Shown in pieces: positions 1 through 45,144 of a stretch of 45,144 nt of DNA. Below the pieces are notes generated by a model that had not been told where the DNA came from, made no database searches, and saw nothing but the letters and a program-made list of their open reading frames with translations. The position numbers and the translations under genes are program-made. This DNA comes from Gemmatimonadales bacterium (GTDB lineage: Bacteria; Gemmatimonadota; Gemmatimonadetes; Gemmatimonadales; GWC2-71-9), in NCBI GenBank assembly GCA_013140635.1, contig JABFSM010000046.1:1-45144 (forward strand), read 5' to 3'. Numbering within the stretch: the stretch's first letter is position 1; each line of letters begins with the position of its first letter.

Positions 1-2
1 GT

Positions 3-1076
3 TTCAAGAAGGTGCTCGCCGAGAGTCCCGGGGTACGAATCGACAATGTGCTGACGGCTTCGGTGTCATTGTACCGGCGGGCGGATCCGTCGTATCTGTT
101 CTGGGACCGGCTCATGACGGATGTCCGCGCCCTACCCGGCGTTCGGGCCGCATCTGCGGTGAACATGGTGCCGCTCGGTGTCGCCGGTTCGGGGTATCTC
201 GAGGTCGAGGGTTGGGAGGGAATGGCCTCCGGCGGGTACCGGCTGGTTACGGACGACTATTTCGCGACGATGGACATCCGCGTACTGCGCGGGCGGGAGT
301 TCACGGCGCTCGACGATTCGACGCATCCCCATGTCAGCCTCGTGAACCAGACGATGGCGGACATGTACTGGAAGGGGAAGGATCCAATCGGACAGCGGTT
401 CCGGGCAAAGAGCTGGGACAGCCACCCTGATGTCTGGTTCACCGTCATCGGCGTGGTCAACGATATTCGGTATTGGTCTCTCGAAAGCGCTCCGCGGCCG
501 GAGCACTTTGTCTACTTCCGGCAGCGTCCCGACCGTCTGCAAATGATGACACTCATGGTCCACACGACGGGTGATCCGCTGGCGTTGGTGCCGGCCGTGC
601 GTCAGGCGATCAAAGCAATCGATCCCAACGTTGCCGCCGAGTTTTCGTCGATGTCGCGCCGCCGTGCCGAGACGCTGCAGCTGCGCCGTTTCATCATGAC
701 GCTGCTCGGCGCTTTCGCCGGGTTTGGCCTCTTTCTGGCGGCCATCGGGATCTACGGGGTGCTCTCCTACGTCACGAACTCCCGCACCAGGGAGATCGGT
801 GTTCGGGTTGCCCTCGGTGCTCCCCGGGCCGGCGTGATACGCCTGGTCTTCCAGCAAGCCGCGGTTCCCATTGTGCTCGGACTCGTCGGGGGAATAGGGG
901 CCGCATTCGGGCTGAGCCGCCTCATGGAATCGATGCTCTACGGGGTGGAACCGGTCGATCCGCTCACCTACCTGGTCGCCCCGCTGACGTTCGGGGTGAC
1001 TGCCTTCCTGGCGTGTCTGATTCCAGCCTGGCGCGCGCTGCGGGTCGATCCGCTGAGTGCCATTCGGTCGGACTAA
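3..1076 (+). CDS. ADOP-family (MacB/FtsX duplicated) ABC-type permease, 5'-truncated C-terminal half
   Basis: Frame is open to the window edge. Periplasmic MacB-like segment (VLRGREFT, VIGVVNDIR) is followed by an FtsX module (GIYGVLSY..RTREIGVRVALGA) and the typical C-terminus RALRVDPLSAIRSD. Confidence 0.9.
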   Translation, partial: FKKVLAESPGVRIDNVLTASVSLYRRADPSYLFWDRLMTDVRALPGVRAASAVNMVPLGVAGSGYLEVEGWEGMASGGYRLVTDDYFATMDIRVLRGREFTALDDSTHPHVSLVNQTMADMYWKGKDPIGQRFRAKSWDSHPDVWFTVIGVVNDIRYWSLESAPRPEHFVYFRQRPDRLQMMTLMVHTTGDPLALVPAVRQAIKAIDPNVAAEFSSMSRRRAETLQLRRFIMTLLGAFAGFGLFLAAIGIYGVLSYVTNSRTREIGVRVALGAPRAGVIRLVFQQAAVPIVLGLVGGIGAAFGLSRLMESMLYGVEPVDPLTYLVAPLTFGVTAFLACLIPAWRALRVDPLSAIRSD

Positions 1077-1186
1077 TCGAGCTGCGCTGACACCCGCCTC
1101 CCCCATCCCTCGTATGGGTAGTACGCGGGCCGGCACCGGCCCGGCACCTGTCAAATAGCGAATCTCTTTCCTCCCTAGAGGTCGAT

Positions 1187-2368
1187 ATGGCTGTCGCGCG
1201 TCCGAGAATGGCGCTCTTTCTCTGTTTGGCCTTGGTCATAGCTCCGGCTGCTACGGCGCAGTCGGGCGGTTTCGTGGCAACACTCGGTGCCGATACCGTC
1301 CAAATCGAGACCTTTCGCCGGAGCGGGAACAAGGTCGAAGGCACCGTCATCACCCGGTCGCCGGTTACTCGGGTGATGCGGTATACCATGACCTTCGGCC
1401 CCGATGAGCGGCCGATCCGCTATGAAATGGAAACCAAGGCCCCCGACGGGACGCCGTTTCGCACCAACGGGATGGCCGGTTCGATGACGTTCATGGCGGA
1501 CAGCCTGGTACGCGAGTCGCTCCAGGACGGTGCGATGGCCACGACGCGGATGGCCACCCCCATCGGCGCCTATCCGTCGCCTGGGCTTCCATATCTCGGT
1601 GTTTCCTATTTGATGTACCAGTACGCCCTCGCCGATGCCCGCCGGCGCACCGCCCCCGATTCCCAGGCCTACGTTTCCCTCCTGACCATGGGGAACTTCC
1701 AGAAGGCGCCGCAGCGGCCGCGGGCCTGGTTCGTCGGCACCGACTCCGCCGAAATTGATTACTTCGGCCAAGCCAGGCACGGATACAAGTTCGACGCCGC
1801 CGGCCAACTGATCCGTGCCGACTGGACCGGGACCACCTACCGGTACAAGATCGTGCGCGTACCGGCGTTCAATGCCGAGACGTTCGCGATGGCCTGGGAC
1901 AAGCTGGACAAGAGCGGGAAGGGGCTGGGCGCGATATCGCCGAGAGATACCGTCCGCGCAACGATCGGCGCCGCGCAGCTATCGATCGAGTATAGCCGCC
2001 CATCGAAACGGGGCCGGAAGGTCTGGGGTGAGGTGGTTCCGTGGGAAAGAGTGTGGCGCCTCGGTGCCGACTTCGCCACCCACTTTACGACCAGCGCCGA
2101 TCTCACCATAGGCGGCGTCGACATTCCGGCCGGCACCTATACGCTGTGGATGTTCCCCTCGGCCGCCGGGGAATCGCAGCTGGTCGTGAACAAGCGGACC
2201 CAGATCTTCGGTACCATGTACAGCCGCGCCACCGACCTGGTCCGCATTCCCTTAGTGCGGGGAGCGGAGGCGACGCCGGTCGAACGGTTCACCCTCGATC
2301 TTGCCGGCGGTATGCTCTCGATTCGCTGGGACGACGCCGTCTACCAGGTGCCGGTCAAAGTGAAATAG
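1187..2368 (+). CDS. Exported DUF2911-domain protein
   Basis: Signal peptide (LALVIAPAATAQ). C-terminal SPRDTV..IEYSRPSKRGRKVWG..VPW..VWRLGA..IPAGTYTLW matches the DUF2911 pattern. Confidence 0.8.
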   Translation: MAVARPRMALFLCLALVIAPAATAQSGGFVATLGADTVQIETFRRSGNKVEGTVITRSPVTRVMRYTMTFGPDERPIRYEMETKAPDGTPFRTNGMAGSMTFMADSLVRESLQDGAMATTRMATPIGAYPSPGLPYLGVSYLMYQYALADARRRTAPDSQAYVSLLTMGNFQKAPQRPRAWFVGTDSAEIDYFGQARHGYKFDAAGQLIRADWTGTTYRYKIVRVPAFNAETFAMAWDKLDKSGKGLGAISPRDTVRATIGAAQLSIEYSRPSKRGRKVWGEVVPWERVWRLGADFATHFTTSADLTIGGVDIPAGTYTLWMFPSAAGESQLVVNKRTQIFGTMYSRATDLVRIPLVRGAEATPVERFTLDLAGGMLSIRWDDAVYQVPVKVK

Positions 2369-2388
2369 CGGGACCTTCCCCCTTCTCC

Positions 2389-2436
2389 CCTTGACGGTTT
2401 AGGTGAAGCGCGGTAGCTTGGCCTAAACCGTTTAGG
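2389..2436 (+). promoter_or_regulatory. Sigma70-like promoter overlapped by two palindromic operator-like sites (candidate PadR autorepression)
   Basis: TTGACG (2391-2396), 17 nt, TAGCTT (2414-2419). Perfect palindrome CCTAAAC-C-GTTTAGG at 2422-2436 and imperfect copy CCTTGAC-G-GTTTAGG at 2389-2403. Confidence 0.7.
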
Positions 2437-2444
2437 TGAGTGCC

Positions 2445-2783
2445 ATGCCGACATCGCCGGTCGAGCTCCTCCAGGGCACCCTCGAGTTTCTCATTCTCAA
2501 GACCCTTTCCTGGGGTCCCATGCACGGATTCGCCGTCGGCCGGTGGATTCGGAAGACCACCGACGACGCCCTCGAGATCGAGGAGGGCGCGCTCTATCCC
2601 GCGCTGCACCGGATGGAACGGCGGGGCTGGATCGCGTCGGACTGGGGCGTCACCGAAAACAATCGACGGGCCAAGTACTACGAGATCACCCGGCTGGGGC
2701 GGGACCAGTTGCGGCGCGAGGAATCGAGCTGGACTCGGTACGTGGCCGCGGTGTCCAAGATCATGGCGGCGGCCAAGGTCTAA
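2445..2783 (+). CDS. PadR-family transcriptional regulator (Acidobacterial type, ADOP-associated)
   Basis: LLQGTLEFLILKTL..HGFAVGRWI..EEGALYPALHRME..NNRRAKYYEIT. ATG 2445 preferred over GTG 2436. Stop overlaps the permease start (TAATG). Confidence 0.92.
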   Translation: MPTSPVELLQGTLEFLILKTLSWGPMHGFAVGRWIRKTTDDALEIEEGALYPALHRMERRGWIASDWGVTENNRRAKYYEITRLGRDQLRREESSWTRYVAAVSKIMAAAKV

Positions 2784-5452
2784 TGGCGTCGCCGCCTCGG
2801 GGCCTCCAGCGGCTCTTTCGCCTTGCAACCGGACGGGCGGCTCCTCTCGAAGAGGTCGACGACGAGATCGCGCTCCATTTGGAGCTCCGCACCGAGGAGT
2901 TGATCTCCGACGGGCTCGACCCGGTGGCCGCGCGGCGGCGGGCGGCGGCACTCTTCGGCGACCGCCGGGCCATTGCCGAAGAACTTCGAACCATCGACCG
3001 GGCCGCCGATCGGGGCCGCCGAAGGAGTGAATCGATGCGGCGTCTCGCTCAGGATCTTCGGGTTGCCTGTCGTGGCCTCCTCCGGCAGCCCTCCTTCGCC
3101 TTGGGCGGCATCTCGATCGTGGCGCTTGGCATCGGCGCCGCCACGGCGATGTTTACCGTGCTCAACGCCGCCTTCCTCAAGCCCTTTGCGTATCCCGAGT
3201 CCGACCGCCTCGTCTCCCTCTGGGAGATATCGAGGACCGGCACCCGGATGCCGGTGGCCGGGCCCAACGCCATCGACTGGGCCACCGAAGCCCGCCTCTT
3301 CTCGCACCTTGCCTACTACGGGAGCAACCAGTCGGTGCTCGGCAGCGGGGGTGAGTCGGCCTACATCCCCGCGTCGGTCGTCTCCCGTCCCTTCGCGGCC
3401 ATGCTCGGCGTGGCCCCGATCGTGGGCCGGTGGTTCACCGAGGACGAGACGAGGGTTGGGGCGCCGCCGGTGGCCGTGATCGGCGAAGGCCTTTGGACCC
3501 GGCGCTTTGGCGCCGATCGCGATCTCGTCGGCAAGACCATTCGCCTCGACGGCATACCGGTCACCGTGGTCGGCGTCATGCCCAAGACGCTCACCTATCC
3601 GACCTGGGCGGAGATTTGGCGGCCGGCGGAGCCGCATAACACCGGCGACAGCCGCACCGGGCATAACTGGCGCGTCGTGGCCCGGCTTGCCCGGGGGGTG
3701 ACGCCGCAGGCGGCGCAGCGAGAGCTTAGCGTCGTGACCCGGCGTCTCGTGGCGAACGAGCGGGGCGGCGCCGATTTCATCGCGGCGGGGGCATTGGTCG
3801 TTCCCTTTCGGGAGCAGCTGATCGGCGACGGTAAGAAGGTGCTCCTGCTCCTGCAGGGTGCGGTCCTACTGGTCCTGCTCATCGCGGCGGCCAACCTCAC
3901 GAACCTCACGCTGGCGCGCGCGGTGCGCCGGCAAAACGAAGTTGGGGTGTGCCTAGCGCTCGGTGCCCGGCGCATCGACGTCATCCGGCGTTTCGCGAGC
4001 GAGAATCTGGTCCTCACCCTGATCGGCGGCGGGGCGGGGCTCATCCTTGCCGGCGCCCTTCGCGGGGTGTTGGCGACCTGGGTCGGCAAGATGCTCCCGT
4101 TCGTCGGCGAACTTCCGCTCGACCGTCGGGTCGCCGGATTCGCGCTCGGACTGGCCCTTCTCGTCGGTCTGGGTTCGTCGATCGTGCCGGCGTGGCGCGC
4201 CAGCCGGAGCATCGCCGGATTCACCCCCTCGCGCGGCACCACGGCCAGCCGGTCGAGCCGGCGGCTCATCGATGGCCTGATGAGCGTTGAGATCGCGTTG
4301 GCGGTGATGCTCGTGGCCGCCGCCGGGTTGGTGGGCCGGAGCCTCTTCCGGCTCGGGGGCGTCGATCCGGGGTTTGCCGTCGAGAACCGTATGACGGTGT
4401 CGGTGCCGCTCCGGCCGTTAGAAGGCTCGAACACGCCGACGTGGGAATCGGTGACCCTCGCATACGATCGGTTCCAGGAGGAGCTTGCCGCCCGGCCCGG
4501 CACCATTTCGGTTGCCGCGACGAACGCGCTTCCGCTCTCGACTTGGAGCCCCAACGGGAGCGCCCAGGTGGAAGGGACACCATCGGCGTCGGGCGGTCCT
4601 CCGGCGGCGGCCGAGTTCCATATTATCGGCCCCGGCTTCTTCCGCACCGTCGAGGTTCCGGTCCGCCGGGGGCGCGAATTCGGCGAGGCGGACAGGGCCG
4701 GCGCGCCTTACGTCGCGGTCGTCAACGAGGCCTTCGTTCGGAAGTATCTCGGCGATGCCGATCCCCTCACCCAGCGGGTCAGGTTTCCCGGCATGGACTC
4801 AAGCGAGGATCCATGGGCCGCGGTCGTCGGTGTCGTCGGGGATACCCGGCAGGACGGCCTCGCGGCCGAACCTTCGCCCGCCATCTACTACAGCTACCGG
4901 CAACGGCACACTTGGCGGCCGATGACCTTCGTGGTGCATTCGAGTCAGCCGGCCGCTGCGGTGCTCGACGATCTCAAGGCGGCGGTGGCACGGCTCGACC
5001 CCGGTATTCCCTTTACCGGAAAGCCCTGGTCGGTGATCGTCGCCGACAGCCTTGCGCTGCCGCGCATTCGCTCCGTGCTGCTCGCGCTCTTTGCCGCCAT
5101 CGCCCTGGTGCTTTCGGCGGCGGGCATCGCCGCCGTCGTGGCGTTCGCGGTGGCCCAGCGCACTCGGGAAATCGGTCTCCGCATCGCGGTTGGCGCACCG
5201 CCCGGGTCCATCACACGCGACGGCGTGCTCCGAACGGCCCGGCCCGTCCTCCTCGGGCTCACGGCCGGGGTGCTGGGCGCGTTGGTGCTCGGGAAGGTGG
5301 TGCGCACGCTGCTCCACGGCATTGAACCTAACGATCCGCTCACGCTGGCGACGGCGGTCCTGGTGACGATCGTGGTGGCGGCGGCGGCCGCCTATGTCCC
5401 GGCGCGGCGCGCGCTCCGGGTGGACCCGCTCACCGCACTCCGTCAGGAGTAG
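2783..5452 (+). CDS. ADOP-family duplicated permease
   Basis: N-terminal prefix (EEVDDEIALHLELRTEELI..FGD), QDLR..RGL, two FtsX modules, C-terminal RALRVDPLTALRQE. True start is ATG 2783, coupled to padR. Confidence 0.9.
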   Translation: MASPPRGLQRLFRLATGRAAPLEEVDDEIALHLELRTEELISDGLDPVAARRRAAALFGDRRAIAEELRTIDRAADRGRRRSESMRRLAQDLRVACRGLLRQPSFALGGISIVALGIGAATAMFTVLNAAFLKPFAYPESDRLVSLWEISRTGTRMPVAGPNAIDWATEARLFSHLAYYGSNQSVLGSGGESAYIPASVVSRPFAAMLGVAPIVGRWFTEDETRVGAPPVAVIGEGLWTRRFGADRDLVGKTIRLDGIPVTVVGVMPKTLTYPTWAEIWRPAEPHNTGDSRTGHNWRVVARLARGVTPQAAQRELSVVTRRLVANERGGADFIAAGALVVPFREQLIGDGKKVLLLLQGAVLLVLLIAAANLTNLTLARAVRRQNEVGVCLALGARRIDVIRRFASENLVLTLIGGGAGLILAGALRGVLATWVGKMLPFVGELPLDRRVAGFALGLALLVGLGSSIVPAWRASRSIAGFTPSRGTTASRSSRRLIDGLMSVEIALAVMLVAAAGLVGRSLFRLGGVDPGFAVENRMTVSVPLRPLEGSNTPTWESVTLAYDRFQEELAARPGTISVAATNALPLSTWSPNGSAQVEGTPSASGGPPAAAEFHIIGPGFFRTVEVPVRRGREFGEADRAGAPYVAVVNEAFVRKYLGDADPLTQRVRFPGMDSSEDPWAAVVGVVGDTRQDGLAAEPSPAIYYSYRQRHTWRPMTFVVHSSQPAAAVLDDLKAAVARLDPGIPFTGKPWSVIVADSLALPRIRSVLLALFAAIALVLSAAGIAAVVAFAVAQRTREIGLRIAVGAPPGSITRDGVLRTARPVLLGLTAGVLGALVLGKVVRTLLHGIEPNDPLTLATAVLVTIVVAAAAAYVPARRALRVDPLTALRQE

Positions 5453-5453
5453 C

Positions 5454-8105
5454 GTGGCGGTCTCTCGCATGCGGAGGCTCTTTCGGCTCGCGACGGGGCG
5501 GCTGACCGCGCGGGAGGAGCTGGCCGATGAGTTGGCGCTGCATATCGAGTTGAGAACCGAAGAGCTGATAGCCGAGGGTCTCGACCCGGTCACAGCCAAA
5601 CGCCGCGCCGTCGCCCTGTTCGGCGACCGCCGGGGAATCGAGGAGGAGTGCATGCGAGTGTCAACGGAACGGTGGCGATCGGGGCGCCGGAGCGAATGGC
5701 TCGCCGGCGTCGGTCAGGATCTCGGGTACCTCCGGCGGAGCTTCGCCCGGAGCCCCCGCTTCTTCCTGACGCTGATTACCACCCTCGCCCTCGGCATCGC
5801 GCTCAACGCGGTGATCCTCTCAGTCGTCGATGCGCTGCTCATCCGGCCGCTGCCGTTCGCCGCTCCCGAGGAGCTGGTCGAGCTCGGCACCATGGAGGAG
5901 GGCGGCTACTCCCGGCCCGATATTCCAGCCGAGGCCGTCCCGGTCTGGGCGGGGCAGCCTGCGATCTTCCGGCAGATCGAGTTCTACGACCGGCGGAACG
6001 TCGAGTATACCGGCGGCGACGAGCCCGAAACGGTCCACCCGACCTGGGTCTCGCCGGGAATGTTCGCCATGTTGGGCGCCCGCGCCGCTCTCGGACGCAC
6101 CTTGGTCGAGAGCGACATCTCACCCGGTGCTCCGCGGGTGGTCGTGATCAGCGACAACTTCTGGCGGGAGAAATTCGGCGCCGCCTCGGATGCGCTCGGC
6201 CGCACGATCACCCTGGATGGCGAACGCTATACGGTGGTCGGGGTGATGCCACGAGGGTTCACTTTTCACGTCAGCGTTCCGAGCCTCTGGGTACCCCTCG
6301 ACAAGGCCGCGCAACCCTCGCTCAAGTGGGTGTCGGTGGTCGGGCGGCTTCGGCCGCTGCTGCCCGTGGCGGAGGCGCAAGCGCACGCACTGGCACTCGC
6401 GCCCGGGCTTCAGGCCGAGCGTCCCCTCACGGCGGGCTGGAAAATCCAGGTGTCGGCGCTGGGCGGCACGCGGGCCAACCCCGATACCCGCGCGGCGCTC
6501 TGGATGCTCGTCGCCGGGGTCGGGTGTGTGCTGCTCATCGGATGCACCAACGCTGCCAATCTGCTGCTCGTGCGCGGTACGGTCCGACAGCATGAGCTCG
6601 CGATTCGGCAGGCCCTCGGTGCCGGCCGGATGCGGCTCTTCCGGCAGGCGCTGACGGAAAGCGTGTGCATTGCGGCGGTCAGCGGAGCCTTGGGGGCTGC
6701 GTTGGCGAGCCTTCTGCTCGACGCGCTGGTGCCGCTCATTCCGCTCAACGTGACGTTCATGGCCTTCCACGCGATTCGACTCGACGGGCGCATTCTCCTC
6801 GCGATGATAGGGCTGACGTTGGCGGCCGGGATCGGCTTCGGCCTCCTGCCGGCGCTACAGGCGTCGCGGCGGGAACTACATATCGGCGGGAACATCGGCG
6901 CCAACCGAGCCACCTCCTCTCGCGGCGCGGGTGCCATCCGGTCCGCGCTGCTCGTGGCGCAGCTGGCCTTCGCGGTGCTCCTGCTCGGCGGGGGCGGGCT
7001 GCTGCTGCACAGCTTCGTGAAGCTCTCCCGGGTCGAGCCGGGACTCGATGTCGATCGCCTGGCGATTATGGCCCTCCAGCTTTCGGACCGCCGATACACC
7101 GATTCGACGGCCAGCCACTTCGACGAGCGCCTCCTCGAGCGGCTCCGCCATGTGCCGGGCGTGAGCGGGGCCGCGCTCGCGCACGGACTGCCGCCCTCGT
7201 CGAGCTTTTCGTTCGGCGTCAAGCCGCAGGCGGAGGGCAGGGACGCGATCCCCTGGGGCGACTTCGACCTGCTGCCGAGCGCCCAGGTGGACAGCGCGTA
7301 TTTCCGCGTGGCGGGGACCCGGCTGCTGGCCGGCCGCGGGTTCCACGCGGCCGACCAGGGTTCGGCCGAGCGCCCGGTGGTCATCGATCAGCCTTTCGCG
7401 GTGCGCCTCTTCGGCGCCGAAGCACCGCTAGGGCGCCGGTTTCGCACCGACGCGGACGGTTCCTGGCTGACCGTGGTCGGCATTGCCGAACCCGCCAAGC
7501 TGGGCGGGCCCGACGGCAGCCGGGGGGAATATGCCATCTACTATCCGGCCAGCCGCATCGAGTTCGGGTACCGGCAGTTCCTGGTGCGCACCGAACGCGA
7601 TCCGGAAGCCATCCTCGCCGAGATGCGGCGGGCGGTGCGGGAGATCGATCCGAATCAGCCGATCGTCCGGCTCGAGACGATGGCCCGTTCGTTTGCCGGG
7701 GCAGTGGCGACGCCCCGCTTCATGCTGCTCCTCGTGCTCGTCTTCGCGGCGGCGGCGCTCGTCCTCGCCGCCATCGGCGTCTATGGCGTCGTCTCCTATT
7801 CGGTGGAGCGGCGCCGGCGGGAATTCGCGATCCGGATCGCGGTGGGGGCGCCGAGCCGTCAGGTGCGGGCCCTCGTGCTGCGGCAGACCCTTCTGCTCGG
7901 ATTTCTGGGGGCGGGGCTCGGGGTCGCCGGCGTTGTCATGGGCGGCAAGCTGCTCGAAAGCGTGCTCTTCGGCGTGGTCCCGGCCGATCCGATCGGGGTC
8001 GGCGGCGGGGCGCTGCTGCTGATCGTGGTCGCGCTCCTCGCGACCCATGCCCCGGCGGCACGGGCCACACGAGTCGATCCGATGGAGGCGATCCGGGTGG
8101 AGTGA
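5454..8105 (+). CDS. ADOP-family duplicated permease
   Basis: Same architecture, ending RATRVDPMEAIRVE. Start is GTG 5454 or ATG 5469, directly after the upstream stop. Confidence 0.88.
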   Translation: MAVSRMRRLFRLATGRLTAREELADELALHIELRTEELIAEGLDPVTAKRRAVALFGDRRGIEEECMRVSTERWRSGRRSEWLAGVGQDLGYLRRSFARSPRFFLTLITTLALGIALNAVILSVVDALLIRPLPFAAPEELVELGTMEEGGYSRPDIPAEAVPVWAGQPAIFRQIEFYDRRNVEYTGGDEPETVHPTWVSPGMFAMLGARAALGRTLVESDISPGAPRVVVISDNFWREKFGAASDALGRTITLDGERYTVVGVMPRGFTFHVSVPSLWVPLDKAAQPSLKWVSVVGRLRPLLPVAEAQAHALALAPGLQAERPLTAGWKIQVSALGGTRANPDTRAALWMLVAGVGCVLLIGCTNAANLLLVRGTVRQHELAIRQALGAGRMRLFRQALTESVCIAAVSGALGAALASLLLDALVPLIPLNVTFMAFHAIRLDGRILLAMIGLTLAAGIGFGLLPALQASRRELHIGGNIGANRATSSRGAGAIRSALLVAQLAFAVLLLGGGGLLLHSFVKLSRVEPGLDVDRLAIMALQLSDRRYTDSTASHFDERLLERLRHVPGVSGAALAHGLPPSSSFSFGVKPQAEGRDAIPWGDFDLLPSAQVDSAYFRVAGTRLLAGRGFHAADQGSAERPVVIDQPFAVRLFGAEAPLGRRFRTDADGSWLTVVGIAEPAKLGGPDGSRGEYAIYYPASRIEFGYRQFLVRTERDPEAILAEMRRAVREIDPNQPIVRLETMARSFAGAVATPRFMLLLVLVFAAAALVLAAIGVYGVVSYSVERRRREFAIRIAVGAPSRQVRALVLRQTLLLGFLGAGLGVAGVVMGGKLLESVLFGVVPADPIGVGGGALLLIVVALLATHAPAARATRVDPMEAIRVE

Positions 8106-8108
8106 AGC

Positions 8109-8432
8109 CTAACTTCCCTCCTTGAGCGTCCAGCGCGAGGTGTCGCGCCGGTCCACCTTCGCCATCATGTCGTCGAACGCCGCTTGCAGGTCGATCTGCT
8201 CGCGGTTGGCGATGCAGATCAGCACGAAGAGGATATCGGCGATCTCCATCGCCATATCCCCCGGCGGCTCCTCCGCCTTCTTCGTCTTCTGCCCGAAGCG
8301 GTGGTTGATCTCCCGGGCGAGCTCGCCCACCTCTTCGGTGAGCCGCGCCAGGTTGGTGAGCGGGTGGAAGTACCCCTCTTCGAATTGTGAGATCCAGGCG
8401 TGCACCCGTTGCTGCGATTCGGTGAGTGACAT
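8109..8432 (-). CDS. MazG-like nucleotide pyrophosphohydrolase (YpjD type)
   Basis: GYFHPLTNLARLTEEVGELAREINH..EIADILFVLIC.AN is the MazG/YpjD signature. Confidence 0.88.
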   Translation of the reverse strand: MSLTESQQRVHAWISQFEEGYFHPLTNLARLTEEVGELAREINHRFGQKTKKAEEPPGDMAMEIADILFVLICIANREQIDLQAAFDDMMAKVDRRDTSRWTLKEGS

Positions 8433-8435
8433 CGG

Positions 8436-8954
8436 CTAGTTCCCCTTGAGCGCGCGGATGATGGCTTTGCTGAAGTGGGGGAGATCGGCGGGGGTGCGGC
8501 TCGTGATGAGGTTGTGGTCCACCACCACCGGTGAATCCTCCCAGATCATCCCCGCATTGACCAGGTCGTCCTTGATTGCCCCCACGCTGGTGCCACGGCG
8601 GCCTCGGACGATCCCTGCGGAGATCGGGACCCATCCGGCGTGGCAGATGAAGGCAATGGGCTTGCCCGCGTCATGAATGGCCCGGGTCAGATCGAGCACG
8701 CGGGTCGAGCGGCGGAGAATGTCCGGTGCGTAGCCGCCGGGAATCACCAATCCGTCGAAGTTCGCTGCCTCGACCTGGTCGACGGTGGCGTCCGGGGTAA
8801 TCGGGTAGCCGCGTTTGCCCTGATAGCTCTTCTCGCCGAGGCCGGCTACGACGGTCGTCGCGCCCTCTTCTTCGAGCCGAATTTTCGGGTACCAGAGCTC
8901 GAGATCCTCGTAGAGCGGGGCAGCGAAGAACAGGACCCGTTTGCCGGTAAGCAT
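8436..8954 (-). CDS. PfpI/DJ-1 family type 1 glutamine amidotransferase-like protein
   Basis: YEDLE, IPGGYAPD, nucleophile elbow AFICHAGW, LITSRTPADL. Confidence 0.9.
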   Translation of the reverse strand: MLTGKRVLFFAAPLYEDLELWYPKIRLEEEGATTVVAGLGEKSYQGKRGYPITPDATVDQVEAANFDGLVIPGGYAPDILRRSTRVLDLTRAIHDAGKPIAFICHAGWVPISAGIVRGRRGTSVGAIKDDLVNAGMIWEDSPVVVDHNLITSRTPADLPHFSKAIIRALKGN

Positions 8955-8961
8955 GGTGGCT

Positions 8962-9077
8962 TAGGGAAGTGGGAGGGGGGAGGAGGGAAGAAGGTAAAGT
9001 GCCTTCCGAAAGATACATTCTTATTATTCCCGTGGTTCCAGAACCCCTCTTCCCTCCTCCCTCTTTCCTCCTCCCTA
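8962..9077. repeat. Inverted purine/pyrimidine heptamer-repeat arms around a divergent intergenic core
   Basis: 8962-8991 versus the reverse complement of 9048-9077 match at 25/30 positions by hand alignment. Arms are built from GAGGGA(A/G)-type units. Confidence 0.7.
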
Positions 9078-9088
9078 GAAGAACAACC

Positions 9089-9337
9089 ATGCGCTCCCGC
9101 GACCGCATCCTCGCCAATCTCGAAGGGATCTACCGAGAGTCGTTCGACCGGGCCAAGACCGGCTCCGACGAGCGCCGGATGGCCGATCTCGACAATGCCT
9201 ACATGCGGGACCAGTTGATGCTCGAAATTCTGCTCGATATCCGGGATCTCTTCGCGGTGGCGCCGGCCGCACCGTCCAAAGGGACCAGCGCCATCGAAAA
9301 GCTCGAGGCACTCCGCCGGCTTGCCCGGGGAGGGTGA
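9089..9337 (+). CDS. Small helical hypothetical protein (82 aa)
   Basis: MRSRDRILANLEGIYRESFDRAK..QLMLEILLDIRDLF has natural composition and fills the gap. The upstream extension in the ORF track is translated repeat. Confidence 0.65.
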   Translation: MRSRDRILANLEGIYRESFDRAKTGSDERRMADLDNAYMRDQLMLEILLDIRDLFAVAPAAPSKGTSAIEKLEALRRLARGG

Positions 9338-9343
9338 TCCACT

Positions 9344-11995
9344 TCACTCCCCTCTGAGCGCGCGAAGCGGGTCGACTCGGGTGGCCCGGCGCGCCGGGAC
9401 CCACGCGGCTACCAACGCCGCCCCGACCAGCAGCACGGTGGCGGCGGCAAAGCTCGGCAGGTCGGTTGGCGCCGTTCCGTAGAGCATCCCTCGGAGCAGC
9501 CGGCCGAAACCAAGGGCACCGAGCCCCCCGACGACGATCCCCCCGATGGCGAGTCCGAGCCCTTGCCGGAGCACCAAGGCTTGGAGGCTCCGGGGGAGAG
9601 CACCTAACGCCATCCGCACGCCGAGTTCCCGGGTGCGCTGGGCCACGGTCAGGCTGACGATGCCGTAGATGCCGAGCGCGGCCAGGACGCCGCCGAGCCC
9701 CGCGAAGACCGCGATCAGCGTCAGGATGATCCGGCGCATCGCGAGGGTTTCGGCGAGCCGTCCCGCGAGCGTCTCGGAATCACTGACGGTGAGCCCCGGC
9801 TCGAGGGTCGAGATGACCTGTTGCGCCGGGCGGAGGATTGTCGCCGGCTCCCCGGTGGTGTGAATCACCATAGTCATCGAGCCGAAGGGCCATTGGGCGT
9901 GCGGCACGTAGTACTCCGGTTGCGGCGCCTCTTCATGCCCGGCGTGCCGGACGTCGGCCACGACGCCGATCACCTCGCGCGGCATCGGCGGTCCCCCCGC
10001 CCGCGAGAGAATCTGTTTCCCGATTGGATCCTCTCCGGGCCAGGTGCGGCGTGCCATCGTCTCGCTCACCACGATGACCTTTGCGCCTTCACCTCGGTCG
10101 GCCACCGTGTACAACCTTCCCCGAAGCAGCCGAATCCCCATGGCGCCGAAGTATCCCGGCGTGGCAATCGTGAGCCGGGCCGTCGGCGCGTCGCCGTCGG
10201 CGGGCGCGGGCCGGCCGACGACCTCAAATGGCGGGTCCATGTCCGAGCCGACGAGAGAGAGTGGTAGTGCCGATCCCGCGCCGGCGGCCTGCACGCCCGG
10301 AATCTGCCCGATGCGGCCGAGGAGTTCCTCGACGAAGAGCGCTCGGCGCTCCGGCTCGGGATACCGGTCCCAGAAATGTGAGGTGAGCAGCATCCTACGA
10401 TCAGTGGCGTAGCCGAGATCTTCGGAGAGGACCCGCTGGAGGCTCCGGCCGAAGAGTCCCGCCCCCACCAGGAGCATGAGGGCGATCGCCACTTCGGCCA
10501 CAACCAGCGTGCGCCCGATCCGGCGCGCGCCCCGCGCTTCCCCCGCGGCCTGGGTTCCCCGGACGGCCAGCCCATCGGTTCCCATTGCAAGGAGCCAGGC
10601 CGGCACCCCCCCCGCCAGTAAGACGGTGAGCAGCGTTGCTCCGAACCCCGCCAGGAGCACCGGAAGGTCCAGCGCGATCGAGTCGATTCGCGGAAGGCCG
10701 GCCCTCGTGGCGCCACGGACCACGGCGGGCAGCGCCGCCGCCGCCAGCGCCACACCCAGCACGCCTCCAGCCACCGCGAGAAGGCCGCTCTCCACGAGCA
10801 GCTGCCTCACGATCCTCCCCCGCCCGGCACCGAGCGCCGCACGGACGGCCAACTCCGGACGGCGGCCAAGGCCCCGGGTCAGCAGCAGGTTCGCGACGTT
10901 GACACAGGCGAGCAGGAGCACGAGGGCCACCGCGCCCTGGAGCAGGACGAGCGAAGCGGCGGCGCTCCCGGTAATTGCCTCCTTGAGCGGCACCACGGGG
11001 GTGCTCACCCGCGTGTTGGTGCGGGGGTATTCCCGTTCCAGGTCTCTCGCGATGCGGCCCATTTCCTCACGGGCCTGCTCCAAGCCAACGCCAGGTGCCA
11101 GGCGACCGATGACGTTGTAGTAGGTCTGGGACCGAAGCTTCCGGGCCTCCTCGGTGAAGCCTTGCGCGGTATAGACGTCGCTTTGCCACGGATACACGAG
11201 CGTACTGGGGAGCACTCCGATGACCTCGAACTTCCCTTCATCGAAGGTGAGGACCCGTCCGACGATGCCCTGGTCTCCGCCGTACCGCCGCCGCCAGAGC
11301 CCTTCGCTGAGCAGTACCGCCTTGGGTCCGTTGACCTCGAACTCAGCCGGAGCGAACGGCCGACCGAGGATCGGCTTCACCCCCAGGACGTCGAGATATC
11401 CGTTGGTGAGTTTGAGCGCCGAGACATGCGCCGGTTCCCCCTCATTCAGGAGGTCGTACCCGTAGGGTGCGGCCGCCGCGAGGCGAGAGAAAGAGCGGTT
11501 CCGGTCCCGCCAGTCGAGGAAATTTCCTGGCGACGGCTGCTCCCGGACTCCCTTGGCGCCGTCGAGTTGCCAGACCGTCATGATCCGGTCGGCCTCGGCA
11601 TAGGGCAGCGGACGGAGAAGCACCCCGCTGACCACGCTGAACACCGCGGTGGAGAGCCCGATACCAAGTCCGAGGATGGCGATCGCCAGCGTAGAAAAAC
11701 CGGGGGACTTCCGCAGGCTTCGCACGCCGAAGATGGCGTCTCGCCAGAACTCGCCGAAGTACATGCGGCGGCGGAGGGTGCTCTCGGTGGCGCGATCCTG
11801 CCGGCCGATCATTCGCTTGGCGTGCTCCAGGTCGCCGAATTCCGCTTCCGCCTTCTTCCGTGCCGCCATGGGTGGGTTTCCTTCCTCGATCAGTTCCTCG
11901 GTTCGCATGTCGATATGGAAAGCGACTTCCTCGCCCACTTCGGCAACGATGTCGCTCTCCCTCCGCCAGGGCCAGCGGAATCGGATGCGTGTCAT
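9344..11995 (-). CDS. ADOP-family duplicated permease
   Basis: Starts MTRIRFRWPWRRESDIVAEVGEEVAFHIDMRTEELI with an ATGA overlap to padR. Two FtsX modules, ends RATRVDPLRALRGE. Confidence 0.9.
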   Translation of the reverse strand: MTRIRFRWPWRRESDIVAEVGEEVAFHIDMRTEELIEEGNPPMAARKKAEAEFGDLEHAKRMIGRQDRATESTLRRRMYFGEFWRDAIFGVRSLRKSPGFSTLAIAILGLGIGLSTAVFSVVSGVLLRPLPYAEADRIMTVWQLDGAKGVREQPSPGNFLDWRDRNRSFSRLAAAAPYGYDLLNEGEPAHVSALKLTNGYLDVLGVKPILGRPFAPAEFEVNGPKAVLLSEGLWRRRYGGDQGIVGRVLTFDEGKFEVIGVLPSTLVYPWQSDVYTAQGFTEEARKLRSQTYYNVIGRLAPGVGLEQAREEMGRIARDLEREYPRTNTRVSTPVVPLKEAITGSAAASLVLLQGAVALVLLLACVNVANLLLTRGLGRRPELAVRAALGAGRGRIVRQLLVESGLLAVAGGVLGVALAAAALPAVVRGATRAGLPRIDSIALDLPVLLAGFGATLLTVLLAGGVPAWLLAMGTDGLAVRGTQAAGEARGARRIGRTLVVAEVAIALMLLVGAGLFGRSLQRVLSEDLGYATDRRMLLTSHFWDRYPEPERRALFVEELLGRIGQIPGVQAAGAGSALPLSLVGSDMDPPFEVVGRPAPADGDAPTARLTIATPGYFGAMGIRLLRGRLYTVADRGEGAKVIVVSETMARRTWPGEDPIGKQILSRAGGPPMPREVIGVVADVRHAGHEEAPQPEYYVPHAQWPFGSMTMVIHTTGEPATILRPAQQVISTLEPGLTVSDSETLAGRLAETLAMRRIILTLIAVFAGLGGVLAALGIYGIVSLTVAQRTRELGVRMALGALPRSLQALVLRQGLGLAIGGIVVGGLGALGFGRLLRGMLYGTAPTDLPSFAAATVLLVGAALVAAWVPARRATRVDPLRALRGE

Positions 11996-12342
11996 GAGGA
12001 GCCCTCCGCCTGTCGGGCATCGAGAATCCGGAACACCGCCGCGGCGTACTGCCGCCAGGTTCCGCTTTCCGTGCGGAGCTGTTGCCTTCCCTCGGCGGTG
12101 AGCTCGTAGAAGCGAGCCCGGCGGTTGTTCTCGGAAAGCCCCCAGGTGGCGCTGACCCACCCCTTACGGTCCAGCCGGTGGAGAGCCTGGTAGAGCCCCG
12201 CCTCCTCCAGGCCGAGAGCACCCTCCGAACGCTTCCGGATCCACCGCGAAACGGCGTAGCCATGTTGGGGTCCCCAGGTGAGCGCCTTGAGGACCAGAAG
12301 GTCGACGGTGCCTTGCAGCAGGTTGAGCGGATCGCGGCTCAT
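11992..12342 (-). CDS. PadR-family transcriptional regulator (Acidobacterial type)
   Basis: MSRDPLNLLQGTVDLLVLKAL..HGYAVSRWI..EEAGLYQALHRL..NNRRARFYELT. ATGA overlaps at both ends. Confidence 0.92.
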   Translation of the reverse strand: MSRDPLNLLQGTVDLLVLKALTWGPQHGYAVSRWIRKRSEGALGLEEAGLYQALHRLDRKGWVSATWGLSENNRRARFYELTAEGRQQLRTESGTWRQYAAAVFRILDARQAEGSS

Positions 12343-13598
12343 GGAAAGTTCCTCAACGTGTAGCCCTGCTTGACCCGCCGGACGATCCGGCGGAGGTTCG
12401 ACCAATCTTCGAGGGGATTGCCCTCAAGCACGAGAAACGACGCTTCATAGCCGTCCGCGAGTGCGCCGATCCGTCTGGCCGGGAAAAGTGCCCGCGCGGA
12501 CTCGCCGGTCCAGAGATTGAGAAGTTGCCCATGGGAGAAGACGCCAAGGGCGTCGAGAAAGCCCATCTCATTGGTGCTCGTGTCCTCGACGCGGTCGCTT
12601 CCCACCGCGACCTTGACGCCCATCGATTTGAGCAACCGGAGGTTGTCCCGTTGGGCGGAGGTGATAGCCGCCATCCGAGTGGAATCCATGCCGGGGCGCC
12701 GCGAAAGCCCCACCGTCGTGATCACGACGATGCCGCGGGCGGCGGCCAGGGAGGCGCTGGCCGAGTCGATCCGAGTCGGGAGCGCATATCCGGGGAGGTG
12801 AGCGATCAGATCGACTCCCGCTTCGACGGCCACCCGGAAGTCGGCCGCGGTTTCGACATGCGCAATGACGCGGAGGCCGCCGGCGCGTACCCGCGCGACG
12901 AGGAGAGGTACGAGGGCCGGCGAGAGCCCCTTCTGACCGGCGAAGCGGGGGTCGTCGCGGCGTTGCCGGTACTCATCGGAATAGAGGAGAAAGATCTTGA
13001 CGAGATCCGGCCGAGTCGCGAGCAGTTGAGGGACGATGCGCTCGACCCCCGCCGAATCGTCCGCGATGTAATACCCATGGTCCTGAAGGGTCTCTTTGGT
13101 GAAGCCCGGATAGGCGCCCATGGCGAGCAACCGCTCCCGGAGCGGGATCGGGTGGCCCCCGCTGGCCGTGATTCCACCGTTAGCAAAGATCACATCCACA
13201 GAAGTGGCGCAGTTGAAGAGGGGGCGGATCTCGGCCGTGAGAGAGGGGAGGTTGCTCAGGGTGGCGACATAGAACACGCCGTCCCGAAGGTACCGTGCGA
13301 TCGTCTCCTGAACTTGATAGTTGCTATGAAGGTTGTGGTTGTGGGCCTCGGCGAACGGCGGAATGACATACCCGCCGGCCAGATCGATGACCGAATCGAC
13401 GCTGGCGGGAGCGCGGAACCGGAGGACACCAGCGGCGCTATACATGGTCCGGGATTCGAACCCTTCCCCGGTCCACCACCGTCCATTGCGGTACTCCACC
13501 ACTGCGGCGGGCAAGGGGGGCGGCGTGCAGGCCGGGGCGCCTCCTACTGCGGCGGCCTGAAGCAACCCGAATCGAATTCCCAAGACGATTGCCGACAT
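12339..13598 (-). CDS. Exported amidohydrolase-family protein
   Basis: IDLAGGYVIPPFAEAHNH (HxH), IAHVET, IAHLPG, GSD, GALADGYEASFLVLEGNPL. Hydrophobic N-terminus. Confidence 0.85.
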   Translation of the reverse strand: MSAIVLGIRFGLLQAAAVGGAPACTPPPLPAAVVEYRNGRWWTGEGFESRTMYSAAGVLRFRAPASVDSVIDLAGGYVIPPFAEAHNHNLHSNYQVQETIARYLRDGVFYVATLSNLPSLTAEIRPLFNCATSVDVIFANGGITASGGHPIPLRERLLAMGAYPGFTKETLQDHGYYIADDSAGVERIVPQLLATRPDLVKIFLLYSDEYRQRRDDPRFAGQKGLSPALVPLLVARVRAGGLRVIAHVETAADFRVAVEAGVDLIAHLPGYALPTRIDSASASLAAARGIVVITTVGLSRRPGMDSTRMAAITSAQRDNLRLLKSMGVKVAVGSDRVEDTSTNEMGFLDALGVFSHGQLLNLWTGESARALFPARRIGALADGYEASFLVLEGNPLEDWSNLRRIVRRVKQGYTLRNFP

Positions 13599-13629
13599 GC
13601 ACCCTCACGGACCATGAGGAACCGAGCAC

Positions 13630-13683
13630 TCCACTCATCACATGAGTGGAACATAGCGCCGTTCCACTCATATGCCAAGTGGA
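13630..13683. promoter_or_regulatory. Pair of palindromic operator-like sites in a divergent promoter region
   Basis: TCCACTCAT-CAC-ATGAGTGGA (13630-13650, perfect 9-bp arms) and TCCACTCATATGCCAAGTGGA (13663-13683), 33 bp apart. Confidence 0.72.
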
Positions 13684-13726
13684 AGGAGAGATGAAACCGG
13701 CACCCCAAACCAGACGTCGAGACTCT

Positions 13727-14491
13727 ATGCATCTATTCAAACCCGTTGTGACCGCCCTGGCACTCGTGCTGGGGACTGCGCAGTGCCTCAATACGAGTCC
13801 CAATTCGATCGATAACCCCGATATCGATCCCAACGCCACAACCCGTATTCTGTTCATTGGCAATAGCTTGACCTATTACAATGACCTCCCGGACATGGTG
13901 AAAGCGCTGGCCGATTCGGCCGGGATCACAGGGGTCCAGGCCGCCCAGGTGGCCCAACCGGACTACGCTCTGGAGGATCACTATGCAGACGGGAGAGCCG
14001 TCTCTGCCATCCAGGCGGGAGGCTGGCACTACGTGGCCCTTCAGCAGGGGCCATCTTCGACCACGGCCAATCGTGCCAACCTTCGGCAGTGGGCGGCCAC
14101 CTTCGCTCAGATCATTCGAAGCAAGGGCGGCACGCCGGCCATGTTCCAGGTCTGGCCGCAAATCCAGAATTTCTCGACCTTCGACGCGGCCAACGAGTCA
14201 TATCGCCTTGCCGCGGAGGACATTGACGGCCTCCTCTTTCCCGCCGGTAAGGCATGGCAGGCGGCCCTCCGGCGAGATCCCTCAATCCAGCTCTACTACG
14301 ACGGTCTCCACGCGTCGGTGATCGGGAGCTACTTGGCCGCGCTCACGATCTTCGGCGAGTTGTTCGATCGCTCCGTTATCGGCCTTCCTGGCGGGCTCCG
14401 GGTGCCTTCCGGCTCCTTCCTGCTCACGGCGGAGCAGACCCTCTTGCTTCAACAATCCGCCGACGAGGCGAACGGCCGGATCGCGCCATGA
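13727..14491 (+). CDS. SGNH/GDSL-family hydrolase, exported (possible lipoprotein)
   Basis: ILFIGNSLT (block I), ALQQGPS, DGLHAS (DxxH). Signal-like ALALVLGTAQC. Alternative start ATG 13691. Confidence 0.8.
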   Translation: MHLFKPVVTALALVLGTAQCLNTSPNSIDNPDIDPNATTRILFIGNSLTYYNDLPDMVKALADSAGITGVQAAQVAQPDYALEDHYADGRAVSAIQAGGWHYVALQQGPSSTTANRANLRQWAATFAQIIRSKGGTPAMFQVWPQIQNFSTFDAANESYRLAAEDIDGLLFPAGKAWQAALRRDPSIQLYYDGLHASVIGSYLAALTIFGELFDRSVIGLPGGLRVPSGSFLLTAEQTLLLQQSADEANGRIAP

Positions 14492-15651
14492 AGCGCCTCG
14501 CGGGCCCCAGCCTTCTTGTGCTGCTATCGGCGAGTCGGGCCGCCGGGGCGCTCGCCGCCCAGGAGCGGGTCATCACCCTCGATCGTCCCGAGGCCCAGTT
14601 GCCGGGGGAGTTCACCCGCGTCACCAGGGTGCGGGAGCTCTCCAGCGGGCGCCTCTTGGTCCTCGATTTCAACGACGCCACCGTCCAGCTCGTCGACTCG
14701 CGCAGCAAGAGCGTTGTGCAGGTTGGGGGCACGGGGGAAGGCCCCCGAGAATATCGGAGCCCGACCGGTCTCTTTTCATTCGGACCCGACCGATCGCTGA
14801 TCGCCGACCAAGGGAACCGGCGCTTTCTTGTTGTCGGCCCTGATGGGACGATCGTGTCGGAGGCCTCCTTTCCCGATCTGGGTGGATTCGGTCTCCTCTC
14901 CGTTCGTGGAGCCGATGCCCGTGGCCGCATTTACTTCGACGGCCCTAACCAGGGATCGGGCCGGACCGGCGGCCGAGACTCGGCGGCGATGCTTCGGTGG
15001 CATCCCGACCGCCCCGCGCGGCTCGATACGATGGGCTGGGTGCAGGTGCAATCGGCCGCGACGGTTCGCAGCGAGGGGGGCCGGATCACGATGACTCGGG
15101 CCATCCGTCCGCTTCGCACTTCGGAGCAATGGGGGGTATCGGAAGAGGGCCGAATCGCGCTGGTCACTCCGGAACCGTATCGGGTGGACTGGCTCTCTGA
15201 AGGGCGGCCTCGGGTGGCCGGGGTGCCGGTGCCGATCCGGGAAACGCCGCTCACCGAGGCTGAAAAGACCGGATATCTCGGGCGGATGCAGGCCGGCGCC
15301 GCGCCGCCACGCGGCTTCTCGATCGGCGGTCAGCCCAGTGGGGGGCCACCCCCTCCCCCCGCCGCTGCCGACGTCGCCGCGGCAGAATGGCCGCCGTTCA
15401 AGCCGCCGTTCTTGGTGGCGAGTACTATGGTGAGCCCGGCCGGGCACCTTTGGGTCAGACGGACACCGGATGCCGCGTCGCAAGCGGAATCGTTCGACCT
15501 GTTCGGGCCCGAGGGGCGCCGAGTGGCGATCGTGTCGGTGCCGGGCGGTGGAAGGCTGGTCGGATTCGCTACGGGGGGGGTCTATTTCGCCCGGAAGGAT
15601 GCCGACGATGTGGAGCACCTCTTCAAGTTCGCTTTGACGCTCTCGCCCTAA
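14488..15651 (+). CDS. Exported 6-bladed beta-propeller-like protein
   Basis: ATGA overlap with the upstream gene, signal peptide, VGGTGEGPREYRSP motif, and C-terminal GHLWVRR..FDLFGPEGRR pattern. Confidence 0.7.
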   Translation: MKRLAGPSLLVLLSASRAAGALAAQERVITLDRPEAQLPGEFTRVTRVRELSSGRLLVLDFNDATVQLVDSRSKSVVQVGGTGEGPREYRSPTGLFSFGPDRSLIADQGNRRFLVVGPDGTIVSEASFPDLGGFGLLSVRGADARGRIYFDGPNQGSGRTGGRDSAAMLRWHPDRPARLDTMGWVQVQSAATVRSEGGRITMTRAIRPLRTSEQWGVSEEGRIALVTPEPYRVDWLSEGRPRVAGVPVPIRETPLTEAEKTGYLGRMQAGAAPPRGFSIGGQPSGGPPPPPAAADVAAAEWPPFKPPFLVASTMVSPAGHLWVRRTPDAASQAESFDLFGPEGRRVAIVSVPGGGRLVGFATGGVYFARKDADDVEHLFKFALTLSP

Positions 15652-15683
15652 GCGGTTCTCTCGCGTCCCCCGTCCTCCACGGC

Positions 15684-17324
15684 ATGAGCCGGTCCCTCCT
15701 CGCGCTCCTTCTCCTCACCTCCTGTCAGTCCGGACCGGCGGCCGATCTCGTTCTCTACGGTCGAGTCTGGACCGGCGATTCCCTGCGGCCCTTCGCTGGC
15801 GCGGTCGTGATCGCCGGCGATTCGATCCTTGCCGTAGGCGACAGCGCCGACGTCCAACCGTTCGTCGGTTCGAAGACCGAGCAGATCCGGCCGCCCAACG
15901 GCTTCATCACCCCCGGACTTACCGACGGACACGTGCATCTGATGTGGGGGGGATTCCAGCTCGCGAACGTCGATCTCCGCAACGCCGATTCGCCGGCGGA
16001 ATTCATCCGCCGGATCAAGGCGTTTGCCGCGACCCAGCAGCCCGGGGAGTGGATTCTCGGCGGCAACTGGGACCATGAAAACTGGGCCGGCGCGCCGCTC
16101 CCCGACCGCGTTTGGATCGACTCCGTGACGCCGAGAAACCCGGTGCTCGTGAATCGTCTCGACGGACATATGAGTCTCGCCAATTCGCTGGCGCTTGCAG
16201 CCGCGAAGCTCGATCGTTCGACCCGGGAGATTCCGGGCGGGTCGATCGTCCGACGGCCTGACGGCGAGCTGACCGGCGTGCTCCGGGATGCCGCGTTGGA
16301 TCCGGTCGGCGCGGTGATCCCCGCGCCGTCGACCGCCCGGCTCGATTCCGCCCTCACCCGAGCCATGGAGTACGCGGCCTCGCTCGGCGTGACCGCGGTG
16401 GCGAGCGTCAGCGCCGGTTGGAGTGGGATCGCCGCACTCGAGCGGGCGCGTCAGGCGGGCCGGCTCACCCTCCGCGTCGCGAACTATCTCCCGCTGGCCG
16501 ATTGGCGCCGCGCGGCGGAGACGCTCCGCGTGAAGGGCCCCGGCGATGCCTGGATCCGGACCGCCGGGGTGAAGGGGTTCATCGACGGATCGCTCGGCGC
16601 GTCCACTGCGCTCCTCTTTGCGCCCTATCGCGACGCGCCGGCAACGCGAGGATTGCTGGTTACCTCCGAAGATTCGCTCCGCCGGTGGATGAGTGGAGCC
16701 GACTCCGCAGGGCTGCAACTCTCGATGCATGCCATCGGCGACCGCGCCAACGCGCTTTTGCTCGACATCTTCGATAGCGTCTCCAGGGGGCATGGCCCCC
16801 GCGACCGGCGGTTCCGAGCCGAGCACGCCCAACACTTGCGGGCGGAGGATATTCCGCGGTTCAGGGCGATCGGAGTCATTGGGTCCGTGCAGCCGTATCA
16901 CCTGGCAGACGACGGACGCTGGGCCGCCAAGCGCATCGGGCCGGAGCTGACCCGGAGGAGCTACGCCTCCCGCAGCCTGCTCGATGCGAAGGCCAGGCTC
17001 GCGTTCGGGTCCGATTGGCCGCTGGCTCTGCTCGATCCGCTTCTCGGGCTCAAGGCGGCGGTGACGCGGCAGACGCTCGATGGGAAGAATGTGGAGGGAT
17101 GGATTCCGGAGGAAAAGATCACCCTCGCGGAGGCCCTCCGTGCCTACACCGCCGGCAACGCCCATGCGATGTTCGCGGACGAACGACGAGGGGTTCTCAA
17201 GCCCGGCTACCTCGCGGACCTCGTCGTGTTCGACCGCGACCTGCTCGCGCTGCCCGCCGCGGCGCTCGAAGAGGCCAAAGTGAAGATGACAATCGTCGGC
17301 GGGAAGATCGTCTATCAGCCATAG
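15684..17324 (+). CDS. Amidohydrolase 3 (YtcJ-like) lipoprotein
   Basis: Lipobox LLTSC, PGLTDGHVH, VKGFIDGSLG, HAIGDRA, RAEHAQ, FGSDWP, GYLADLVV. Confidence 0.88.
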   Translation: MSRSLLALLLLTSCQSGPAADLVLYGRVWTGDSLRPFAGAVVIAGDSILAVGDSADVQPFVGSKTEQIRPPNGFITPGLTDGHVHLMWGGFQLANVDLRNADSPAEFIRRIKAFAATQQPGEWILGGNWDHENWAGAPLPDRVWIDSVTPRNPVLVNRLDGHMSLANSLALAAAKLDRSTREIPGGSIVRRPDGELTGVLRDAALDPVGAVIPAPSTARLDSALTRAMEYAASLGVTAVASVSAGWSGIAALERARQAGRLTLRVANYLPLADWRRAAETLRVKGPGDAWIRTAGVKGFIDGSLGASTALLFAPYRDAPATRGLLVTSEDSLRRWMSGADSAGLQLSMHAIGDRANALLLDIFDSVSRGHGPRDRRFRAEHAQHLRAEDIPRFRAIGVIGSVQPYHLADDGRWAAKRIGPELTRRSYASRSLLDAKARLAFGSDWPLALLDPLLGLKAAVTRQTLDGKNVEGWIPEEKITLAEALRAYTAGNAHAMFADERRGVLKPGYLADLVVFDRDLLALPAAALEEAKVKMTIVGGKIVYQP

Positions 17325-17333
17325 GGGTTACAC

Positions 17334-18305
17334 ATGATCGGCTTGCTCTTTGCCCTGTCGGCGGCACTCCCGCCGCTCCCCGACCCTTCGGAAATACTCG
17401 TCGTCACCAACAAGCAGGCGAGCACCGTCTCGATCCTGTCGCTGGCCACGGGCAAAGCGCTCGCCACGTTGCCGACCGGCGCGGGCCCGCACGAGGCCAC
17501 CGCCTCCGCCGACGGCCGCTGGGCGGTGGTCACCAACTATGGTGCGCAACAGCCGGGCAACTCGCTTACGGTGGTCGACTTGGCCAGCCTCACCGTGGCC
17601 CGGACTATCGATCTCGGAACCTATACTCGCCCGCACGGCGCGATTTTTCTCCTCGATAACAAGACCGTCGCGGTGACGTCGGAAACCACCGGCTTTGTCG
17701 TGCTGGTGGACGTCACCTCAGGCCAGATCACCGGGACGCGGCCGACCGGTCAGGCGGTAAGCCACATGGTGGCCGTCGCCGCGGATGGCCGCCGCGCCTT
17801 CACCGCCAACATCCAGCCGGGTACCATTTCGGCGGTCGATCTCGTCGCCGGCGAGCCGAGGATTCTTCAGGTTTCGACCCAGACCGAGGCGATTGGAGTG
17901 GCGCCCGACGCGAGCCAAGCCTGGGTCGGGAGCAACGACAAGGGCACGGTGTCTACGGTCAACATCGCTCAGTGGAAGGTGACCGACACCCTGGCCGTCG
18001 GAAGCTGGCCGTACCGGATCTCCTTCTCCCCCGACGGCCGGCGGGTGCTCGTGACGACACCCAACTCCGATGAGATTTGGCTCTTCGACGCGGCGGCTCG
18101 GCGCCAGACCGGACGCCTCAAGGTGGCTGGAGCGGCCAGCCGGCCCTACGGGATCATCTGGCACCCGGACGGGAAGAGTGCCTATATCACGCTAACCGGC
18201 CTGAACCAGGTCGGGGTGCTCGATGTGGACCGGATGGCCCTCACCCAGTTCCTCGACGTGGGGGCGGCGCCGGACGGGATCGCGTACGCGCGGCGGCGGA
18301 ACTGA
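17334..18305 (+). CDS. YncE/YVTN-family beta-propeller protein
   Basis: Repeated blades (LPTGAGPHE..DGRWAVVTN, PHG, VSHMVAV..DGRRAFTAN, VGSWPYRISFSPDGRR, VGAAPDGIAY). Short signal-like N-terminus. Confidence 0.85.
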   Translation: MIGLLFALSAALPPLPDPSEILVVTNKQASTVSILSLATGKALATLPTGAGPHEATASADGRWAVVTNYGAQQPGNSLTVVDLASLTVARTIDLGTYTRPHGAIFLLDNKTVAVTSETTGFVVLVDVTSGQITGTRPTGQAVSHMVAVAADGRRAFTANIQPGTISAVDLVAGEPRILQVSTQTEAIGVAPDASQAWVGSNDKGTVSTVNIAQWKVTDTLAVGSWPYRISFSPDGRRVLVTTPNSDEIWLFDAAARRQTGRLKVAGAASRPYGIIWHPDGKSAYITLTGLNQVGVLDVDRMALTQFLDVGAAPDGIAYARRRN

Positions 18306-18432
18306 GGGAAGAGGGAGGAGGGAGGAGGGAAGAGGTCGTTTTGCGGAGAGTGCGGCGCTATTTTTAAGGTAGCGAGGGAGGGCATCCCGGCACGGTTTTC
18401 CCTCCTCCCTCTTCCTCCATCCCTCTTCCCTA
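18304..18432. repeat. Inverted purine/pyrimidine heptamer-repeat arms (second copy)
   Basis: GAGGGAA GAGGGAG GAGGGAG GAGGGAA GAGG (18304-18335), with a complementary pyrimidine arm at about 18398-18432. Confidence 0.7.
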
Positions 18433-18436
18433 GACT

Positions 18437-20569
18437 ATGGCAACCCGGCCAGCGCCCGCCTCCCGTTCCCGTCCGAGCGCTCGGCTCGAAAAGGCCGATC
18501 TCCTCGAGATGTATCGAGTGATGCTGCTCTCCAGACGTCTCGACGACAAGGAGATTCAGCTCAAGCGTCAAAACAAGATCTTCTTCCAGATCTCCGGTGC
18601 CGGCCACGAAGGGGTCTTGGTTGCCGCCGCCAAGGCGCTCCGCCCCGCCTACGACTGGTTCTACACATACTATCGCGATCGCGCGCTCTGCCTCGGCCTT
18701 GGCATGACCGCCACCGAGCAGCTCCTTTCCGCCGTCGGTGCCGCCGATGACCCCAATTCCGGCGGCCGCCAGATGCCGTCGCACTGGGGCCACAAGGACC
18801 TGAACATCGTCTCGTCATCGAGCCCGACCGGCACCCAGTTTCTCCAGGCGGTCGGCGCCGCCGAGGCGTGGCTCCGGTATTCACAGAACGAGACGATTTC
18901 GGATCGTGGGGACCGGATCAAGGGTGATGAGGTGGTGCTCGTCACCTCGGGTGACGGCACCACGAGCGAGGGAGAGTTCTGGGAGTCGCTGAGCACGGCC
19001 TGCAATCTCCAGCTGCCGATCCTCTACTTGATCGAAGACAACGGCTACGCGATCTCGGTGCCGGTCGAGGTCAATACGCCCGGTGGATCGATTTCCAAGT
19101 TGATCGCGGGCTTTCCCGGTCTCTTCGTTCAAGAGTGCGATGGCTGCGATCCGCTGGGGTCGTACGATGTGATCAGCAAAGCGGTCGACCATGTCCGCGC
19201 CCGGAAGGGCCCGGCGTTCGTGCATGCCAAAGTCATCCGGCCGTACAGCCACTCCCTTTCCGACGACGAAGTCCATTACCGTCCGCCCAGCGAGCGCGAC
19301 GCGGATGCGACGCGAGACCCGGTCCTTCGCTTTCCGAAGCAGCTCGTGGAGCAGGGAGTCGCCACTGAGGCGGAAGTCGAGCTGATCAAGAAGCAGGTGG
19401 AAGAGGAAGTCGATATCGCCACGGAGACGGCGCTGGCCTCGCCGCAGCCGGCCACCGACACCATCTATCGGTACGTGTACTCGCCTGACGTCGACCCGAC
19501 CTCTGAGCAGTTCGACACCGAAGACGACCCCCGCTTTACCGGCGAGCCGACCACGATGGTCGACTTGCTCAACGGGGCGATGAAGGATGAAATGGCGCGG
19601 GATCCTCGCATCCTCGTCTTCGGCGAGGATGTGGCCGACGTGAGCCGCGAGGCATACCTCGGCCAGGTGAAGGGGAAGGGCGGGGTCTTCAAGGTCACTT
19701 GGGGCCTCCAGAAGCTCTTCGGCGGCAATCGGGTCTACAACTCGCCGCTCGCCGAAGCCAACATCGTCGGCCGCGCGATCGGGCTCGCGACGCGCGGCCT
19801 CAAGCCGGTCGTGGAAATCCAGTTCTTCGACTACATCTGGCCGGCGTACATGCAGATTCGGAACGAGCTCGCCATCATGCGGTGGCGTTCGAACAACGCG
19901 TTCGCGGCGCCGATGGTGATCCGGGTAACCTACGGCGGCTACTTGAAGGGGGGCGCGCCCTATCACTCGCAGACCGGTGCCGCGATCTTCACCGGCATTC
20001 CCGGATTGCGCGTCGTCTGTCCCTCCACAGCGCTCGACGCGAACGGCCTCCTGCGCACCGCCATCCGCTGCGAGGATCCGGTGCTCTTCCTGGAGCACAA
20101 ACACCTCTATCGGCAAACGTACAATAAGGCGCCGAACCCCGGCCCTAACTTCATGATCCCGTTCGGCAAGGCGCGGGTCGTGAGGGAGGGGAGTGACCTG
20201 ACGGTGGTGACGTATGGCGCCTTGGTGCAGCGGACGCTGGTGGCCGCCAAAGCCCTGGAGGAGCGGATTGGGAAGAGCGTCGAGGTCATCGATCTCCGTA
20301 CCCTTTCGCCCGTCGACTACGACACGATCTACACCTCGGTCAAGAAGACGAGCCGGGTGATCGTAGCGTACGAGGATTCGCTTTCGTGGGGCTATGGCGC
20401 CGAGATCGCCGCGCGCATTGCGGACGAGACCTTCGCTTGGCTGGATGCGCCGGTGCGTCGGGTGGCGTCGACCGACACTTTCGTGGCGTACGCGCCGGAG
20501 CTCGAAGATGTGATCCTGCCGCAGAGCGAGGGCATCGCCAACGCGATGGAGGCAATGCTGCGCTGGTGA
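18437..20569 (+). CDS. 2-oxoacid (probably branched-chain) dehydrogenase E1, fused alpha/beta subunits
   Basis: [23 protein letters not shown] motif [13 protein letters not shown], then beta domain [29 protein letters not shown]. Confidence 0.9.
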
Positions 20570-20581
20570 CCGCCGCGCCGC

Positions 20582-21982
20582 TCAGCGGCGTATCGGGAAT
20601 TCCATCACGAAGGCCGCCCCCCCGTCCGCGGGGGCTTCGTGCCGCAGCCGGCCGTTCATTCGCTCCGCAATCCACCGCGCGATCGAAAGCCCGAGACCGC
20701 TCCCCGCGGCCGAGGTCCGGCCCCGGGCAAAGCGCTCGAAGATCCTGCCCCCATCCGTCGGCGGCACGCCCGGCCCCCAGTCGCGAATCCGAAGCCAAGC
20801 CCACTCCTGGTCGGTGCCGACACTGATCTCCACGGGACTATTCGGTGCGTGGACCAGAGCATTGTCCAGGAGCACCATGATGGCCCGTTCGATCAAGACC
20901 TGGTTGGCAAAGATCGGGGCCGTTTCGAAGTGGCCGATCCGGAAGACGCGGTCACGCCCGAGCGGGGTTCGGCGAGCCCGGATCATCACGGTCGAGGTGA
21001 TGTCGTCCAGGAAAAGCAGTTCGCCGGCTTCGTACTCCGCGGCGGCCTCTCCCCGCGCCATCAGCAGCAGATCTCCGATCACGTCGCCCATGCGGCGCGC
21101 CTCGCCGACGATAATGCCCAACGATTCGGTGTCCGCGGTGTTCCGCGGAGCCGACGTCAGCAGCGATTCGGCCTCACTCATGACGATGGCGGTCGGTGTC
21201 CGGAGCTCGTGGGCCGCGTCGGACAGGAACGCCAGCTGCCGGGCGGCGGCCAGGCGCTCCCGTCCGAAGGCCTCACCAAGGCGCGCGAGCAGCCGATTGA
21301 ATGAGGCGGTGAGCGTGCCCACTTCGTCCGGGATCACACGGTTAGGAATCGGGGGGAAGTCGCGCCTCCCTCCGGCGATGAGCGCCTCGGTGCGCTCCGC
21401 CGCCTCCGCCACCGCGCTGATCGGCCGGAGGGCCGGGCCGGCCGCGAGTACACCGACACCGGCGCTGGCGACGAGCAGCAGGGGAAGGCCGGCCAGGAGC
21501 ACGAGTTGCAGCGTGCGCCGTTGCTGCTCGAGGGATGCACGGGACACGCCGACCAGGACGTGGATTCCCGCTTGGAGCTCGCCGCTGAGGACCCGCGCAC
21601 TGCCGGTCGGGGTGGCGACGGTCGCCGGCCGGGGCACCCGTTGGCTGCCGAGGCTCTGGAGATCGGGGGCGCCGGGAAACCGGCGGCTCCGTCCCAACTC
21701 CCTGCCGTCGGGTCCGTACGCGATCATCGCGCGGTCGCCGTAGATCAGTTCCGCAACGATGTGCGCGACCGCCATCTCTTCTTCTGGAAACTCGGGCCGG
21801 TCCCGAGTGTAGATATCCCGGGCGGCAAGAACCGTTTCCTGGAGCGTCCGGTCGATCTGGGCGCGCGCGCCGCCATCGAGCGCCACGTAGAGCGAGGCGG
21901 CGCCCGCGGCAAGGAGGCTACCGAACCAGGCGAGATAGACGGCGGCGAGCCGGAATCGGAGACCTCTGAAGGGGTACCTCAC
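20582..21982 (-). CDS. HAMP sensor histidine kinase (OmpR/CusS-like)
   Basis: Two TM segments, HAMP, H-box SDAAHELRTP, LLDNA, DWGPG, IFERF, GSGLGLSIA. GTGA overlap with the regulator. Confidence 0.92.
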   Translation of the reverse strand: MRYPFRGLRFRLAAVYLAWFGSLLAAGAASLYVALDGGARAQIDRTLQETVLAARDIYTRDRPEFPEEEMAVAHIVAELIYGDRAMIAYGPDGRELGRSRRFPGAPDLQSLGSQRVPRPATVATPTGSARVLSGELQAGIHVLVGVSRASLEQQRRTLQLVLLAGLPLLLVASAGVGVLAAGPALRPISAVAEAAERTEALIAGGRRDFPPIPNRVIPDEVGTLTASFNRLLARLGEAFGRERLAAARQLAFLSDAAHELRTPTAIVMSEAESLLTSAPRNTADTESLGIIVGEARRMGDVIGDLLLMARGEAAAEYEAGELLFLDDITSTVMIRARRTPLGRDRVFRIGHFETAPIFANQVLIERAIMVLLDNALVHAPNSPVEISVGTDQEWAWLRIRDWGPGVPPTDGGRIFERFARGRTSAAGSGLGLSIARWIAERMNGRLRHEAPADGGAAFVMEFPIRR

Positions 21983-22662
21983 GGGGCCTCCGAACGAAGC
22001 CCCAGCATGTACCCCGCCCCCCGGATCGTGTGGAGCAGCGGCGGGCGGCCGGACTGGTCCACCTTCTTGCGAATGCGGGCGATGTACACGTCGATGACGT
22101 TCGAGAAGGGGTCGTAGCTCTCGTTCCAGACATGCGTGCTGATCTGGGGCCGATCACACACTTGGTCGCTGTGGCGGGCCAGGTACTCGAGGAGGGCGTA
22201 TTCGGTCGTCGTGAGCTCGATCCGCTGCCCTCCGCGCTCCGCGGTGCGCGGGCCGGTCTCGATCGAGAGATCCGCGACGACGATCGTTTCGGGCCGCAGG
22301 GTGGGAATCCTCCGCGCCACTGCGCGGAGCCGAGCCAGAAGCTCATCGAGCGCAAACGGCTTGACCAAGTAGTCGTCCGCGCCGTGGTCGAGGCCGCTGA
22401 CCCGGTCTTCGATGGCGTCACGCGCGGTGAGCATGACGATCGACACGAGGTTTCGGGCGGCTCGCAACTCGCGGGCGAGCGTGAGCCCTGAGCCATCAGG
22501 GAGCATAACGTCAAGCACCAGCGCTTCGTAGCTTCCCGCCCCGAGTTTGGCCCGTGCCTCCGCCAGCGATCCCGCGACGTCCACGGCATGGGCCGCTTGC
22601 CTCAGACTCTTGGCGAGAGATGCGGCAAGGCGAGGTTCGTCTTCGACAACCAGCAAACGCAT
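21979..22662 (-). CDS. OmpR-family response regulator (CusR/CzcR-like)
   Basis: MRLLVVEDE, LDVMLPDGSG, GADDYLVKPF, SNVIDVYIARIRKK. GGAGG RBS precedes ATG 22662. Confidence 0.93.
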   Translation of the reverse strand: MRLLVVEDEPRLAASLAKSLRQAAHAVDVAGSLAEARAKLGAGSYEALVLDVMLPDGSGLTLARELRAARNLVSIVMLTARDAIEDRVSGLDHGADDYLVKPFALDELLARLRAVARRIPTLRPETIVVADLSIETGPRTAERGGQRIELTTTEYALLEYLARHSDQVCDRPQISTHVWNESYDPFSNVIDVYIARIRKKVDQSGRPPLLHTIRGAGYMLGLRSEAP

Positions 22663-22728
22663 TGGGGCTACCTCCTCCGGCAGCCCCAAGATCGTGCGTC
22701 TTTCAAGCCGGATCAACCACCGAGGCGG

Positions 22729-22756
22729 TTCATCCTGAATTCATCTTGTCTTCAGT
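22729..22756 (-). promoter_or_regulatory. Direct repeats with 11-bp period, candidate OmpR-family binding site
   Basis: Plus strand TTCATC (22729), TTCATC (22740), TTCAGT (22751), upstream of the response regulator. Confidence 0.5.
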
Positions 22757-25118
22757 TGTTCGGTGCTCCGGATTGGATCCAGCTCCTCACTTTGTCGATG
22801 AAACTCTGCGGAAGCTTCCCGCTCGGCGGCATCAAGGGCCCGTTGGTCCCCTGCATGGTGCCGACCAAGAGCCCGGTGTTGGGATTGCCGGGCGTCACAT
22901 ACTTGGTGCTGTTGGTCACCAGGGCGGCATACCCCGTGGTTCTCGAGGACAAGTCGGGCTTCTGTTTTCCCGGCACATGGCAGCCACTGGTGGCGCAACT
23001 GGCCTGCAGCGTCGGGTAGATATCAGTCGTGAACGAGACCCCGGCACTTGGCGATACCGTCAGGGTGACGGACACGCTCACCGGTGAATTCGAAGCGCCC
23101 CCGGCGGCGACGGGAACCGTGGCCGTGTAGGTGCCGGCCGCGATCGCCCCGAGGGTGGGAGCCACCGTGAGGGTCGCCGGCGCCGTCGATGTGTTGAGCG
23201 AGGCGGACACCCAACCACTCGCCCCGGGGCCGTAGGCAATCGTCCCGACGGCAAGACCGGTCAACGCGCCGCCTCCCGTGTTTGAAACGGCGGCCGTCTT
23301 GGCGGCGGGGCTTGCCCCACCCGCGGTGGCGGAGAAGGCGAGCGAGGCCGGTGAGAGGCCGATCGTGGGAGGGGTGCCGGCCGCGATCGTCAGGGTTACA
23401 GACAGACTCTGCGGTGCATTGCCCGCACCGGAGGCTGAGATAGGCACGGTCGCCGAATACGTTCCCGCCGGCAGCGCGCCGGGCGATGGCGCGACCGTGA
23501 GCGTGGCGGGCGCCGTGGTCGAATTCAGAGATGCGGTGATCCAGCCGCTCCCGCCCCCGCTATAGGTGATCGCCCCGACGGAGAGACCGGCCAGGCTTCC
23601 CGTTCCGGCATTGCCCACACTCACGGTCTTCGCCGCCGGCGCCGCCCCACCGAGAGTCGTCGCAAAGGAGACCGCGCTCGGCGTGAGGGCGATGAGCGGT
23701 GCCGTGCCCGGCGGCGAGAGCACCAACGTGACGGTGACGTATTGCGGGGCGTTGCTCGCGCCGATCGCGCCGACCGGCACCGTCGCGGTATAGGTGCCCG
23801 CCGCGAGGGCGCTGACAATCGGTGTGAGCGTCAGGGTCGCAGGGGCCGTCGTCGCCGTCAGCGTGGTCTGGAGCCAGCCGGCGGCGCCGGTGTACATGGT
23901 CGGGCCGATCGAGATCCCGGTCAGGGTACCGCCCCCTGCGTTGGTAATGGACACGGTCTGCGGCGCCGGGGCAGCGCCGCCCAGTGTCCCGGCGAAGCCG
24001 ACGCTCCCCGGGGTAAGCGAGAGTGCGGCGGGAATGGCGACGCCGGTGACCGTCAGGGTGAAGGTCACGCTCTGGGATCCGGTCACATTGGACGCGCTGA
24101 CCGGTACGACGGCGGTGTAGACGCCGGCGGGGAGTCCCGCCACCGTGGGGGTGAGCGTGAGCGTCGACGGGGCCGATGTCGCCGAGAGTGCGGCAGTGAG
24201 CCAATTGCCGGCTCCTCCCGCGTAGCTGATCGTGCCGATACGAAGACCGTCCAGCGTCCCGCCCCCGCCGTTCGTGATGGCGACGGATCTCGCTTCACCA
24301 CTAGCGGCCAGAGCGGTGGTCGACAACCGGAGCGATGCGGGAACCGGCGCCGAGGTGACCGTCAGGGTAACCCGTACGGTACGCGGGCTGTTGATGGCCC
24401 CTGGAGCTCCGATGCTCACCACCGCAGCATAGGTTCCTGGACTCAGTGAGGTAGCGTCAGGCGTAAGAAGGAGGTTGGCCGGAGCAAGGGTCCCATCGAG
24501 CCGGGCGGCCAGCCATCCGGGGGTGCCGGGCTCGTAGGTCACGTCGACGATTGCCAATCCGGTCAACGGGGCGTCGTTGGCGGGAAGAATCTGCACTTGC
24601 TGGGTGACACCAGGCGTGCCGGTGACGACCCCGAAGCTGGCGGCGGTTGCGGTCATCCCGATGATCGGTCCCACCGCGGTCGGCTCCACCCGGAGCGAAA
24701 GGTCGATCGTGCGCGGGCTGTTGGCCGCGCCGGTTGCCACCAGCGTCAGGCTTGCATAGTAGGTGCCGGCGGCAAGATTTCCTGCCGCCGCCTGCAGCAT
24801 CAGCGTCGTAGGCGCTGCGGTGCCGCTCAAGGAGGCGGTCAGCCATCCCGCCCCGTCGCCGAAGTACTCCACCTTGCCGATCCCGAGGCCGCCGAGGATC
24901 CCCGGCCCGGCGTTCCCGATGGCGATAATCTGCATTGGGGCGAGGGCGTGTGTGAGCGCGCCGAACTCGGCTGAACTCTTCGAGAGCGCCATGACCGGCG
25001 GTCCTTCAGGGTCCGGGTCGAGGCCGGCCGTGGTCACGGGCTGATCGCAGGAGCCGAGGAAGAGGCCCATCGCGGCCACGAGACACCGGACCGCTCGAAG
25101 AGGCATGTCATTTCGCAT
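22752..25118 (-). CDS. Lipoprotein with six Ig/BACON-like repeats and a C-terminal c-type cytochrome domain
   Basis: Lipobox FLGSC. Six repeats of about 100 aa (N.GGG.L.GL..G.I.Y..GWL.ASL..TAP.TLT..AGTY.A.V). C-terminal VSFTTDIYPTLQASCATSGCH..LMPPSG..WIQSGAPNN gives CX4CH plus a candidate distal Met. Confidence 0.8.
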   Translation of the reverse strand: MRNDMPLRAVRCLVAAMGLFLGSCDQPVTTAGLDPDPEGPPVMALSKSSAEFGALTHALAPMQIIAIGNAGPGILGGLGIGKVEYFGDGAGWLTASLSGTAAPTTLMLQAAAGNLAAGTYYASLTLVATGAANSPRTIDLSLRVEPTAVGPIIGMTATAASFGVVTGTPGVTQQVQILPANDAPLTGLAIVDVTYEPGTPGWLAARLDGTLAPANLLLTPDATSLSPGTYAAVVSIGAPGAINSPRTVRVTLTVTSAPVPASLRLSTTALAASGEARSVAITNGGGGTLDGLRIGTISYAGGAGNWLTAALSATSAPSTLTLTPTVAGLPAGVYTAVVPVSASNVTGSQSVTFTLTVTGVAIPAALSLTPGSVGFAGTLGGAAPAPQTVSITNAGGGTLTGISIGPTMYTGAAGWLQTTLTATTAPATLTLTPIVSALAAGTYTATVPVGAIGASNAPQYVTVTLVLSPPGTAPLIALTPSAVSFATTLGGAAPAAKTVSVGNAGTGSLAGLSVGAITYSGGGSGWITASLNSTTAPATLTVAPSPGALPAGTYSATVPISASGAGNAPQSLSVTLTIAAGTPPTIGLSPASLAFSATAGGASPAAKTAAVSNTGGGALTGLAVGTIAYGPGASGWVSASLNTSTAPATLTVAPTLGAIAAGTYTATVPVAAGGASNSPVSVSVTLTVSPSAGVSFTTDIYPTLQASCATSGCHVPGKQKPDLSSRTTGYAALVTNSTKYVTPGNPNTGLLVGTMQGTNGPLMPPSGKLPQSFIDKVRSWIQSGAPNN

Positions 25119-25132
25119 CGTGAGGATACCGG

Positions 25133-25945
25133 TTAGTCGTCGTCGTCGCGGTTGCCGGGCACGGCGGAGCCTCGAATGCGGAGCGTGCCGGTGCTTGCAT
25201 CGAGCGTAACCATGAGCGCGGTCAGGCCGGTCTCGGCCGGTCCTTCGAGCAGAGCGCCGTCAGGCGCAAACCGGGCGCCATGCTTGGAACAGCGCCAGCC
25301 GCTGCCGGTTGGATCGATCACATACTGTTCATGGGGGCAGGCCAGCCCATAGGCGGCATAGGTCGAGACCCCAAGGCGAGCGACGCCGATCGGCACCGTG
25401 GTATTGCCGTCGACTCGAGCGACTCCGCCGATTGCCGCGAGCGCGGGAAACGAGGACAGACGGATCGTCAGGTCCACATTGCCACCCCCGCCGCTCACCA
25501 TGAGCGTGCCGGCTGCGGTATCGAGGGTGGTTTGCAGCTTGACCAGATCGGTCGTGCGCTGGCCGCCGGTCCAGGTGCCCGCGGTGTTCCACGTTGCGCC
25601 ATGATTCGGGCAGCGGAACCCGCCACCACCCGGCGTCACCGTCGTGCCCGCATGCGGGCAGGCCAGCGAGAAGACATCGTAGGATGCCGCGGAGGAGCGG
25701 ACGGCGGCCAGCGGCACGGGCGCGCCGGTGATGACCGCCATTCCTCCGACCGTGGCCAGCGCAGGATAGTCCGCGAGCCGAATCGAGAAACCGTCGAGGT
25801 TTGCGGCGGGGCCCGTCAGGCCCGCACCCCCGATGATGCCGTCGCCGCAAGCGCTTGCCAACAGCGCCCCGAGCGCGGCAGCGGTCGAACTCTGCAGAAA
25901 CTCCCGTCGGCTTACTTCGCCGCACCCCCCTCGGCAGTCACACAT
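25133..25945 (-). CDS. Tat-exported lipoprotein with two Rieske [2Fe-2S] domains
   Basis: SRREFL plus lipobox LASAC. Rieske boxes CPH..CPNH and CPH..CSKH. Confidence 0.85.
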   Translation of the reverse strand: MCDCRGGCGEVSRREFLQSSTAAALGALLASACGDGIIGGAGLTGPAANLDGFSIRLADYPALATVGGMAVITGAPVPLAAVRSSAASYDVFSLACPHAGTTVTPGGGGFRCPNHGATWNTAGTWTGGQRTTDLVKLQTTLDTAAGTLMVSGGGGNVDLTIRLSSFPALAAIGGVARVDGNTTVPIGVARLGVSTYAAYGLACPHEQYVIDPTGSGWRCSKHGARFAPDGALLEGPAETGLTALMVTLDASTGTLRIRGSAVPGNRDDDD

Positions 25946-25948
25946 CGC

Positions 25949-26464
25949 TTACACCTTGACCATGGCGGCCGCCCAGCCCGCCGCGTCTTTGTCGCTCTCG
26001 AACACTCGATCAGGATCCACATACACCTGGCTCCCATCCGTTCGGATCGGGAGCCGATCCATATGGCGGGTGGCCCGGCCCGAAATGAACTTCCCGTCCG
26101 GCTCGTATTTCGACTTGTGCTTCGAGCATTGAAAGCGATTGTCCTCGTTCAGCCAACGGAGCGCCGTATTCTGGTGCGGACAACTGAGCGCGAAGGCGTA
26201 TAGCGCACCCTGGTAGCGCACCAGGATGAGCTGGTTGTCCTTGTCGATGGTCGTGCCGTCCGTGGCGGGGATCGGATAGGCGACTTCCGTCGCGCGGACC
26301 CGCCTGCGCCCTGTGGCCGCGGTCACGGAAAGCGCGGCGGCGTGCCGGGCCGAAAGACCGAGGCCCAGGAACACCGTGGTCGCGAGGCTCATCGCTTCGC
26401 GGAGAAAAGCGCGGCGATCTTCGATCGCACTGCAATCGTGGCAGGAAGAGCGAACTGGCGGCAT
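25949..26464 (-). CDS. Tat-signal Rieske [2Fe-2S] protein
   Basis: DRRAFL plus hydrophobic stretch ending AAA. SCPHQNT..FQCSKHKSKY..GRATRHMDR. Confidence 0.85.
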   Translation of the reverse strand: MPPVRSSCHDCSAIEDRRAFLREAMSLATTVFLGLGLSARHAAALSVTAATGRRRVRATEVAYPIPATDGTTIDKDNQLILVRYQGALYAFALSCPHQNTALRWLNEDNRFQCSKHKSKYEPDGKFISGRATRHMDRLPIRTDGSQVYVDPDRVFESDKDAAGWAAAMVKV

Positions 26465-26489
26465 AGTCTGAATCTCCCGAGAAATGCGA

Positions 26490-27110
26490 TTACTTGAACA
26501 ACAGCATCATGGCCCAACTCGTAACCGAAAGGCCCATGGACACCAGGGCCACGTTGCGGTGCTTCTCGCGCATGGCCTGGGACCCTTCCGCGTCGTCGGC
26601 CAGCTGGACCCCTGCCCAGGTGAAGCCGGCGCCGGCGGCGACGAAAAGCAGCGAGTGGATGTATCGTTTGGCGCGTCCGGCAGGATCCTTCCGACTATCC
26701 CACAGGTTCCAGAGCCCGGTGATCGTATTGGCCGAGAAGACCACCGCCGTGGCGGTGGCGAGAGGGCGGTGCAGATTGCGCGCCCACTTCGGGGCGTCGG
26801 TGGACTTCTTGAGGATCTGGTCGCCGGTGACGAAGCTCCCCGCGAAGAGCGGCAGCATCGCGAAGCTCAGCGTCTTGTGGAGCGCCACCCGCGTCCGGTA
26901 GAAGCCGCTATACTCGATCGCGGTGGCGCGGCGGCGCCGCCGGCCGGTATCGGCGGGCACCGAGGCGGCGTTAGGGTCTATGCCGAGACGGAATGACAGT
27001 CGCGGCCGGACGGTGCCGGCCGAGGAGAGGGCCGCCGCCGGAGGGGATACGCTGCTGCCGCCGCCCGGCGCGGCGAGCAGCTGTGCGATGAGCATCACGC
27101 TCGTTTGCAT
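26490..27110 (-). CDS. Four-helix membrane protein with four His (cytochrome b561-like pattern), copy A
   Basis: His opens each of four hydrophobic helices (ALHKTLS, NLHRPLA, YIHSLLF, KHRNVAL). ATG 27110. Heme binding is inferred. Confidence 0.65.
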   Translation of the reverse strand: MQTSVMLIAQLLAAPGGGSSVSPPAAALSSAGTVRPRLSFRLGIDPNAASVPADTGRRRRRATAIEYSGFYRTRVALHKTLSFAMLPLFAGSFVTGDQILKKSTDAPKWARNLHRPLATATAVVFSANTITGLWNLWDSRKDPAGRAKRYIHSLLFVAAGAGFTWAGVQLADDAEGSQAMREKHRNVALVSMGLSVTSWAMMLLFK

Positions 27111-27123
27111 AGTATGCCGCCGC

Positions 27124-27624
27124 CTAGACCGCGAGGAGCGCGGTGCCGAGCAACAGCGAGCCAAACCAGAGCGCCAAGCTAGCCCAGGCCGAGCCGCGGA
27201 GACGCCGCCAGGCGCGCTCCGGGCGCGCGCTTCCGGCCCAGAGTTCGCGTTCCGTTCGTTGGAGGAATGCGCCGTTGCCGAGGAGGATCACAATCAGCCC
27301 CATCTTGAGCCAGAAGACCGGGGCGAAGAGCAACGATTCCAGATCGGCGGCCAGGAGGAGCCCGCCGCTCACGAATGTGACCAGGAGACCGAGGAGCACC
27401 GGGCGATGGATGCCGCGGAGTTCGCTGAGATGGGTTCGATCCGTCTCGGCGCCCGAAGGTACGAACCGGAGCGTGGCGCGATCGGTCGCGAGCGCGAATC
27501 CGCCGGCAACGAGGAGCCCGCCGAGGTGCGCGAACGTCACGAGCGTCGACAGGACATTCGAGTTGTTGTAGGACGTCGCCCAAGGCGAGGCGAGCTCCGT
27601 CAGTGTATCGGTGAGTGAGAGCAT
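27124..27624 (-). CDS. DUF6644/DUF2214-like 4-TM membrane protein
   Basis: FAHLGGLLVAGG...DR, VSGGLLL, PVFWLKMGLIVILLGNG, SLALW. AAGGA RBS precedes ATG 27624. Confidence 0.65.
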   Translation of the reverse strand: MLSLTDTLTELASPWATSYNNSNVLSTLVTFAHLGGLLVAGGFALATDRATLRFVPSGAETDRTHLSELRGIHRPVLLGLLVTFVSGGLLLAADLESLLFAPVFWLKMGLIVILLGNGAFLQRTERELWAGSARPERAWRRLRGSAWASLALWFGSLLLGTALLAV

Positions 27625-27667
27625 GGTGGATCCTTTGTCGGTGCGGCGGTGTCGTGACGGCTTACCT

Positions 27668-27684
27668 CGCATGGCAAGTGCCAG
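27668..27684 (-). promoter_or_regulatory. Sigma54 (-24/-12) promoter
   Basis: Minus strand CTGGCACTTGCCATGCG gives GG-N10-GC with TGGCAC, 44 nt before the start codon. Confidence 0.6.
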
Positions 27685-27909
27685 CTTCGGCGGTAGCGCG
27701 GAGAGTTGCAGCCATCGTGGGCCGGAAGAATGAAATCGAATCCATTGCTGTCATATCCGGCGCTCGGTGATGCGACGGGGACGGCGCATGTTGCAGTGGC
27801 TTGCACAGAGAGGAGATCGTGGATGACAGCTTCATGAATCGTCGCATGAATGCCGGGTGAACATCATTTCGCGAAATCGCTCGATGCATGGCCGATTGGC
27901 AATTCTCCT

Positions 27910-28521
27910 CTAGCGCGTGAGGATCATCACTGCCCAGTTGAGCGTCGCTATGGCCATCGAGGCCATTCCCACCGTGCGATGGAATCGCCCCGGGTCCTCG
28001 CGATTTCGCGCGCTTTCGGCCAGCGACGTGCCGGTGTAGGCGAATCCCGCCCCAGCCGCGAGGAAGAGCAGGGAGTGCACCGTCCTCTTCACTTGGCCGC
28101 GCGGGTCCTTCCTGCCCTCCATGAAATTCCAGACGCCGGTGATCGTATTTGCCGTGAAGAGGGCCGCGGTGCCATAGGCGAGCGGCTTGTGGAGGCTTCT
28201 CGCCCAGTCCGGCGGGTTGTTGCGATTCGTGAGAATGGCGTTGCCGGTGACGTATGAACCGACGAACATCGGGATCATCGCATAGCTCAGGGTGCGGTGG
28301 ATCTTGAGGCGCATCCGGTATCCGTCGCCGTATTCGATGGCCTTGATGTGCGGGCGGCTTCGGGCCGTGTCCGGTTCAGCCGCTGTGCGAAGGGTGCTCC
28401 AATCGACGGCGGCTCCATGAATCGCCGGGACGGCGGTCTTGAGAGCGGTGTCTCCCACCGCGAGCGCGGGTGAGGCCGTCGAGGAGAGGGTCTGCGCGAT
28501 CAGCGCAAAGACGGTATGCAT
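27910..28521 (-). CDS. Four-helix membrane protein with four His (cytochrome b561-like pattern), copy B
   Basis: Paralog of 26490-27110 (AIEY, KIHRTLS, SLHKPLA, ANTITG.WN, TVHSLLF, FHRTVG). Confidence 0.65.
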   Translation of the reverse strand: MHTVFALIAQTLSSTASPALAVGDTALKTAVPAIHGAAVDWSTLRTAAEPDTARSRPHIKAIEYGDGYRMRLKIHRTLSYAMIPMFVGSYVTGNAILTNRNNPPDWARSLHKPLAYGTAALFTANTITGVWNFMEGRKDPRGQVKRTVHSLLFLAAGAGFAYTGTSLAESARNREDPGRFHRTVGMASMAIATLNWAVMILTR

Positions 28522-28563
28522 GTGGACTGGTCAGCGGGTGAGGGTCGGCATGACCCCGGAGGT

Positions 28564-28580
28564 CGCAGAGGCCATGCCAG
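28564..28580 (-). promoter_or_regulatory. Sigma54 (-24/-12) promoter
   Basis: Minus strand CTGGCATGGCCTCTGCG gives GG-N10-GC, 43 nt before the start codon. Confidence 0.6.
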
Positions 28581-28680
28581 TTGCGATGCGGAGCCTGCGG
28601 ATTGCACCCTCTTGCATTCCGACCCGGCGTTGGAGCCACGCTGACCGGTGTGCCATGCAACATGGTGCGCCCACCCCGAA

Positions 28681-28718
28681 GAGGGAGGGGGGAAGAGGGA
28701 AGCGGGAAGAGGGGAGGG
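28681..28718 (+). repeat. Purine heptamer tract
   Basis: GAGGGAG GGGGGAA GAGGGAA GCGGGAA GAGGGGA, the same unit family as at 8962 and 18304. Confidence 0.6.
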
Positions 28719-28790
28719 GTCATTGCGAGGCGCGTAGCGCCGAAGCAATCTCCCGAGATCGCCACGGCCGCTTCGCGGCCTCGCGATGAC
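28719..28790. repeat. REP/RPE-like palindromic miniature element
   Basis: Terminal inverted repeats GTCATTGCGAGG / CCTCGCGATGAC (one mismatch). Internal GAAGCAATCTC..GAGATCGCCAC stem and GGCCGC-TTC-GCGGCC hairpin. Confidence 0.75.
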
Positions 28791-28821
28791 ATTCCCGCCC
28801 CCCCCACGCAACGCTTTCAGG

Positions 28822-28854
28822 ACATAGAGCGTCTATCCCGTAGACTAACTATGT
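28822..28854 (+). promoter_or_regulatory. Compound palindromic operator-like site before padR
   Basis: ACATAG-AGC-GTCTA-TCCCG-TAGAC-TAA-CTATGT, readable as two 15-mers: CATAGAGCGTCTATC (28823) and CGTAGACTAACTATG (28839). Confidence 0.6.
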
Positions 28855-28855
28855 T

Positions 28856-29203
28856 ATGGCCATGACTCCGACCCCTTCCTCCAAGCGGGACCTGCTGCCG
28901 GGTACCCTCGACATGCTCATCCTCAAGACCCTGACCAGCCAGTCGATGCACGGCTACGGGATCGCCCAGCACATTCAGCGGCTCTCGCAAGATGTCATCC
29001 GGGTGGAGGAGGGCTCCTTATATCCGGCGCTCCAGCGGATGCGCCAGAAGGGGTGGATCAAGGCGGAGTGGGGGCAGACCCCCAATAACCAGCGCGCCCG
29101 GTACTACACCGTTACCCGGACCGGCCGCCGCCAATTGGGTACCGAAGAATCCAGCTTTGCCGACCTCATGGTCGCCATCGCCCGCATCATGAAACCGGCG
29201 TGA
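28856..29203 (+). CDS. PadR-family transcriptional regulator (Acidobacterial type)
   Basis: LLPGTLDMLILKTL..HGYGIAQHI..EEGSLYPALQRM..NNQRARYYTVT. Start 28856 or 28862. Confidence 0.92.
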   Translation: MAMTPTPSSKRDLLPGTLDMLILKTLTSQSMHGYGIAQHIQRLSQDVIRVEEGSLYPALQRMRQKGWIKAEWGQTPNNQRARYYTVTRTGRRQLGTEESSFADLMVAIARIMKPA

Positions 29204-29211
29204 CAGGCGCT

Positions 29212-31899
29212 ATGCGCGAGTGGCTGGCCCGACTCCGAGATTGGTGGCGCCGAGATCGGCTCGATCGCGATCTGGGGGAGGAGCTGCGCTTTCACCGCGA
29301 GCATCTCGAGCGAGATGCGCAAGCCGCTGGGGCGGGAGCTGAAGAAGCGCGGCTCGCCGCCCGCCGGCGGCTCGGCCAGGTGACCCGGTACCAGGAAGAA
29401 GCCCGCGACCGTTGGTCGTGGCCGTGGCTCGACTCTTTCCTCCAAGATCTGCGCTATGCGATGCGCGGGCTCCGCCGCTCCCCCGGTTTTGCGGCGACCG
29501 TCATCGTGACGCTCGGGCTCGGCATCGGGGCCAACGCCGCGATGTTCAGCATCATCGACCGGCTCATGTTCCGGCCTTTTCCGTATCTCCGGGATCCAGG
29601 GGTGGTACACCGAGTCTATCTCCAGACCACGTCGCGCGGGCGGGTCTTCACCAACTTCACGATTCCGTATACTCGCTATCTCGATTTGAGAGGTTCGACC
29701 AGCTCGTTCTCCCAATACGCCGCCTTTTCGGAGCGGACGCTGGCGGTGGGTTTGGGTGAGGCGGCGCGCGAACAGCGGATCGCGGCCGTCAGCGCCTCAT
29801 TCTTCGATTTTTTCGATGCGCGTCCCGCCCTCGGCCGGTTCTTCGGCGCGCCGGAGGACTCGATTCCTCGGGGGGCCACGGTCGTTGTCCTCGGCCATGC
29901 GTTCTGGGAGACCGCCTTCGGCGGGAAGAACGTCATTGGCCAAACACTCGAGATAGGGACTCTCGGCTACACGATCATCGGCGTTGCGCCAAGAGGCTTT
30001 GTCGGTGTGGCGGAGGACCCGGTTCCGGCCGCTTTCATCCCGATCACGACCGTCGCGGCGAACGAGGGACGCTGGGATATCGACACTTATTTCACCCGCT
30101 ACAACTGGGATTTCACCAGCGTGATGGTGCGGCGAAAACCGGGAGTCACCGAAGCGTCTGCGTCGGTCGATCTGAGCAGTGCTTTTGCCAAGAGTCGCGA
30201 TGCGCAGCGACTGATCAATCCCGCCGTGGCGCCGGCCGCCGTGGCGAGGCCGCGGGGAATCGCCGGGCCGCTCAAGACCGCCGCCGGCCCGGACGCCGGA
30301 CTCGAAGCGAAGACGCTGCTGTGGGTCACCGGGGTAGCTGTCATCGTCATGCTCATTGCCTGCGCCAATGTGACCAACCTCATGTTCGCCCGCCTTCTCC
30401 GCCGCCGCCGCGAAATCGCGATGCGGCTGGCGCTCGGGGTCAGCCGGCCGCGTCTCGTAACGCAGTTGCTGACCGAGAGCTTGCTGTTGGCGTTGTTGGG
30501 GTGCGTCGCCGGTCTTGGTATTGCGCAGTGGGGCGGGGCGGCGTTCCGTCTCCTCGCGCTCCCGAACGGAACCGGCGACGCTCCGGCCGCCGATTGGCGT
30601 ACCCTTGGCGTAGCGTTCGCCTGTGCGCTCGCCGCCGGGCTGGTCACGTCGGTTGGTCCAGCGCTCCTCGCGATCCGCGGTGACTTGGCCACAACCCTCC
30701 GGGCCGGCGCGCGCGAGGGGACCTATCAGCGTTCCCGTACCCGCTCGGTGCTGCTGGTCGCACAGGGCGCCCTCTCCGTCATTCTGCTTGTCGGTGCCGG
30801 TCTTTTTGTCCGGAGCCTTGCCAACGTCCGCGCGATGCCCCTTGGCTACGACGCCAGGCCGGTCCTGATGGCCCAGCTAAGGCCTCGCGGTTTCGAGATG
30901 GACAGCGGTGCAAATCGGCGATACCAGGATCGCATGTTGGAAACCGCCCAATCCATTGTCGGCGTGGAAAGCGCGGCGCGAGTGAACACGCGCCTCTTCG
31001 CGACAAACATGGAGCTGTTGTACGTCGACGGAATCGACTCGGTTCAGAAGCTGGGCCGCTTCGTCATTCAGCTCGCCACGCCCGAATACTTCACGGTGAT
31101 GGACACCAGGATCCTCCGCGGGCGCCCGTTCACCGCGGCAGATGACAGTCGTGCGCCGCGAGTGACGGTCGTGAGCGAATCGATGGCGGAGGCGCTCTGG
31201 CCCGGCAGAGAGGCGCTTGGCCGGTGCATCCGCATCAGCGCGGACACGATGCCGTGCACCACGGTCATTGGAATCGCGGAGGATGCGGCCTACAACGACC
31301 TGACCGATGAAAGACGGCTGACGCATTACCTGCCGCTTGCCCAATCCCGGCCCGGGAGTGGAGGCACCATCCTGCTGCGGATGGCGGGACGAGAGCCGTC
31401 CTCCAGCGTCGAGCAGGTCCGGCGCGAACTGCAGAGAGTGATGCCGGGGCAAGGCTACGTCACCGTTCGCCCGCTCGAAGAGATCGTCGACGGTCAACGG
31501 CGGTCATGGAAGCTCGGCGCCACCATGTTCGTGGCCTTCGGCATTCTGGCCCTGCTTGTGGCCGCCGTGGGGCTCTATGGGGTGATCTCGTACAACGTGG
31601 CTCAGCGGCTGCACGAGCTTGGCGTGCGAGTGGCGCTCGGCGCGCAGCCGCGCGATGTGGTGCGGCTGGTGGTCGGCCAGGGCCTCCGATTCGCCCTGTT
31701 GGGCATCGGCGTCGGGTTGACGCTCGCGTTGTTGGGTGCCCGGTGGATTCAACCGCTGCTCTTTCGTCAGTCGGCGCGGGATCCAGTCACCTACGGCGCG
31801 ATCGCGGGGATCCTCCTGCTCGTGGCTTTGATGGCGAGCGCCATTCCCGCGCGACGCGCCACCCGCGCCGACCCCAATTCAGCGCTCCGCTCCGACTGA
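29212..31899 (+). CDS. ADOP-family duplicated permease
   Basis: MREWLARLRDWWRRDRLDRDLGEELRFH..QDLRYA..LGLGIGANAAMFS, two FtsX modules, ends RATRADPNSALRSD. Alternative GTG start at 29200. Confidence 0.9.
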   Translation: MREWLARLRDWWRRDRLDRDLGEELRFHREHLERDAQAAGAGAEEARLAARRRLGQVTRYQEEARDRWSWPWLDSFLQDLRYAMRGLRRSPGFAATVIVTLGLGIGANAAMFSIIDRLMFRPFPYLRDPGVVHRVYLQTTSRGRVFTNFTIPYTRYLDLRGSTSSFSQYAAFSERTLAVGLGEAAREQRIAAVSASFFDFFDARPALGRFFGAPEDSIPRGATVVVLGHAFWETAFGGKNVIGQTLEIGTLGYTIIGVAPRGFVGVAEDPVPAAFIPITTVAANEGRWDIDTYFTRYNWDFTSVMVRRKPGVTEASASVDLSSAFAKSRDAQRLINPAVAPAAVARPRGIAGPLKTAAGPDAGLEAKTLLWVTGVAVIVMLIACANVTNLMFARLLRRRREIAMRLALGVSRPRLVTQLLTESLLLALLGCVAGLGIAQWGGAAFRLLALPNGTGDAPAADWRTLGVAFACALAAGLVTSVGPALLAIRGDLATTLRAGAREGTYQRSRTRSVLLVAQGALSVILLVGAGLFVRSLANVRAMPLGYDARPVLMAQLRPRGFEMDSGANRRYQDRMLETAQSIVGVESAARVNTRLFATNMELLYVDGIDSVQKLGRFVIQLATPEYFTVMDTRILRGRPFTAADDSRAPRVTVVSESMAEALWPGREALGRCIRISADTMPCTTVIGIAEDAAYNDLTDERRLTHYLPLAQSRPGSGGTILLRMAGREPSSSVEQVRRELQRVMPGQGYVTVRPLEEIVDGQRRSWKLGATMFVAFGILALLVAAVGLYGVISYNVAQRLHELGVRVALGAQPRDVVRLVVGQGLRFALLGIGVGLTLALLGARWIQPLLFRQSARDPVTYGAIAGILLLVALMASAIPARRATRADPNSALRSD

Positions 31900-31913
31900 G
31901 GGGGGACAGCTCC

Positions 31914-34601
31914 ATGCGCGAATGGCTCGCTCGACTGCACGACTGGTTCCGCCGAGATCGGCTCGATCGCGAGCTGGGCGAGGAACTCCAGCTTCACCGG
32001 GAGCACCTCGAACGGGATGCCCGTGCCGAAGGAGTAGGCGCCGAAGAAGCGGTCTTTGCGGCGCGCCGCCGGCTCGGGCAGGTGACGCGGTATCAAGAGG
32101 AAGCCCGCGACCGCTGGTCCTGGCCCTGGCTCGATCACCTGCGGCAAGACCTGCGGTACGCCTTTCGAGGTCTGCGCCGCTCCCCCGGGTTCACGACCAC
32201 CGTCATCCTGACCCTGGGCCTTGGCATCGGGGCCAACGCGGCGATGTTCGGCATCATCGACCGGCTCATGTTCCGGCCCTTTCCTTACTTGCGCGATCCG
32301 GGGGCCGTTCATCGAGTCTACCTGCAGTGGCATGACCGCGGGCAACGGCAGCTGCCCACGACATACCAATACACCCGGTATCTCGATCTTCTGAAATGGA
32401 CCACCGGGTTCAGCCAATTGGCCGTCGTCTCGCACGGGCGGCTGGCCGTCGGCCTCGGCGACGTGGCGCGGGAGCGCCAGATCGCCCGAGTCAGCGCCTC
32501 CTTCTTCGACTTCTTCGACGCCCGGCCGACGTTGGGCCGGTTCTTCGTTGCGGCGGAGGATGCGACGCCGATGGGGGCGCCTGTCGTGGTGTTGAGCCAC
32601 GCGTTCTGGCAATCGGAATACGGTGGTGACGACGTGGTCGGGAAGGCGCTGCAGGTCGGGAACGTGATGAGCACGATCATTGGGGTGGCGCCGCCTGGAT
32701 TCGTGGGTGTGGGCGAACCCGATCCGGCGGTGTTCATGCCGATCACGACCTACGCCGGGTCCGTCAGCCTGCCCAACGACCCGAGTGCCTATTTCACCCG
32801 CTACGATCTGGGATGGGTGAACGTGATTGCGCGCCGCCGGCCCGGCGTGAGCGTTGAGGAGGCCTCGGCAGACCTGAGTCGGGCATACTTGCTGAGCTGG
32901 AATGCGGAGCGCCTCATCGATCCGGAAGTCACTCCGCCGGAGCTGGCTCGCCCGACGGCGATGGCCGGGCCCCTCAAGGCGGCCGCAGGTCCGCTGGCGG
33001 GCCTCGAATCCAAGACCCTGCGCTGGGTGATGGGCGTGGCCGTGATCGTCCTCCTGATCGCGTGCGCCAACGTGACGAACCTCATGTTTGCCAGAGTCCT
33101 TCGTCGCCAGCGCGAGATTGCGGTACGCCTAGCGCTCGGCGTGAGTCGCGGCCGCCTTCTGGCCCAGGCGTTGACCGAGAGCCTGCTCCTGGCCGCTCTC
33201 GGTTGCCTGACGGGGCTCGCGGTGGCCCAATGGGGGGGCGCCGCGCTCCGCCGTCTCTATCTGCCAAGTGTCTCCTCACTCGATGTATTCACCGATTGGC
33301 GCACGCTCGGCGCGGCCACCGCACTTGCGCTGGCGGCGGGGCTCATCACCGCGCTCGGACCGGCGTGGTTGGCCACCCACAGCGACCTCGCGACCACCCT
33401 CAAGGCCGGTGCGCGGGAAGGAACCTACCACCGGTCGCGGACCCGCTCGGCGCTCCTGATACTGCAGGGTGCGCTCTCGGTCGTTCTCCTCATCGGCGCG
33501 GGGCTGTTCGTCCGCAGCCTCAACAACGTCCGTCAGATGCGCCTGGGTTACGACGCCGAGCCGGTTCTCATGGCGAGCCAGAGCCTCCGCGGCTTGCGCC
33601 TGAATGACAGCGCGCGAGTGGCGCTCGGCCGCCGACTCCTCGAAGCGGCCAGGACGGTGCCCGGCGTCGAGCGTTCGACCTGGGTCAGCAGCATCCCGTT
33701 CTGGAGCACGTCGACCACCGCCTTCTTCGTACCCGGCGTCGATTCGGTCCGCCATCTCGGACGGTTCACCTACCAGCTCTCCACGCCGGGCTACTTCGCG
33801 ACGATGGGCACGCGCATCGTGCGCGGGCGCGCCTACGACGAATCCGATCGCGCCGAAGCGCCCCGAGTGGTGGTGGTGAGCGAAGCGATGGCTGGGGCAC
33901 TCTGGCCGGGCCAGGACCCGATTGGGAAGTGCATGCGCATCGGGGCGGACACGATGCCGTGCAGCACGGTCATCGGAGTCGCCGAGGATGCGGTGCAAAA
34001 CAGCCTCACCGATGACCAACGTTTCCGGTACTACCTGCCTCTGGATCAGTTCCGGCCCGCGAACGGCCACACGCTGCTGCTCCGGATGCGGGGGAGCCCC
34101 ATACAGCAGGTGGAAGGGGTTCGCCGGGCGTTGCAGCGGGTCATGCCGGGCCAATCCTATATTACGGTCCGTCCGCTGGACGAGCTGCTCGCCGGGCAGC
34201 GGAGGTCGTGGCAGCTGGGCGCCACCATGTTCGTGGCCTTCGGTTTCCTTGCGCTCCTGGTGGCGGCGGTGGGACTCTACGGCGTCATCACGTATAACGT
34301 GGCGCAGCGGATGCACGAGCTCGGCGTCAGAATCGCGCTCGGGGCTCGGTCGTCACACCTCGTGCGGCTGGTCGTGGGGCAGGGCGTTCGGTTCGCGGTG
34401 GCGGGGGTCACGCTCGGGCTCGGCGCGGCGCTCCTCGGGGCCAGGTGGATCCAGCCGCTGCTCTTCCGGCAATCGGCAACAGACCCCGCCACCTACGGCG
34501 TGGTGGCGGGGCTGCTCCTGCTCGTCGCATGTGCGGCGTGCGTGGTGCCCGCGGTTCGGGCCACCCGCGCCGATCCGAATTCGGCGCTCCGTTCGGACTG
34601 A
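31914..34601 (+). CDS. ADOP-family duplicated permease (close paralog of the preceding gene)
   Basis: MREWLARLHDWFRRDRLDRELGEEL. ATG 31914 follows a GAGGGGG RBS. Same length and C-terminus as the preceding gene. Confidence 0.9.
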   Translation: MREWLARLHDWFRRDRLDRELGEELQLHREHLERDARAEGVGAEEAVFAARRRLGQVTRYQEEARDRWSWPWLDHLRQDLRYAFRGLRRSPGFTTTVILTLGLGIGANAAMFGIIDRLMFRPFPYLRDPGAVHRVYLQWHDRGQRQLPTTYQYTRYLDLLKWTTGFSQLAVVSHGRLAVGLGDVARERQIARVSASFFDFFDARPTLGRFFVAAEDATPMGAPVVVLSHAFWQSEYGGDDVVGKALQVGNVMSTIIGVAPPGFVGVGEPDPAVFMPITTYAGSVSLPNDPSAYFTRYDLGWVNVIARRRPGVSVEEASADLSRAYLLSWNAERLIDPEVTPPELARPTAMAGPLKAAAGPLAGLESKTLRWVMGVAVIVLLIACANVTNLMFARVLRRQREIAVRLALGVSRGRLLAQALTESLLLAALGCLTGLAVAQWGGAALRRLYLPSVSSLDVFTDWRTLGAATALALAAGLITALGPAWLATHSDLATTLKAGAREGTYHRSRTRSALLILQGALSVVLLIGAGLFVRSLNNVRQMRLGYDAEPVLMASQSLRGLRLNDSARVALGRRLLEAARTVPGVERSTWVSSIPFWSTSTTAFFVPGVDSVRHLGRFTYQLSTPGYFATMGTRIVRGRAYDESDRAEAPRVVVVSEAMAGALWPGQDPIGKCMRIGADTMPCSTVIGVAEDAVQNSLTDDQRFRYYLPLDQFRPANGHTLLLRMRGSPIQQVEGVRRALQRVMPGQSYITVRPLDELLAGQRRSWQLGATMFVAFGFLALLVAAVGLYGVITYNVAQRMHELGVRIALGARSSHLVRLVVGQGVRFAVAGVTLGLGAALLGARWIQPLLFRQSATDPATYGVVAGLLLLVACAACVVPAVRATRADPNSALRSD

Positions 34602-34607
34602 TGCCGG

Positions 34608-35843
34608 CTACGGCTTCTTCAGCGTCGCTCCGGCCAACTGCGCGACGGCCGCGAGGGTGGTCTGCGCCGCGTTGAGCCCCAAGCGGAAGTCTTTGTCGGA
34701 AAAAGTCGAGAACACGTCGATCGGCTGGTGCCAGGTCGGATTCCAGCCGCTGCCGGTATCCCGGAGCCGCTCGTTCTCCCGGAGGGAGATCGACGGCACG
34801 AGATCCTGGAACGACCTGGAGTCGGTGTTGCTCATACGGTCGCCGACGTTGGCGGGGTAGTCCGTTGCATAACGGTCATTGGCGGTGCGAAAGAACCACG
34901 CCAGCTTCTGCGCCTCCACCGCGAACTTCGAGGTGGCGGCGAACTCGATGTTGACGTCGGCCTCCCGGCGCTGCTCGGGGCTCACTTTGCCGTCGGGACC
35001 CGGGGCCCCGTGGTCCCACATCATCATGTCATGCTGGATCATGCCGAGCCACTTCGGCTCGGGGTACTTTCCGGAGCCGGCCGGGTCTTCCTTTCCCTGC
35101 AAGTCCTTCCGCTGCTCGACGTACGCGGTGGCGCCGTTGAGCCCGGTCTCTTCGTTGTTCCAGAGGGCAAAGCGAATCGATCGCTCCGTCTGCACGTCGG
35201 GGGAGTTGAGAATGCGCGCCAATTCCATGACCAGCGCGGTACCGGAGCCGTCGTCATTCACGGCGGCGCCGAAACCATGTCCGTCCATGTGGGCGCCGAT
35301 GATGTACATCTCGTCCGGGCGGGTGGCGCCGATCTTGGTGCAGTACACCTCCTCCCGCGGGCCGGGCGTATCGGGCTCCGCGTTGATTCGCCGGAGCGCG
35401 GTGTCGGGCTGCAATTCCGGATTGATGTTGACGCCCGTGGGGCCCCGAAACCCTTTCACCGGATTGGCGGGGGGACGCGGCCCAGCCGGAGTCGCGGGGC
35501 GCCGGGTTGTGGTGTCGCCCGGAAGCCGAAGCTGCCGGCCGGTGTACTCGTACTTGATCCGCTCCGTATTGGTGCAGCCGTAGCTCTTGAGTTGGGCCTC
35601 GATCCAGTCGGTGGCCGCACGGTTCCGCGCCGTCCCTTGCCGGCGATCGCCGAACTGCGCCAATCCCTTGAGCGTGTTCTTGTACGCATCGAGCGCAAGC
35701 CGGCCGACCAGCGTCCTGACCGGGTCGTCGGCCGGTGCCTGGGTCGCCGCCTGGCCCGGGGCCGAGGCGGCTTGCGCGTTGAGCGACGAGGCGAGGGGAA
35801 GCGCGACTCCATACGCGGCAACGGCAAGAACGATTGAGCGCAC
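34608..35843 (-). CDS. Exported M28-family metallopeptidase
   Basis: IIGAHMD, NDDGSG, WNNEETGL, QHDM, NTDSRSF, WHQPID. Signal peptide from GTG 35843. Confidence 0.85.
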   Translation of the reverse strand: MRSIVLAVAAYGVALPLASSLNAQAASAPGQAATQAPADDPVRTLVGRLALDAYKNTLKGLAQFGDRRQGTARNRAATDWIEAQLKSYGCTNTERIKYEYTGRQLRLPGDTTTRRPATPAGPRPPANPVKGFRGPTGVNINPELQPDTALRRINAEPDTPGPREEVYCTKIGATRPDEMYIIGAHMDGHGFGAAVNDDGSGTALVMELARILNSPDVQTERSIRFALWNNEETGLNGATAYVEQRKDLQGKEDPAGSGKYPEPKWLGMIQHDMMMWDHGAPGPDGKVSPEQRREADVNIEFAATSKFAVEAQKLAWFFRTANDRYATDYPANVGDRMSNTDSRSFQDLVPSISLRENERLRDTGSGWNPTWHQPIDVFSTFSDKDFRLGLNAAQTTLAAVAQLAGATLKKP

Positions 35844-35916
35844 CTGGTGTCTCCGGGAATCGGTGGGGAACGACAGAAAAACTACGCCGGCCCGGGGCGG
35901 GCGGCTACTGCGCCGG

Positions 35917-36282
35917 TCATCGGCCCTTGGCCGGGCCCTTCGCATCGGGCGGCTCGAACACTTCGACCGCGAGCGTGAAGGTGCGTTTTTCCGCGGGGCC
36001 GAGCGCGCCGACGCCGACGACCTGCCGGGAAACCTCTTCGCCGCGCTCGTTCTTGATCGAAAGCATAACGGAATACTCCCACGCGCCCCCCACGGCGGGG
36101 TGGCGCACCGTTCCCTCGACCCGGAGCGGCACCGCGCTCGGGATCGCCCGCTCCGCCGCCCCGGGGTCGAAGCGCAGGTGATGCCGGCACGCCGGACAAA
36201 CGCTGGCGCTCTCGAGAATCGCCGCCCGGCAATGGGGGCAGGTGCGAACCGCCCCCGGTGCTCCCTGCCGTGCCGTGCTCAC
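35917..36282 (-). CDS. Zinc-ribbon (CxxC..CxxC) hypothetical protein
   Basis: CPHC-x10-CPAC followed by a beta-rich domain. GTGA overlap with bactofilin. Confidence 0.7.
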   Translation of the reverse strand: MSTARQGAPGAVRTCPHCRAAILESASVCPACRHHLRFDPGAAERAIPSAVPLRVEGTVRHPAVGGAWEYSVMLSIKNERGEEVSRQVVGVGALGPAEKRTFTLAVEVFEPPDAKGPAKGR

Positions 36283-36785
36283 AGCGCGGCGCCGCTCTCC
36301 ACTTTGGCGCCGGACTTGTGCGCGCCCTTCTCGTCCCAGCCGAACTCCACCTGGCCGCGCATCCGCGAGCCGGCGGCCACGGTCAGCGAGCCGGCCTTCA
36401 GGTCGCCGTTGAGGACGCCCGATTCGAGCAGCTCGACCCGCGTGGCGCCGTCGACGTTCCCTTCCAGCTCGCCGCCGATGATGACCGTGTTGGCCCGGAC
36501 GCCGCCGGTCAGCTTCGCGCCGGTCTCGATCGTAAGGTTGCCTTGGACATGGACATCGCCCTTGAAGCGGCCGGCGATGCGCACGTGACCCGCGCCCTCG
36601 ATCTTCCCCTCGATGGTGATCTCGGCGGCAATGAGCGATTCCTTCGGTTCCCGGTCCGCCGGCTTGCTGCGAGGAAGGTCATAGGCCGAAGAAGGCAAGT
36701 CGCTACGCGCGTCGGTTCGTATCGGGTCCGGTGACATCGGGGCCGGTTCTTTCTTGGCGGGGGTCTGTTCCTTCCAGATGGCCAT
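36279..36785 (-). CDS. Bactofilin (polymer-forming cytoskeletal protein)
   Basis: SLIAAEITIEGKIEGAGHVRIAGRFKGDV..LTIETGAKLTGGV..IGGELEGNV..LNGDL beta-helix pattern. Confidence 0.9.
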   Translation of the reverse strand: MAIWKEQTPAKKEPAPMSPDPIRTDARSDLPSSAYDLPRSKPADREPKESLIAAEITIEGKIEGAGHVRIAGRFKGDVHVQGNLTIETGAKLTGGVRANTVIIGGELEGNVDGATRVELLESGVLNGDLKAGSLTVAAGSRMRGQVEFGWDEKGAHKSGAKVESGAAL

Positions 36786-36984
36786 GATTCGAGCTTCCTG
36801 TGGTGGTGAGGTCGTTCCGGGGCTCTGACATTCGAAGATACCCCGATTTTGGGCCCTTGGCGCGGGGCACCAAGGGCCAAGGCTACTGGCTAACAATCGG
36901 GCAGTCGTGCGTCTGCGGATGCCTTCAAATTCTTGGTGACGACCGCTCCGGTCTCAACGACACAACTGTCAGATAACGAGACAT

Positions 36985-37827
36985 TCAACGGCCGCCCCGT
37001 TTCCGGCACACCATGAGCTCGGTGCTCGGGCTCTCCCGTTTGGCGCGGACCAGGCCGCGTTCGAACGGATAGAGGAGGGCGCCTAACGCCCATCCGATCG
37101 GTTCGGCCAGCGCCGCCGGGGCGACCATCGCGGTCCAGGCGGCGCGGGTCAGACGGGAGGTGGTATCGGCGGGGTAATTCATCAACACGAACATCGGAAC
37201 CCGGTCCATCACCTCGAACCCCGCCGCTTCCACGCACCGCGTGCTTTCGGCGAGCGTGCGGCTGACCTGGTGGGTGACCCGTTCCGTCGGGTGACGGAGA
37301 AAATTGTCCGACCAGATGAACCAGCCGCCCGGCTTGAGCAGGGCGGCGATGTTCAGGAAGGCGCGGGCGTATTCTGCATCGTCCACGATGTGAAAGAGAA
37401 CGTCGAACGCCGACACCGCGTCAAAGGAGGTCGGCGCCAGCGGCACCATGTCGAGCGGCTTGCCGATGTCGGCTCGGACAAACTGTCCGGCGGGGAAGCA
37501 GCGGGTCAGCTCCGCCACCGCCACATCCGTGAGGTCGAGGCCGGTGACGTGGGCGCCGAGCCGCTGCCAACGGTCCACGTAGAATCCCGTGCCGGCGCCA
37601 ACGTCAAGGACCGATCTGCCCGCCCACTCAGCCGCCTCCCTCTTCCCGCTTCCCTCTTCTCTCAGCGCCCCAACGACGCGATCGAACACATCCCCCCGCA
37701 CCCGGTACATCCACTCGTTGAACCGCCGGCCCAGACGCAGATACCCGACCCCCGCGAGCGAATAGTGCTCGCGGAGGCGCCGTTCCCAGTATGCTCGATT
37801 GTCGAAGGAAGTGCGGGGTGCCGTCAC
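36985..37827 (-). CDS. Class I SAM-dependent methyltransferase
   Basis: VLDVGAGTG, GLDLT, FDAVSAFDVLFH, LLKPGG. GTGA overlap with the kinase. Confidence 0.88.
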   Translation of the reverse strand: MTAPRTSFDNRAYWERRLREHYSLAGVGYLRLGRRFNEWMYRVRGDVFDRVVGALREEGSGKREAAEWAGRSVLDVGAGTGFYVDRWQRLGAHVTGLDLTDVAVAELTRCFPAGQFVRADIGKPLDMVPLAPTSFDAVSAFDVLFHIVDDAEYARAFLNIAALLKPGGWFIWSDNFLRHPTERVTHQVSRTLAESTRCVEAAGFEVMDRVPMFVLMNYPADTTSRLTRAAWTAMVAPAALAEPIGWALGALLYPFERGLVRAKRESPSTELMVCRKRGGR

Positions 37828-39734
37828 CCCATCGCCTCGCGCACTTCGCTCGCGGCGGCGGTGAGGTTCTCGACATCGCGCGAAATGGCGCGTGCCTGCT
37901 GGGTGGCGCTGGTCACGTCGTTCAGGGCGCCGATCCCGCCGGTCCGGAGCTTGATCAGGTCGAGGCGGAGGTTTCGCATGGCGAGCTCACTCGACTCGAA
38001 CCGCTGCAGGAAGGCGTTCCGGCGCCCCGCGATGTCCTCGGCCGTCTTGACCTGCCGCTCGAGAATCCCGATCTGCCGGTCGCGCTCCTCGCTCGGCTCC
38101 CGCAAGGCGAGCGCGTCGAGCTGGAGCCGAATCCGGTCGTGAGCCCCCTTGCCGAAGCTCTGATCCATTTCGTTGAGCGTGCGGGCCAGGTCGGAAGCGC
38201 GCTCGTAGAGCGCTTCCGCGGTGTCGACGACCTCGGGAAGCTGCTTCCGGTCGGCATCCGGCAACTGCTGCATCATTCGGAGGATGTTCTTCCGGTCGTC
38301 GTGAATGTGATTCATCCGATCGAGGTATCCGCCGAATTCCGCCACCTTGGGTGCGGCGACGAGTTTGCGCCCCTTGGCGCCGGGAATCTTGATCGCGTCG
38401 GCGGCGGGAGGAGGATTGAGCACGTCGCGCCAGCTGTATCCCGCCTGCCAGAGCTGGGAATAGCTCTTGAGCAGCGGGAAACCGAAGCCGGCCGCCACGA
38501 AGAGAAACCATGGTCCATCGGTGATGCCGGTGGCCAGGTTGAGCAGAAAGCAGCCGCCGGTTGCCGCGGCCCACTTCGCGAACTGTCCGCGGACCTTTTG
38601 GACCAGAGGTGGCTCACCGGTGTCGTGTATCGGCAGATCGCCGTCGCCGGTGCGCACCCATTCGCCCCGCTCGTTCCGAATCCACTGGCCATTGCCGAGG
38701 CTCGCGGCGGCGCGTCCCGCCGGGGGGCGCGGGCTTCGGGGCGCGAGCGGTCCTCCCGAGGGCAGCGGTCCACGCTGGCGCTCGAGTGACGGCCTGGGGC
38801 GCGTGCCCGACCCACCGGTGCGTTGGGCGGCGCGGGAGCTGGTCTGCGTGGGGCGATAGCCGGTGACGGTGCGGCTCTCCAGCGATCGGCGAAGCGCATC
38901 GGCGGTGGGCCAGCGGCTCTCCGGATCTTTCTCCAGGCACCGCGCGATCGCGAGTGAGAGATCTTCGGGAACGCCATCCCGGGTTTCGTGCAGCACCGGC
39001 GCCGGCTCCGTGATCTGCTTCATCAGGATGCCGGCGACGGTCGGCGCGTTGAACGGCAGCTCGCCGCTGGTCATCTGGTAGGAGACCACGCCGAGAGAAT
39101 AGAGGTCGGAGCGGCCGTCGATCTCTCGTTCCCCCGCCGCCTGCTCGGGGCTCATGTACTGCGGCGTCCCAATAGCGATCCCGACCCCGGTGAGCGTTGC
39201 CGCCGAAACCTGCGAGACCGCTTTGGCGATACCGAAGTCCGTCACCATCACCCGCCCACGGGTACCCTCGAGGAGGATGTTGTCCGGTTTGATGTCGCGA
39301 TGGATGATCGAGAGGGCGTGGGCGGCGCTCAGCGCGTCGGCGGTCTCCTTCATGATCCGGCGCACTTCATCCGCCGGGAGCTTGCCGCGGCGTTTGAGGC
39401 GGGCGCCGAGCGACTCCCCCTCCACCAGGCCCATGATGAAGTAGACGACCCCAGATCCTTCACCGACGTCGTGGATGGGGACGATATGGGGGTGCGAAAG
39501 GCGCGCCGCAGTCTGCGCCTCTCGGGTAAACCGCTCGCGGATTTCCTTCTGAAAGGCCAGCTCCGGTGGGAGCACCTTGACGGCGACGCGGCGATGAAGC
39601 CGCTCGTCGCGCGCGCGGTAGACGACACCCATTCCACCGCGGCCGATTTCGCCCTCAATGGTGTACTCATCGCCCAGCGCCTCTTTCAGGCGCTGCGCGA
39701 GGGGCCTTTCATGCGCCTCATTTGGGCTGGTCAT
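37824..39734 (-). CDS. Hanks-type Ser/Thr protein kinase with a 2-TM segment and helical C-terminus
   Basis: IGRGGMGVVY, VAVK, IHRDIKPDN, DFG, GTPQYMSPEQ, SDLYSLG. Start ATG 39734 is likely. Confidence 0.92.
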   Translation of the reverse strand: MTSPNEAHERPLAQRLKEALGDEYTIEGEIGRGGMGVVYRARDERLHRRVAVKVLPPELAFQKEIRERFTREAQTAARLSHPHIVPIHDVGEGSGVVYFIMGLVEGESLGARLKRRGKLPADEVRRIMKETADALSAAHALSIIHRDIKPDNILLEGTRGRVMVTDFGIAKAVSQVSAATLTGVGIAIGTPQYMSPEQAAGEREIDGRSDLYSLGVVSYQMTSGELPFNAPTVAGILMKQITEPAPVLHETRDGVPEDLSLAIARCLEKDPESRWPTADALRRSLESRTVTGYRPTQTSSRAAQRTGGSGTRPRPSLERQRGPLPSGGPLAPRSPRPPAGRAAASLGNGQWIRNERGEWVRTGDGDLPIHDTGEPPLVQKVRGQFAKWAAATGGCFLLNLATGITDGPWFLFVAAGFGFPLLKSYSQLWQAGYSWRDVLNPPPAADAIKIPGAKGRKLVAAPKVAEFGGYLDRMNHIHDDRKNILRMMQQLPDADRKQLPEVVDTAEALYERASDLARTLNEMDQSFGKGAHDRIRLQLDALALREPSEERDRQIGILERQVKTAEDIAGRRNAFLQRFESSELAMRNLRLDLIKLRTGGIGALNDVTSATQQARAISRDVENLTAAASEVREAMG

Positions 39735-39980
39735 CCGACCATGGGCTCTCGCGTCAGAAACGATGCTCGTACAACAGCTTACCAATTTGTCGGATTTCCG
39801 CCGCCGGGGCAACCTTGGCGGTCCTCGGCGTCGTCCTACGTTGCGGCACTAGATGACAGTTTCACCCGCAGGACAGCAGCCAACCAGGTGCCTGCCAAGG
39901 CGGCGCGGCGCGCCGAATTGGCATGAGTCCGCTCAAGGGGGCCGGTTAGCACGGCTTCCGGCTATTGCTCTAACTCCAAT

Positions 39981-40015
39981 AGCCGTTGGCTGATAGCTGA
40001 TAGCCGATAGCTGCT
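39981..40015 (+). repeat. Heptamer tandem repeat (AGCTGAT type) upstream of lon
   Basis: AGCCGTT GGCTGAT AGCTGAT AGCCGAT AGCTGCT. Confidence 0.7.
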
Positions 40016-40112
40016 TCACCATGGCACCCTCGATGCACCTACCCACTCGAATCCTCCGGCCCCGCCGCCGCTCTGGCGGCTTGGACACCCGAGGCGAATT
40101 GAGGTACGCCAA

Positions 40113-42584
40113 ATGAGCGAACGTTTGACTCTCCCCGTGCTCCCTCTGCGCGATGTCGTGCTCTTTCCCGGTGTCGCGACCTCCATCGGCGCCGGTCGCC
40201 CAGGAACGGTGCGCGCCATCGAAGCCGCGCTGGCCACCCCGGATCGGTTGGTATTCGCCGTTTGCCAGCGTGAAAACACGGAACAGATAACCAGCGAAGG
40301 GCTCTACACTATCGGGACCATCGCCAAGGTCGGCCAGCTGCAGCGCGGGCTCGCCGGGATGCAACTGCTCCTGCACGGGGAGCGCCGGGGCATCGTCATG
40401 CACGTCAGTGAAAAGAACGGCTATCTCGAAGCGATCGTTCGCGAGGCTGAAGAGATGCAGCCGCTCAACGCCGAAGACCCCGCGTTCGTCGGGCTCTACC
40501 GGGAAGTTCGGCTCCGCGCGGCGGAACTCGGACAAAAGTCCGGTCTGCCGGAGGAAGTGGTCCAGCAGGTTTTGAACGGTGTCAACGAGCCCGGTAGCTT
40601 CGCGGACCTCGTGGCGGGCTACATCGACATCCCGGCCCCGCAACGGCAGTCGCTTCTCGAGACCCTGTCGGTGGAAGAACGACTCCGCCGCGTGCTGGTC
40701 CACGTCCAGCGCCAGATCGCGGTGGTCGAAGCCCAGGAAGACATCAAGTCGCAGGTTCAGGAGGAGCTCGGCGAGCGGCAGCGCGAAATGTTTCTCCGCG
40801 AGCAGATGAAGCAGATCCGAAAGGAGCTCGGCGAAGAAGACGAGGCGGACGAGCTCGAGGAGCTCAAGAAGAAGCTCGAGTCGCTTCCTCTCTCGGCAGA
40901 GGCCCGGAAAGAAGTCGATCGCGAACTGGGGCGTCTGGCCCGGATCGGACGCGAGTCGATGGAAACCCAGGTCGTCCGGAACTACCTCGAGACGATCGCC
41001 GAGTTGCCCTGGGGCGAACGGAGCGCGGAACATCTCGACCTCAAGGTGGCCTCCGAAATCCTGGAGAACGATCACTACGCCTTGGGAGATGTGAAAGACC
41101 GGATTCTCGAATTCCTCGCGGTGCGGCAGTTGAAGCAAGCGGGGCGGACGGACGGTGGGGACAGTGAGGACAAGGGGGACGGTAACGCCCCTGCGGTGGA
41201 GCCATCTTCCGACCGTCCATCCGCCAAGGGCCCCATCCTTCTCTTCGTCGGTCCCCCGGGCGTCGGGAAGACCTCGGTCGCCAAATCGATCGCCCGTTCG
41301 ATGGGGCGGAAGTACGTGCGGATCTCGCTCGGCGGCGCGCGTGACGAGGCCGACATCCGCGGCCACCGGCGCACCTACGTCGGGGCGATGCCCGGCCGAA
41401 TCATCCAGGGCTTGAAGCAGGCCGGCACCAAGAATCCGGTCTTCCTCCTCGACGAGGTGGACAAGCTCGGCGTCTCCTTTCAGGGAGATCCCGCCTCCGC
41501 CTTGCTGGAGGTGCTCGACCCGGCGCAGAACGACAGCTTTACCGATCATTATCTCGGTGTGCCGTTCGACCTGAGCGAAGTGCTCTTCATCGCGACGGCC
41601 AACTTCCTTCAGAGCATCCCGGGGCCGCTCCTCGACCGGATGGAAGTGGTCGAGTTTTCCGGGTATACCGAGCCGGAAAAGCTGGAAATCGCCCGGCGAT
41701 ACCTCATTCCCCGTCAGCTCGAAGAGAATGGTCTGGCCGGGCGCGAGGTGGCGGTCTCCGACGAGGCGGTCAAAGAGGTGATTACCGGATACACCCGTGA
41801 ATCGGGAGTCCGGCAACTCGAGCGGGAGGTCGGCAAGGTGGCGCGCAAAGTGGCGCGCCGCATCGCCGCCGACGAGGCGAAGGTCATTACCGTCGATGCA
41901 CCGATGGTCAAGACGTTGCTCGGGCGGCCGAAGGTGCACCCGGAGAAGGCGGCTCGCGACGACGCGACCGGCGTGGCCACAGGGATGTACTACACCCCGA
42001 TGGGCGGCGACATCATGTTCGTCGAAGCATCGACCATGCGCGGGAAGGGTGAACTGGTCCTGACCGGGCAGCTCGGTGACATCATGAAAGAGAGCGCCCG
42101 GGCCGCGTGGACCTACGCGCGGTCCCACGCGGCGGCGCTCAGGATTCCCGATGAGATGTTCGACCGCGACGTGCACATCCATGTGCCGGCAGGCGCCATC
42201 CCGAAAGACGGCCCCTCAGCAGGCATTACCATGGCCACTGCGCTCATCTCGGCCCTGTCGGGGCGTCCGGCGCGGCACGACATCGCGATGACCGGTGAAC
42301 TCACGCTCCGCGGCCGAGTGCTTCCGATCGGTGGCCTCAAGGAGAAGATTCTCGGCGCCGAACGAGCCGGGATCACGCGGGTTGTGATTCCGAAAGACAA
42401 CGAGCCCGACCTCGAGGATCTACCGGAGCTGATTCGGAAGAAGGTTGAAGTATTTCCGGTCCAGGAACTCGGGGAAGTTCTGGCTCTTGCCCTCCGGGGC
42501 GCCTCGTACCGTGAGGGCCGACTTCTCTTCGGCGAGGAAAGCCCGAGGGACGTGCAGCCGCTGTCGATGGGCTACCGGCACTAG
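40113..42584 (+). CDS. lon: ATP-dependent Lon protease (endopeptidase La)
   Basis: [13 protein letters not shown], Walker [25 protein letters not shown] (catalytic Ser), IGGLKEK. Confidence 0.96.
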
Positions 42585-42620
42585 TGTACATTTCTCCCTT
42601 CTCCAATCCGGAGTCCCGGG

Positions 42621-44567
42621 GTGCTGTTCGCCGTACCTCCTGCCGTCCTGACCGCCTTGATGGCGGCGACCCACCCCGCTCCGGGGGCGACGTTCATCTC
42701 CGATACGATCTATTCGCTCGCGGTCGATTCCGCGAAGTATCCCCGCGAGTCGTTCGTCTACCTGCTCGATGATGGCGTGCTCCGGTTCGAGCCCGACGGC
42801 CGAGGCAGCCGCACCTATCGGCAGGTCGTGCAGGTGCTCAAGGAAGACGCGGTGGAGCGGTGGGCGGAGTTTTCATTCACCTTCGAGCCGCGCCATCAGA
42901 AGCTGACGGTCAATTGGGTCAAGGTCGTCACGCCGTCGGGTGAGGTGATCAGCGACCGGCCCGGCATCAGCCAAGACGCGGACGTTCCCGCCCCGATGGG
43001 CGACCCCGCCTACGTCGAGCAGAAAGTCCGCCGGCTGTCGCTCGCCAATGTCCGGCCGGGGACGATCGTCGACTACAGCTACACGCTGGAGGAACTGCAG
43101 CCGTTCCGTCCGGGAGATTTTTTCGCGCCATGGCGGGTCAATCCCGGCCTCCTGGTGCGGCGTTCCCGCCTGGTGCTCGATACTCCCGAGTCGCTCGTGC
43201 CCCGTGTGGTCGAACGGAACATCCCCTTCCGTCCGGTGATCGAACGTGCGAAAGGCCGCCGGGTCGTGACCTGGGCGGCCCAGGACGTCCAGAAGATCGA
43301 GCCGGAGGTCTATGCGGCCGATTCGAACGACGTGGACATGTCGATCAACATTTCCGGCCCGAGCGCCTGGAGCGAGATCGGGGCCTGGTACGCCGGCCTG
43401 GCCCGCGACCGCTACACCTATACCTCGGCGGTCGCGAAGAAGCTCGCGTCGGTCGTGGCGGGCGCCCGGACCTTCGACGATTCGCTCAAAGCGGTGCATC
43501 GTTATGTGGCAAAGGACGTGCGCTACGTCGCCATTTCCTTGGGGCTCGGCGGGTACCAGCCCCGCTCGGCCGACGAGGTGGTGGCCACCGGCTACGGCGA
43601 CTGCAAGGACAAGGCGACCCTCTTCATCACCATGGCCACGCGGCTCGGCCTCACCGTCTACCCCGTGCTCCTGTCGGCGGGGGGCCGGGTCGAGCGGGGC
43701 ATTCCGACCATCTCGCAGTTCAACCACGCCATTGCCGTGGTGGAGCGTCCCGGGTCGCGCCTCTTCGTCGACCTCACCGCATCGGATGTTCCGTACGGAA
43801 GTATTCCCGGACCCGACAAGGACCAGTTCGTGCTGATCGTCCATCCCGACGGCCGCACCGAGGAGACGTTTACGCCGGCCGACGATCCGGCGGAAGTGCG
43901 GAACCGGGTCACGGTCGACGCCCGCCTGGACACCGCCGGCTTCGCCACCGCGCGGGTGGTCATGGACATGTACGGCCCGGCGGCCAGCTCCTACCACGAG
44001 GCGTTCATCCGCACGCCGGTCGATTCGGCCACCCGGGCCCAGATTCTGCGACGGATGGCGAGCGGTGTATACCGCGAGGCGGAAGGCGATAGCCTGACGT
44101 TCAGCGACCGGACGGCACAGGGCGGACCGTTCCGGATCAGTTTCATCGCGCGGAACGGTCGCGCCGCGCAACTCGCCGGACCGGCGGCGATCCTCGCCGC
44201 GCCCTTCCTCAGCGAATCGATGGATGTGAAGCCGCTGGTCGAGGAGCTCAAGTCCCGGCCTCGGCGCTTTCATATCGACGCGGAACAGGTCTCGTCGGGG
44301 CTGAGCAGCGAGGCGGTGCTGCGGCTGACTCTCCCATCGGGATGGCGGGCGCAAACGCCGAAGGATGTGTCGCTGAACGGCCCGTTCGGGCAGCTGGCGA
44401 TGACCTACGCCCAGGAGGGCGACCGGTTGACCGTCACCCAGCGGCGAGTGGCGGCGCGCGGCGTGCTGCCGCCGAGTCGATTGGATGAACTGGTGCGATG
44501 GCTGGAGCAGGTGGCGGCGGCAACGCGCGATGCCGGCTCCGTGGTGGTGCTCAAGCCCCAGGGCTGA
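42621..44567 (+). CDS. DUF3857 and transglutaminase-like domain protein
   Basis: N-terminal DUF3857-like region (YLLDDG..VRPGTIVDYSY). Triad GDCKDKA, FNHAI, FVDLT. Confidence 0.85.
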   Translation: MLFAVPPAVLTALMAATHPAPGATFISDTIYSLAVDSAKYPRESFVYLLDDGVLRFEPDGRGSRTYRQVVQVLKEDAVERWAEFSFTFEPRHQKLTVNWVKVVTPSGEVISDRPGISQDADVPAPMGDPAYVEQKVRRLSLANVRPGTIVDYSYTLEELQPFRPGDFFAPWRVNPGLLVRRSRLVLDTPESLVPRVVERNIPFRPVIERAKGRRVVTWAAQDVQKIEPEVYAADSNDVDMSINISGPSAWSEIGAWYAGLARDRYTYTSAVAKKLASVVAGARTFDDSLKAVHRYVAKDVRYVAISLGLGGYQPRSADEVVATGYGDCKDKATLFITMATRLGLTVYPVLLSAGGRVERGIPTISQFNHAIAVVERPGSRLFVDLTASDVPYGSIPGPDKDQFVLIVHPDGRTEETFTPADDPAEVRNRVTVDARLDTAGFATARVVMDMYGPAASSYHEAFIRTPVDSATRAQILRRMASGVYREAEGDSLTFSDRTAQGGPFRISFIARNGRAAQLAGPAAILAAPFLSESMDVKPLVEELKSRPRRFHIDAEQVSSGLSSEAVLRLTLPSGWRAQTPKDVSLNGPFGQLAMTYAQEGDRLTVTQRRVAARGVLPPSRLDELVRWLEQVAAATRDAGSVVVLKPQG

Positions 44568-45144
44568 TGACCACGCGGTCGCGTCCCGTTTCCTTTGCCT
44601 GACGGAGGGCGCGTTCCGAGGCAAGCATGAGCTCCCGCATCCCGACGGAATGATCGGGGTACCCCGCCACGCCGGCGGAGAGCCGCACCGGGAGGGGGGT
44701 GCCGTCGACCACCGGCGGGTGCGCGGCCAGCGCCGCCCGAATCTGCTCGGCCACCGCGCGGGCATCGGTAGGCGCGCAGTGCCGGAAGAGAACCCCGAAC
44801 TCCTCCCCCCCCATCCGCACGATCAGGTCGCTGGCACGGACCCGCTCGCGAATGAGCCGGGCCAGATGCGCCAGCACCTGGTCGCCGGCCCGATACCCCA
44901 GCTGCTCGTTGACGCGGCGGAAGTGGTCGATATCCATGAGCAGAAACGAGATCCGCTCTCCCTCCCGCCGCGCGTACGCCAGCACCGATTCGAGCTCGTC
45001 GAGCAGGGTGGCGAGCGTCAGGAACCCCGAGAGCGGATCGCGCCGCACCGCTTCGTCGAGCCGCCGAGCCCGCGCGGCCCGGTGGCCAACCGAGGCAACG
45101 AGGCGCCCCTGCGCCAGCGGCCGCGGCACCACGTCGTCCGCGCC
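44551..45144 (-). CDS. Diguanylate cyclase (REC-GGDEF), 5'-truncated
   Basis: Frame open to the window end (GADDVVPRP resembles a receiver-domain tail). DIDHFRRVN, I-site RASD, GGEEF. Confidence 0.88.
   Translation of the reverse strand, partial: GADDVVPRPLAQGRLVASVGHRAARARRLDEAVRRDPLSGFLTLATLLDELESVLAYARREGERISFLLMDIDHFRRVNEQLGYRAGDQVLAHLARLIRERVRASDLIVRMGGEEFGVLFRHCAPTDARAVAEQIRAALAAHPPVVDGTPLPVRLSAGVAGYPDHSVGMRELMLASERALRQAKETGRDRVVISPGA

What the first reader, a model, noticed from the sequence alone, without database searches (positions are those of the whole stretch)
20582..28580. Candidate undescribed extracytoplasmic redox chain: b561-like membrane proteins, Tat Rieske proteins and a stalked cytochrome c
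Seen: six co-oriented genes. Five are tightly packed (gaps of 3-25 nt from 27624 down to 22752) and are followed by a two-component pair. They encode two four-His membrane proteins, a DUF6644-like membrane protein, a Tat Rieske protein, a Tat tandem-Rieske lipoprotein and an Ig-repeat lipoprotein ending in cytochrome c. There is no PetB/QcrB cytochrome b, oxygenase alpha subunit or molybdopterin subunit, so this is not a bc1 complex, Rieske oxygenase or arsenite oxidase. Inference: electrons cross the membrane via heme b, pass through three [2Fe-2S] centres and reach a tethered heme c. This could serve metal reduction/oxidation, surface redox chemistry or an exported enzyme. I do not recognise this combination as a named system.
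Basis: partly seen in the sequence, partly recalled or inferred. Interest (0 to 1): 0.85.

Follow-up and report, generated by a model that had tools for sequence, protein, structure and literature searches.

The report
Undescribed haem-b and Rieske redox module
A small set of genes for a four-histidine membrane protein, a CopD-like membrane protein and exported Rieske iron-sulfur proteins travels together in many soil and water bacteria and probably carries electrons between the cell membrane and the periplasm, yet it matches no described system.

Summary
Eight co-oriented minus-strand genes lie at 20582-28521: two paralogous four-His membrane proteins, a CopD/DUF6644-like membrane protein, a Tat Rieske protein, a tandem-Rieske Tat lipoprotein, a six-repeat lipoprotein ending in a CX4CH haem-c-like domain, and a CopRS-like two-component pair.

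Only part of this is conserved. The core is four-His protein, CopD-like protein and one to four Rieske proteins.
- A Rieske gene lies beside the four-His gene in 58 of 60 related loci with enough flank.
- In 301 Gemmatimonadota genomes, all three families are present in 85 and none of them in 202.
- No catalytic partner enzyme is conserved next to the core.
- The tandem Rieske protein, the stalked cytochrome and the regulator pair are add-ons seen in a few close relatives (the repeat/haem-c protein in 3 of 60 loci).

None of the membrane proteins reaches a curated family cut-off. Four His are invariant in 90 diverse homologues, which fits two bis-His haems. The main Rieske protein has the Ser/Tyr pair of high-potential bc-type Rieske proteins.

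Most likely this is an uncharacterised membrane-to-periplasm electron-transfer module. Its substrate and direction are unknown and nothing here is biochemically shown.

An unexpected extra: both Rieske classes carry a near-universal Cys pair just before the twin-arginine motif.

The parts
27910..28521 (-). G1: four-His membrane protein, paralogue A (203 aa). It has four long helices with His75, His111, His149 and His181. It lies 285 nt upstream of the tight operon, and G1-like genes also occur alone in other genomes.
   Evidence: 43% identical to G3; the four His are invariant in 22 sequences; AF2 pLDDT 75.5; helices 66-98, 105-136, 143-170, 177-201; orphan copies.
27124..27672 (-). G2: CopD/HemJ/DUF6644-like four-helix membrane protein. 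The likely start is the ATG at 27624, giving 166 aa. Invariant residues include His33 and His73 (His34 and His74 in the numbering of alignment A2), Asp, Lys, Asn-Gly and Glu.
   Evidence: alignment A2, 38 sequences; AF2 pLDDT 96.5; Atlas automatic name 'Copper resistance D domain'; DUF2214 in 32/38, DUF6644 in 27/38, UPF0093 in 18/38, CopD in 8/38; weak hits at E up to 0.05, and G2's own scores are below the cut-offs.
26490..27164 (-). G3: four-His membrane protein, paralogue B. The likely start is the ATG at 27110, giving 206 aa. His78, His114, His152 and His184 are predicted to form two bis-His haem b sites, one near each membrane face.
   Evidence: (alignment A4: the four His plus Y71, R74, P87, G96, T131, G132, G162, F163 and M202 are invariant in 90 sequences).
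25949..26464 (-). G4: Tat-exported single Rieske [2Fe-2S] protein (171 aa). It has an AxA-type cleavage region and no lipobox, so it is probably soluble in the periplasm.
   Evidence: best solved relatives are the bc-complex Rieske domains 9rk3 and 9rk4, then AioB; alignment A3.
26411..26443 (-). G4 residues 8-18, C-H-D-C-x5-R-R: a Cys pair directly N-terminal of the twin-arginine motif, in the n-region of the signal peptide.
   Evidence: C8, C11, R17 and R18 invariant in 41 sequences; 61 of 63 G4-like ORFs with a Tat motif have a Cys pair; the canonical bc-type Rieske of the same genome has none.
26105..26182 (-). G4 Rieske cluster motif, CPH-x15-CSKHKSKY (residues 95-120). It has the 2 Cys and 2 His ligands plus the Ser118/Tyr120 hydrogen-bond pair. 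The two disulfide cysteines of bc1/b6f Rieske proteins are absent.
   Evidence: The Ser/Tyr rule comes from passages of PMC12954380.
25133..25945 (-). G5: Tat lipoprotein with two Rieske domains (270 aa). The N-terminus reads M-C-D-C-x3-C-x4-R-R, the lipobox Cys is at residue 33, and the Rieske motifs lie at residues 96-115 and 203-222. Neither motif has the Ser/Tyr pair.
   Evidence: two Rieske stretches; TAT_signal 19.5 bits, cut-off 22.7; 47 of 51 G5-like ORFs have a lipobox.
22752..25118 (-). G6: lipoprotein of 788 aa (LFLGSC24, Asp at +2) with six ~110-aa repeats and a ~95-aa C-terminal domain.
   Evidence: repeat anchors at residues 118, 228, 332, 441, 552 and 662; the only Cys are 12, 24, 708 and 713; present in 3 of 60 loci.
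22977..22997 (-). G6 C708-x4-C713-H714, a putative haem c attachment site. Met763 (22830-22832, in GPLMPP) is the candidate sixth ligand.
   Evidence: PSCyt1 at E 0.013, profile positions 3-59 of 59, below the cut-off; the motif is kept as CLSSGCH in L002 and CLSGGCH in L004. The genome has Ccm-type maturation genes.
21979..22716 (-). G7: OmpR-type response regulator. The likely start is the ATG at 22662.
   Evidence: Response_reg plus Trans_reg_C; best NCBIfam hits are RppA (206.9 bits, cut-off 250) and cztR_silR_copR (195.5 bits, cut-off 279), both below their cut-offs.
20582..21982 (-). G8: sensor histidine kinase with a HAMP domain. It overlaps G7 by 4 nt.
   Evidence: The best NCBIfam hit is the heavy-metal sensor kinase subfamily cztS_silS_copS (E 1e-38, full length, 133.5 bits, cut-off 292.55).

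Best explanation
The cluster encodes a conserved but uncharacterised electron-transfer module that links the cytoplasmic membrane to exported Rieske iron-sulfur proteins.

Proposed mechanism (inferred, not shown):
- The four-His protein is a four-helix bundle that binds two b-type haems, one near each membrane face. It works together with a CopD/HemJ-like four-helix membrane protein.
- Electrons taken from the quinol pool or from the cytoplasmic side cross the membrane through the haems. They reduce the Tat-exported, probably soluble and probably high-potential Rieske protein G4.
- G4 then acts as a periplasmic carrier towards further Rieske lipoproteins and other acceptors.

In this window the core has three extras: a second four-His paralogue, a tandem-Rieske lipoprotein, and a lipoprotein with six repeats that holds a single haem-c-like domain far from its lipid anchor. 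A CopRS/HprRS-like two-component pair follows, so this copy is probably switched on by an envelope metal or oxidant signal.

Shown here: the gene content, the conserved synteny and co-occurrence, the invariant residues and the signal-peptide features.
Inferred: haem binding, physical association, the direction of electron flow and the physiological acceptor.
For: Synteny:
- Of 60 related loci with at least 2.5 kb downstream of the four-His gene, 58 have a Rieske gene, 54 a G4-type Rieske and 49 a G2-like gene.
- The dominant gene orders are four-His, CopD-like, Rieske, Rieske (16 of 57 loci) and four-His, CopD-like, Rieske (10 of 57).

Genome-level co-occurrence in one sample of 301 Gemmatimonadota genomes:
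- The four-His family is in 91 genomes, G4-type Rieske in 96 and G2-like in 91.
- All three are in 85 genomes and none of them in 202.

Self-contained module:
- No other family is common next to the core. ORF clustering gives 81, 71 and 67 loci for the three core families; the next real family is regulators, in 25 loci.
- No Pfam family occurs in more than 4 of 59 downstream neighbours. Sigma-54 response regulators account for 8 of 58 upstream neighbours.

Haem-b likeness of the four-His protein:
- Four His are invariant in 22 and in 90 sequences. Each lies 4-9 residues after the start of one of four long helices. Arg sits next to each His in the alignment consensus, and three Gly are invariant.
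- Weak but repeated hits go to two-haem families: DUF4079 in 35 of 90 members, Ni_hydr_CYTB in 6 and Cytochrom_B561 in 1.
- The only solved sequences that the family profile finds at E below 0.01 are the de novo two-haem four-helix bundle 4D2 and its variants.

Rieske proteins:
- The cluster ligands are invariant in G4. G4's nearest solved relatives are bc-complex Rieske domains and AioB.
- Ser118 is invariant and Tyr120 is at least 90% conserved. These residues raise Rieske potentials (PMC12954380, passages read).
- Twin-arginine motifs are found in 63 of 65 G4-like and 49 of 51 G5-like ORFs. Lipoboxes are found in 0 of 65 and 47 of 51.

The own genome has TatC and Ccm-type cytochrome c maturation genes.
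Against: - No haem, iron-sulfur cluster or electron transfer has been measured.
- G1, G2 and G3 score below the curated cut-off of every Pfam family listed for them, and NCBIfam lists none for them. The structural searches returned only generic four-helix bundles.
- No donor or acceptor enzyme is conserved nearby, so the substrate is unknown.
- 11 of 60 loci lack a detectable G2-like gene. Some four-His genes stand alone.
- The topology of the four-His protein is unresolved. 77 of 85 proteins have an N-terminal hydrophobic segment followed by an Ala/Pro-rich linker, which suggests a periplasmic N-terminus. By my own count of Lys and Arg in the G1 sequence, the most basic loops would then face outwards.
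- The two G5 Rieske domains lack the Ser/Tyr pair, so a simple downhill chain G4, G5, haem c is not obvious.
- CX4CH is an unusual haem c site, and the PSCyt1 match is below its cut-off.
- The module is accessory. It was found in 91 of 301 genomes of the phylum and 13 of 26 of the genus. It is therefore not a core respiratory complex, and the genome also has a canonical cytochrome b and a bc-type Rieske protein.
Confidence: 0.5

Rival explanations
1. An independent analogue of the Rieske/cytochrome b core. The four-His two-haem protein stands in for cytochrome b6, the CopD-like four-helix protein for subunit IV, and G4 for the Rieske subunit. Together they oxidise quinol at a site near the periplasmic face, with one electron going to the high-potential Rieske protein and one across the membrane through the haems. 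The Rieske protein is released as a mobile carrier instead of swinging on a membrane anchor. In this window it would reduce the haem c domain of G6.
For: - The parts list equals the minimal b6f core: a 4-TM protein with four His, a small multi-helix partner and a Tat Rieske protein.
- G4 belongs to the bc/b6f/AioB branch of Rieske proteins by its best solved relatives. It keeps the Ser/Tyr pair of high-potential Rieske proteins.
- 10 of 51 second Rieske proteins in related loci are the classical disulfide type CTHxGC...CPCH.
Against: - There is no sequence likeness to cytochrome b: PF00033 is not among the hits.
- The His pattern is one per helix, not two on each of two helices.
- G4 lacks the disulfide cysteines and seems to be cleaved, with an AxA region in 61 of 65 G4-like ORFs.
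- No quinone site can be shown.
- The genome already has a cytochrome b and a canonical Rieske protein.
- The module is accessory.
Confidence: 0.15
2. A copper (or other metal) handling module. The CopD-like protein moves a metal ion across the membrane. The four-His haem protein and the Rieske proteins supply or remove the electron needed to change the metal's redox state in the periplasm. The Cys pair before the twin-arginine motif binds the metal. The CopRS-like pair induces the genes under metal stress.
For: - G2-like proteins hit the CopD superfamily weakly (CopD in 8 of 38, DUF2214 in 32 of 38). The Atlas clusters are automatically named 'Copper resistance D domain'.
- G8's best family is the heavy-metal sensor kinase subfamily, and G7's best hits are RppA and CopR-type regulators.
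- Many of the Rieske precursors begin M-x-C-x-x-C. From memory, this resembles the Cu(I) motif of CopZ/Atx1-type proteins.
Against: - All these family scores are below the cut-offs.
- An OmpR-type regulator is near the core in only 10 of 60 loci.
- No CopA, CopC, CopZ, multicopper oxidase or PCuAC family appears among the 25 commonest neighbour families listed. Rarer families were not listed.
- The Cys pair sits in a signal peptide that is predicted to be cut off, so it could not act in the periplasm.
Confidence: 0.15
3. An envelope oxidative-stress repair or defence system that works like MsrPQ. A haem-b membrane protein feeds respiratory electrons to an exported redox protein that reduces damaged or reactive periplasmic molecules. 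In this window it is controlled by an HprRS/CopRS-like pair.
For: - The layout is the same: a membrane haem-b-like protein, a Tat-exported redox protein and, in this window, an adjacent CusRS/HprRS-family two-component pair. HprR is among G7's hits at 152.9 bits.
- The MsrPQ analogy for a Sec-inserted haem-b protein paired with a Tat-exported partner is described in PMC5449189 (passages read).
- The patchy, accessory distribution suits a stress function.
Against: - There is no catalytic subunit: no molybdenum enzyme, peroxidase or thioredoxin fold in the conserved core.
- A high-potential Rieske protein is a poor reductant.
- No Ferric_reduct (MsrQ) family hit was listed.
Confidence: 0.08
4. 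The four invariant His bind a metal ion or form a channel or sensor rather than haem, and the Rieske proteins have a separate role. The conserved neighbourhood would then reflect co-regulation only.
For: - No family membership proves haem binding.
- Orphan four-His genes exist without Rieske neighbours.
- The structural searches are not specific.
Against: - 90 of 91 four-His genomes also have the G4-type Rieske, and the genes are adjacent in 58 of 60 loci.
- One His per helix near the helix starts, with adjacent Arg and invariant Gly, is what a two-haem bundle looks like, and the profile hits the two-haem design 4D2.
Confidence: 0.07

Closest known systems
Rieske/cytochrome b complexes (bc1, b6f and relatives)
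   Same: Both have a Tat-targeted Rieske [2Fe-2S] protein of the bc/b6f/AioB branch with the Ser/Tyr pair. Both have a four-helix membrane partner with four conserved His, which would hold two haems, and a further small multi-helix membrane subunit. In this window there is also a c-type haem domain downstream.
   Different: The four-His protein has no PF00033/cytochrome b likeness. It has one His per helix instead of two on each of helices B and D. G4 lacks the disulfide cysteines and appears to be cleaved and soluble rather than membrane-anchored. The module is accessory and coexists with a canonical cytochrome b and Rieske protein in the same genome.
MsrPQ (YedYZ) with HprRS, and similar pairs of a haem-b membrane protein with a Tat-exported periplasmic redox protein
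   Same: A small polytopic membrane protein, predicted to bind b haem, is encoded next to a Tat-exported cofactor protein. In this window a CusRS/HprRS-family two-component pair is adjacent.
   Different: The exported partner is a Rieske protein, not a molybdenum enzyme. The membrane protein is not in the Ferric_reduct family. A second, CopD-like membrane protein is part of the core.
Cytochrome b561 / Ni_hydr_CYTB / DUF4079 (two-haem four-helix membrane cytochromes)
   Same: Four transmembrane helices and four conserved His. Weak but repeated profile hits: DUF4079 in 35 of 90 members and Ni_hydr_CYTB in 6 of 90.
   Different: Both window proteins score below the cut-offs, and the DUF4079 matches shown cover only about 30 residues. 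The family of about 790 clusters at 50% identity has its own invariant pattern and an N-terminal hydrophobic segment followed by an Ala/Pro-rich linker.
CopD / HemJ (UPF0093) / DUF2214 / DUF6644 superfamily
   Same: G2 is a four-helix membrane protein with an invariant His in the first transmembrane helix. It gives weak hits to all four families.
   Different: G2 itself is below the cut-off of every one of them. No copper chaperone (CopC) or tetrapyrrole gene is nearby. It is always partnered with the four-His and Rieske genes.
Arsenite oxidase small subunit AioB
   Same: A Tat signal on a Rieske protein of the same branch. AioB is among G4's solved relatives at E 4e-5.
   Different: There is no AioA molybdopterin subunit in the window or among the commonest neighbour families of the related loci.
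PSCyt1 'Planctomycete cytochrome C' domain
   Same: The C-terminal ~95 aa of G6 align over profile positions 3-59 of 59. There is a Cys...Cys-His motif, and by my own recall a downstream Met-Pro and a W-I-x-x-G-A end are typical of the domain.
   Different: The score is 16.6 bits against a cut-off of 22. The motif is CX4CH instead of CXXCH. The domain is fused to six repeats on a lipoprotein. Only 4 proteins of similar length carry it.

Membership tests
Rieske/cytochrome b complex (bc1/b6f) | A cytochrome b subunit (Pfam PF00033/PF00032) with two His on each of two helices | tested here: not met
   PF00033 is not among the hits for G1 or G3 at E up to 0.1, nor among the 9 families hit by 90 family members. 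The invariant His lie one per helix.
Rieske/cytochrome b complex (bc1/b6f) | A Rieske subunit with CxH...CxxH ligands and the Ser/Tyr hydrogen-bond pair | tested here: met
   G4 has C95, H97, C113, H116 and S118 invariant, and Y120 at least 90% conserved, in 41 sequences. Its best solved relatives are bc-complex Rieske domains.
Rieske/cytochrome b complex (bc1/b6f) | Disulfide cysteines in the cluster loops (CTHLGC...CPCHGS) and an uncleaved membrane anchor | tested here: not met
   G4 reads CPHQNT...CSKHKS. 61 of 65 G4-like ORFs have an AxA region after the h-region. Cleavage itself is predicted, not shown. 10 of 51 second Rieske proteins in other loci do have the disulfide type.
Prokaryotic cytochrome b561 (PF01292 Ni_hydr_CYTB) | A score above the curated cut-off of 30.1 bits | tested here: not met
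   G1 scores 14.4 bits and G3 13.4 bits. 6 of 90 family members hit at E of 0.01 or better, the best at 7.8e-5.
DUF4079 (PF13301) | A score above the curated cut-off of 31.4 bits over the domain | tested here: not met
   G3 scores 23.9 bits and G1 18.9 bits, each over only about 30 residues. 35 of 90 members hit weakly, the best at 8.6e-6.
Two-haem four-helix membrane cytochrome (general kind) | Four conserved His placed as two pairs near opposite ends of a four-helix bundle, with haem actually bound | tested here: inconclusive
   The His pattern and helices fit, and the profile matches the two-haem design 4D2. Haem binding cannot be tested with these tools.
DUF6644 (PF20349) | A score above the curated cut-off of 27 bits | tested here: not met
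   G2 scores 17.9-18.3 bits. 27 of 38 relatives hit, the best at 6.3e-8. A genome search found no match above the cut-off in 21 relatives.
CopD (PF05425) | A Pfam match above the cut-off, with a copper-chaperone partner such as CopC (the partner feature is from recall) | tested here: not met
   CopD is not among G2's hits. 8 of 38 relatives hit weakly, the best at 0.0015. No CopC-type family appears among the neighbour tallies.
Tat substrates | A twin-arginine consensus (S/T-R-R-x-F-L-K) followed by a hydrophobic region, with TatC in the genome | tested here: met
   G4 has DRRAFLRE and G5 has SRREFLQ. 63 of 65 and 49 of 51 relatives have the motif. TatC is present. Pfam TAT_signal for G5 scores 19.5 bits against a cut-off of 22.7. 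Export was not tested.
c-type cytochrome / PSCyt1 (PF07635) | A CXXCH haem attachment motif and a Pfam score above 22 bits | tested here: not met
   The motif is CATSGCH (CX4CH). PSCyt1 scores 16.6 bits at E 0.013. The motif is kept in 2 homologues. From recall, CX4CH sites do bind haem in cytochromes c3, so a haem c remains likely.
MsrPQ | An MsrQ of the Ferric_reduct family plus a molybdenum enzyme MsrP | tested here: not met
   Neither family is among the hits of the eight cluster proteins or of the family members.
Arsenite oxidase AioAB | A large molybdopterin subunit AioA next to the Rieske subunit | tested here: not met
   There is no molybdopterin family in the cluster or its flanks, nor among the 25 commonest neighbour families listed.
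Heavy-metal two-component systems (CopRS/CusRS/CzcRS) | NCBIfam subfamily scores above the cut-offs (279.2 bits for the regulator, 292.55 bits for the kinase) | tested here: not met
   G7 scores 195.5 bits and G8 133.5 bits. These are the best or near-best hits but are below the cut-offs.

The most novel reading that the evidence does not exclude
The four-His protein, the CopD-like protein and the exported high-potential Rieske protein form a second, independently evolved kind of Rieske/haem-b quinol oxidoreductase. In it the Rieske protein is released as a diffusible or lipid-anchored periplasmic carrier rather than swinging on a membrane anchor. In addition, the near-universal Cys pair in the n-region of the Rieske Tat signal peptides is a new cytoplasmic checkpoint that couples metal or cluster loading to export.
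Probability: 0.15. Interest if true: 0.9.

Novelty: new variant of a known kind. Interest (0 to 1): 0.62.

Why it matters
Rieske proteins outside oxygenases are known almost only as subunits of bc-type complexes and of arsenite oxidase. Here a bc-type Rieske protein is tied to two membrane protein families that have no curated family and no literature.

- The tie holds in about 30% of sampled Gemmatimonadota genomes and in some Acidobacteriota.
- The four-His family alone has about 790 clusters at 50% identity.

If the module moves electrons as proposed, it adds a new membrane-to-periplasm redox route in abundant, poorly studied soil and freshwater bacteria. It would also give functions to two orphan membrane families.

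The invariant Cys pair in a Tat signal peptide is a separate and easily testable oddity. It bears on how cofactor insertion is checked before export.

Tried and rejected
- Structure comparison. The AF2 models of G1 (pLDDT 75.5) and G2 (pLDDT 96.5) were searched with Foldseek against the PDB. G2 was also searched with VIA-align wide. Only generic four-helix bundles came back, with no match at E of 0.001 or better, so these searches neither assign nor exclude a fold family.
- Complex prediction. I ran G3 residues 58-206, G2, two haems and G4 residues 45-171 as the partner. The result was no verdict (scores 0.12 and 0.02; the mark is 0.32). I do not use it for or against binding.
- Expression. 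The look-up of sequencing runs listed no RNA holder, so read laying was not used and co-transcription could not be examined.
- RNA elements. Rfam over 20000-29500 gave nothing at E of 0.3 or better.
- Promoters and terminators. The scan found no more than the shuffles gave.
- Fusions. No longer G2 forms were found (the tool itself calls this weak evidence). The longer four-His proteins only have longer Ala/Pro-rich linkers.
- The G6 C-terminal domain has no solved relative by sequence, and G5 has none either.
- DUF6644 was sought as a family in 21 relatives and 14 control genomes. Nothing scored above the cut-off.
- Literature. The searches 'DUF6644' (0 papers) and 'DUF4079' (1 unrelated paper) found nothing useful. 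Neither did the searches on periplasmic or soluble Rieske proteins or on CXXC in Tat n-regions. For those I saw search listings only. Passages of PMC5449189 and PMC12954380 were read with 'find'. Supplementary files were not opened.
- Rejected idea: that the module replaces complex III. The genome has a cytochrome b and a canonical Rieske protein, and the module is accessory.
- Rejected idea: that the Cys pair is a general feature of Tat signals in this genome. Of 747 loose RR-plus-hydrophobic candidates, 8 have CxxC upstream, and only G4 looks like a real signal. A first, stricter scan missed G4 itself and was replaced.

Full report
WHAT IS THERE. The minus strand between 20582 and 28521 carries eight co-oriented genes.
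- G1, four-His membrane protein: 27910-28521.
- G2, small membrane protein: 27124-27624.
- G3, a paralogue of G1, 43% identical at E 2e-56: 26490-27110.
- G4, single Rieske protein: 25949-26464.
- G5, tandem Rieske protein: 25133-25945.
- G6, protein of 788 aa: 22752-25118.
- G7, OmpR-type response regulator: 21979-22716.
- G8, histidine kinase: 20582-21982.

The gaps from G2 to G6 are 13, 25, 3 and 14 nt. G1 lies 285 nt upstream of G2, and G7 and G8 overlap by 4 nt. The flanks are unrelated: PadR plus MacB-type permeases on one side and an E1 dehydrogenase on the other.

FAMILY ASSIGNMENTS. Only the Rieske domains and the two-component domains pass the curated thresholds.
- G1 and G3 hit DUF4079, Ni_hydr_CYTB and DUF420 below the cut-offs.
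- G2 hits DUF6644, DUF2214 and UPF0093 below the cut-offs.
- G6 hits nothing as a whole. Its last 99 residues match PSCyt1 at E 0.013 (16.6 bits, cut-off 22).
- G8's best NCBIfam hit is the heavy-metal sensor kinase subfamily. G7's best hits are RppA and CopR-type regulators. All are below the cut-offs.

THE CONSERVED UNIT.
- A word-indexed search found 53 homologues of G1, none with a Pfam domain on record.
- An exhaustive profile search found 791 cluster representatives at E up to 0.001, of which 372 score at 1e-30 or better.
- A scan of one genome per species found 187 relatives. I fetched 80 loci, mostly Gemmatimonadota with some Vicinamibacteria and other Acidobacteriota.
- With the window's eight proteins as tblastn queries, 60 loci had at least 2.5 kb downstream of the four-His gene. 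Of these, 58 had a Rieske gene, 54 a G4-type, 49 a G2-like gene, 37 a G5-like gene, 10 a related response regulator and 3 a G6 homologue.
- All-against-all clustering of ORFs from the 80 loci plus the window gave only three widespread real families: four-His in 81 loci, Rieske in 71 and G2-like in 67. A fourth cluster, in 81 loci, consists of antisense ORFs. The next family, in 25 loci, is response regulators.
- The commonest gene orders are four-His, G2-like, G4-type, G5-type (16 of 57 loci) and four-His, G2-like, G4-type (10 of 57). 54 of 57 loci have at least one Rieske gene and 34 of 57 have two or more.
- I took the longest ORF just downstream (59 loci) and just upstream (58 loci) of the core. 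No Pfam family recurs in more than 4 downstream neighbours. Upstream, only sigma-54 response regulators recur, in 8 loci.

The core therefore has no conserved catalytic partner.

GENOME-LEVEL CO-OCCURRENCE. I searched the same sample of 301 Gemmatimonadota genomes three times.
- The four-His family is in 91 genomes. The G4-type Rieske family at E up to 1e-25 is in 96. The G2-like family at E up to 1e-15 is in 91.
- All three are in 85 genomes, at least one in 99 and none in 202.
- All hits fall in three families of one order. Nothing was found in the other nine families sampled (102 genomes).
- Within the window's genus the family is in 13 of 26 genomes, and in 7 of 11 high-quality ones.

These genomes are related, so the counts overstate independence. 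Still, the pattern is that of an accessory module gained and lost as a unit. The full eight-gene order recurs in a congener (G304 contig 3, which is the contig of L002), at 48-77% protein identity to the window's eight proteins. G1-like genes also occur alone (L006, L007, G322 contig 1, G302 contig 13).

THE FOUR-HIS PROTEIN.
- In 22 and then in 90 diverse sequences the four His are invariant (His78, His114, His152 and His184 in G3). So are Y71, R74, P87, G96, T131, G132, G162, F163 and M202.
- The AF2 model has four long helices, and each His lies 4-9 residues after a helix start. His 1 and 3 therefore lie near one end of the bundle and His 2 and 4 near the other.
- In the alignment consensus an Arg sits next to each His. 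This is what haem propionates would need.
- 35 of 90 members hit DUF4079 weakly, 6 hit Ni_hydr_CYTB and 1 hits eukaryotic b561.
- The only solved sequences that the profile finds at E below 0.01 are the de novo two-haem four-helix bundle 4D2 and its variants. The match is over a loop-plus-His-helix motif.
- I read this as a two-haem transmembrane wire. That is an inference.
- Topology is unresolved. 77 of 85 proteins have an N-terminal hydrophobic segment, and only 27 of those have Lys or Arg before it. An Ala/Pro-rich linker of median 56 residues follows. A periplasmic N-terminus would put the most basic and most conserved loop outside. In either orientation one His pair lies near each face.

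THE CopD-LIKE PROTEIN.
- The G2 model is very confident (pLDDT 96.5): an N-terminal amphipathic helix followed by four transmembrane helices.
- Invariant residues in 38 sequences include His34, His74, Asp49, Lys108, Asn118-Gly119 and Glu126.
- Relatives hit DUF2214 (32 of 38), DUF6644 (27), UPF0093/HemJ (18) and CopD (8).
- The Atlas gives its clusters the automatic name 'Copper resistance D domain'.
- From memory, HemJ binds haem through a His in its first helix. G2 could therefore carry a cofactor too, but this is speculation.

THE RIESKE PROTEINS.
- G4's ligands C95, H97, C113 and H116 are invariant, as is Ser118. Tyr120 is at least 90% conserved.
- Its best solved relatives are the Kuenenia bc-complex Rieske domains 9rk3 and 9rk4, a b6f Rieske and AioB.
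- The paper on those structures states that this Ser and Tyr raise the potential, by 130 and 65 mV in yeast mutants. It measured +303 and +335 mV for the two Kuenenia proteins (PMC12954380, passages read). G4 is therefore probably high-potential, although it lacks the disulfide cysteines.
- Both G5 domains lack the Ser/Tyr pair.
- G4-like proteins have an AxA region and no lipobox (61 and 0 of 65). G5-like proteins have a lipobox (47 of 51). 10 of 51 G5-like proteins are the classical disulfide type.

AN UNEXPECTED FEATURE. Both Rieske classes carry a Cys pair just N-terminal of the twin-arginine motif.
- C8 and C11 are invariant in 41 G4-like sequences.
- A Cys pair is present in 61 of 63 G4-like and 47 of 49 G5-like ORFs that have a Tat motif. 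The other two G5-like ORFs have it further upstream.
- Many G5-like precursors begin M-x-C-x-x-C.
- The canonical bc-type Rieske protein of the same genome starts M-N-R-R and has no such pair. Among 747 loose candidates in the genome, only G4 combines CxxC with a credible signal.
- Because G5-like proteins are lipoproteins, the pair should be removed with the signal peptide. It would then act before or during export.
- My paper search found no description of this (listing only).

THE G6 PROTEIN. G6 has a lipobox (Cys24, with Asp at +2) and six ~110-aa repeats. Its only other Cys after the lipobox are C708 and C713, in C-x4-C-H. Met763 lies in GPLMPP. Homologues in L002 and L004 keep the motif. 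Only 4 proteins of similar length carry the domain. In L038 similar repeats link two Rieske domains in one 712-aa protein. The genome has TatC and Ccm-type maturation genes.

INTERPRETATION. The best-supported reading is a self-contained membrane-to-periplasm electron-transfer module.
- It consists of a two-haem four-helix protein, a CopD/HemJ-like partner and exported Rieske carriers.
- In this lineage it is extended by a tandem Rieske lipoprotein and a stalked haem-c-like domain, and it is placed under a CopRS/HprRS-like sensor.
- A high-potential G4 favours flow from membrane to Rieske protein, but the direction is not shown.
- The parts list mirrors the minimal b6f core (cytochrome b6, subunit IV and the Rieske subunit) without homology of the membrane parts. 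This is the boldest reading.
- The CopD likeness, the heavy-metal-type sensor and the Cys pairs keep a copper or metal role alive.
- The MsrPQ/HprRS parallel keeps an envelope-stress role alive.

WHAT IS NOT SHOWN. Haem or cluster binding, complex formation, export, cleavage, co-transcription and substrate are all untested.

Noticed in passing
window 26411-26443 and 25904-25942; loci L001-L080 (Rieske ORFs): A near-universal Cys pair (CxxC, or CxCxxxC in the closest relatives) sits directly N-terminal of the twin-arginine motif in both Rieske classes of the module. It is invariant in 41 G4-like sequences and present in 108 of 112 ORFs with a Tat motif. Many precursors begin M-x-C-x-x-C. The canonical bc-type Rieske protein of the same genome lacks it.
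   Followed up: partly
L038:11041-13179 (+): A 712-aa Tat lipoprotein in which repeats like those of G6 link an N-terminal and a C-terminal Rieske domain. The repeat 'stalk' is therefore also used to space Rieske centres, not only the haem-c-like domain.
   Followed up: no
L006, L007, L086 (G322:C1), L089 (G302:C13): G1-like four-His genes stand alone, with no CopD-like or Rieske neighbour within the fetched flanks. In the window G1 is likewise set apart from the operon by 285 nt, so paralogue A may be a separate unit.
   Followed up: partly
own genome G000:C211, about 25.4-27.1 kb (-): The only Pfam cytochrome b match of the genome lies in a 527-aa open frame. Its C-terminal half is rich in Cys motifs of the 4Fe-4S ferredoxin type, so this is an unusual fused cytochrome b. 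The canonical Rieske protein (CTHRGC...CPCHGSEY) is on another contig, C176.
   Followed up: no
window 9344-12160 (-), 29200-31899 (+), 31506-34601 (+), 28856-29203 (+): Three large MacB_PCD/FtsX-type permease genes lie in the window. Two are in tandem directly after a PadR-family regulator that is divergent from the redox cluster.
   Followed up: no
loci with sigma-54 regulators, e.g. L078:6593-8263: In several related loci a sigma-54-dependent response regulator sits just upstream of the four-His gene: 8 of 58 upstream neighbours, and a regulator cluster in 25 of 81 loci. Different lineages seem to wire the same core to different sensors.
   Followed up: partly
Atlas rows for G1: Structure-based neighbours of the four-His model, at TM about 0.5 and so leads only, include DUF2231 proteins, DUF2231-Rieske fusions in Actinomycetota and CopD-cytochrome c fusions in Rokubacteria. 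This hints that small helical membrane domains paired with an exported Rieske or haem c domain may be a wider theme.
   Followed up: no
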